NCBI GenBank assembly: GCA_002633005.1
Contig: NMRA01000053.1
Coordinates: 382,131 to 446,130 of the forward strand
Direction: 5' to 3'
Source: Phoronis australis
Taxonomy: Eukaryota > Animalia > Phoronida
Length of the DNA stretch: 64,000 bases
Shown here: piece after piece, positions 1 through 64,000 of the stretch
Layout of the letters: every line of letters begins with the position of its first letter
How positions within the stretch are numbered: position 1 is the stretch's first letter
Translations under genes and position numbers: made by a program
Notes under the pieces: model-generated
What the model saw: only the letters and a program-made list of their open reading frames with translations
Databases searched by the model: none
Told to the model about the DNA's origin: nothing

Positions 1-1071
1 TTGGTTGCTAACGAGACAATAAATTATGCACGAGTCTGCTTATTTTTTTCTGACTAAATAAAAGCAGGTATGCGCAACACCACCACATTAAAAAACACTG
101 TGATAAGTCGAGAGAAAACTGATGGATTCTGGACTGTGCTTGTTTTTATAATGCAATGGAGCTTTTTAGTTGATCATTTTACATTAGCCACTCCCCGAAT
201 ACTACAGCACCCTCTCCGATTCTGGTTATTTACCAACAATGATGCACTTCCGTGGGACACTCAATGCCCTCGATGCCCTAGTTCCATCTAAAAATATTCA
301 AAAATCGCAAATTCCAATATTAGACCCAAAAATTCTTCTCCAATGATTAAAAAATTCCCCTCAAGGTTAGAATCCCATTTGACTTACAACACCCTCATCT
401 TCAGAAGATTTCATTCATTAATTACAAAAATCCTCACTTTACAATAATGTCTTTTGTTTATAGTTGTCTCGAACCCAGAACCTGATGTCTGCGTTCAAGA
501 TTACATTAAAACCGCCCAGACAACTGTAAACCGCTGCCAAGCTAGTCACTTATATTGCAGAGTATTAGTTTGCCATTCGTCATGCTGCTGTCAATTAATT
601 TTTCCTGTTCCATAGTAATGGTAAAGCACGTCCAAAATTTTTGAAAAGCTGAGTGAGTGGAGATAAATCCTTCCATAATCCAACATGGCTCTGAATTGCC
701 TTAGCCACCATATCTCTACCTCTTTAAATTAGTGGAAACCTAGATCAAGGAATATGGAAGAGTGAGATACGTCCTGATTTTAAAACATTCAAGGCTTCAC
801 ATAATCACTTAATAGTAAATATTGTCGAGTTGACACAGTTGCATGAAAACGCCGCAAACATGGACTCGTTTACCGGATTTGTTGAGTTGTGAAAAAAATG
901 ATTGAATTATTTACTACTGTATAGCAGCCACAGTAGTTGCCAATGACCATCGTCTCTGCTGGCGCAGCCAGAAGTTGGAATGGGAGTTGGGACGTGGAGA
1001 CTGGCGGGGGAGGTGTAGTTACATATGTTATTATAGGGAGTAGACGGCAACCCAAGGGTGTGAAATTTCTT

Positions 1072-1358
1072 CTTAGGATGTCGTTGATGTCTTTAATTCC
1101 TTCCAGCTCGAACAAATACTCTCGTAATCAAACTTATTCCTCGAGCAATTCCTCATTCAATTCCCTAAATCGGAAATTGGCCATTTTTAATGCTGTGCGT
1201 GGCAGGTAGTATGACGTCATATCCCCTGGCCTGCGCAGTGTAAAAATGCCCAGTTACCAATTTTGGGAACTGAACGAGGGACTGCTCGAAGAAAAAGTTT
1301 GATAACGGGAATATATATTCGAGTTGGAAGGATTTAAACACAACGACGGCCTCCTAAG
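1072..1358. mobile_element. Fold-back MITE-like element: about 290 bp imperfect palindrome centred on ATGACGTCAT
   Basis: The left arm (CTTAGGATGTCGTTG...) is the degenerate reverse complement of the right arm (...CAACGACGGCCTCCTAAG). The same terminal sequence recurs at about 44446-44495. Confidence 0.7.
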
Positions 1359-2529
1359 GTATCCCTCTATTCGCAAAAAATAGACACCGGTGACCTAAAG
1401 TCGTGATTATAAGCATAATAAGCAGCTGATTGTCATACTACCCAATGTCCGTTAGCAACTGCTCATGTGATGTCATGGACATGTATCAGTCTTCACAAAT
1501 ATATGTGTTTTGACAATCTTAATCCTTGTTTGTCTCCATAAGCAGAGTTTTGAAACAGTCGCTGATATCGCTGGCCATTTTGAATGAGGCCCTGAAGTCG
1601 TGACTGTTTCGTTTAGACAGAAATACACGAAGCAAGACCACACAAGTCAACTACAGACGGCATAAAAATGCATTGCATTGTTTATTAATTCGGTTTCAAT
1701 TGAAATAAATTGATATATGTTTTGCACCCAACTTTGATGTGCACAGACGTTTTCAATGAGGGTGTTCACGTAAAACGCTAAGGACCCAGCATCAATTACC
1801 TCTTTATTTTATTGCTTTGGCCTTACAAAACTTTATCGACCCTGGGACATTTTGATACATTGTTCAAGCTACCTCTGGAGCGCGTGTTTGAGTAAATCTA
1901 ACGATGAATATTTTCGAAAATATATCCCAAAAATGCACAAAAAAGTGGATGAAATATGCTTTTTTTAAGACACATTTGAAAAAAAGAAGCCACTCACTCA
2001 CTGTTTGTTATCATATTGTGAATACGAACACGTCCAGGTATTCCTTTGACGTTCATAAGCAGACGATTGCCTGAAACTTCAACGCCAGATGTCGTGGGAC
2101 CACGCAAAAGAGGAAATAAGATCGTTCACAACTTAACCCGCTTTAGCTTTAGGGCACTCACAACTTTAGGACCTCTGACGGTATTTATAACAATGTGACT
2201 TTTGATGTTTTAGTCACCGAAAAGCTTCTGGTGTATTCCTATAGAAGCTACACCGTCTCTACTGCGCCAGCTAGAGACGGAGGTCACTGTCTATCACGAT
2301 ACTATCACACTCTTTCACAGATCTCACGTTTTTTGTTTTACTTTTAGATTCCGCAAGTGCTGCATAACAGATAGAATTCAGACACGAAAACTCACCAAAA
2401 GCACTGAATATGCTAGAAAGTACTGAACAGGTGACCTTGCACGTCCATCCATTTTTCAAGAAATGTCTGCGTTCCGACCGCTCCAAATATTTCTTTCCAG
2501 ATGCAAGCGCAGATGGCCTGCAGAAAGGT

Positions 2530-3134
2530 TTCCTGTCAAAAATGGCCGGTCGCAGACGTGTAATCTCTATTGAATGAGAATTAAATTTTCAAGTACACAA
2601 ACAAAATAATTGAGAATATTGTTTATTTAGTGAAAATTTAGTATGAAAAGATATCAAAAATTCTTTAAAAATTACTTTAAAAAAAATATTTAAATTTATA
2701 TGTATTTCCCAGCAAAATAATTGACAGATACTTCCTCTTGAGCATGCGCATTAGAAAATACTTCTTTCGCTTGGAAGTTTTGTGAACTTGCTTTTCAATA
2801 TTTTGATAATAATCCAAAGACGGCTTGTCCAAGAGTTCGCATTCATTTTTAAAATGATTCAAAATAAATGAAAACATCAGAAAAATGAAAAAAGAACTCG
2901 GATAGGCTGTGTTTAAGGTAAGAATCTTTAGTTCTAGAAATGGTTTCCTTGACGAAATCCGACGCCAATTTTTGACACAGCGGATTTACGACGGTCACAA
3001 ATCCTGTTGCCTGGTTTTGCAATGAATTGAGCTGGTTGACTGTCCAGTATTGTGTCTTGGGATAAAGCTGATAATTTCTCCAAGCTTAAAACTGCGATTT
3101 TTTTGTTGTGTTTTGATGTTTGTAGGTGGTCATC
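2530..3134 (+). promoter_or_regulatory. BBS9 promoter and 5' UTR region, with a likely non-coding first exon ending at 2917 and an intron at 2918-3125
   Basis: Donor AAG|GTAAGA at 2917/2918 and acceptor TTTGTAG| at 3125, 9 nt before the ATG. NRF1-like GCATGCGCA near 2742 and YY1-like AAAATGGCCG near 2539. Confidence 0.5.
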
Positions 3135-6100
3135 ATGTCTTTGTTCAAAGCGCGTGAATGGTGGTCGACAACTGTCGGAGAAGAAGAAGAGTTTGACCTT
3201 GGCTGTCTGTGTGTGGCCAACATTGACAACCATGCAAATGGTCAAGGTGAGTGATTACTCGTATAAGTATGCTTGCACTCGTGTGCTATCCAGTATACAT
3301 ATCATATTACATATCATATCCTTATTGTATTGTTGTATAACTACAACCACAGGTTTACTAGCTGGGGCCTGGGCTTCTCGAAGTACTCACCAATTAAAAC
3401 ACAGTTATCCAAGCTTGAATAAAACCCAATCTAGATGCTCATTCCTTATGGCCTGGTTGCATGGTAAAAGACTGCCAACAGCCTCCCGCCAGCATTATAA
3501 GTTACGAAAAAACATCCGGGTAATCATAAAACTGACAAATAACTTGACATCACAGAAAGATCAAGGATGAATGATGTTGATGATTACAATAGCATACTGC
3601 AGTGAACCATAAGAAAGTTTTTCCATAAATTCGTGCGTATCTCCCTTCCCATACACTATACCTCTCCCAACGCCGTGGTACTCTGCACTCACTGGCCCCT
3701 TTCACCACCAATCTCAAAACCCCTAAGAAACACTGGTGTATGTATAAAGTATGTAACAGTGATGCTGTAAAAGATCGAAATAAGCTCCCGTGCGTGAGCC
3801 CCTGATTAAAAGTCATGTACCTTAATCAGTTGACCAAGGAGCAATTAGCGGAGGTCAGTCTGAATTGAACAGGTTGTAAATAAATGGATTTGTAAATATG
3901 GTTAGGAATTAATATTAATAGAATATAGAGAACCGGACAAATACAGATAGTGTTAACTAATAAGGCTCTTTTTATCAAAATGTTGATCATCGAACTCTTC
4001 CGACTTCGTTTCACTATTCATGCTTGCTTCAGAAAGGGGCTGGGCCTTTGACTTCATTCACTATTTACTGCTTGTTATCTGATTGTAGACAAAATAATCG
4101 TTGGAAGCTTCCATGGTACACTTCGCGTATATCACCCACGACCATCAAAAACGGAAAATGGCTGGAGCGGGTTCAAACCTGAAGACCAGATGCTGGAAAC
4201 AAACCTGAACTTCCCAATTCTGCAGATTGAGGCTGGGCGATTTGTGTCGTGAGTGTCGAATTGCTTGCTTTGTCAAACTAGCTTGCAGGATCTTTAAGAT
4301 GTGACTGTTATACAAATTTCACAACTATTTGTCTGGTTTGTAATCAAATGTTATAGTATTGTCATTTTCATACACCTTGCCATATGATGTGCATTTAAAA
4401 ATTATTCTACAGGGCTGGATGCTAGACATAACAGCTACTCGCTATTTTTGAGTTGGCATAATTCCAGTTCGTGGGAGATGAGGTAACTAAAACACGAAAA
4501 CATCGTCGGCAAGGGCTGAAAATGAACTGAATGACATACCTGAAGTGAAAAACAAATGCCTGTTGGGGTGTAAACGAGACAATGCGGAAAGCATCTTTTT
4601 GGTCAAACAGAAAATTCGGAGTGTTTCGTGCGCTCTATAAGAACCAATATTTCCCTCTCAGACTCATTATCCTGCGTAGCCAGTATCTTCACCTCTTTGG
4701 TCAGAAGTAGGCAATTGCCACACCTTACCTGTGCATGACCCATAAATGGCCATTCCGATTTTTCCAGAATGATTCTGACTTTCGTCAGTTTACTTAATGT
4801 AATATTTTGAGCACATGCTCAGATAGGTGGGTGGCGACCTGGGATTTTTTCAGGTCAACAAAATCTGAGGTCATATTGGTGACCTGCAAGACCAGATTAT
4901 AACACGTTCTGGATTTTAGAATTGTGTTGTGGCAATACATCAGTGAAACATTTAGGTTTTGATAAAAGTTATTCTGACATTCTTTAAATTTCCTACTGAA
5001 AATGTTGCTTTAGCATTTAAGTATTGACAAATTTTAGATAACCAACATTCGTTGTATTTCATTGTTTTCCAGTGTTAATGAGAAGCTACACTTGGCAGTG
5101 CTTCATTCAAGAAAGTTAGTGATTTACTCTGTATCTATGGTAACTGGTGCTGTGGAGCATGGCTGCCATTATCAACTAAATCAAATATACGAGCATGTGC
5201 TTAAGCGAACCGCTTTCTCCATGTGCATTGGTCCATTTGGTGGTGTGAAAGGTAAGCGCAGAGTAACCATATGCAGGTAAATGGCATGCTATATAGTGAA
5301 TCTTGCCGGTTTTTTTCCTAACAATGTATGTGTACCCCTGTTTCACAAAAATGCTTATATAAAAATATTGACTACGCATGATTTAGTAAATGTATAGATT
5401 AGTAGAGAGAAATTTAATTTGGTAGAAGTAGTTTGTGCGTGTGTGTAAAGACGCTTTGACGAGGCGTACGTGTAACTTTGATTAAAGGCGACTTATGAAT
5501 CTGCACACAATGTCTTGAATGCCTCTTTTTGGTTTCATCTGAACATGAATTCTGATACTCATCTTTAGTGCTTTACTTTTAAAAATACTTACAACTTTTC
5601 CATGATTTCAGTAATTTGTCAAAACAACAATTCTAGACATATTGAAACTTAAGACTAACAGTTGCTTAAAAGTTTTAGCTGCCAACAGGCGTCCAACTTC
5701 CAACTTCTGTTGCTCAAAATGATGTAAGAATTTCAACTTGTGCCATAAGCTTAGAGTGATTTCTTGGTTTGAGAAAGTTTGACTGATACAAATTCAGATT
5801 TTACCTAAATATTATAGATTGTCCACGAATTGATGTCGAAGACTCTGGTACGTCACTAGTTGTGGGATAATAAGAATTCTACGAAAACATGTAAAATGGA
5901 AGTTCAAAGTGTCTTTGAGGACTGATTCCTGACATTCAGCTGTTGCCTGCAGTATTTTTTACTAGCAGAGTAATATTATGCCTGTTTTTTCTCTTAAGGA
6001 AAAGACTTCCTATGTGTACAGTCTATGGACGGCACAATTTCTGTGTTTGAACAAGAAAGCTTCTCCTTCTGTCGGTTCCTACCGGGGGCACTGCTGCCTG

Positions 6101-9100
6101 GCCCCATCAAATATGTGCAGAAGACCGACAGTTTTGTCACCGTATCCTCTGGCAGACAAGTGGAAAGTTATAGGTAGGCAGACGCTATGGTGCAGGGTAG
6201 ACTTGAATCTTAACTGCAGCCGTTCAGTGGCTGTTATGAAACAAACACTGTTTTCGCTGATGTTGCGTTGTGCAATGTGGCACACTCTCTCTCTTAACAT
6301 TCGATTCTTCACCTTACCTCCACACCATAATTTTGTAGGGGAACGACAATCTATTCCCATAAACTGACAGGCAACGCTTTTGTTCGACCCAAACTCAAAG
6401 TCGGATGTGCAAGAGGGGCAAACCTGATAAGAACAAAACTCATTCCTGGAAATTTTGCTCAGACATTTGTCATTTTTGTGCGAATCATTTGAACACCCTT
6501 TGTACAACTGTGGCAACTCGACAGCATGGTCGCAAACAATTTATGAAAAAAAACGCCGAGGAATACCACTGCGTTATATCCCTTTCAATACTGTGTTATA
6601 TCCCTGTCAATACTGCGTTATATCCCTGTCAATACTGCGTTATATCCCTGTCAATACTGCGTTATATCCCTTTCAATAAGAATGCTGAGGAATACCACTG
6701 CGTTATATCCCTTTCAATAAGAATGCTGAGGAATACCACTGCGTTATATCCCTTTCAATAAGAATGCTGAGGAATACCACTGCGTTATATCCCTTTCAAT
6801 AAGAATGCTCCTCACCAACTACTCTTCCGCCATCTTGCGACAAGGTGTTTTTCATGATATCAAAATATGACTATTGCTGTTATTGCAATACCGCGGTTGT
6901 CTTTTCAGTTCTGGTAAGATCTCATCAATTTTGGACAATTGCCATAATTTTGGTAATTGCTGAAATTTTACCGTTTTCATTTTTCAAGGAAACATTGTGA
7001 ATGCCCTCATTTTTTCCAACTGTTTCCCATTGTAATCTATAGTACAGAACTTGGGTATGGCAAAGCATCATTTGGGGACTTTGAAAAAGTAAGAAAATGT
7101 AATATCACCTGTTCTCCATTTTGTGTCCTTAATTGGTCAGATTTTAACCGTTCTTGACGTTTCTCCTGGTTACATTATTTAAAGTTTATTGTGTAATGTT
7201 GCTGTCTTAGGTATCAAGTGTTGGCCACTGCCACTGATGCGAAAACCAAAGAAGAATCACAGAGCATCAAGTCAGGAAAACGTGTGGCGGTAAGCTGTTG
7301 CAGTAGTTGTGTTTGACAGTGCATTTCTGTCGCTAAACAGTAACTGTGGAATTTAAACTCCCAACTAATTTGTATTCCTTGAACAATTGTGTTTTCCGAG
7401 TGCCTTGAAAATTCAGATATTACTTTATTTGATGGTGCATGTACTGTTTTGAGCTAACACAATTTTCAACTTGCAATCTGTGAGTGTTGTTCAGAAAATG
7501 ATCGGCACTTTATGGCTATCAAAGTCAGAAAAAATGTTTGGGAACTTATTGCAAAGAATACATCAGTGACGGTATATGTCTTGTGACTATTCCTTGAAGG
7601 TGGTATCGTGTCAATTGTGTTGTCGGTTGTCAATCTAATTTAAGACTCATCAGACTGAATGTAGGTTCAAAACAAGTTGTCATTGTCCTCGTTGTCAAAT
7701 TCGGTAGAGACCACAAAGCTGTCTTTTGACCTTCTTGTGGATAGACGAACACTGTTGCATGCTCTTCGTTGAGTAATGATTTGTGGGATATGCCACTCTC
7801 TTGCTTGGTCATGACTGGAGTAACATGTATTTCATTTGATGTATAGAGTCGACACTTGCTGTCCTACTGTACATTATCCTGATGATGTCTTATGAATAGA
7901 CGAAACGTTGAGTTAACATGAACTTTTTTATTTGTGCGGCGATTGTCCGTTTTCTAATCGTACTATGGCCAAAAAATGATGCGATTATCATGGTAGTGGT
8001 ATTGTATATTTTTCTATTCAACATTTTAGTGTTTTCAGTTCCAAGCATCCTTCTTTTTAGATTGACTGGGCATTTAACATTGGAGAACAAGCCGTTGACT
8101 TGTGTGTGGTGGCATTTAGCCAGAATACAGCAATTTACGTGTTAGGTGAGTGTACACAATTTACACAATATCTTGAACCTCCTTGTCTCTCAGTTTCTGG
8201 TGTTTGTTTTCAGGTTGGTATTATCTAAGTTAATGAATGTGAAACATTATGGTTGCTAAACTCACACTCTTGAAAATTGTATATAACGGTGGTAACCATT
8301 TGTGATTTAAGGATTATGTACAATGTTTAATACAGAAATTATACACCCGTGTCATGTTTAATTCTTACTCCTTGAAGACTGTCAGTGGTGGTTTCATCAT
8401 TGCTTTTTGCTAGTCAAATAGTTCATCGATGTTTGTGGTTTTCTGCAGGTGAAAGGAATGTGTACTGTCTAACAGAGTTTGGAAAACTGAAACACATGAA
8501 GAAATTTGAGTACAACCCAAGCTGCTTTTTACCATATGGCAGTGGTGAGTTTTGTCGGTCTAGATTTTTGTGTTTATGCGGTTTTGCCAAAGCCCTTTAT
8601 TTGTGTTAGGATTTTGGTTTTGTCTTTTGCAAAAACATCCCCCAAGAACATATGTCAGGCCACAAAAAGCATCTAGAAGCATCCAGTTGGTTCTGGTTTT
8701 TACCCTGACTTATTTTATGAACAGTGCTCATCAGTTTCAGCCAAGGCATAGTTTTTTGAAATTGTTAAGGTATATAAGCAAGGCTTGAAGTGCCATGATT
8801 TGTCAAGCAATGAGCTAAAAACTTCTGCATCATTTTTGCCGGTATCGGGTAGATTACCTTTTTGAAAAAGTGACTAATTAAGAGATACCCCCACTCGATT
8901 TTCAAGAAACGACCACTACCAATTGTAATTGATTGTTCCTTTGCCATGGATGATGCGAATTCTTTCTCTCTGCCAAGCAAAGGGAAATCTCACCCGTTTC
9001 AGACAAAATAATTGCTGAAACTGGTCTTTTAAAATTTTTAGATTGTTGTGAAGGCCCACTATTCTTCAAAAGGTTGTACCTATGAAGTACAATTTAAGAG

Positions 9101-12100
9101 TAATAAAAGCATTGATTTCCTTTGGTGTTACTTATGAAGAAAATTAAAATGAAGTTGCAATTGTCCACCACAGTGTCTTCTAAATTAGTTTTTTAGTCCA
9201 CATTTTGGTTCTAATACTGGTCTTGTTTTTGTTTCCAGTGATAGAGGGCACTACCAACTACATGGTGGCCACCCACACCAGCTCACTGATGATCTACCAG
9301 GATGTGACCCTCAAGTGGGCTGCGCAGCTACAGCATATACCTGTGCAGGTCAAGCTGGGTAACTTTCAGTACGTATCTCTCTGACAGTGACCAGTGTGGA
9401 TGAATCACTGCGCTGACTGTTATTGCATTCCAGTTCATGTAATTGCATGAAATGACCAAATTGTTGAGTTATTGCCAGTCATTTCCGTTCTCAGCACAAT
9501 CAGCTGTGTCCTATTTCTTTTAGCATGCATTGTAGTAGCAGGGGTTACTGTCTTGTGTGTTTAGTAAACACTACCCGTGTCATTTTCCATTTGTTTTTCT
9601 AAGCAATAAATATGGACTGCATCTTGCTTAGAATAGTTTGAATGTTGGTGTTCTTTAAGCAAAAGGTGGTCCGTATTAATATCAATTTCCTTTGACCTTG
9701 GTTCTATTCTAGTCGAGACGATTCTCTTGGATTGAGAGATTTATTTTGACCTTTTAATCCAGTTTTTTTGCATTTAACTTGAGAGCAAAAATGGGACCTG
9801 CATTACGAAACCACAATTTCTGTTGTCATAGCATTATCTAGACCATTCGACATAAATGCAAATATTTGTTACGTCATATTAACAACATTTGCAATGTCGC
9901 ATCTACTATTCAAAACAATAACTATTGGCTATTAATTCAAAATTAGGCACACCTGTTGTAGGTTACAATCGTTTGCTAACTTCTCTCCCAACGTTGAACT
10001 GTCTCGGTTAAACTACATCTCGTAAGTTAGTTACGGACAACAGTGGTGGGAAGAAATTACCCAGACACAAATTCTTTTCTTTTTTGACAGAGATCTGAAG
10101 GGCGTCATAGTGATGCTGAGTGACCAAGGCCATATTGACTGTTGCTACCTGGGTACTGACCCCGCCATGATGGTGCCGCCATCGTCAGAATCGCGCGAGA
10201 TCAACTATGCCGAGCAGGATGAGGAGATGAAACGCTTGCAGAAGATCATCAAACAAAAGAGCAGCAAAGCAGGTGACTAGCCATTAATAAATTAATATAA
10301 CTGGCATTGAGACCTCTTACCGTTATGAACTTGGTCTCAAGTTATTCCTTAGTTAAATTGGAGGTGAGTTCAGGGCTTTGAAATAGCTGACCATCCGTTA
10401 TTGCTGGATACCAAGATTTACAAGTTGGCTTGTCATGGCGTGTCATTTTATGGGCTGAGCATTCTCTGCAGGAATTACAAACTGTCAGTTCTTTGCGAAC
10501 CCCAAAAAACACTTTTCATCTGATTAAGGAACAATTTAGTCAAAACTAATTTTACAGCGCTAAGTAATCTGAACCAAAAGTTCGCTTCTTGGATGGAATG
10601 TGGGTTTATATCACTGCTTTGACAGAAATCAAAGGAATAAATTAGCATGGCAGATGACTCAAGTAGTTTTCCCTGTGATGATATAAGCATGAATTACTTA
10701 CTTTTAAGTCACTGTTTGGAATAAAATGCGAGCTCCGTGGAATTCCAATGTGACTAGCTCCATCTAGTGTTCTTTAAAGTCCCCAACTGCCTCTCTGATG
10801 TATTTGTAATTCACAATGTACTTTGACTGCTTTTCAACTGGTTGTAGTGCTACACGGTGTGGAAATCGACCGTTTTTGTTCAGGCACATTCATGGCATAA
10901 AAAAATAATATTTTAGTTAAAATTTGAGAAGAATGTCCCTCCAGAGTGTTTTGGTTACGCGTTTTTTCTTCTTTGCAGAGGTGATTTTTTAGGGCAAGGT
11001 ATTCCATTCGTGTTCAATGCATTTTAACACTGCAACAGTTCATGTTGAAGGTATATTTATGCAGCTAAAGTCATGATGCCTTCGATTCCACTTCTACCAA
11101 CACTTGCATGTCAACCTTGAACTCACACTTACAATTATTTAAATGTGTTGCTCTTCAGCTGTTCTACCCACCTCAAGTGCTGACAGTGATATACAAGTCA
11201 TCACTTCCGTTCCCAGAGATTTGGATGCAGTTTCTGTAAGTATAGGAAAGACACTTAGAGAAAGCTCGCTGCCTGTCCTTTGAAGTCGTACTAAAATGTT
11301 AACAGCTGCTTTACTGCTGAGCATTTTCATACGGTTGCCATTGACAACAGTTTAGCTGACAGTAGTTAGTTGACAGTATTACTATCTAACCAGGATTACA
11401 GTTTTCTGACTATAACAGCTTTCTAATGCTGCCTTTCAATGGTAGACCACTCACCATTTTTATGCGCCCGCATATTATATGCGGGTGCATATTGCCGCTA
11501 TCTCTGTCTCGCTATCTGCCAAACCGCTCGAAGGATCTTTCTTAAAATTGATGTGTTTCTGATGAGAAAACGACTGTTAAAGTCAATTTTCGAACGGATT
11601 TGACTACTTTGGCTCCCCTTGTGGCAATTTCATTTCTTGCGTCTAAAGCTGTATCGCCTAGACCTTTGAACTTTGGGGGATTTGTTTCCTACGGAATCAA
11701 CAACGGATGACGAGTTTCAGACCACTCTGACAACGGCTGTGCCCCATAGTGACAGTTTTATTTTTTAAGTTTGTATCTGTTCATTGATGGATTTTCACAA
11801 ATTTTGAAAGTAGGTTTCCATTAAAAAGACGATGTTCCGTTTTCGGTTCAATTCAATGTATTTTTACACCACCTAATAGCCATATTTTCCGTGCGTTTTT
11901 GGCATCCGCTTCTTTATACATCAAAGCCCTTCAGGAATAATGTTAAAAACTTAACAGGTGTCTTCCCGACGATAAGACCATAGCTGGCGTTAATTTTTGG
12001 ATGGGTGTGACTACTCTGGCCCCTCCTAGTGATGATTTTGTCATTTTTGCATCCTCGGCTGTATCTACTTAATCCTCTCTGTGATCTTTGTGAAATTTTG

Positions 12101-15100
12101 AAACTGTTATCTTATAAATGTAGCAACGGCTTCCCTTGACGTTTGTACGGCTTTGACTACTGCTGCAACCCTAGTAGGATTTTTTTTTTACGTTTACCTC
12201 TGTATATTCATAGTTCTCTGCCTTTTTTAAAGAAATTTGGCAAACAAATTTTCATTGTGAAGACAACTAGCTTTATCTGTGATAGTATTTCCTAAACGCC
12301 CTTGCAAGATCTTTTGGAAGTTTGGCAAGTGTGTTATTATTAACTTAAGAATAAATGGACAGGCCGGAATACCTCTTGACCTCCTAATGACATTTTGTTT
12401 TTTCATGTTGGCCTCACCTTTGTAATTGATGACTGATTTTCATGAAATTTTGCGAATAGCTTTCTGTTTAGGTAATGACAACACCTTCCCATTTTCAGAC
12501 ATAGCCAATGTATTCTGTGCCTTCTAATAGCCATTTTTATTATAAACAACCCTAGAAGCACACCGTTTTCGGTGCAATTGTGGGTGCATTTCAACACTCC
12601 ATGTTATAGCTGTTAAAATAATTATTTTAGTTGTAGTTGGATTTTTCGAGTTCTTCTAATTTATTAGTTGTCCTGCATAATAATTGACATTTTCAAAAGT
12701 GTACCAAACGTAAGGTAAAATGCCTGACGTATGCTTTTTAATTTTTTTAATACCATATATTACTTAGACAATCAACATATGTGGAACTACCTTACATGAG
12801 TGGGAAGGGTCTGCCAAACAATATTACCTTGTGTGCTTTTGAAAATGTCAGTTCTGAATGATCCTTTATTGTGAATGAAAACGTTTGTGACTAACTGTTG
12901 CTTAGGCGTCATTAAGCAAGACGTATAGGTTTTCTGCTGTAGTAGGCTCGTCATTTCTGAACGCTTCATCTCGCACTCTAGCTATCTCCGCGAGCACCCA
13001 TGCCCGTAGACCCAGCTTTTGGCTATCCTATTTTGTTGCAAGACGCTGAGCCAGCGTCAATGCTCGTCAACGACTATATGAACATGGCCGGCGTAAGTTA
13101 TGATCAAAGTTGGTCATGTATCACCACTTATCTGTGCTGTGGTTGCTGTTGCGTTGCATTGTGTGCCTTTTGTCTCTCGTTTGCAGTTGTGCCGCGTGAT
13201 GTTATTGAAAAAGAAAACAAATTTCCTTTTCGCAAAAAATTGTGTATGTCTCAACAACGGTTGTCCCCAATGTCTCTGTTTCAATAATTCCCATTGTTGA
13301 ACTTGAGTTGACCATCCCTATGAGTGAGTTGGACTGTTGTCATGGATATTGGAACCAGTGGTCTGCTCGTGTTTCTTTTTGTTCGTTTGATTTTCCTTGA
13401 ACATTTAGTTTGCCAGTTCCGGTACTCAGTGGTCACAATCTCTCAAGATAAATATGCCAACAAAAGAATCTCAATATCAGGACAAGTTAAATCTTCTCTG
13501 CTGATAATTACAAAGTTTTAACTTTGATCTTGTTTTCTTAGGTTTTCACAGAGCTTCTCTACCTTAAGTAGATTCTGTGGCTGTGGCTCTTTTAATCATT
13601 TGCAAACTGAAACAACTTTATTATTGTAAATATTTCCCAGTTTGGCACAGTTTCTTAAATCTGGAAAATGAAATTCATGCCAAAGTTGAATGTTCTTGAT
13701 TCTAAAATTTGGTACATGGGCAGTTTCATCATTCGTTATATTTCTGAAGTATCCAACAGTTGCGTTTTGTTTAAAAAAGTCTGAAATAATATGTTGCAAT
13801 TAGCTGATGACAACAGAGTTCAGAATAAGTAATGTTGCAATCTTTCTCATAATTCTTGGCTGTGGAATGTCCAATATTGCCTAGTTCTATAATTTGGGAC
13901 AAGCTCCAGCCTTGAGCAAAATAATTGCTTTTTCATTGTCCCCAACTATATAATACTGTATATTTATTTATTTCTGCTGGTCAGACTTGACCTGTCCACT
14001 GCCAAATTAAACGACATCCCATGTCCAGTATGTGCACTCTTTGTATTCCAGCAAGCCTCAGACGTTGATGTTCACGATGAAGACACAATACCCTCCATTA
14101 CTGTCAAGGTAATTCTTTTTGATTGTTCAGAGGAAAGCGAAGTTTTTACCAGTGTTTGTTGACCAGCTCTAAATGTTTTTTTTTGTAAAAATTTTATTAA
14201 TACTTTAACACAGCGTCTATTCATCTCATCTGAGTTTCAGCTATATACCTCTGGTCGAGATGGATGGTTTGTATATTTGTTATTATAAGGTATAAAATAG
14301 TAAAATGACATAAAATCAAATATTACGGTCAGTACTTATATTTTAAAAAGCTACCAATGTTTTTACAGGCTGTTACATTATTTAATTTGTTGCATCTCTG
14401 TGTGCCATCCGCATTTTGTCTCATTCCACATGAGGAAGGGCTTGTTCCCGTAAGAAATGCAATTTTTAAAATAAATATACTGAATGTAAGCATCTTTTGA
14501 GCGTGCTTCAATTTTTAACTTTTATTTCGTTCGGTATCGGTCTTAGTCGCCTTGTGTCGTGTGTTTAATGCTCAACTTCTTGTTACATGTTTTTAGTAAG
14601 AAACTATATGAAAAAGAGTGGTTTGTAATTCTGAACACAAGAAGTTGTGAAATTATTGCTTGTTTAATGCTTGAACTTGTTCTCTTCATTTCCACAGATA
14701 CAAGTAAAGTCCAGGACATTGGTTAACAATGTCAGACTCACCATAAACGTGCCTTCCCCGTTAACAGCCAATCAAAAACTGTTTACATTCCCTGTTGTAG
14801 GTAAGTCAAGGCTGCCATATTCTAACGAGTTACAGTTAGGTCTGTGAAAATTTTTTTCTGTGGTTCACGGAGAATGATAGCTTGAGAATGTTAATGTCTC
14901 GATTTTAGACTTTGGACTTTGCATTTCAAGCATAAGTCATGACCCCATGATAATATGATAATGTGTGCTCTCTATTTTTTTTTAATTGACCACCCATTTA
15001 ATGGCTAATCATTGCCGTGTGATTTGGCCAAAATAATCTGGAGAATTTTCATGGTATTTTTTTAATTCTGCATATTGCACTATGTATTACAGACTCCAAC

Positions 15101-16377
15101 CGTCCAGTTGAAGTGTTTGTGTCATTTTACCTCCAGACAGCAGCATTACCTGCTCAGTTGACAGCAGATTTAGTCGCTTTGTACACAAGTTCTTCAGGTG
15201 AGATAGAACAGTCGGTATGCAACTCTTGTAATGTGAAAGATATTGGCTGTGTAAGTTAAATAGAGAATCCTACATGAGTCTCAGGTTTATGACATAGGCA
15301 AAACCTCTTGGAATTTGCCACTGAAGATGGGTCCGTTTAAGAAGTTGTTTGCATGTCCTTCCCACTGGGAGTACGTACAGTTGCAACACACGATTTGTCA
15401 ATTATAACCTCGTCACCTCGGAATTCCAGCATTGTTTGGTGGGCGCGCGTTTGGTTGTTTCAATGTTTTGCAGACGATAAAATGTGAGGCGTATGGATTT
15501 CTACTTTGCACTACTTTATGATTCGCCCATGTAATATTAAAAAAATCCGTTCTTGGTGTTATTAACCAGTCGGAGGCAGTGTGGCCTAGTTGATAAGTGC
15601 CCGCTTTCTTTACTCGAGATCGTGGGTTCAAGTCCCACCAGGTCACACTGCTAAACCCTTGAGCCAGGTTTCTAGCTCCTCAGTTCGGTTTTAACCATAT
15701 ATCAATAAAGCATAAAAATATTTCCAGGTGATCAGTGCAATGGGCCCACATGCGAGGCCTGCACATGTCTGGTACAACGTGTATCAGACCGCCTGCAAGT
15801 ATTTTTTTTATTAACCAGTCGTGTCGTAACACATTCCAGGTCATGTGAGAAACTATATTTCTTTTCTTTTGGTGTTTCAATGCCCGATGAAAACTGAATT
15901 ATTTGACTACTATTCCTGCACAATTACTGTTACGCTATACAGTGCCTTGTTGCCATTTCATGTGCCCTAAAGTGATTATATAGTGTAGCATCAGGCAAAT
16001 TTCTGATTCTAGGAACTGAATCGAGCCAAAGTGTTCAAAAGTTATGGTATATGGAAAAGGAACTATAATTGTTTTTTATGACCTTTTGTTAATTTCCTGC
16101 CAAGTGAATGCGCTAGTCACGACACGCCCATGTGCGCTAGTCACGACATGCCCATGTGCTAGTCACGACACGCCCATGTGCTAGTCACGACACGCCCATG
16201 TGCTAGTCACGACACGCCCATGTGCTAGTCACGACACGCCCATGTGCTAGTCACGACACGCCCATGTGCTAGTCACGACACGCCCATGTGCTAGTCACGA
16301 CACGCCCATGTACTGCCCAAAAATATACCTAACACTTTACAGTCGTGCACAAAATGTTATATCTGTTTTCATTATTT

Positions 16378-16411
<34 letters not shown>

Positions 16412-19400
16412 ATTTAAAGTTATCAGTGACACTTTACAGCACTAGACACGACATTAAAAAACAAAAGTTGTAGGCAAAGGCAATACAAATAATTAATGTT
16501 TGTACCAGTGACTATTACATTAAAATCCGTTATATGCGAAAGTATCAAAGCGAAGCTCGAGCTCAAATATATTTGAATATCACGAATCAACTTTTTTAAA
16601 TATTAGCATACCCCCATAAATTGCTTTCGCATTACATCCAGGTTCTCATTCACACCCTTGCAATACATTCACTAGTAAGACCCAGCTCGGATAAGCAGGA
16701 GACACCTTTGTACAATGCTGGATTGTCAGGCAGTAAAGCCAGGATTTGAACCAAGGTCTCCCAAGCGGCAGTCATAAGCTCAAACCACTGTGCCACACTG
16801 TCTCCGCTGATACAAACATTGTAAATAATATATTGTACGTAGATAACTAGCACTCCATTTTCTGCAGTTTTTGTTGCAATCCGATAGTTCTTACTTATGT
16901 ACACAAGCTAGATATCAAAATTATGTTTTCGTTTTTTCAGGTGCACCTCGTGTCACGGAGGCGAAGGTTGTACTGCCCTTGAGGCTTGTGATGAAGCCAT
17001 GCATGCCAGTCAAGTCGGCTACTCACAAACTGACCATCGACACAAACAAGTCACCTGTCAACTTGAACGACTTATTTCCAGGTGCTGGACCTTATCCGAA
17101 ACCCTTTGAACTAAATTTAAGTTCAATGCACAGAGTTGCAAATCATCTGAGTTGATTTTCATTTTGGGATACTATAGTCATCGTTTCTCAAAACAAAGTT
17201 TTTATAATGGCTAGTGGGGGCAGCAAAAATGCTGGATAGTATCACCTGTATCTTGGTTATGTAAGAAATGAAAGTTCAGCTTTGGTGCTGCATAACACAA
17301 CTTTCCTGTGTAAGAAACCTTTGGTTTATGCAGCTGTTTTTGTAACAGAAAAAGTAATACCTCTATATTATCAGTGACTATGAATCTCTTACCTAGAATT
17401 AGCATACCATATTTGTTCTCTTGGGATTTGTCCAATCTTTTGGCCCGTGATTCATTGTGTACTTCCCTTTTTCAGAGTTGCTAGGTGAGAATGCTGGGGG
17501 TCCTGGTAACGCATTAGGATTCCAGTATTTCGGTGGACCAGTGGTAACCCTGTTGGCATCAAAGTCATCGCGTAAGTTTCAGTCATGGACAATTTGATTT
17601 CTGAATCGCCTTTTATAAATTAAATGAAAACCAAAAATTGTCCCATTACCTGGTCTTTGTTTTTATATGCAGGTGTCTTTGGGGTAGGAAAGCATTTATG
17701 ACTGGCTTAAGTACCATTAGTGTCTCTTCATGAAAAAATGTAGTTTAGGCTATTTATGTCAGTATCTCTGTGGTAACCGATGTTTGGGTATGAGTTGCAC
17801 ACTCCAGAAATATGTGTCAGTGATTTGTATGGTAAAGGACCAGCGCAAACTTTGGCTAAAGAATGTTATTTGTCTCCGCCACTGTGATGTGTGATGCCCT
17901 TAGTCATTGACTTAAAAGTACTGAATGTTTTAGCATTTAAAATAAATTGTGTGAAGTCTATTTTCATGGTGTCAATTGTAGTCCCTGTTTCAGTGAAATG
18001 TGTTGCCTTGAACAAGAAAATAAAGTGCTGTCACTGATCAGGATACTCAGTTAAAGAAAGTCTGCAGTAAAAATATAACAAAATTAAATTTAAAAATTAG
18101 TTCCTTCTGTTGAGCCTGTTGACCAGTGGTCGTGTGACTTGTGTTGATATTCTGCGATCACTGTTGCAGAGCGGTACCGACTTCAGTGTGATAGGTTTGA
18201 GGCCATGTGGTTGCTGACCTCTGACCTGATATGCCGGCTGGAGAAACATTACAGCAAGCAAGACTTCAAGGCATCCTTTGCTGGACCCCTGCCGCTCAAT
18301 GAGTACTACGAGGTCATTGAAAACCACTTTCAGGTACTCAGCACTTTAAACATTAATTAAATGTACAGCGCTGTACTGCACTGTATGTAATGCCATTGCT
18401 AGTCTCTGATCTAAAGGTTGTTTGCCTGCTTGTTTAAGACTCTCTTCAACGGCATGTGTGTACTTTTCCAGTGGGTACTCGCTGGAATATTGATAAAGAA
18501 TTGAAATCAAATTTTACCCGTGGTATCAAATGTATTGTTTTCTATATACTTGAGAATCTTACCTGTTCGCTTGTTGCATTGAATATATACTCATTCATTT
18601 GTTGCATTAAGTATCTATTTATCGCTGCAAAAGTGGGTGGACAACAACCAGACCAGATTACGTGTCATTTATCAAACACAAAATCCATGACATCATATAG
18701 ATTTCATCTTTTTGTCGAAACATTACAAATTACCCGTGAAACGTTTGACAACTGATCGTCACTGGTGTCTTCATAACTTTGTATTGTGCTGTAGTCAGGT
18801 GAATTTTGTGTGCCCACCTCATCTCTGTTCATGTTACCACATTTAAATTGGATTTAGATGTTCCCCAACCTTGCACTCGGAATCTGATATTTCCCATCTA
18901 TTACAAAATTACTGCCCCGTCCAATTAGATGATTTTCTTTTACGGCGTGGTCTGTCACTGCCGACTTGTGAAATTTTAATTGAGAAGTAGCTTTGCCAGA
19001 TAGAGTGGAACGTTTATCAGTACATGGCCAAAGTAATCAGACACATTACCATGTCCTCGTCACCATGGTAATGACTCACCATGATAGGTCATTCTAGCTA
19101 CTCTCTGATAATTAATTGCATTTGTACACAGTTATCATGACTGGGAATTCTTGGTCATTTATGTGATAATTTTTGGCATCTATTTTACATGTTACTGTCT
19201 CTATGTCGTCTTGTTTTTTTTCTGAGACTGTGCCTGAAATTTCATGAGGTTTCATCAATGTAACTGGCTGAACATGTAGTTTTGTATTTTTGAAAGGGTA
19301 GGTGAAATCTGTTATTATTCAAGCACCATGAAGGTATTGTCTTAAGTGTGATTTGTGTTGTTTCTAGTTCCGTCTGCACAATGACAAATACAAGGAGCTG

Positions 19401-22309
19401 TTGGCACAGCGTGCTACTCAATTCCGAGCCATACAGCGCCGCCTTTTGACTAGGTTCAAAGACAAGACCCCAGCTCCACTGGCCAACCTAGACACACTAC
19501 TGGATGGGACATTCAGACAGGTACATGCTGTGCATTAGACATCAATGAATGTACAAGACTTAACTTGGTTTGGCATAATTTATACTTGTCTAAATTTTAG
19601 GGCAGGGAGCGTAGTAAAAGTTAAGTCCAGCAACACATTTTATTTTTGGCCAAGGACTAAAGACTGTCGCGGTCAAGCATATCTGTTGTGACATGCTAAT
19701 TAGTTTTGTTTGTTTGGATGTTTCAATGAAACTAGATTAGTTATGCTGAAGGGTTGCCTTGGTGGCGCATGGTTACCTAATTGTATATTAATATATACCT
19801 CAGCGTTATTTTGCCAATGGCATTTTCAAGAAAGTGCCATTTGTCCATTATTGTAATTCTGATATTATTCGCTGCAGTCATCATTCGTACTCCATTGTGA
19901 TAATTTTACAATTTTTCAGCTTCTCGCCCTAGCTGATGCATCTGAAGAGAACAAACGGGCGCAAGAGCGTGCTGCTAGTGACCTTGGCTGTTGTACTCGT
20001 TTGCTTTGCTTGCTAGTGAAACTCTGGGCCAACATTAGTGATCAAGAAGTGTCTGTATTGGAGAGTACGCTGTCACCGTGTGTTACTGAGGGATCTGAGC
20101 AGGTGAGAAACGAGTGGCGGATATCAAGTTCCTAGGCAACGGCAGTTTGTTACAGTTTCTGTGGCCTTGTACGTGTGGTGCACCTCGTGTACTCAGATAA
20201 TGATAGCTTGTAGGAGTTGTGAAGCTAGTGGTCCAGACGATGTGTACCAGGACAATGACAGTTTGTGGCGCATACGATAGCATGCTTTTAAGGAACAGAG
20301 CACTACAGTTATTGTGAAAATGGGAAAAAGCAAGCTCATGGGTGCCTTAATTACACAAAATTTACTGCTATCTCCCAGGGCTTTCGAGAAGTTTGTATGG
20401 TGAATTTTGTTACATCTGAATGAAGTTTCATTACATGTTGACTGATGTGATATATACAACAAATCAGTTAAGGGCTGGGTAAATAGTCTACCCAGTTGAT
20501 ACATAGTGATAAGTTATTCATGCAAATGTTGGAATGGAATGTGTGGCATGAGCTTTCTTCCCTCGCATAACCTCAGATTTTTTCCTGCCCTGTTGCCACT
20601 GTGTGTTTAAAGAGGCTGTATACTCGCCTTCTGCCGCATCAAACTAACCTTTGATTTAGACCATTTATCATTGTGAAATTGGTATCAAATTGTTATTTAG
20701 TAAAATTAAAGAGGACTTGTTGCTTTGGAAAAATTAGAGTTTGTCATTGCTCGATACCAGGCTGTACAAGTTGGCTTGTCATGGCGTGTTGTTTCACACA
20801 AGTTGAGTGATGTAAATTAAAAGTCAGTTTCTTTGAAAGAACGCCAGATTATTGACACTAGTGTTTGAATGTGACCAGACAAAGTAAAGAGTTTATCAAA
20901 TTGCTCAATTAGTGATGTACTTAATGTGTCTAGTCACTGCTTTATGTTCATTTAACTCTCATCAACATGAACGTAATTAATTACCACAGGGCTGGGAGGA
21001 AATGGTGGGCATGTCAATCACACACCTGCTGAGGACTACCCTGTCCAAGAATGCCAAGGACCAGCAGGTGAACCCCGCCCCTCTGGCCATGGCCAAGGAC
21101 ACAGTCAAACTCAAGAAGCACATTGCCCTTCTCTTTGAGAGACTTGGCAAGGGGGCAAAACTTGTCACTCCAGACTCCAACGGTGAGAGATGACTATTGT
21201 TACTGGTTTTTTATGGCTCATTTTAATTTTGAAATTAATGAAAAATGAGGATGTATGGTTTTAAGAACTTACGTCTTGCTAAACCCGCTGTACATTTAGG
21301 CATACAAAATGTTTTGTTACAACTTTCTGTCAATGATTGCCTAAAATGCTTTGAACATTATTTTGTTTTATTATTTGTCACATCTTCGTTTATTATCAGA
21401 ACGTCTTGTCACAAAGCTTCACAAAGTCCCGAGCCACCTACTGCATGAATTTTTGGTCTTGTCTCAAAGTATTTGTTCTGTTGTGTTACAAACTCTCCTC
21501 ATGTCCCAGACACACCATCAGCTGCGGGTGCCACCGCTGCTGCTACCAGTAAAAAGCCCATCCAACGTTACGACTCTCAGGCGGAATTCTCAAGCACGTC
21601 CCTGGGTGAGGCCGAAGTGCCGACAGGCAGCAAGTTTGGGGAGAAGAAGAGCCCGCGCCAGGCCAATAACAACAACCTACCACCCCTCGGGGGTGGTGCC
21701 ACCAAACTGGCACCTCTAGCAGGTGGATCATCACTGCCGCCGTTGAGTGGGGGAGGTGAGCATGACTGTTGGTTATGTCATTAACTGGTGTTAAAGTCTC
21801 GTGTGACGCTAATTAGATCAATTTGAAATAGCAAGATTCAAAATGGAGTAAATCGAACCTATTTCTTAAAGTGACTTATGGCAATAATTAGGTCTAGTCA
21901 AATACTAGAAGAAAAATCAAAATGGCATCTGATTAAGTGCATGGACTCAGCTTGGTTCAAAGTGTATTGGTTTGAAATAAGAAATGCAGAGTTAGCGTTT
22001 TAAAAACACTAAAAACTAAGACAGAAGTGGAGTTTTTGAAAGATAATTTTGGCCGGTGTGTGTGTGTAAACTGCTGGTGTTGGGAATGGCAGGCTAGTTT
22101 TGATTTAGCACAGTATTTTGGATATAAGCAGCACGAACATTCTATGAAATTGTTTTTCATTAAATCAAATTGCAGTGAATGACGTCCTAAAGAAGAAACG
22201 GAACATCGAAAGTAGCATTCCCGACTTGGATGAACTGACCACTAATGGAGACAGCTACCACCCTTTGTTGGCAAATGGTCACGGGAAGGATGATGTAATG
22301 GAGGTCTAG
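3135..22309 (+). CDS. BBS9: BBSome core subunit BBS9 (PTHB1). Coding exons: 3135-3246, 4089-4248, 5073-5251, 5999-6173, 7211-7289, 8061-8145, 8449-8544, 9239-9368, 10091-10272, 11159-11235, 14052-14108, 14698-14800, 15093-15197, 16941-17081, 17476-17571, 18170-18333, 19368-19520, 19920-20102, 20990-21182, 21510-21755, 22176-22309 (2850 nt, 949 aa)
   Basis: Spliced translation starts MSLFKAREWWSTTVGEEEEFDLGCLCVANIDN and includes LHLAVLHSRKL, IYQDVTLKWAAQL, HKLTIDTNKSPV and QFRAIQRRLLTRFKDKTPAPL, all recognisable as BBS9. All introns are GT-AG and phases are compatible. The last two exons are low-complexity and less certain. Confidence 0.96.
6558..6808 (+). repeat. Compound minisatellite: 22-bp units ACTGCGTTATATCCCTGTCAAT that change to 41-bp units containing the same core
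   Basis: Periodicities of 22 and 41 bp read directly from the sequence. Confidence 0.9.
7849..7985 (+). ncRNA. Dispersed repeat carrying a minimal type-I hammerhead ribozyme motif (Penelope-like element type), copy 1, in BBS9 intron 5
   Basis: CTGATGA (7879-7885), extra T, stem II GTCT/AGAC, GAAA (7902-7905), then palindromic AACGTT. A near-identical copy lies at 35346-35480 on the minus strand. Confidence 0.6.
11457..12614 (+). mobile_element. Helentron/HINE-like non-autonomous element with an internal degenerate tandem array (copy 1)
   Basis: 5' palindrome GCGCCCGCATATTATATGCGGGTGC, internal repeats ending in CCTAGTGGC-like motifs, and 3' GTGGGTGCATTTCAAC. Both ends are shared with 47112-48801. 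Confidence 0.6.
12982..13092 (+). CDS. Candidate alternative cassette exon of BBS9 (LSPRAPMPVDPAFGYPILLQDAEPASMLVNDYMNMAG)
   Basis: 111 nt, stop-free, flanked by CTCTAG| and |GTAAGT. Phase 0/0 matches flanking exons 11159-11235 and 14052-14108. More GC-rich than the surrounding intron. Confidence 0.45.
15573..15807 (+). mobile_element. tRNA-derived SINE with a 14-bp target-site duplication
   Basis: A box TGGCCTAGTTG and B box GGTTCAAGTCC; flanked by TTATTAACCAGTCG at 15559-15572 and 15808-15821. A second copy is at 45477. Confidence 0.85.
16112..16311 (+). repeat. Minisatellite (GCTAGTCACGACACGCCCATGT), about 9 copies
   Basis: Near-perfect 22-bp tandem units. Confidence 0.95.
16651..16805 (-). 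mobile_element. tRNA-derived SINE fragment (different body sequence)
   Basis: Minus strand reads GGAGACAGTGTGGCACAGTGG...GGTTCAAATCC (A and B boxes); no complete cloverleaf. Confidence 0.55.
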
Positions 22310-22991
22310 ACCATAGATCCCTGTTGTCCGTCTGGTGATAGATTATCAAGTTCTCTTATGTTTTTCCATATGAAAATATGCCGATTGTTTACATTTTACA
22401 ATTGATTTTCATATTTGAGCCAAACGGTTGCTACTTAGTAAAATTGGGTTGGATGAAGTTTTCCATGATGAGAATTTTCTGGTAACCTTTCTTGCATTTC
22501 AATAGAATTTTTTTGACATTTTTCTTTAGATTGAAATGAAAACTTGAGAATCATAGGATTGGCCATTTTCTCCTGAGATTTACTTCGATTGATGTACACT
22601 GACACTGTGTGGTAATCTCGCCTATTTAAGACACAGTATGACGAATTTTATGAATTTTTCTTCATAAAAATAAGTAACACCGAGTATCAAATTTCCATGG
22701 CATCGCTATCATTAGACAGAAACTGGTCATTTGCGACAGTGTTGAAAAGGCTTTGTAATAATGGAAAAAGGTCAGTTTTGACAATAATTTTTGTCTGAAT
22801 TTGAAACATTTTAGATTTTTAGGTTACTAAAATGCCTAATTGTTCAGTCCAATTTAAAGTCACTAAACCTTAGCTCTTGAGAGGCTTACTTTACTTGGAC
22901 TAATGTATGTTTCTTTCTTAAATGTCACTTATTTGGGTCGTTTGGAAAATTTAAATGCACTAAAACTTGCATTGGTTATCAAAGTTACTTG

Positions 22992-23563
22992 GGGCTGTTC
23001 CAGCAAAATCTGTGTGGGAGGGGGGGAAGGCAACTGGAATAAAAATTTATGGGTGGTTGCGTTTGATTTAAATTCAAAATGGCTGGTGGTCGTACTTCAA
23101 AAAAATAAAAATTTACAGGTCGTTGTTGTTTCGTAGGTTCATAAATGTTTGATGGTGGGTAATTTTAGTAAATTTTATTAACAATCCGTATAGAATCAAA
23201 AACTGAAACAAAAATGCAACTTGCAAAAAGCTCCGACTTTTTCACTCCCTCCGATCTTCTCATCGGCATGCCCATAACACCATTTAACCACAAGTGCTCG
23301 AATTTCTTGATGGCTAATAACCGTATATAAGAAACATATGTTTTCGTAGTAATGAATGACGTTAGTGGTGATGGAGGAACAGATAAACTTAAGTGCCTGT
23401 GCAGTCAACCACAAGAACAAAAAAAATTTACGGGTGGTTGCATTTCAAACTTATAAAAAATTACGGGTGGTAGGCTGAAGAAATAAATGAAAAATATGGG
23501 CGGTGGGTGCAAAAAAAGGGTGCCTTCCCCCCCCCTCCCATACAGATTTTACTGGAACAGCCC
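22992..23563. mobile_element. MITE with about 42-bp terminal inverted repeats in the putative BBS9 3' UTR
   Basis: GGGCTGTTCCAGCAAAATCTGTGTGGGAGGGGGGGAAGGCA at the left end and TGCCTTCCCCCCCCCTCCCATACAGATTTTACTGGAACAGCCC at the right end, followed by TTAA. Internal AAAATTTACGGGTGGT repeats. Confidence 0.85.
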
Positions 23564-24904
23564 TTAACTGTGACCGTAGTTCCGCAGAAAATTCTTCTAG
23601 TCGTGCACACAGCCATCCAGAGAAGTGAGATTTTGTTTTACAAAATCTGTTGATCAGCAGAGGTCCAACTTGTGCGAGTTTTACTGCTATTGTTTTTCTG
23701 TGCGTTTGTTGGAGTGCTCTCAAGATCTCAGTTGACGTGATTTTAGGGCTTCACTGTGTCTAACAGGGCCTAGTTATTTGTATATAAATATGAATCAAGA
23801 AAGTGTGTTAATTGTAATTAACAAGAAGTTATCAAGTTTATTTTGTTATGTGTAATTTATCGTCTGTTATGTAAATAATATTAATGTTCATATCCAATAG
23901 CAATTTGGTGATTTATGTGTTCATTACTCAATTGTATAGTGTTGTTTCTAAAACTACCATTCTTGAAGTGTCGACAAACGCATATTTTAGTCTCAAGTAA
24001 AAGAAAGACCTTCCTTTGGTTTCCTTTTAGCACTTAATAGACATAATTGCATTCAAGAGTACTTAATGCAGCCCATTCATCTTACTGAGCTATTCATTCT
24101 TTATTTTTATTTGCAATTATATGTTTTAACTCACCAGTGTAATTTCATAATTTTCCCCATGTTTTACCGCTACATGTCTTTGATTGTTAACGAGTTCATC
24201 GTGTTGCAATCGCACATGTGTTTAACTATAGTCGAACAGTAGTATTTATTTTCGCTGCTAAGAAATAGATGCAGTGCATCATTTTTTCGAAAGTTTTCTC
24301 ACGTACTTCACAACGCTTGGTTATTTGCTTTTAATCGAGTAAATGGGAGAGAGGCAATCACTTGAGTGTTCACTATGATGTTACGACTGTTGACAATGTT
24401 TGACCAGAGGGTTGGAATAAGTATATGTTGTGTGTGAAGATACGAATTGGGCATAATTATTAGCTTATAAGGCAATTCCATGTCCAAAGTTGCTTTTCGA
24501 ATTTTGAGTTCACTTTTTGATTACAATTTTCATATTTCTTTTAACATACTGGTCAATGTACTTACTGCAATTGATCCAAGTTATGCGTGCAGTGTTTCTG
24601 ATTTTCTGATTTTTCTTTGTGAAATGTCTGATTTTATGTCAGAGTGCCGTCCTTGTTATCCTATGTTGTTTTTTGATAGTCTCGTTAAAGTTGCTGTGTC
24701 ATGCAAATTCACGGAGTATTCATAATACACAATAGACTTATTGATTTAGCATGATTACCCAAATCAATGAACATTTTAAACTTTGACCCCAGGTCGTGTT
24801 AACAAAAATTAATTGGTCTGATCTGATTTGCATATTCTCAGATTGAAGGGGCGTGGTCCAGAATCTTTAACGAAGGATGTATTGTCATGAATGATGTTAA
24901 TCAG

Positions 24905-24910
24905 AATAAA
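24905..24910 (+). terminator. Candidate BBS9 polyadenylation signal AATAAA
   Basis: AATAAA followed by T-rich sequence, about 2.6 kb after the stop codon. Position only; no transcript evidence. Confidence 0.35.
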
Positions 24911-25695
24911 ACTTTGCTTTTGACTTAAACATACAGTTTTTATATTACTTTTAACTTATATTCTATCAAGCTCCACATGTGCTTGCTCATTGAGGAGACC
25001 CCAAAATGTGATAATGACTTTGACTTCACCTCAGTCATCATATTTTGGGAATGACAATCACTGCAATGTATTTAGTGGGTTAAAACAAACAAACTGTGCT
25101 CTAAGCATGGGTCGAGCTTTAGTAAAAGCTTGTTAGCTTATAAGTAGTCACAGAACTGGCTTCATGAAGGTAGTCCCCAAACACAGTCCTAGCTTGTTTG
25201 CATGTTGCAACACAGTCCTGTATGAATTACTGCTTCGGGAAAATATTTTTGTCGACGAAAAGAGGTTGTGCAATATAACGTTGATTAATTACAATTACTG
25301 GTGACATTTAAATATTTATGCAACTTTTGTCACTTCTGTTTTGCCTCAGAAATATAAATATGATGGGGGGGGGTTGATTACAAATTGTATTGAACTGCAA
25401 GCAGACACTCGCTGCCACATAATAAGTAAAATACTGAAAAATTGAATTATTCCATTCAGTAATTGGGTACCTCATTTCAACATCAGATGTAAAAATGAAC
25501 CACACTGTCTACTTGGCAGTCCTGGATATTTTGCAATTTGGTATTGACTAATAAGTATGAAGAATTCAGAGGTAACAACAATGTGAATTATCAAAAACTT
25601 ACAAGATGGAGCAACGAGAATCTGAAGAAATGCCAACAAAAATATTGAAATTTGATCAAATTCAAAAGCAAATGAATGGCTTAAATTATGTGAAC

Positions 25696-25701
25696 TTTAT
25701 T
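25696..25701 (-). terminator. Candidate RAB3GAP1 polyadenylation signal AATAAA
   Basis: TTTATT on the plus strand, about 1.15 kb past the RAB3GAP1 stop codon. Confidence 0.35.
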
Positions 25702-26627
25702 TCAAACACATCTCAATACAATGCACATTGGTTGAAAGTCAAAACTTGACACTAAATACGGAACACACAAGCACCATATCTCAGTTCTAAATTCAAAAAA
25801 ATGTCAGCATTTTCCCCCCATAATTCCCCACTTGTCAATCAGTATGAAACGTATGACAACACGACAATCATATCACAAATGCAGCAATAATTTAAGAAGT
25901 ATAATATTAATTTCTCAAACAAGTTACCACTTGTCTTCTTGGTAATTATCTAGACTCCGAACATTGTGTGTAATTATATCTAAAAACATCTCTATTTTGA
26001 CAGAACTTACACAGCTCTGTTTTAAAACTCGAGTTGAAAACCCATCCAAGTGAACATGTTTCACACTTCACAAACCCAGCTGCCTGAGTACAGTTCTCTC
26101 ATCCCATCCATTGGAGCCTACACTGCATCAAAATACATCCTACACAACAGCTGTTGTGAGGATTATCATGTCAAGGACTTATCTAAGACCCAAATGACTC
26201 CCACAGATAACAACAGCTGTAGTAATCTTACATCAAACATCCATAAGGTGCTTCAAAGGTGGTCACATATAGTAGGCCTGGCGATGACGTTTTATGAGAT
26301 CTTTAAATGTTCCCAGTGAAAAGCATGGTGTAACACACTTGCTGAAGTGGACAACTTACAATAGTAAACTAGTGTGTCATTATCTTAAAATCTCACCAAT
26401 TTTGGACAAAATAATTGCTAAATTAGCCCTTTTTCATATTTGAAGGGTTTCTAGCATTATTATGAATGCCCACAACCTCTCAAAACATTGTCAGATGGTA
26501 GCTATGGTAACACAACTTGAATACAGAAAACCATTAATTTGGTGCCACATATCTTTTATGGAAAAACAGAAAGTGAAATTTCGTTTGGCAGCCACATTGT
26601 TTCCTAAATTGATGAGATTTTGCCATA

Positions 26628-26852
26628 CATAATTAGTGTTTGGAGGTAACACTACACTTTTCTGTACCTAGGCATACACAACAGTTTACAAAATACCCAT
26701 TTCATAATTAGTGTTTGGAGGTAACACTACACTTTCCTGTACCTAGGCAAACACAACAGTTTACAAAATACCCATTTCATAATTAGTGTTTGGAGGTAAC
26801 ACTACACTTTTCTGTACCTAGGCATACACAACTGTTTACAAAATACCCATTT
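26628..26852. repeat. 75-bp tandem repeat, 3 copies, at the start of the RAB3GAP1 3' UTR
   Basis: AATTAGTGTT recurs at 26631, 26706 and 26781. Confidence 0.95.
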
Positions 26853-26860
26853 CCATCAAT

Positions 26861-29800
26861 TCACTGGAAAGTTGTGTCCTCTGAGAAGGCTCCGGCTAAT
26901 CTGAAACCGTCGGGAGTGACGACGCAAAACATTCTGTGAGGGCAGAGACGGGAGTAAGGTGCTGGTCGAGGAGCCACGGTACGCAGAATAAACTCTCGCC
27001 CTGCTGGACTGGGGAACTCCCTGACGCTGGTGTCTGGGGACGTTGCAGATGAGTCATCTCCGGCTACAGTTGCTTGTGCCTACAATACATTTTAACATTG
27101 CCCAATGGAGATAAAGGACTGCCCAAAGGATTTATGTCCCAATGTTTTTGATAAAAATCATATTAAAGAATAAAATGTAGAAGTTTAAATACACACAGAC
27201 CTCTTGAGTTACAAATTGCTCCAGTTTTAGTGATAAATTCCAAATGGCGTCATCAATTTTACTTTGAAATTGGTCAAAAACAAACTGAAATGACATCTGC
27301 ACTGTCCAATCACAAAGTAAACCATTTCCTCAAGGCCAATGGCAATACTTGAACATCACTTTCAGCGCATTTGTAAATGCTAAGCAATCTAGAAAACAAA
27401 AAGATAGAATGACTCTGAGATAGGAAGAACTGTCCATCAAGGAGCCACTTACATGTTGGGCTGCAGAGAATAAGTGGTGTATGACTTGTCCAGCTGGCCC
27501 CCTCGACGCTCCCAACACGGGCACCTCGGGGTGCTCCAACAGGCTGGTGACAAACCTCTCCAGTTCGTGGACGTCCTTGGTCTTCGCCTGCTGAAGGTCA
27601 AACTTTGCTCTCAATGACCTGGCTCGCGCTAACACAGTCTCAGCAAGCTCCATCTGTTTGACGATATCCTGACAAAAATAAAATCTATGATTTAAGGCAA
27701 CAGTCCTCATGCTGTAACAGGCCACCAACATGTGCGTTCATCTTCAAATTGCACTTGCAACAACCAATTTATTTATTTTCTCTACTCAAAAACAAGTATA
27801 AACATCTGACCAATACCATAAGAGACATTTTGAACGTATGATTTAGGCTAATAAAAGGCACACATGACTGAGCAATACAACAAAGATGACGTGTAGATTG
27901 AACAATAAAATAAATACATGAAGCACCTACCTCATATTTCGGTAGATCGGTAACAGGTGCTCGAGTCACCTTGGAAGACTTCTTGATCAACTGCTGAACC
28001 AGTGCTTGAACATTGGTGAGCTCATGTTCATCTGGAAGTGTCACAGTATAATGAGTGTAGCAGAACAGATGTGTTACATAGATGCAGGAACCTCGCGAGA
28101 GTGTAAGATGACACAAGACTGCGAGATATTGCCATGCACTACAAGCTAAATAATGTGACTACACCAGCTTTACTCGCAAGATTCTTGCATTTACAGAACG
28201 CAGCCGAGATGTCATGAACTCTTAAATGTATGCTATCAACTGTAGGTCAAATGACAACTGTTAAAGGTATATTGAGGGCTGTTATAATGCTGTGACCACG
28301 GAACATGTTTTCATTAAATGTTGCGATGGTCACAAGTCATAAGATAACTTAAAGGCAAGTTAACACTTCTTATTTTCTATGGTTATACTGTAGTTGGGAG
28401 TGGAGCTGATGTGTTATTTAGGCCACATTCCTATTTCATTTAACCATGTAGTGCTCAAGATGGCTACATTAATATATACTCAGATTGGACTCGATGGTTA
28501 TGACGCTAGAAAGACCAACATAAAGCTTCATGATGTATCCATATTTTATTAACTGTAGATTTAATGTTAAACTATTAAATGTTTGCTTTAAACTGTCAAA
28601 ATTTGTCACAAAATTCCACGTATTCAGGTAGAAAGTTTGCTCAAACATGTCGCTAAATAAGACGGTTGAATTCTCTGTAATGTCTCCAGGCCACTCACTG
28701 TGTTGCATGACAGACAGTATTCCTGACTGTACAATCATTGGTAACAGGTACTTGGCCAGCTCACCAGGCTTGAGAGCAGCTAGAAAATGAAGCACCTGGC
28801 AAAGGGAAAATAGACAAATAACGTCATTATGTAGCTACATCTTTACGACATGTCACTGTTTTCAATTCCCCCACCACAGATAAACTCTTCTCTATGATGG
28901 AGGTAGAAATAAAATGCATCGTAAAACAGATTGTAGGCGGTCCCATGCCTGAATGGCATCAGACCCACGCAAGCCACATAGGTTGGGCACACCGCACAAA
29001 ACAACTGATTTAAAACGTATCACATGATAGGCCTAGTTTTGCAAAGGTCTGAATCAAGACACACAAGTGAAGGATTATTCATCACACTTCACTCAGCTTT
29101 TCAAATTCTTTAGGTCTGTATTGCAGCTCCTTATGTTACAATAACATTTTATTGGCATCCGAATGACAAATGGACAACTAATCTTAATGTAAAGTGGTAA
29201 TTAGCATGTCAGAAGGCAATGAAAGACATGCAGACTCGGACCTTTTCTGCCTCCTTGGTATCATCAAACAATCGTTTCTGCCTCCTGGCAGGCACGGGGC
29301 GGGCGCTGGTCCACACTTCTGCCCACATGTTACCTGGGATCTGCATTCTTTGACTCAAGTGACCTACAACAAAATGTACGGCTTGTATAAATTATCCGGT
29401 TGCGTAAAATGTCATAACTTAACCTCTGGGTAAGTCTGATTGGTACATGAGGTCAAAACCATTGTTCAACAAAGGCAGTGTGCGTGCGATAGTGTTGCAG
29501 TTACCCAGGTCCTCTGTTCACTAACATGGTTTATAGAATAAGCGGTAAAAATTCACCCATTTTACGATACAGTATAAAAGTGCAAGCTACCAGTTCTCAT
29601 ATAGAAGATAAAATTGGGTTGCGGTCCTACCAACAACCAACTTCTCTTCAAAAGTAAGTTAATAATCTCTCTCTCACTCACCCTTGATGGTCTTACTGCC
29701 ATCCTCCAACACCACTTCCTCTGTCACGTAGTCTCGCGGCGAATACCAGCGCACAAAGTCCTCCAAGCTACAGCCCGGGTTGGCTGCCTTAAATGACTCC

Positions 29801-32800
29801 ATGTCCGAGAGTAGGCAGGCGCTCTGCATGCGTGCCCTAAGATGAGCCCCCTCTTCACTCGTACCCAGCCTGCAACATCAGCACCAGAACAGAATTAAGG
29901 GTGGAATTTGGTGTGAATGAACAGTTATGTCAGAGATCTTCACAGGCTGTTATAACAGGTCGTCCCACCCTCTTTTGATTTCAGCAGTTGATTCTGAGCC
30001 CTCTTTCCGCCATCTTTTAAATTACTTTACCAGGAAGTGTTTACCTGCACACTTTCCAGTCCTCTTAAATTTGGTTCAGACAATCATTGTTTGATACAGA
30101 AGTTACTTTTGGTGTCTGCTGTCTGCAGCAATCAGGTTAAATAGCAGAAGTTCCTTTCAAAGTCGTTCGATCGTTAGTCATAGAAGCACACCTCAATTCA
30201 ATATTTCTTGACCCAAGAGTATATAGGCTAACTAGCTTCAAGTGATTACTCCATATGTAGCACAGCCATTTCATATAAACACCCCATTGTGGAATCCCCT
30301 TGAAACTAAAGCTCTGTTCAGTCTTATCCTTTGCAAGGTAGGGACAGCATACGAACTTGATGATTAATCAAACACAACATTTCAGTTACAACCAACTGGC
30401 TCTAAACATTGACTGATTTGTTTCATATGCAGTTGATCAATGTTGTAGCAAAAAAGTTCAATCTATTTACTTGCCTATTTTATGTTTTCTATCTCATTTT
30501 ACTTGTCACGGAAAATAACTCCATACGTCCAAATATCAAAGCCTGAGAAATTTGTGTTATTGGTGAATTTGTGAAATGTAAACAATGATTGCTCTGTTCT
30601 GCATTTACGAAGACACCTCTCCACAACACTGCTGAACTTGTGCACGTGCAGCATCACGTGATCAAGCGACACTCAGGGTCAGAAGGTCAAAATGAAATGT
30701 TTATGCTTGTGGTTATAGACAAACAAATCAAAACTTCAACTGCTGTTCGTGCAACGTTTCGTAACAGTTTGTAGACCTTGTTCAGGAATCTTAAAATGGT
30801 AACGTAATAAGTTAGTGGTATTGAGAAGAAATGGAACGAAATCAGCAACCACTGCAGAAAACATTCGTGGCAAGAATTAGAATGCATTGACAGCCATTAA
30901 GTTACTCGTGGTGTATGTAATAACTGAAAACCCCTTCTCCAATAATGCACTAGTCCAACTGTCAACCTAAGTTGTCAAAGGTATCCATTTTGCCTGGTGG
31001 AAGAGGTCAAAGGTTCAGAATGGCTCAGAACATTTGTGTTGAAAGGAAAAGTGGGAATGAAACTTTGGTCTCATTTTAACTGACAAAAATCTTTTTTATA
31101 ATTCCAGGTTTGTTAAAACGAAACCTATTGTTCACTAAACAGATTTCATTCAAACCAACGCTACAAATAACGAATGCTATCAGACTTAAAAGCAGGCAAA
31201 AAAAATGAAGATTATTGTCCATTCTTACTTGGCCAGCACTTCAGCATGTTGTTCCAACATGTCTTCGGTCATAGGTGCCGGTTCTTGAGTCACGGGGATA
31301 TAAAGAGGTTCATCAACATTCAGCAACCTGTAGAACAATGGTAGCAGAGAATGAGGTGCTTAACATTACCTCACTCACAGACAACAGGGCTGGTGACTTG
31401 ATGTCATCTCTCAAATACATGAATAGTGTGTACCCAAAATAAAGATAAGTAGCAAAATGTATTCTCTGGTGGTTAAAACAATTATTGGACAAATCAATGC
31501 AAATACAACATTAAAACAGATTCCCAAAGTTATCTAACATGCCTTGTGTTATTTGGAGTGGGTTCTATATTACCATCCACTACTAGCTGGCCACGAGACC
31601 TCACCAGCTTTCAACAAAATAACCAAGCTGTAATAAATGTTGCTGTCAAGCATAATTCAATTAAAAGATACACATTGTACATTAACTTAAGGTAAAAAGC
31701 ATTATTCAATACTACTCAGACAAGCTTACAAAGCATTGGTTATTTATGACTTAAGAGTATTTCATGTTTGGAATTAAATGTAATATTCCAAAAAATGGTG
31801 ACTAGTCAATAATGTTGCATATAAGTACCAGCGCTAGACACAAGCCAGTGATGGATGGCATATTTACCACTTACATTCCTGGATTGGGCTCGTAAAACGT
31901 GGTAACCAAAAAATGCTTGGCGTCAGCTTGGCTCCCACACCGTTGAGGCCAATTTTCTACTTGTTTATTACTTCGGCCACTCTTTTTTTAGCACTTACCC
32001 TGAGTACCGAACGTTAATGCACATATTAAGACCAATGCACCTACTATTGACAACAAAAAATTTGTTCAAGGGCTTCACATATAGGCACATTCATTAATAA
32101 GCTTCATAAGTAGACACAGTCAGCTATTCTTTCTTCAAGTGCACATGATTATTTTAACACAGTTTAAAAACCAAGTCTTTCAATGATTTTTAATACTTTT
32201 CATTAATTAGTCAGTGTTAAATTGGCAACATGTTGATTTCAAAAGTTTTGTCAAAGATTTGTAAAGTTAAACTAACGTGCTAATTTAAAAATTTGGGGCA
32301 TGGTTTTACTCAAGTGCTTCGCATGTAAGCACTAGTACCTAATTACTTACATAAGCACAACGTCTTTAGGTGCACTAGGTTAAATATGCGCATATACTGC
32401 ATACAAAACTTTTATTTGTGGACTTCCCAAGTACACAGTGACATCACAAGATGACCACAACAGAGTTCCATACCTCAAGTCGCCATGTGGCCTCAGACGA
32501 CCCTCTGGCTTGTATGAAGGCTGCTGCTGCTGCTGCGTGTTGGTCACCATGTCCTTAGAAACATCAGCTCCAATTTTTATTGCACTAGAATCAACTACTT
32601 CACTTCCCTCATCAACAACCTCATCCCTCGTTGCACCCTGAATAGCACCTTCACCTTGCGCCAATTTGTCCGTTTCACCACTTTCCTCATTGTCACCATC
32701 CTCTCCACCAACTATGTCCATGTCAAAATCCTCCCAGCCCCCTGCTGGCGCTTCCACATCACCACATGCTGCCACTTTCTCCATTTTGTTCACATCCTCT

Positions 32801-35800
32801 TTAGGAGAACTCATATCAACGTTTGCCGATGATTCTTCCCCTTCGCATTCGAAGAACTCCTCGTCATCGCTACTGGAACTCTCCAATACTGCAGAGCGCG
32901 TTCGTTCTATAGCACCACCTACTGCAGTTCTATCATCCTGAGTCTTGGATTGTACTGAACCTGGACTGTCTTTGTCTACCTTGGATAAACCAGCACTGAC
33001 AGAACTAATAATACCGCCTTCATCGTTGTCCAAATGACCCTCCGCATCATTCTTAGCTAAAAAGTCCGACACACTAGAGGCTGCTGATAACACTGGATAA
33101 CTGGATGACTCGGACATCTGTCCACAGCTGGACGACTGAGACATCTGTTGTTCCTGTTGTTGCTCACGAGTTTTCTTTCTTTCAATACAACAGTTCAACA
33201 TCTGCAACTTTTGATGCAACAAACAACAACCCATGTTAGGTGAAGACTGCTCCAGACTGTAACAGACAAGGAGAGAGTGAGAGTGGGAGTGGGAGGGAGC
33301 TGGTGGGAGTAATTGAATAGAGACAGTGCTTTACTGTAGCCTGTGAATTGATGACTTAGAACAGGCTTCTTTATAAATGTAATTAATGACTCAAGTAATC
33401 CTTGTTTATCTTTCTCTATGTACCTGACATTAGTGTTATCCTCTAACTCTTTCCCTGACACTCTTTTATGATGCACAGATTCAAAATGGTATTTGATAAC
33501 ACCATTTTGTAAGTGATAAGATAACATACATGAAAACAAACACACAGTCTGGGCCAACCTAACGCTGTCTATAGGCAGAATGTAGACATTCATTCTCAGG
33601 ACATGTAAATTGGTAGACAATAATACATTTGCTTAACATTCGTTCTGGTCCTTGACAAGGCTATGAGTTTTAATATTCTGGTAATACACAAATATTTTTA
33701 GCATTTCACCAGTTTTTTTAAAACTAACATTACCACGTATGATTTTCTTAATGACTCGTCTTGCACATAATTGTCACCCATCTAGTTGTGGTAGCATACT
33801 GTGTTGTAACACCAGTGACTTGAGGCTCTGAGTCTAATTTAGACATAAACTGCTGGATTTTCCAGTCTTTCATTCTGTTTGAATAGCTGTTGTCTACAAG
33901 CATTTGTTTCATGCAAGAAATGTCGAATCATTCTTAATGAAATCTGAACCAGGGACATGTCTCTTTGTTAAAACTTCATTCAAACAGACTGCTAATCTTA
34001 ATGCAAAATAGCGATCAGCTCAGCAGCAGCAGTGTATAACTGCGGGGCACAGCATTGTGGGTAAATACAACAGAATCAAAGAAGGCAGAAGGAAGACGTT
34101 ATTATTTTGATGATTTAAGTCATCGCCAGTTTATTCAATTTCACAATGTATGCATAAACACTCTTGACAACCTGATATCATACAAAGAATGTTTCTTTAA
34201 AATGACGGTCATGCTAAAACAAGCTTTTGCAGAGAAAATTTTAATTTTTTTCATTAAAAATCTTAAAATTCATAGATCATGCGATCACTAATTACTTTCA
34301 GGATTTTTTAGCAGTAAGCTAAATACATGTCACATTTGTGACAGTAATATTCAATATAATAAGCAGATAACCCGACACTAGCGACGAAGACTGAAGCTTA
34401 ACAAAGAAAATAATAACGCTTACCCGCAAATTAAATAGTTGTTCTCATATCTGTATCTCATTTCCAGAACAAATTCCTGCCACAAGTGGGCGACAGCGTG
34501 CAGACCACCCAGACTGTGATTGACTACACACAACAGCACAGCTAACTTGGAAGTGAGGCAATCTTGGGGTGCAGACTTGAGCTGCCGCGACAGGTCCTAC
34601 GGAGGTGAAAAGAGATTGAATAGAAATACTGAGAAGTTTACAAAGAGTGTGCGTGTGTGTGGCATAGCAGTAGTGAATACCTAATTATACTGGATATGAA
34701 CCTGTTAAATGAATGAAGCAGATTTCCAACAGGCTTCAGGCCAATACATAAATTTTAAAAGAAATTTATAGAAGTTTAAATACATTGAAATGGCAATTAT
34801 GTGGTGTCAAACTCATGCTGGATTCTGGTAAAATAGGCGAACAGAAATTGACGAATAAGTACGGTCATAAACCACAACATTTTCAGCACAAACTGTTGTT
34901 CGTACATCGGTGGACAAAATACTGGCTCCAGTGTCCAGTAGGAGGTGCATCTTTGCAAGCCTAAGGGACAGGCACACTACATACATTAGGATCTAGCTCC
35001 TTGGCTTCGTTGTTCTCTTCGGATTGTTCTGATTGGCTGGTGACACCATTATCTTTATCAGCATCAGGAAACAAAAACTGAAATGTGAAGCAGCAAACAA
35101 CTAATAACAGCAATACATCAGCAGTTTACCGCTTTCTTCAATCTTAAATAATTAGTCAATAATTATTCTATACTCAAGGCCTTAGGAAGCAGGGGGCCCG
35201 GGTGCATTTGTCCCCCCTCCAATTAATTAAAGCATAGAATGTATTTGCTCCGGAGACTTTGAACTGAAAAGATCCAAATAAGTCTGTGCTTCTTTCTAAC
35301 TATCACCTTCTTAATGACCAGATATATTGAACCATTTGACTTCAATTACATCATTTCTTGGCCATAGTATGATTAGAAAACGGACAATCACCGCACAAAT
35401 AAAAAAGTTCATGTTAACTCAACGTTTCGTCTATTCATAAGACATCATCAGGATATGTTCAGTAGGACAACAAGTGTCGATGACCATTCAAGTCACATCA
35501 ACATAATTTGACTTCAAATAAAAAACGTACCAGTAACAGTTTGTTCAGCAGATCGTCAGGTATAGGTGCCTCACCAGGCTTCAGCTTCAAAGACTGACGC
35601 GAGTTAGATATGACTTTAGACAAGGATGGCAAGCTGTACACAGCCTTGGGCTCTGTCAACCTCTGAAGGGCTTGACTTATGTCTGAAGACTCTGTAAGAT
35701 TATGAATATTGCTAATATGAAGTCCAGTCAGTCAGTACAGCACTCCTAACAAAAATTTCAACGTTAGATTTGAAATGCTTGGGTTTTATGTAATCTGTTT

Positions 35801-38800
35801 TTATTCGTTAACTTTACTAATAGTTGGCCATGGCATACACTCTTACACATCCATTACAGCTATACTGGCCACCAAAACACTTAAATACCTGTGTCATCTT
35901 CAACAATTAGACTTTTGCCCAGGAGCTGATTGGTTGATTCATGCCGACGGCACAGTTCGAGGAACTCGAAAAAATGCTCCGCTAATAGGCACTGAGGATC
36001 AGCCGTCATGTGAACACGAACTGACCAATGAGGTGCCTGGAGTGGGTCAAGGTCTGAGTAGACATCATTATCCACTATCATCTCTTCAGAGATAGTTGGC
36101 CAAGTAGCAGATAGATGGAGCTCACTACCAAAGAAAACAAAGAGACCACTGATGACAAAAAATGAAACTAAGTTGATTGCAACATCCTTGGCACTCACTT
36201 AAGTTAAAAAAAAACACTCACTCATAGAAACAAGACTTGACAAATTGCAAAATTTTAATGGAAAATCATTAAGTGAATAAGAATTTAATGATGATTACAA
36301 TATCCAACACATTTTCTCAAGTAAGCAGTACTTGACAATGGAATACATTATCAACAATTATGGATGAAAAAATTTTCCTTCATTTTGATAAAGCAATTTA
36401 TCTAGGGATGCATGGTGCATTTACATTTAAGTACATCCGAGGCCAAAAAGCATAGTTAGCCCTGGTCTGTTTTTTTTTTAGAAATTGATGTAGTGGCGTG
36501 GTATTTTCAGTTGTAAATATTTCCAAAAGAGAAATCCAACAAAAAAAAAGCTGGAGNNNNNNNNNNNGGGGGGGGCAGAGTGTGCAAGGCAATGGCTTGT
36601 TGATGGTCCGTCATGAGGTATGTGGTGATTGTGGCTAACTTGCAAGACACGTCATTTCAAACCTTGCTTGTGCGAAACTGTGTGGGCTTTGAAAAAAAGC
36701 TTGAGACCTTGCCTACAACTGATGCGAAAGGGCACTTTGTGATTTTAAAGTAGTGAGGTGAAAGCTTCAAAATGAGGTGGAACACAGACCTGAACCAATA
36801 GATACATTTTGGCCTAAATGTCATTAAACACAGTTAATGTCCCATGCCATCACCAACAGTAATCTCTTTACCAATGCCTTAAAAGTAATCGTATTACTCA
36901 AAAGATCAGCTATCACAATCTCTTTTTGTACCTCACTGGGTCCTCACAAGCTCCAAATGGTAAAGTTTTGAAGTCCACATAGCCGATGTCGTTGCCATAG
37001 GCAGAGTTCAGATCTGTGATCGAAAAGAAATCCTTGAACGTGCAAATCAAGAGTTAGTAAAAGAAAATAATGAAGCATTATTTCAACACATATCCACTTC
37101 GCTTACACAACATATTGAGACATAATTCAGTCCTTCTTCTAGCCAGCAGTGGTACCCCACAAAATCTTTTGGATATCACTTTATTCAAGATTTAATAAAT
37201 TTAGTACTTCTGAAAGTTGAAAATGACAGAATCTTCATAAATGGCTGCGTCACACACATTTATCTTTGCTTATTACTGTAAACCAACCTCTATATCTTTG
37301 CAGACATTACCTTCGTTGCTAAAGAATATTTCTGTTTTGTTTTTGTGGAATGGTTATTTCAAATTCACATGCTCTTTTGGTCTCACGAAGAGGGTTATTT
37401 TTCAAATCCACATGGCATGGTTATTTCATGGCAACCGCTACACGACATGCATTTAACACAACATCCTGCCTTGATTGACATGTTATGATTTAACCATATG
37501 TGTGTCTAACACCTGGTTCTCAACAAAAGTAACTGGGTCCAAAACGTAAGAAGACTATAAAGATCTAACGCAGGATCACAGATTTACAACAAAACACTGA
37601 TACTGTAAAAAAACCCACACGCAAATTTGGATCTGCATGCTTGGTAAAAAATGAATAAGATTTACATGCAAGGGTCACTACAGAGGCAAACAGCAGCCAT
37701 TTTGGCAGTCATGCACTATTTGTATAAATACACAAAGGTCTCTGAAGTTACCTTGTGCAAGATGACTGATGTTCTTCCTTTCATGAGAAAGAACTGAATG
37801 AAGCGAACAAAACCATCAAACAATAATGGCAAAGTAAAATGACAAATATTCATACCTTTTGAATGCTTTTGGAACATGAGCAAATTCTGAATGAAGCTAA
37901 TAGGTGAAATTTTAAAACAAAACTAAACGCCGTAATGAGATCACAATCGCAAGGCTAAACACATGAGGTAGATTATGAGCTCTGTGTATAACATCAAAAT
38001 TTACCAGTAGGAATGAGCTGGTATAGGTAGTTACCTGGGGGTGACTGAGGCCAGCCATGCTGTTGCCAGTCATTGAGAATGTAGGTGAAGCGTATGGACA
38101 CGTTGACAGGTGGCAGTGGTGCTTGATTACCCTGGAAATATGATTAGTTATAATAGACATATGGGACATTTTGATCAACTATCAGCCAGAACTCACAGAC
38201 TGAATATTTCTGTGACACATAAGGGACAATTTGACAAAATATAAGTCACTACTCAGTGACTGATTAGTTATGCTAGAAATATGGAACATTTTGATCATCT
38301 ATAGATATATCCACATAAAGCAGAACCTAGTGCATATGGACATATGGTATATTTTAACAAAACAATACAAGAACTCAGTGACTGAATGGACACCGAATGA
38401 CTTTACAGATGACTCGTTGTGTTGTACAATATCATAATGTACAAATGAGTCTAAACAAGACATTAACCTCACCCCTTTCTCCACACTGAGTCTCCCTTAC
38501 TGTTAATGTAAAGAATAAGCCAGGATACTCAACATCAAAAAGACTTGGGCGTCAAAATGGTGTCACGCAACGACAGAATAGTGATAATCCCTTCTAATCC
38601 ATTGTTAAATTAGTTACACTTTGGAAAATGTGAATTAAGAGAATACCTACTACTTTCGATTTGAAAATGTCCAACAGTCCTGCCAGGTGGGTAAGCTGTC
38701 GCGGGACGCGTCTGAGGTGCACGATGTCGAAGCTTGTCCGCACGCCTGGGAACTCACAGTGACCGAGGTACAAACGGCGCCACCTTTGGCAGACTTGAAC

Positions 38801-41800
38801 AAACACTGGCACCTGGCTGCAGTACAGAAATACAAACATCAAAATTCATTGTAAAGAAACATTTATGAAACACCTACCAACCCTAAACCAACAATTTATA
38901 ATAACAGGGCAAGACATACATGAAACACAAGTAAAATTTCGAAAAAAAATTATGCGTAGAGATTGATGTACATTCAATTTAACACTAATCAGTCATTGAA
39001 AAACACCCAGTTAGTACATGTACACATACAAGGGATAGCAGCCTCCTCCTACAAGTCAAGCTTAGCCACTTTGCACCCATATGCGTAACACTAATAAGAG
39101 CTAAAATTTGTTAACAAAATCCATGTAAGCCTAAATACCTAAATATACCACATTGAGTAAATAACCATTCCCTTAACACCAGCCCTTTTTCTATTTTAGA
39201 CTAACTTTCCTGACAGGTATCAACAGAAAGGTAGAAAGTTCTCAGTCTTAAAACAAACCAATTCACTATTTTGCACAACTGATCCTAATCTTGTTTGTCC
39301 AACTTTAAGGCGTAAGAATCTGTTTGCACAGCACACCAGCAGGAAACAAACTGCCTCACCATTTCGTATTGTTGATAGCGATGGCTGCGGAACTTCGGAG
39401 TAGAGCAATTCGGCTCTCACTCATGATGGCAACATCGTCTGCTGTGGACGTAGGACATATTACAAGGAAGCTGCGGAGACCGTACCATCGGCAGAGACAG
39501 TGCGCCCGTGGACAGAAATCATTTTCTAGGCTCATGAGATCCTGGTGGACCATGGGTATTTCATCTGACAATGTATATGTAGGTATGCCTTAGAACAATT
39601 ATTAACAAGAGCATTTGAATATGTTTAATTCAGAACTACTTAACCCCACAACAAACAGGCTACACGTTCTTTGGTGATCATTTCCAGAAACAAATGTTCT
39701 TGAGAACATGATATTGTCATTAGTGTTCAGTTTGCTTTCTAGTCAGCTTCAGTCAAAGCAAACAATAGCAACATTGAGTACCCACTTTACAACTGCCCAT
39801 TACACTATTTAAAAAGGTTATGCCAGTCACATGATCACACAATGCACAGACCTCACTACTACTTCACAAATACTCCTGGAAATAGTGCTATTCAGCATAC
39901 ATTCAGCAAAAAATGCAACATTTGAGTTCAAACAATGACTGAAACAGGTTTGTCTAAAAGAAGCCTGCTACTTAGAGTACAGGTAGCAGCCCACTAAAGA
40001 AGAATTTGATAAATGAGAGCTAGAGCTGTGTTTTACACAAGATGATGGACAAAGTGCACACTGCTTTACAAAAGCAAGCACTGAGCAAGCCCAGTCAATA
40101 GTCATAGGAGCAAGTTGTCAGCAAATGAACTAATAAAAGAATTTCAAAACCATTATTTGACACGATGCAGTTACCTTCTCTGTCGCCATCGTCAGTACTG
40201 GTCATCTCACTAGAGGTCTCTGCTGTCTTCAGAGTGTGGTAAGTAATTGTGAACGGAAAATCGGCAAAATTTATCTCCCGAGTTTTTTCCGTCCATTCCG
40301 AAGATGACAGCTCATCCTGCATAAAGTTATGACCGTAATGTTATAATCGCATTTAATGCTTTTCTAGAATTTAAAGGGACAATGTCATCTTATGGATGAA
40401 AAATGAATTTTAGGGACTCTTGTTGGATGAGACTTTTAGAAGGTACTCGTCAATCCCTTTCTTGACTAACTTTCACAAGACGGTTGTTTTGAACTCATCC
40501 ACTCATGAGACACAAATTGCCCATTGGGACTCTTGGCAAACACTAAAATGTACAACTCCAAACAAATATTTCCATGTCATCAAATATACAGTTTTCAGTT
40601 GTATTATCTTACATGATTCCAACAAAGCCCAACTGCATGTAAAACTAGGCATTAGAATTTGAAATCCAATTTGTCAACCTTACTTTAACTGTCATATACT
40701 CTGGCACAGTTGACCATAAAAGAAACTATTTCACAGCAGGTTCATTTACAATGGTATTGCCAGTACTGCACACGAATGAAATAAGAAAACAAGTGTGACT
40801 TTACTACCACCCAAGTACACATGTCTGAAAACTTCCAAAATCCCCTGCAAAATGAAGCCGACATGTAGTTCTCATAGATGCTTCATGGAACAAACCTTCT
40901 TTAATGGCAATAAATTTCTTGGATTTGTTAGTTTCCATTCGTGAATAGCTTCTTCAATTTTGGCGATGAATCTGAAAACAAAAAATACAATTGACAATCA
41001 CTGCCTACGAATCTAAAGCTCAAGTACAAAAAGCAATACAATAACAATCACTAAAACACAATCCACAACACGTGATGCTACATTGTATTCTATATGGAAC
41101 TAAACTCAGAAAAACTATCAAAAAGCACAGAAACGAGTGCCTGTGGTTAAAAACGATAAAATAGTTGGTTTTGCTCTGTACACCGACTCATTTTGAGAGC
41201 TGCACTTACCAACTTAAAAAATAATAATGCCATGATTTGTCAGAAGAATCCCACAGCATTTTTGTTCATCTCAGGTGGATTTTCTTTTTGGAAAAAGTGA
41301 GCAACTAAAATAATACCACATCAATGGTTTGACTTAAAAAAAAACACACAGACCAGAACCAACAATGCTTTTTTCACCTGATATTGCTATGTTCTCTACC
41401 GTATAGGTTCAGCAATGAACGTATAAAGTTCTTAGTTGATAGTTAGATCATGTGTTAACTGCTTTTAGTGGTAAAGTCACAAAACGTAAGTCTGCCTCTG
41501 CGGTAACCTAAAGATGTCACAGTGCAAGAACAAGAGAACACAGAACTTTATGATGTTCAATACCAGTTCCAACTTACCTTTCCCAATCTGTAGCTGTAGT
41601 AAAATCAGTTATTTCAAAAACATCGCTGTCCTAAAAATCAATGACAGAGAAGAGAATCACAGTTGGAACCTACTTCATTACATGTTAAACACATTTAGTG
41701 TGGAGTGAATTCAAACTGTTATCAGGTAGGGAAATTTTACCTCAATCAACTTGAACATACAGGTGACCAGTTATCGTTATGGGTCATACTTTCACTATTC

Positions 41801-43084
41801 AAACTGCTTCTGCATGGTCCATATTCAATTGTCTCCACTATGTACGCTTTTGAGAACACACAGGTAATGAGAAATGAGGAGGCACTGAGGAACGATAGGG
41901 GTAATCAATGTGAATGCAGTGTTTGTTTCATGCTGGATTCATGGGTGCAACACGAGTCAGAAGACTTTAATGTGAGTCAAATAACTGGATCCGTGAAACC
42001 AACGAGTATTACAAACACATTTAACATAAACCCATGGAGCTCACTTCCATATAATGGGAGGTGACCCTGAACATTCAAAACATTTTGACACCTGAAGTAT
42101 CAAATCCATGTCTCTGAAAACGCTTCCCGTAAATAACTAGGGAATTGTTTGGAGGCTATCGATGTCTTTAAGACCCTCCAAACCTGTCCACTCCTCAGGC
42201 TGTCATGCTTTCTTTTTAACCCAACTCACCCTTTACAGTAAAAATCAATTGTTTAAAACCACCACATCTACTTTTATTTCTGCTTTTGTAATCTGTCTTT
42301 AAAATATTTTTTTCAAATGTCATAGGGTCATTTTTGTAGACAAACCACTTTCTTCGATAGTGAAGACCACGGGTTTGTAAAAAAGAGAGAGCTCTACAAT
42401 TTGGTCAAATATCCAACATGGGAATTGGCTGGAAAGAGTGGGAAACACTGGGTCTTACCATTATACGGCATTATAGTGAAGGAATCTGTCACCCATCTGG
42501 TGCTACACAGTCAAATTCCTGAAAGGCCCTCTGTAACGAGAGTGCTCTGTGCATGACCAAACACTGAACTCAGTGTCTGACAGGAAAACTCGGGACTGGG
42601 ACTAGCCTTGGCGCAAAGCTGTATACAGCTAGCTGGTTAAGGTTTTCTAGACTAAGACTGTGACAGGTAGAGACTGGTAGAGTGGTCAAGACTGGCCCGG
42701 GGACTGGGGGAGTGCAGGCTGAACTAAAACTAAGCATGCTAAGTATAAGACGACCCTGTTGGTTGCCTGGTTCTCTAAATCTGTGACTGGTTATATGCAA
42801 CCAGTGCCCAGGTGCCCCTGTAAATAAACTTATTTACAGACGGGCTTATGTGTCTAAGGACAAGGTGCCCCAAAACGCAAAATTTCAAGTCATGCAAGTG
42901 AAACGAAATAGCCTGCTTTGTAATTTCATAACATTTTCTCTTAGACTATGCCTGTGTTTGGATACTGTCTCAAAATATCTATCCGGGAATACCGAATAAT
43001 TCTTCCTTCACAGCGCAAGATCCGAAAATATTACTCTTGCAATGAAAGTGAAAAGGTAAACAGACTCACTTCGTCGTCCGCCAT
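26861..43084 (-). CDS. RAB3GAP1: Rab3 GTPase-activating protein catalytic subunit. Coding exons: 43084-43070, 41630-41578, 40971-40896, 40316-40175, 39564-39360, 38816-38651, 38131-38035, 37013-36932, 36124-35889, 35691-35531, 35077-34985, 34596-34424, 33256-32474, 31327-31229, 29869-29682, 29363-29242, 28795-28699, 28031-27931, 27668-27453, 27079-26861 (3324 nt, 1107 aa)
   Basis: Translation MADDEDSDVFEITDFTTATDWERFIAKIEE, then VDNDVYSDLDPLQAPHWSVRV, LLSDMESFKAANPGCSLEDFVRWYSPRD, PARRQKRLFDDTKEAEKVLHFL and C-terminal FRLAGAFSEDTTFQ. GT-AG introns with consistent phases. Confidence 0.96.
35346..35480 (-). ncRNA. Hammerhead-motif repeat, copy 2, in RAB3GAP1 intron 10
   Basis: Reverse complement reads ATATCCTGATGATGTCTTATGAATAGACGAAACGTTGAGTTAAC; the core is identical to copy 1. 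Confidence 0.6.
36557..36567. other. Assembly gap (11 N) next to a G run, in RAB3GAP1 intron 8
   Basis: N characters in the sequence. Confidence 0.99.
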
Positions 43085-43296
43085 TTTTTCTGAAGTGACG
43101 TTTACGGTGTATTCTTTTTGGCATGAAAATATTACTACGTTTTAAGTTCTAGGATGGATAGATCATGAAATTTTAATGTTAAAAATTTACATAAATTTCA
43201 CTCAAAAGGAAAAGTTAATGATGATTTCGTTAAACAAATTACGAGATAAAATGCCACAGGTGGCGCTTCTAAAGCCTAGTATTTCAAAGCCACACC
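43085..43296. promoter_or_regulatory. Compact bidirectional promoter shared by RAB3GAP1 and BCDIN3D
   Basis: The two start codons face away from each other with only 212 bp between them. A YY1-like AAAATGGCGG overlaps the RAB3GAP1 ATG. Confidence 0.7.
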
Positions 43297-46200
43297 ATGG
43301 AAAAAGAAGAAAAACAGCCGGGTGCTGCAAAATATGGGAATTTTATAGACTACTATAGGTTTAATCCTGCACGAAAAAGAATTTCTTTTTTACCCCGTGA
43401 CTTAGTTACATCACGAGTTTGGACGAAAGGCTGTATTGGTCTGGATATAGGGTGCAATACAGGGGTAAGCCATCTATCATGTTGCAATGGTTCAGTCTAG
43501 ATAGACACTAGTACACTGACAAGACACTACTCACTCTCTACTACATCTGTACTACGTCACAAGTCAGGTTTCTAAGAGCACTTACTGACAAAGGTACAGG
43601 GTAGATTCAGAAGACCCACAACAGTGTTCTCCACATTATAAACTCCAAACTTGACGCAAATGTTGAATGTCAGTTATTGACATTGTCTTGTGTCTTATCG
43701 TAAGGATGGTCATGCTGGAGGTATTTATATATGGTTTAAAACTGCACACTGCACTGGTGTGACCTACTTTTTAGACACTTCAAAGTTTAGCTTTCCTACC
43801 AATGCATCTCATAATTACTCCAAAGCATTTGACACACCCAGAGCAGCAAACAAAAGATCAAAAGTTCCTTTAATAATACCAATGCCGATTTTAATATCAA
43901 TTAGACATATTAAATACTACTAACATGAGTTCTGATGTGACCTAGTTTTTAGTGACACCTGTTGTCAAGTTTAATAAGCTCATAAAGTTCTAACTTGCCA
44001 CTAGATGTCAGTCAAAATCAAAATTGTCTTTATTAAGCAAATTAAATTGCTTTTTTACAGATTGACCTGCAAAATTTTAAAGTTAGAATGACAAAGTAGA
44101 TTATTCATTAAATTAAGCAAGCTAGGTGTTTCCATGAAATGTTTGTTATTTAAAGATTTTTGCAGATTTTGTTAATTATAATTTAAACTCTTGTAGTGTC
44201 TTACGAAGTTATACATATAGTGTTGACTGCCTCTAAAGTTCTGAAATGGGCTTGATGTTGGTTAATCAGGCACTGCTTTAGTGTTGAGGGCTGAAATACC
44301 AAGCCAGGACAAAAGTTCAAACCTGACGCAGCACTTTCTGAACTCCACGCGCATTTTCCAAACTCGTTACAGCATTTTCCAAACTCGTTACAGCGTCGAG
44401 TTAAAACAGGCCGTGGAGAACACTGCACAAACACAAGAGGAATACCTTAGGAGGCCATCGATGTCTTTAATTTCTACCAACTCGAACGAATACTTGAACT
44501 GTAGGCAATGACTATCGCCTCTGTTGGCCCGAACCAGAGGCGATGCAGAGGCTATAGGCGCTCTGTNGTACAGAGCGCCTATAGCCTCTGCATCGCCTCT
44601 GATTCGGGCCAACAGAGGCGATGGTCATTGCCTACTTAAACTGTAGTCACACTTTTTTCGAGCAGTCTTTTGTTTAGTTGCCCAAATCGGCAACTAAGGT
44701 GTTTCGTACACCTGATAAGGTAATGCATCTGTCCTCCATCCATTCTGAAAGGAATCAGTTGTAAGTCTCACGATGTTTTTGATCTTGTGCTTGTTGATAG
44801 CCAGCTACCTTATGATTGCGATTTGTGCGATAAGTTCAAACAATGTCAATGATCCTAACTGAAGGTCGTGCAGCAGCCATTCTCAGGGTAGCTGGCGATT
44901 GATGGTAGCAACATGCCATGCTGAGATTTAAGAGCATCACAAGACTTTTGGCAGATTTCATTTAGAATGAATGGAGGTTGAATTGTACATGTACAGTGTA
45001 TGAGATGTTTATTCTAAAAAGATGGTATTAAGCTGCTGTAGTTCAACATTCCTTTAGTTTTTGCAACTCTGGCATTCAAATGACACCTGCCTTGTCCAGC
45101 CTTTTAAACGAGACAATCTTTTGAATGTCATTTTCTTACATCACTCTCCCACTTTTGTAACAAATAAAAAGCCAGATGTTGATTTCAAAACAGTAAGCTT
45201 ATGACATGCATAGTGTCAATTGCTGAATCTTTGATCTGGTAAAGCGCCATCTTTTGTGAGATAACAACTTTGTTCAAGCAAAATTTCCTCAGTTTCGGTT
45301 CACTAGTTGTTCCTAGGGTTCGTCCTTTTCTGCTGTAGCTAGACACCTTATGATTTGCTGTTGCCATTTTTATCACTTGTAATGGGATACAGAAAAGTAA
45401 GTTAACCTGTCTGATGTTCGTAGTATGTATTACTGAATCTTGTGAAACAGATGTCATCAGAAACTAGAACTATAGAGGAGGCAGTGTGGCCTGGTGCAAT
45501 AGGTGCCCGCTTTCTCTCTCGAGGTCATGGGTTCGAATCCCACTGGGTCACACTGCTAGATCCTTGAGTCAGGTTTTTAGCTCCTCAGCTCGGTTTCAAC
45601 TGTATATTGATAAAGCATAAAAATGGTTCCAGGTGATCAGTGCAATGGGCCCACATACGCGGCCGCCGCAGGTAATTATTTTTATTACGGTAACTAGAAG
45701 TGTATTGAACCTATCCTTGCGAAACTTACTGTCACAACCATATAATGCGTTGAGTTGTTCAGTGTGCCAAATGAATATTTCCGCAGTAGTATCTCACAAT
45801 GTGCATCTGCCATCAATATTTTAAACCTTGACTTTTTGTGTTCAATTTTCAGGAGCTGACATCTGCGCTGATTGCTCACTTGTGCCACTGTTACGTTGAA
45901 TTGGAACAAAAAGTGTCTGTTAGAGAACAGTTATCACACATGGATGATAAAAATGTCGTCATATGTAGCAACTCTCAGTCGCATATTCCCTGCACTGACA
46001 AGGATGGCAAGAAATGCTGGACCAGGAATACTAACTCATGTGGTGACCTTCAAACTTCTAACAATTTACAGACAAAAGTTTCAGATTCTACACAAAATTT
46101 TAAAGGCATGGACACCAGCTCAGAAACTGCACAAAATCGTTGTCATCAATGCCACAAAGACAAGGACACTGCAAGCGAGTGCAAGATTTCTATGCTTGGG

Positions 46201-46668
46201 GTTGATATAGATCCCATTTTGATCCAGCGTGCTATAGAAAGCAACACCCTTCCCGATCACATTACATACAAAACATTGGACATCATGAGCGAACAGGTTC
46301 ATCACTTGGATTTATATTTAGCCAGGCATGAGAAAAAGAAATTTGATTTTATCTTCTGTTTTTCCGTAACGATGTGGATTCACCTCAACCACGGTGATGA
46401 GGGATTACGCCAATTTTTACGCCATGTCTGCGCTAACACTCGGTATTTAGTTGTTGAGCCTCAACCGTGGAAATGTTACAAATCGGCCATGAGAAGATTG
46501 AGAAAGCTCAAGTGTCCGGAGTTTGATACATTCTTGTCTCTCAAATGGAGGGAATCGGTCAGTGATGAGATGGTCAGTTATCTGGAGGCAGAGTGTGGTA
46601 TGGCATTAGTGGAGGAGTTGGGTGTAACTGACTGGGACAGGAGATTACTACTGTTTGAGTCAGTATGA
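43297..46668 (+). CDS. BCDIN3D: RNA 5'-monophosphate methyltransferase of the Bin3 family (BCDIN3D-like). Exons 43297-43464 and 45853-46668 (327 aa)
   Basis: PGAAKYGNFIDYYRFNP, SAM motif I GLDIGCNTG, LGVDIDPILIQRA, FCFSVTMWIHLNHGDEGL and YLVVEPQPWKCYKSAMRRLRK. Phase-0 GT-AG intron. Confidence 0.93.
44501..44635. repeat. Near-perfect 135-bp palindrome with nested hairpins and a central N
   Basis: GTAGGCAATGAC...GCGCTCTGT-N-GT-ACAGAGCGC...GTCATTGCCTAC. Confidence 0.8.
45477..45686 (+). mobile_element. tRNA-derived SINE of the same family as 15573-15807
   Basis: Colinear similarity with copy 1, including the B box GGTTCGAATCC and the 3' part GGTGATCAGTGCAATGGGCCCAC. Confidence 0.8.
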
Positions 46669-47111
46669 CAGTCTAGCAGTACTTAATCACCGAATAGGAA
46701 AGTTACCTCTGTTTAATTCCAAGAGTAATAGTTTTAATGAGAGAATATATGAATACAAATATAAAATACAAAATTGAGATTGCAAACACTCTCCGATCAG
46801 GCATTGTCTGTCTCTAAGTTGTAAAGTAACGATTATATCATTTAAGGCACACTGTTGAATTTGGAGCACTGATAGCTGTTAAAAAGTAGCATCATTGATG
46901 ATTTGAGAGAAGAGCAAATCTGTATGCAAGTGTTTCATGTTGTAAAAGAAAAATTTTCAATTTTGGTAATTTTGGATACCAGTAATTTAGATTTTAATAT
47001 AATGTTTTCATGTTTCAAATTTCGATCATGGCTCTTTTAATTTGTGAAAATAAATTTTCTGAATTCTAACTTACTGAATTTCTTACGGTAGTTAAAATAA
47101 CAGTATCTTCA

Positions 47112-48801
47112 TTGTGCACCCACATATTTATATGTGGGTGCATATTGCCGTCATCTCTGTCTGGGCATCTGCATCTCCTAAACCCCTTGCAGGATCTTAC
47201 TGAAATGTGGCAGGTGTTTTCCTATGGGGTTGACAACAGAGGGCGAAGAGTTTTGGACCGACCTGAATACCGCTGCAACCCCTAGTGGCAATTTTAGTTT
47301 TATACGTTTGCCTCTGTATCTTCAAAGGTCCTCAACTGATTTTCATGAAATTTGGCATATAGGTATCTGTTAATGAAGTGACGCTATTCTTCCATTTTGG
47401 GATGGATTCGAGGCAATTTGCGCCATCTAGTAGCCATTTTTACTATTTTCGAGTCCGTTTTTTTCGTCCGCCCCTCTGTCAGCCGAACCACCTGAGGATG
47501 ATTGTGGAAATTGGCATGTATGTTGAGGATGATTTTCCGACGACATTGATTACTGTGGTGCCTCCTTGTGGCAGTTTTGTTTGTTTCTGCGCCTATGGCT
47601 GTATCTCCTAAACACTCTACAGGATCTTTATTAAATGTAGCAAATGTATTTATATGAAGTTGACAACAGACGACGACGACTTTTGGATAGATTGGACTAC
47701 AGGTGTGCCCCTAGTGGCAATTTTATTTTTTTACGTTTACGTCTGTATCTTCAAAGGTCCTCAGTGGATTTCTATAAAATTTGGAACATAGGCATCTATT
47801 AATGAGGTGATGCTATCCTCCCATTTTCGGATGGATTCGAGATATTTTGCGCAACCTAATGGCCATTTTTACCGTTTTTTGGTGTCCGTCCTTCCATCAA
47901 CCGAACCACTCTAAGGGTGATTGTGAAAATTGGCATGTATGTTCTTACTATGAAGAGGACGGTTGACGATAATTTTCTGATGACTTCGACTACTGTGGCA
48001 TCTCCTAGTGGCAGTTTTGTTTGTCTTTGAGCCCATGGCTGTATCTCCTAAATGCTCTAAAGGATCTTTATTAAATGTAGGAAATGTGTTTATATGAAGT
48101 TAACAACGGAAGACGGGTTCAACTCGCACTGCCCCCTTACTGGCAGTTTCATTTTTTCTGTTTTCCCCTGTTTCTCTGGAGTTCCTCTACGAATTTTCAT
48201 GAAATTGTTAAGTAGCTTTCTTTTAAAGAAACGGTGACATTTTCCTGTTTTCAGATGGATTCAACATATTTTGCGCCATCTAGTGGCCATTTTTACTGTT
48301 TTATAGTCTGTTTTTGCAGTCCGCCCTCTGTCAACCAAACCACTCTTAGGATGATTGTGAAAATTGGCTTATATATTGTTAGTGTGAAGAGGACGGTTGA
48401 CGATAATTTTCCGGCTTCAATTCTGTGGCGCCTCCTAGTGGCAGTTTTTTTTGCACTCTTAGCTGTATCTCCTAAGCCCTCTGCAGAATGTTTATTAAAT
48501 TTAGCAAGTGTATTTATTTGATGTTGGCTACGGAAGACGACAGCTTTCAGACAGATCCGATGAACCTTTGTCCCCTAGTGGCAATTTCATTTTTTCCGTT
48601 TTGCTAAAGTTTCTCGACGGATTTTCATGAAAGGTGGTAAATATCTTTCTGTTAAAAACAGTGGCATTTTCCATTTTTTTGATGGATTCAAAATACTTTG
48701 CACTATCAAGTGGCCATTTTTATGATACAAATAAACACCCTAGAAGCACAATGTTTGCAATGCATTCGTGGGTGCATTTCAACGCTCCGCATTGCTCTTG
48801 T
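47112..48801 (+). mobile_element. Helentron/HINE-like element (copy 2) with about 430-bp higher-order units made of about 145-bp subunits
   Basis: 5' TGCACCCACATATTTATATGTGGGTGCA hairpin; unit starts GCTGTATCTCCTAA near 47170, 47598, 48038 and 48462; 3' subterminal inverted GTGGGTGCA. Confidence 0.65.
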
Positions 48802-49878
48802 AATTTATATTGCCAACAAGGTTTTGTGTTGTTCAATATCCAATAAAATATAGGAGACTGAAGAGTTATTACAACATGATCAGCCTGTGCTTTTGCAAAA
48901 CAGAAAATACAAAGAAATGTTTCATAATTTTTATTCTGTAAATTACTAAACTTAACACTAGCGCAAATTTATTACACAAGTTTAAAATAATATTGACAAC
49001 ATCATTTTTGTTTGCATCATGACAATGAACTACATATGCTCATAAAAAATCCTGTGGAGCCCAACTGTGGAGTCAAGCTGGGGTCACAACTTCAAACTGG
49101 AATAAATCCAATGGCGGGTATTTCTTCCAACGAAGCAATCAATGAGATCCATTCGGTCCATAGTATTGTTCTGTGATCATTAGGCATGCTTACTTGTCAT
49201 GAATTGTGAATTAGGAGGACTTGTATCCCACAAATCTACTATGGAATACGCATACATCGATTTTCGCCATCCGTAAAAATTTTCGGCGATTTTGAAATAA
49301 AATGGTGCTGTGTGTGTCTTCGAATTAGTGATGTATCTTGCTCATGCTGAATCCCATTGAAATGGAGATTGTATGTTAAAGCCTCTACAAACGCGCTTCA
49401 CTTGCCATTATAAATGTGGTCCTAACTTGTTCCTTGCTCCTCCTACAGGAGATCCATGGGGTTGAAAAGAACTGAAAGTTCATTAAATTGCTCGAGATCA
49501 GTCTCTATAAGTTGGCTTCTGATGGTGCTGTTCATTTTATGCACCGAGCATGGTCGACAACACTCAAAAGTTTGGAGCGAAGTTTGAGAACTGCTTTCAA
49601 AGTCTGCTTAATGTTTTAGGCGAATAATACGACAGCTGTTAGGGAAAGCCCACCCACTAAGAACCACAATATCTAACCTTTGACACAATCAATATGTGTT
49701 TTTAGTTTAATGCTGCTTTTATCACGAGATGACAATGGTGTATTGGCAGGTGAGAAAATGAGGATTGATTAAAATCACCAAAACAGGATTTAGTATCATT
49801 TTAAGTAAATTAAACTTGGGGGTTGACCAGACCAGAAACTTGATTGATCAAAGGTGATGATCGGAACATTACGTAGAT

Positions 49879-50069
49879 CTACTCGCGGGATTTTCTTTTT
49901 TGAATGTTGTGGTCTTTAGCCAGATGTCGTCGTAGCTGCACATGCCACTTGAAAGAGCTGTCACAGTGAGGGCAGGACATGCGCACTCCCAGGTGCTCCA
50001 CCTTAATATGCAGGCGCATGTCATTTTTGTTGTACAGCTGGTAGCCACAGATGCCGCAGGCAAATGAAC
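49879..50069 (-). CDS. Terminal exon ZF-A with two C2H2 fingers: (G)SFACGICGYQLYNKNDMRLHIKVEHLGVRMSCPHCDSSFKWHVQLRRHLAKDHNIQKRKSRE*
   Basis: Acceptor TTACTTTCAG|, phase 1, two CX2C-X12-HX4H motifs, own TAG stop. Confidence 0.85.
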
Positions 50070-50223
50070 CTGAAAGTAAATGAAACATGTGACAATCTGA
50101 TGTATTAGATTTTTTTAACGATTTCCTAATTTGCTTGCTACAATGTTGCACCGTGACTGTGTACTTTATTAGTGACATTTGTCTGTGAGTGTACTCCGTG
50201 TTCAATGAAGGAGTCCTTATCAG

Positions 50224-50357
50224 TTACTGGCACTAAAACAGTGTGTTGCAGCCATGTAGGTCATCACTAAGGCTTTGTCACAGTGTTTGCACTTGGAAGC
50301 AATGTCTGCCAGTGGAGATTGTTGTCAGTTCTTACATCTCACTCTTTAGTCTTTTGA
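50224..50357 (-). pseudogene. Possible decayed zinc-finger exon
   Basis: Acceptor GCTTTCAG| with an early stop; SKCKHCDKAL lies downstream in another frame. Confidence 0.25.
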
Positions 50358-51176
50358 CTGAAAGCAGCAGCCCCTCTTCTCATCAGCTTAGAATGTGATA
50401 CATCTTTTACGAATCAGAAACCTTGTAGTACTTCAAATCCCTCAATGAAAAATGTTTGTTCCGCAAATGCAGCCTACGTCCTTCTATTCTCCTCGCCTCC
50501 AATGATCCTAACATCCTCGAGCACCGTGAATCCAGTAAAGTTACCGAATAAATTTATTTCTAAGTAAGACAATAACAACTTCTTATCTTCTTGTCCTTGA
50601 AAAGCAAAATTTTACTAGATAAGAAAAGTTCAAATTAAACAAGAAGCTGTTCAATACTAAGCCTCGTGGTGTAGGACCCTACAAAAATGTCAAAACTTGG
50701 CTAACTTCGGAACATCACACCTCAGAAATGGTTGAGCAGATTCATATGAACCTTTCAGATACTAGGATTTATGCGCTGTCCTCCAAAAAAAAACTTTTAG
50801 GAATTGTTTTTAAAATGTTTCATTTTTGCATGAGGGCTATGAAAAATAGGATTTTTATGGATACCGTTGTTTAGTGATTGATTCAGCCATTTAACACCAT
50901 TGTTTTGCTATCAATGTACCTTTCTTGTTTATTAAATTTTACAAAAAAAAACATGGACATGTGATCCAATTAATGGTAGATTGGTTTAAATTCTACAGGC
51001 TTCCTACTTTCAGAAAATATATAGTTTTACCGAGTTAAAATGTACAAATGTCGTGTTAAAATACAGACTTGTTGATGAAGTTCTACGCAACATTAAGGAC
51101 ATAAATGGTACAAAATACAAAAGAACGTTGTTTTTATAAATCCCCGTTTTCCTCAGTGTCTAGTCAGTAACTGTAT

Positions 51177-51275
51177 CCCTGCGTTCCTTGCTTAAGACCC
51201 ACTCCCTGCATCCCTGCCCCTGCGTTCCTTGCTTAAGACCCACTCCCTGCATCCCTGCCGACCTGCGTTCCTTGC
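51177..51275 (+). repeat. Short tandem repeat of about 41-43 bp, about 2.4 copies
   Basis: CCTGCGTTCCTTGCT recurs three times. Confidence 0.8.
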
Positions 51276-51534
51276 TGAATACGCGCTCCAAAAAGTGTTT
51301 TTATTCTGCAGCACAGGGTAGATTAAAGAATGGTTAATTACTGGTGTCGACTCAAAATGTATTTTTAGAACATAAACATACACGTCATTAATACTGTTGT
51401 GAAACAATAAGTTGTTTCATATTTTAACTCACTTGATCCCGTTATTAGTTTGCAAATGTCGTTTTAAAGGTGACTAGTTGTATTGTTAACATTACGATTA
51501 TTAACAAAAGATGTGGTGCATTTTGAGACACTTA

Positions 51535-51704
51535 CTAGCTTATGTTATGAAATTTCATGACATGCTTCTTGATATGATGTTGCCATTTGAATGTCTGTGG
51601 ACACATTGGGCACTTGTGTCTCATACCGAAATGCTGAGCCTTAATGTGACGGAACATGGCTTGCTTCCACCTCTGACGGTTTCCGCAGATTCCGCAAACG
51701 AAGT
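51535..51704 (-). CDS. Terminal exon ZF-B: (D)FVCGICGNRQRWKQAMFRHIKAQHFGMRHKCPMCPQTFKWQHHIKKHVMKFHNIS*
   Basis: Acceptor TTTTTGTAG|, phase 1, two C2H2 fingers, own TAG. Missed by the ORF track because it has no start codon. Confidence 0.85.
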
Positions 51705-52398
51705 CTACAAAAACAAAGAAACGGCATGTGAATTTGCTTATTTGTGATTACGCTACTATTTTGGTTTGGGTAAGACGGTGTGCGGGGCATTTTATTAGAA
51801 AACAACACGCAATTTCTTGTAATAGGTTGCAAATATTGTACCAGCATTGATGTTCACCTGAAATTGTGGTTCATAATTGTAATGAAAATGTCCTTAACAG
51901 AATCTATAGATTGTCATGGTGAAGCACAGCCATTCGCAGAGGGAGAGGGGGGGGGGGGTAGTTCAAGTGCTTTTCATTTTGTTGTGCAATGACTGAACTG
52001 AGGGTACGTGGCTTCTGTTGATGGGAATGTGCTGCTGAGGTAAGACGGCCCACCTGTTTAGAGACGAGGAGATACACATAGTGCATTCTTTTAGAGAGGT
52101 AGAATGAGTCAAAGGGACCCATTTGTAGGATCTATGAAAAAGTTGCAGTTGTAGTCTATGGGTTTATTCCCATAGCAATATTTTTGTTGGCAAGTTTTAA
52201 CACTTTCAAAAGGCTTGTTTATTGAATTCAGTAAGCAGCTATTTGCCCTGTAGTCTAGTTTTTAATCCAACAAATCACACGATGCCATTTTGCAGACTTG
52301 TGTTGCAAAATGCATTTTGTTTACTGTCCCTGACCCTTAACGTGAACCTTTTCTGGGGAATCTGGCCATGAAAAATCCAACCGTCACCCATATATTAA

Positions 52399-52765
52399 AA
52401 GGATACTACACCCTGTTTTGGTTATTTCAGCCAACACTCATTCTGACACCTAATAACGCACCAATGGCGTCCAAACTGAGTGATGAAAGCAGTCAACTAT
52501 AAACTCATACTTTCTTTGTCACAAATTGGATACTATCATTATTATAGTACTTAGTGGGTGGTCTTTCCCCACAGTTGTTGTGTAACTCGCCTGAAGCGTC
52601 GGCCAGGCTTGCTCATTTGGCAGATTTTCACAGGAATTTTCAAATTTTGGTAAAAATATTTGAGGGTTGTCAAGGGTTACAGAGCATTATTTTGTTTCAG
52701 AGGACTATACAGAAATGTTATTTTTAAATGTATGTTAATAGGTCAAAACCGGGTTTGGTATCCTT
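52399..52765. mobile_element. TTAA-flanked MITE (Kolobok- or piggyBac-type target site)
   Basis: TTAA|AAGGATACTACACCCTGTTTTG at the left end and CAAAACCGGGTTTGGTATCCTT|TTAA at the right end. Confidence 0.75.
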
Positions 52766-54754
52766 TTAAGTACCCAGACCGACACCCACACACTGAACAC
52801 CTATGCGCTAATCTGCTCTGTACACATACATCCAGTTTTCATATAACATTTTCTATTTTTTAATATTTATACGTGTTAAAGAAGCTGTAAATCCACTTTT
52901 AAAAACAACTTTTCTGAGTTGAGTCACTTGTCATTATCAAATTGATTTTGACATATTCCTTAACCTTGCTCTCATTAAAGTTGATTTCTGGGCTGGGGCA
53001 GACATTTCATCATTAATACTATTATCAAAATATCGATGTTTCACTAGATTTTATGCACACAGCATAATGCAGTGACAAATTGTCAATTCTTCCGGAGCCA
53101 AGAAACCATTCATCTGAGCACGTAAGAAGTTTTTTAAAATTTAATTATGTAAATCAAAAGTGAGATTTATGATGGATGGTGGGTTTTGTACCACTTTATT
53201 AGATGTCAAATCAAAATGACAGGCCTATTTGTTTATGTGACAATTGGAAATTATAATATGTATAGTTTGTGCATTGTTGTTTTCTAACTAAATTTTGTTT
53301 TTAGTAAGTCTTTGTGGTAGACAAATGCTGTCTTGGTACATATTTCATACGTATACCTTTCTTGCAGTGGTGCGCCGCTTTTCAACGCCAAGCTTAACAG
53401 AAATTGAGGGTATTTATTCTTGTCATCTTGATAATTTTTACTGCTTTTTTACATTCCTTCTCTATTTGTCAGGAAATAGAGTGTGGTACAAATGAAGCAC
53501 TCAGCAGGACATAAGGTCAAACAAATATTATTGATGGCTATTGTTGCTAGTTGCCAATTTTCACTTCTGAAGACAATGCTGATTGATCTTTCCCATCTTA
53601 TGAGGAAATCAATTTCAATAAAGAACGTTAGACTGTTTCTTTGTGCTTCAAGCTGACCATCTTTGTAAAGAATAAAAAATGTTGATTTTTCCATGAACTG
53701 AAAACAAAAGTGTGGGACATTATTATGAAAATTAACGTCACTTCTCCCGACAGATGAGCGAAAAAATTGATGGACCTCTTAGTTTTAAGTAACCTGTTGT
53801 GCGGACATCAAGTTCACGCTTGGAGAGAAAGTTCTGCGTGATTTAAATGAAAAGTGTTATTCCATGGCTAACTGGTCAACATTACTTAATAACCGACGTC
53901 ACATGATGCATGTAGTCAGTCAGTGGACCGGAGTATCAGCAAACACGGTAAAAAGTAGTCCCCATAAATAAACGAGCTCAATTTAAAAACAAAATATATT
54001 GACTAGAAAAGCATGCTAAGCTATACGATACGTTATGATTATAAGATATTAAAATACAATTGCTATAGTATAGTAAATATATAAAATGACCGAAGTCTTT
54101 AAACAATACAAACTAGGTTTTCTAGACTAAATAAGATCACAAAAACTGGGATTTTCTGAAATCACGCCTCAAGGAAAACGTGAAACAGAAAGATTTTCCA
54201 AAAATTTTCTGACACGGCGCTCGGCCATTAGTGCATTTTCTGTTATTGTACAGATCCATCTTCATCCCAAACACCTGGCGAAATTTACTGACCACAAAGG
54301 TGGCCCCTAAAAGGGCAATTTATCACATTTAACAGTTGTCGTTATGAGAATTTCTCAGTTTTCATTCCAATTGTAGTTTCTATTTTGTGTGTGCTCCCAC
54401 TTTGAATAAACACCATTGGCACAGATAAATAACCTGGATACTGCTCATGGAGTGGTTACAGAAATTCTCCTTCTACGAATCATACATATAGCTGACAGTG
54501 TATATTTGCTTTTGATGTTTGAATTTTCAACTACACATTAAAACCCTGTTGATGATTTCATTCATGATATCTATGTCTCCTTTTTTCAAAACTACGCCAG
54601 GAGAAACTATACGAATATATGCAATTGCCAATCAAGTCTATAGGACACAAAAAGATATAAGCGCCCTCTATCAAAATGGATGGAAAACGGCCGCGGGAGT
54701 ACAAAAGGACTGTCACCACATGACTTCAGTGGAGCATCTGTGATTGCCAAGTCA

Positions 54755-54930
54755 TCACGGCTGAACCAGTTTGTGAAAAGTCACAAGATGCTCCTTTACT
54801 TGATCTTTCAGCTTGAAACTTTGCAAACATATGGGGCAGGGGTGGCCGAGACCAAAGTGAATTTTACTCATGTGACGGCGTAGCTCTTCTTTAGTCACAA
54901 ACTTTCGCAGACAGAAATCACACCTAAACC
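54755..54930 (-). CDS. Terminal exon ZF-C: (G)FRCDFCLRKFVTKEELRRHMSKIHFGLGHPCPICLQSFKLKDQVKEHLVTFHKLVQP*
   Basis: Acceptor TTTCGTTGTAG|, phase 1, two C2H2 fingers, own TGA. Not in the ORF track. Confidence 0.85.
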
Positions 54931-56248
54931 CTACAACGAAACCAAAACGGAAGCGTCATCAGCAGAAAAACTGGCTACGCATAGAGTGCAAGATATTTCC
55001 TAGTTAGAGTCTGGCAAAAGACGGATAAAATATGAAATTCAGGGATCAGATTGTGCTGACATGTAGCCACAAAATCTAATATTGAGGTAAGTGTTCTCAA
55101 CAATATTTCATGAAAATTGCCCTGCCGTGCCATGGAATAGAAACTTGCACATCTACAAAACACACCGGTATCCGTTTTTTGCCTCAACTATTTTAATGTG
55201 AAATTCAATTTTGAATTTCCAACCATCTACCAAAGGGACATACAGTGACTGGAAGAGGCACTTTGTTGAGAACATGCCTTTGATTTTTTGGCCAAATTTT
55301 ACTTAAAGTAGCATTTCGCCCTGTTTAGCAGCCTAAAAAACAAGTATTGAATTAAGTCTTTTACTCTCATAAAATTCATCTAATAACAGTCTCTATAGCG
55401 ATAGGATTTTATTTCCGTTACCAGCTCAAGTCATAGGTAATGCTAGATTAGTACCTATAGACTATACGACTCCGATTGGCAATAAAAATGATGTCAAGTA
55501 AGTTAGCAATAAAGGCTTGTCCCCCTCAATCGCACTACATCACAATTATTGTTTTACCTGTTGATGTCCGTCTTGTGACGGCATCCCTTTATAAACTCAG
55601 TCTCTGAGATGTTGGTGTCAAGCGATTCAAAACTTGTCCTACAGACTGTATACTTGTCTTTGCTTATAGGATATTTAAAATAATGCATTATGTGCAAAGC
55701 AGCGACAAAATAACATACAAGGGGTGTTTTATATATTTGTTACAGACTTTTTAACGGCAAAAGTAACGATATGTTCCATTTCAGTGCATCCGTGTGGTGA
55801 ACCAACGACACCTCTTGGGCGAATCAACTAACGTGACATTCCAAATAAGGAAGTCAATAGCAAGGAACTTGACTATCAGCTTGCATGAAGCAAACTGCGC
55901 ACTGGTGGCCAGAACGAGGCAACATATACATGCACCATTTTCTGATTTGCACATAGACCACGACATAGTCAATGCCATATTAGTATGAAGTAGGAATTTG
56001 AATTCCACACAATTTTTACATCCAAGATGAGTTTTACAAAGTCAAATTCTACGCTTTTCTAGGTAATTGGCCAGAAGTTGTGCAGTTCGATAACCACTTT
56101 GCAATTTTTATTTCTCTTTCCGACATTTGCTTCTGTATTTGCTTTTTTAGATAAACATCACCAGATTGTCCAATTTCAGTGTTATGAAGTTCCAGTTTGA
56201 TACATTTGATCTCAAAGAAAACAAATTATTTCATCTTTGTGTTAGACT

Positions 56249-56504
56249 TTAAAGCTGCGTTTCACCCAGATTAGCTACCAAAAACAAAAAATGAATTACC
56301 GATAAGAGCTTTTACTCTCATGAAATCCGTGACGGGATATTCCTTACCGTGATAGGATTCTACTACCGTTACCAAAAAGCATGTACGCATTGCCTTAGTA
56401 ACAGAAATACAATCCTACCATTGTAAGGAATATTGAGAGACTAACTTTATGAAAGTAGTTTGATTTTCACTTTAAGGCAGCTAAACAGGGCGAAATGCAC
56501 TTCA
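56249..56504. mobile_element. Short MITE; a related left end is at about 55303-55425
   Basis: Imperfect inverted ends TTAAAGCTGCGTTTCACCC and GGGCGAAATGCACTTCAA. Internal CTTTTACTCTCAT...CCGTTACCA is shared with 55358-55422. Confidence 0.5.
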
Positions 56505-57680
56505 ATAAAAATAAAATGTTGAAATAATCAAAAATTTATTGCGTACCACACAAAGGATACATTCTGCTAACAAGCACATAAAATACTTATAACTGCAAGT
56601 TATCACTTCCGGGTAGTATTCTAAATATCTAAATAAATATAAAGACACTTTACACTACAGTAATACGCTTAATAAAACTTCTAAGTAAACATCTTAATAA
56701 ACAGCACAGAATTATGAAAACAAGATCTACATTAACATAACATGTATCCTACTACACAATATAAGTCTGCCCGACAGTAACATGTTCAATATCAACTTTA
56801 GAAGAGAATAGTTTTAAGAACTAAGTTGTAAAATGTGTATCTTGTGCACTCTGTGGTTCTAGCCTCCAATACAGTAAAGTGTGATTGATACAGTACAAGC
56901 AAGAAGTATTTAGACCCAGAATTCCCCTCCATGATGGCTGGGCAGAAGCCAAATTCATCGTCGGATTACTAATAGTCTTCCGTTGTGACTGAGAATGAAG
57001 GGAAATTAACAAGAACATATTAAGTAGGGTGCCTGAGCCATTCTGTCAGCTGTCCACTGTTGCTGTTAACAGAATTAGTCATCATGATGCGAAATGCTTT
57101 TTGTCCGATTACTTTCATCACGGTATGAAAGTTCTATAATACAGCGGCCAGAGAACTCACTATGAACGCAGCCCACAAAAAAGACAGATAAGACAGAGGA
57201 ACACTCAATCAACCTTTGAGAGTTCATGAATGCATCTAGAGGGGAGAACAGACAGGTCCACATCTGGTCAGTAAGAATCCAAAAATAACCAACGTCTCAA
57301 TCAGCAGGACAATCACAAGAAGTAAAGTAGCTTAGTGCCTGAAGCAGATTCGAGGGTTGCCCCACAAGTGTCTAAGTAAAGGCTTGCACAAAAACATGGA
57401 AAGAACATCAAGAAAACATCAACATTGTCACTTGAATAAAACTCCTTACTCTAAACAATCCTCAAAATATTTACTTCTATATAACAGCCGAGCAGCATGG
57501 CTTCTAGAACTTAAATTCGTCTCAAAATCTTCAGCTTGTCAGTCCGATTTATAGGAAAGCCATTTTCCTCGTGAAAACAAAAGCCACGCTTTTATGCAAT
57601 TTTTCCTTCACTGAATAATCTCATTTTTATCAGCACCATAAACACAACCTTGTATTTTGGGGGGAAATCTGTTTCAAGAA

Positions 57681-57874
57681 TCAATGAAATGTTTTCACCG
57701 CTTCTAAGTCGGCAGTATGACATTTCTTCATGTGCTGTTTCAGATGGGACTTCGTCTGATAGTTTCTGTCACAGACGGCACATTTAAACACTAAACCCAA
57801 GTGTATAGCTCTGATATGATGCTGTAGATCAATTCTCCAGTTATATTTCCTTTGGCACAAGCCACAGACAAAGC
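57681..57874 (-). CDS. Terminal exon ZF-D: (G)FVCGLCQRKYNWRIDLQHHIRAIHLGLVFKCAVCDRNYQTKSHLKQHMKKCHTADLEAVKTFH*
   Basis: Acceptor CTTTTACAG|, phase 1, two C2H2 fingers, own TGA. Not in the ORF track. Confidence 0.85.
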
Positions 57875-58666
57875 CTGTAAAAGTATAGTATAAAATGTTA
57901 GTAGACGTAACAGGATCTTTATTCTTTTAGAACACGTCTCGAGTGTAATCTGTTAACAACTAGAAAAACACTTTCACAACCATTAACTCTGTACTAGCCA
58001 AGTTTGTCACCAATAAATAGGCACTGTACAAACTTGTTAAAAGCGACATTGGCTTATCTATTATGCCCGTAATGGGAACCCAGCCTCAATTTTCAAGATT
58101 TCTCTTCACGATAGCTCTAAAATAACATTCTTAAGTGTCGTTTCTAATCGGTCATGCCTGGAACGTGGGACCGGACCCTCACCTCCGTCGAAAATCCACC
58201 CGTGTTAGAGATGACAGAACTATTAAGGGGGAAGTGGGGTGTGAAAAGCAGACAATGGGGTAGGGTGACACGGGTGGTCACTCAGGGGGTGGAGTTAATG
58301 AAATTAGTGCAAGAAGGAAGGTCTGTAAATTTGTTTTTGTACTCCTCAACATCAAAACAGTACTTTTGCCCATGTCTTTCAGTGTATTTGCATTGAGTTT
58401 GAAATCCGCAATCAAAGGTCACAAAGCAATGGGTAAGGTGGCCCCCATCTTGCGAGTACACACACACGCACACTATAGTAGAGGCATGTTCGAAAACGAG
58501 GAAGGTAAATAAGATCTTGCGAAGAAAAAGAACTAACATGGCCTCACAAAACAAAGCACCAGAAGATGGAAGATACTGTAACAAACTAATGAACTCTCTT
58601 AAAACTAAGTACTGTAACACAGAATATGAACTCTCTCAGACTAGCAACTAAAATACAAACATTTAG

Positions 58667-58839
58667 CTACTCCATAACTTTGTGAAAGGTTTGCAGGTGC
58701 TTTTTAATAGTAAATCTCCATTTAAAAGTCATCGGGCAGATGGGACACTTGTGTCGAATGCCGAAATGCTGCGCTTTAATGTGGCGTGAAAGGTCGCCTT
58801 TCCTGCTGTACTTGTTCCCGCACATACCACATGCAAACC
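58667..58839 (-). CDS. Terminal exon ZF-E: (G)FACGMCGNKYSRKGDLSRHIKAQHFGIRHKCPICPMTFKWRFTIKKHLQTFHKVME*
   Basis: Acceptor TTTGTTGTAG|, phase 1, two C2H2 fingers, own TAG. Closest paralogue by eye is ZF-B. Confidence 0.85.
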
Positions 58840-59107
58840 CTACAACAAAGAATAGCTGTCTTTACCCAAAGCCATCTGGCCACCATAAAGAACTCTTACA
58901 GCCAATGCGTTTCTGTTTCATCACCAAAAAAGTGATTCAGGCCATTGTCTACGGATGAATGTGGATTACGTTATAACAATCATGGCTGTTTTCTTTGCAA
59001 GTAGCGAGGACATATTGAAATAAGCTGTGTTGCTTATGTGGACTATTTGGTAACAGAAGTATAGTGCCACCATAGACTAAAGATATTGAACAGAGTATCT
59101 ATGGTGT

Positions 59108-59160
<53 letters not shown>
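59108..59160. repeat. Compound microsatellite (CA)n(TA)n
   Basis: Read directly from the sequence. Confidence 0.95.
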
Positions 59161-59163
<3 letters not shown>

Positions 59164-60857
59164 ATGTATTAAAATATTGTGGCTTAATTGCTGAGAATGT
59201 AATCACCAAATCTTACTAAATATTGTAATCGAAAATTAATCAATCACGTCGGGTGAAATCAGAAAGTAACTTAGCGTAGCCTGCTTGAGCTCTGTTTATG
59301 ACATCATAACACCAGGAGACACAATGTGTAAAATAAATTCTACAATTCTAGTAAAATGCAGCAATTATAGGACACACAAGACTGGCAGACATGTGAATTT
59401 CTATATTGTCGAATGTCTTGACAAAAACGACATTGAAGTAAGTTTTGTCAAGATTTTCGACATAATATAATTTCACTTTAAAAAAGTTTTTGACTTTTGT
59501 TAGCATGGTTTGCAAGGCACGGTTGCCTCCAAACATTTCGGAAAACCTTCAAAAGTGGAAAATGGCTGTTTTATAGTTTTTGTCCCGAATTCAAGAATTT
59601 TGACTGTAATCTGCATTTTGTTTAGGGCTTCCCTGGATGACAACCTAGGGTCAGTTGAGCTCACCCTTTGAGGATAGCTTTGACCTTTGCAGTGAAGCTT
59701 TACAGGTGAGTTTTGGTTCAGTTGATCTTGTTACTTGTGACCTGTTGTGGTTTTATATACTCTTTGAGGATGATGATTAGAATTGAAAAGAATATGTAAC
59801 TACACAATGCTGCCCACAATTGTGCCGAGTTTTCTATTACCTTTATACCAATCTGCCTTTAATTGGGTCAGGTGATCATGACTGCCTTTTTGGTAAAATT
59901 GAGCAAAAAAGAACGGTGGTTGTAGCAAAGCAATGTCATTAACAGTACCAGATTTTATTTGATATAAATGTTCAATATGAAATCTCAATGCTGTTACAGT
60001 ATTCTAATTTATCATTTTTTCAGTTTATGCAACTTTTGAGGTTTTCTATCATAATCATGAATGTCCTATTTTTGATTGCCTTTAACATTTTTTGGAAAAC
60101 AGTGCATTGACATGATATCTGAAAATGCCATACGAATCCATCAGCTATTTCAGAGCTATGATGTTGGAAAATTTTCTAGTGTCCCACACAGATAGCCTTC
60201 TAAGGCCATGTTTTGTCAAGTGACTCAGTATAAGTTGAATGTAGGTTGTTGTGGACCCTAAACACATGATTAACACAGAAATGCCACACAAAATTTGAAA
60301 TAAAAATCAATTTTCTCTAAGCTTAACTTTTAAATGATTTAATAGTCTTGCTGTCAAATCTTGAGCAATACATTCTGCAAGATTTTTTGTACATTGGAAC
60401 ATACAGAAATTTTGTGACCATACCTTCGGCAAATAATTTCTAGGGTCTGAAATGAAGATGTTTCACCCTTACAGTCATTGATCAGGGGGGGGGTGGAAAG
60501 TGATGGGAGGGGTGGAAAGTGATGGGAGAGAACTGATGAGGAGCTGGGAGGAGAGAGGAGGGTAGATGAAGTTGATATGTGGGTCTGGTCCTCTAAAAGT
60601 TGCCCACTGTCCCGAACATGCATTGATTATTATAAATAAATGGCAACAGTCATCTCAGAATGAACCCCTCGCACAAATCATAACACACTCGCGAGCTTCC
60701 ACGTTATTATGAATTTACTTGATTTTCCTAAAATGTAAATCACAGTGCTAGTGGCAATTCCAAATTTCGCAATAAACACACTTGTCTTTTGCTTGGTGGT
60801 AACTGATTTGTGCACACATGTCAAAATGTCTGGGAACGCAATTGTGAAGTATAGATG

Positions 60858-61034
60858 TTTTGTGCATTAATGGCACATAAAAGCCCATTTCACCAGTTCA
60901 GCTGTCAATGTTGAATTCATAACTGAAGTTCTTTAGGGTTTAAAAACATTACCACACTCATCCGATCTTGAACTATTATCGAATGAGCGGGCAACTCGAA
61001 TCACAGGCAATGCATACATGCACCATTTTTGAAC
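60858..61034 (-). pseudogene. Probable decayed zinc-finger exon
   Basis: Phase-1 acceptor TTGCAG|, then (G)SKMVHVCIACDS. In shifted frames DECGNVFK and TGEMGF/MCH*CTK (TGEKP-like linker), broken by stops and frameshifts. Confidence 0.4.
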
Positions 61035-61565
61035 CTGCAATTCAAGGGTTTGGCAGATAAACTATACAATATATCTTGAGTTTAACGGTTTAATAATCAG
61101 ACAGCATTTGATGACAAAGACGTACAAACAACACCAATAACACAGTGGTAGTTGGCTAATGGTTCCTCTGTTCTTGTTGGAAATACAATCTTATCACAGT
61201 AAAGAATATTGTAAATCCAATTTTAGGAGAGTAAAAGGCCTAATAAGACAAGCTTGACAGCACAAAATGCAGCTTTAAACTAGCTATTGAAGCAACTACC
61301 AGTTAGGTTCTCAGTTAGCAAAGAAAATTAAAAACAACAAATTGGCAGTAGCTAAAGCTATATAGGACAATAATTAAGCCTTGACAAAATTATCATATTA
61401 AAAACTGGTCTTGTTGGAGCCAGTCAAGAGGTATATACAATCAGTGAAGTCCATGTAGGCTATAACTGTGCAAAAATAGAGAAGACATCTCCGAGTACTA
61501 AAAAGCTCTAAATTGTATTCTAAACGAAACAAGGCTTTAGAGAATGAGCTTTACTGACATGAATG

Positions 61566-61711
61566 TTAGTAATAAATGCAACAACATAACAACAATAATA
61601 GAATGCTTTGCTTACAAAAGTGGCAACTGGTGCCCCCATAAGCTTTTATGCAATATGTGTGAGAATAAAAGAAATTGACACTGCAACAATGCTTTAGTGG
61701 CAAGGATGAAC
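61566..61711 (-). pseudogene. Possible degenerate terminal exon
   Basis: Strong acceptor CCTTTTTCAG|, phase 1, open to a stop: (G)SSLPLKHCCSV...TSCHFCKQS. One CX2C knuckle remains but the His ligands are lost. Confidence 0.25.
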
Positions 61712-62100
61712 CTGAAAAAGGCACAATGGACCCCATTTCAACTGCACTCTGAAAGCCAAATTTTACAATATTGTACATCTGTTCACAGTATTGTTAATTT
61801 AGACACTTTGCCTACAATAAAAAGACAATGATGCCTGCTAATTATGGACAGAATACTAGAAATTTCCAATATCGTAACATCAAACTATCATGCATGGAAA
61901 TAGGAATCAAAATCTGCAACTGAATTAATTATAGTTATCTTACATTGGCACATGGTGAGAAATTTGTAGAAAAAAGTGTGACTGACCAAGGCAGAGTTTT
62001 GTAAACCCAAGACACTTACAAAGCACTTCTTGTAAAAAATCTTCGCTTATGGAACCAAAGCAAAGAATTCTATCCCTTAATTGATACCCCAACCTCACTG

Positions 62101-62228
62101 ACCAATCACTTTAGTGCTTGGGTATGTTAGTAATGTCTGGTGCACACTTGACATAAACTCGCCCTTCACTCGCCTGATTTTTTGAGTGGTCTTGATTTTT
62201 TCGCAATTCTTGCATCAACGTAACACAC
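62101..62228 (-). pseudogene. Probable decayed zinc-finger exon
   Basis: After CACAG| in phase 1: VLR*CKNCEK; after a frameshift: CQVCTRHY*HTQALK*, which keeps CX2C-X3-Y-X5-L spacing. Confidence 0.35.
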
Positions 62229-62960
62229 CTGTGACTCCATTTATTTACCTATAAAAAGCAACCAATGAAAAAAATTTCGAGGAACAGCACGCTTTTGATC
62301 CTTCATGCTGTCGCTGAGTTCGGTATAAACAAATACAGTGCTGCCTCCTCTCCACTTTCTGTCCAGATGTGAACTCAAGAAATGCTAGTTAAAGCTGCTT
62401 TCCGTTCAAAAAGTCAACTTTTGATTTGGACCTCTTTCCACTGAAAATTGGGCTCAACTTGTTAATTACTCAGATGGGGACTGTTTTTTTTTTTGGTTAG
62501 CAAAGAACTGACAGTTAGTTTATCCTGGACACCATGCTTACTTAGAGCTTAAAATGACACACCCTGACTGTGTCAACTTGCAGAGCCTGATCTCAAGCAC
62601 TAACAAACTGTTAGTTCTTTCAACACCCTGAAATAAACTACAATTTGAATAAGGTACAATTTGAGACCAACTTCCCCAGGGTAAGTGGAGTAAATAAACA
62701 ACTGTTATTTGTGATGGAAGTTGGGTTTATAACCACTTTAAACGAGATGGAAAAGTTTCCTGGCCATGATAGCACTGGATTCAACCTTCAGGTGACAGAC
62801 AACCTGCCACTGAAATGAACAAGTCAAATTTTTGAAGGACTGACTGACCTCAGGTATGATATTCAGAAGCGTTATTGACTGGAAAATTATAGTTTTTTGT
62901 GGCCCACAAACGTAATAACTGCTTGGCAAGAAAAACTTATGAGACGGAATGCAGTTTTAA

Positions 62961-63133
62961 CTATTCCGTCAACGCATGAGAGGTTCTCATATGATGAGTC
63001 AAATTGTCCCTCCGCTTATATGCCTTTGAGCACACGGAACACTTGTGCCGAACGCCGAAATGTTTCTCTTTGATATGGCGTACAACGTCCCTTTTCCAGA
63101 TGTATGGGCTCCAACAAATGCCACACGAAAATC
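62961..63133 (-). CDS. Terminal exon ZF-F: (G)FSCGICWSPYIWKRDVVRHIKEKHFGVRHKCSVCSKAYKRRDNLTHHMRTSHALTE*
   Basis: Acceptor TTTATTCTAG|, phase 1, two C2H2 fingers, own TAG. Confidence 0.85.
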
Positions 63134-64000
63134 CTAGAATAAAGAACACCTATGAAAAATGTGCGATGATGATCACTAGCTTTTTCACTTTCCAACTCCA
63201 TTTTAGTTAATGTAATTCTTCACTTTTTTGCACGAAATTAATTAAATATATTTTTCCGAGAGTCGGGGTGCGCCAAGTGAACGCAGACTTCGCAGTGGAC
63301 AGGTGTAGAAAATTGACCAAGCATCGCCACCTGCACGTGTGTTAATTTAACGAAATATATATGATCCTAAGTATATTAGCGACACCTTTAATCCAGGCCA
63401 CCCCTTTCACCAGCATGAGATATACCGCATAAATGGATGAATTAAGTGGTGAATATACAATGTTCAGACTATAAACATCACAGTATGGTATTATGATGTC
63501 TATGGTTCAGACCTTTGTTGACATAGTAAAAAATATGTGTATGTAATTAATGACATGGCTTTGCATTGACATTTTTCAAAGGGGAAAAACTGACTGCGTG
63601 TTTATTAGGTCAGGAACGAAATTCTCACCAGGTAAATGAGGGATAAAAACACTTTTCAAAATAATTTTTGGTAGGCGAAATAAGAAATAAAATCTGGACT
63701 TCCGGAGAGGTAAGTCATTGGATACTGTCACAATCAGTAATGTTATCTGTTGAAAAAATTCACCTAAGTTATCACTATGCATGTGTACCCGACTAACCTA
63801 AGATCCCAGGCTGAGCTATTCAGAATTCATAGAGGTTAATAAAACAATTATCATCTCCAGCAGGACCATAAACCCTTTGATAAGCTGTACTTATTTACAC
63901 AGTCCAATTGGAGAACTCATGACTAGGGGCAGGTTCACAAGAACTACTTTCACTGACCTTGCAATTGTCATGTTCAAAAGTCCCATTGTGAGTTAAGGAC

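Follow-up and report, generated by a model that had tools for sequence, protein, structure and literature searches.

Six exons on the minus strand of the 64,000-nucleotide stretch of DNA analyzed here (the window), each encoding two C2H2 zinc fingers, were confirmed as a real feature, and they probably serve one transcription-factor gene as alternative last exons, reached by cis-splicing from one shared phase-1 donor. Junction reads were not obtained and the window does not reach the front exon, so that this single donor is inferred from the properties of the six exons, hereafter cassettes e6 to e1 in the direction of transcription (Table 1).

Table 1. Cassettes, associated signals and neighbor genes in the window.
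Feature	Position	Strand	Description
Cassette e6	62961..63133	-	Putative phase-1 terminal exon; helix positions -1, 2, 3, 6 = WRDR, RDNH; acceptor at 99.5th percentile
Cassette e5	58667..58839	-	Putative phase-1 terminal exon; helix positions -1, 2, 3, 6 = RGDR, WFTK
Cassette e4	57681..57874	-	Putative phase-1 terminal exon; helix positions -1, 2, 3, 6 = WIDH, TSHQ
Cassette e3	54755..54930	-	Putative phase-1 terminal exon; helix positions -1, 2, 3, 6 = TEER, LDQE
Cassette e2	51535..51704	-	Putative phase-1 terminal exon; helix positions -1, 2, 3, 6 = WQAR, WHHK
Cassette e1	49879..50069	-	Putative phase-1 terminal exon; helix positions -1, 2, 3, 6 = NNDL, WVQR; last of the array
AATAAA	57918..57923	-	Candidate polyadenylation signal, the first canonical one past e5; lies 49 nt ahead of the e4 acceptor
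TACTAAC	57897..57903	-	Branch-point-like heptamer ahead of the e4 acceptor; read from the sequence
Putative 3' UTR of e6	61425..62960	-	Stranded depth, extent at bin resolution; ATTAAA at 61094
Putative 3' UTR of e1	48935..49878	-	Stranded depth; AATAAA at 48973 and 48935
BBS9	about 3.1-21.7 kb	+	Neighbor gene
Rab3GAP catalytic subunit		-	Neighbor gene
Bin3-domain methyltransferase (BCDIN3D)			Exon in the window

A sequence-only reading of this DNA had proposed six minus-strand segments of 170-194 nt, and all six were recovered at the same coordinates. As that reading held, each of them encodes exactly two CX2C-X12-HX4H fingers and then stops (6/6), with the stop codon 3-11 codons past the last His, and each follows a YAG and opens in phase 1, its first two bases completing a codon (6/6). 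Given a G at the end of the donor, the exons start with G-F-x-C in four cases, with D-F-x-C at 51704 and with G-S-F-x-C at 50069, where e1 carries one additional codon ahead of finger 1. The accompanying claim that start codons are lacking stood for five of the six exons, which have no in-frame Met upstream, but not for the exon at 50069, which has such residues in its unspliced frame. Six-frame scans of the window turned up twelve C2H2 fingers, which form six pairs and lie without exception on the minus strand; a lone loose match on the plus strand was traced to a low-complexity repeat. The two-finger pattern with an H-[FL]-G linker occurred at six places in the window and at none in each of 100 shuffles, a control that speaks to specificity and not to discovery because the pattern was derived from these very exons. 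No seventh copy was detected in the window by a profile of the six exons (next match E 0.019), and the Pfam zf-C2H2 cut-off was reached by five of the six cassettes, e2 being a weak match. With two fingers per exon, the H-[FL]-G linker and a stop after each pair, the layout is not that of Kruppel-type poly-C2H2 genes, in which TGEKP-type linkers connect many fingers within a single frame.

The six cassette proteins share 29-60% pairwise identity (mean of 41% within the window), the highest value joining e2 to e5, its nearest relative in the array. Ten columns are invariant across the six: eight hold the metal ligands, one the first Phe and one a linker Gly. Synonymous divergence (dS) is saturated in 12 of the 15 cassette pairs, the remaining three giving 0.92, 1.78, and 2.12, while dN ranges from 0.27 to 0.76 and all six frames are open; judged by these comparisons, the cassettes are old paralogues whose reading frames have been kept intact. 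A single origin of the six was neither shown nor rejected by a tree built from 52 columns of 42 finger pairs. Helix positions -1, 2, 3, and 6 of C2H2 fingers contact DNA, and the sets of residues at these positions differ among all twelve fingers (12/12), on which basis the finger pairs are predicted to recognize sites that differ.

The splice signals are strong. Fifteen BBS9 acceptors in the window served as the training set of a scoring matrix; when this was applied to the 987 minus-strand AGs between 46700 and 64000, the six cassette acceptors fell in the top 0.2-3.1% (above 96.9-99.8% of the AGs), with scores of 3.7-7.4 against a training range of -3.3 to 9.9. The TACTAAC heptamer ahead of e4 resembles the branch-point consensus. 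Between the last His and the stop codon, the six exons contain ten GT sites, all in phase 0 or 2 and none in phase 1 (0/10); because no phase-1 donor follows the last His, the exons cannot be chained in frame, and with a stop of its own in each exon the sequence-only reading was right that they cannot be joined into one poly-finger protein. One long finger protein built by exon chaining is thereby ruled out. Leader-type trans-splicing onto a bare cassette was likewise rejected, since no cassette has a Met ahead of its first Cys. Polyadenylation signals were found behind all six cassettes, and the regions behind e6 and e1 are their probable 3' UTRs.

Transcription was assessed with three raw-read runs (X1, X2, and X3; depths are given in this order) and one contig set, matched by species label. 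At 90% likeness, approximately 18-19% of each raw run was placed on 48500-64000; of these placed reads, 91-92% run on into sequence unlike the stretch and are repeat-like. Depth, of the order of 0.1-4, was counted in 517-nt bins, and the strand convention was assumed: in most stranded libraries, a first mate on the plus strand corresponds to minus-strand RNA. In the repeat-poor bins, which lie over e2-e5 and behind e1, e3, and e6, the first mate was exclusively on the plus strand. The e5 bin (58323-58839) had depths of 1.13/0.10/0.37, against 0.01/0/0.01 in the adjoining upstream bin (58840-59356); e4 gave 1.43/1.35/0 and e3 gave 0.92/0.97/1.58, with 2.09/0.69/4.13 in the bin next to it, the e3 signal being stranded in all three runs. 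The signal was weakest at e2 (1.0/0/0.07), coming almost entirely from X1. Stranded depth behind e6 (61425-61941) was 1.56/1.31/2.03, with 0 on the opposite strand, and behind e1 (49017-49533) it was 2.8/0.54/1.08; the e6 bin itself reached 2.88/2.78/9.87 with a repeat included, and the e1 bin was swamped by repeats. Only the acceptors of e5 and e1 allowed depth directly upstream to be judged, and there it dropped to about zero; across the acceptor of e1 and its upstream Met-bearing frame it was 0.03/0/0.03. None of the 24 loose read ends listed fell at an acceptor (829 more were present), and none of the 15 joints listed, besides 35 more, linked two cassettes. The RNA pattern fits spliced terminal exons with UTRs of their own, expressed at a low level and seen at coarse resolution.

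A constant exon within 63134-64000 was rejected, the stranded depth in 63493-64000 being 0.28/0/0.30. As no bin has the depth needed for a shared exon, the shared head is placed beyond base 64000, and the proposed gene would have its common front exons there, upstream of the array. One phase-1 donor ending in G would be cis-spliced to the acceptor of any single cassette, and the polyadenylation site of the chosen exon would terminate the message, so that each mRNA would combine the common head (BTB or another domain) with a single finger pair out of six or more. The array would have expanded by old tandem exon duplications, and it may extend past the edge of the window. Reading the cassettes as alternative last exons agrees with every test run, namely with the same acceptor phase, the separate stops, the lack of a chaining donor, the spacers without a paralogous coding piece, and the stranded RNA behind the stops. 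The common acceptor phase is also explicable by shared ancestry alone.

The same products would result if some or all of the cassettes had private promoters and their transcripts were joined in trans to the shared head, a route described for Drosophila lola and mod(mdg4) (PMC11426971). We consider this unlikely given that all six stand in one row on one strand and that unspliced leader RNA was not seen directly upstream of e5 or e1, although unspliced leader RNAs are short-lived and the near-zero depth at these two places is as compatible with trans-splicing as with cis-splicing. No clear promoters were found in the array by CpG content. It is quite unlikely that the exons are the ends of separate tandem genes, or of two or more genes with different heads. 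Duplicated genes would likewise have a common acceptor phase, the region past 64000 is outside the window, and there are a few donor-like sites behind short ATG-led frames of 6-51 codons, located before e6 (51 codons) and in the e6-e5 and e4-e3 spacers. Against separate genes, however, three of the five spacers (e5-e4, e3-e2, and e2-e1) lack an ATG-led phase-1 donor, and no paralogous same-strand coding piece was found among the seven flanking stretches compared with each other; comparison of the flanks gave short repeat matches only, and spacer-against-spacer tblastx returned a single opposite-strand repeat pair. In addition, the e5-e4 spacer measures 792 nt, has a single donor-like site without an ATG ahead of it, and is probably taken up by the UTR of e5.

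A further possibility is that an exon duplication left copies that are dead or unused, no more than one cassette being in use. The low RNA depth and the near-zero signal of e2 in two of the three runs are in line with such decay, but six open frames that retain all eight metal ligands despite saturated synonymous sites, strong acceptors, and stranded RNA at several cassettes make it highly improbable. The preferred reading thus remains that of alternative last exons of one gene.

Searches for relatives did not provide the head. No close relative with a head was found when the six-exon profile was compared with longer proteins (87 matches among 370 candidates, nearly all of them many-finger proteins), and a profile of e5 and e2 run against 1.84 billion representatives gave no full-length relative among the 150 matches listed, the best single domain scoring 57 bits. 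An Atlas search with the cassettes returned generic C2H2 clusters and no close relative, and back-translation of metagenomes yielded 179 pattern matches and no confirmed relative (0). The HX4H finger pair is typical of the tramtrack group (tramtrack, broad, fruitless, and lola); no tramtrack entry was present among the best 60 of 83 solved-structure matches.

The signature pattern was found at 124 loci from 40 of the 64 parts of a metagenome collection, mostly in many-finger proteins and with no orthologue, and 11 of these loci were inspected closely. In one of them, L053, a BTB exon (Pfam E 6e-24) ends in a phase-1 donor and is followed by five finger-pair exons, with a phase-1 acceptor candidate in two of the three cassettes tested; its start resembles the tramtrack-type motif. 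The complete layout is thereby present in another animal, which speaks for the proposed model. The rarity of the layout that the sequence-only reading had implied is therefore not borne out, since L053 has the same design behind a BTB exon. Two further loci contain ten (L032) and four (L044) finger-pair frames, each with a stop. Among 16 cassettes in five metagenome loci, acceptor candidates were in phase 1 in seven and in phase 0 in two, and seven had none. Window cassettes have 35-40% identity to their closest outside pairs, against the 41% mean within the window, and from sequence comparison these finger-pair loci are analogues of the window array. L053 resembles the array in its row of finger-pair exons and additionally displays the head, as a BTB exon with a phase-1 donor. 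It is unlike the array in having at most 37% identity to the cassettes, being no orthologue, and its exons are packed closer together and begin approximately 30-45 codons ahead of the first Cys.

The neighbor genes provide a signal of the host lineage. A search with one BBS9 exon gave 18 matches among 26 candidates; a nemertean (71%) and gastropods came first, and the matches included cnidarians and no named arthropod. Over 717 columns, the window BBS9 has 55-60% identity to gastropods and 59% to Nematostella, and in a tree that included no named arthropod it grouped with bilaterians (89/92). The view that the DNA comes from a non-insect animal was supported by the methyltransferase BCDIN3D, which two trees (99/98 and 96/94) placed apart from a supported clade of insects. 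Against a lophotrochozoan host, the top named matches of BCDIN3D are horseshoe crabs, and a tree of named sequences only placed it on the arthropod side (75/83); a grouping with Lingula could not be rejected (p 0.35), and a position nested with Hymenoptera was borderline (p 0.054). Overall, we consider a non-arthropod host moderately more likely than an arthropod one. We tentatively propose, at somewhat less than an even chance, a lophotrochozoan or other non-arthropod host with an independently evolved lola-like gene in which a head other than a TTK-type BTB is joined to six or more finger pairs.

Should the shared donor be confirmed, a single gene would encode six or more regulators that are predicted to differ in their target sites, and gene models retaining a single last exon would lack five others. 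In the literature, the design is associated with TTK-type BTB genes of arthropods; should the independent non-arthropod origin be true, swappable DNA-binding ends would be no arthropod specialty, and the case would show convergence and provide a compact locus in which to study the choice of a last exon. An arthropod host with a BTB head would make the locus a further case of a familiar design.

Tandem exon duplication with exclusive splicing is described as common and recurrent (PMC3342872), and isoforms of many TTK-type BTB factors differ in their C-terminal DNA-binding domain (PMC11426971). According to the latter study, BTB domains of the TTK type occur in arthropods alone and not in Annelida or Mollusca (PMC11426971), so that in a non-arthropod host a TTK-type head is not to be expected. 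No non-arthropod case (annelid, mollusc, or echinoderm) was found in the titles and abstract openings searched, a search with most subscription journals outside its scope. In mod(mdg4), there are at least 30 variable ends, one of which is attached to a constant head (PMC11426971), but these are mostly FLYWCH domains and are trans-spliced, whereas the ends in the window are C2H2 pairs. The lola gene has 20 last exons, 17 of them with fingers, and non-overlapping 3' UTRs (PMC10551640; bioRxiv 10.1101/132027). Unlike lola as it is known, the window presents cassettes without a head in a host that is no insect, and its cassettes number six, all of them pure C2H2 pairs that start 3-4 codons past the acceptor. 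On this comparison, the locus likely works like lola, and with a head placed beyond the window it may belong to the same family; like a lola-type system, it has a row of finger-bearing terminal exons in one phase, with their own stops and different DNA-contact residues.

Within the finger-array locus, the short segment at 62585-62619 (35 nt) attracted 108-289 stranded reads per run, and these reads carried three fixed differences and ended loosely at both sides. The pile is a transcript from another locus rather than an exon of the finger-array locus.

A perfect donor core (CTA/GTAAGT, phase 2) was also observed on the minus strand at 51535-51532, overlapping the stop codon of e2, one of the six terminal exons that each encode two C2H2 fingers. 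Joining this donor to the acceptor of e1, the last exon of the array, would restore a TAG, so that the e2 protein would stay the same and e1 would serve as 3' UTR.

Between the end of the array and the methyltransferase gene lies a 430-bp unit in about four copies that are 69-86% alike (47150-48800). We counted seven matches to a CTCF-like motif in the window, five of them inside this interval, against a whole-window expectation of 0.88. The unit is probably a dispersed repeat, since repeat-derived reads are abundant at the upper end of the interval.

Regarding the neighboring genes (see table), the core of the methyltransferase exon is preceded by a long insertion, and its best relatives reach only about 50% identity. 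The BBS9 and Rab3GAP genes are arranged tail to tail, and the latter contains a 316-codon open frame with acidic low-complexity sequence (32383-33330).

Coordinates of the neighboring genes in the window and of the metagenome locus L053
Feature	Location	Strand	Remarks
BBS9 (PTHB1) gene	window 3135-21781	plus	intron-rich
Rab3GAP catalytic subunit gene	window ~26864-40340	minus	intron-rich
BCDIN3D/Bin3-type RNA methyltransferase exon	window 45832-46665	plus	
L053, compact BTB gene	L053 ~190-4020	minus	donor in phase 1; five exons with finger pairs, used as alternatives

Among the metagenome loci matching the two-finger signature, finger-pair frames are densely arrayed in L032, L044, and L107, with a spacing of about 250-300 nt (ten frames within 3.1 kb in L032) and a stop of its own in each frame. 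L053, from another animal, is a complete example of the design combining a BTB head with alternative finger-pair exons.
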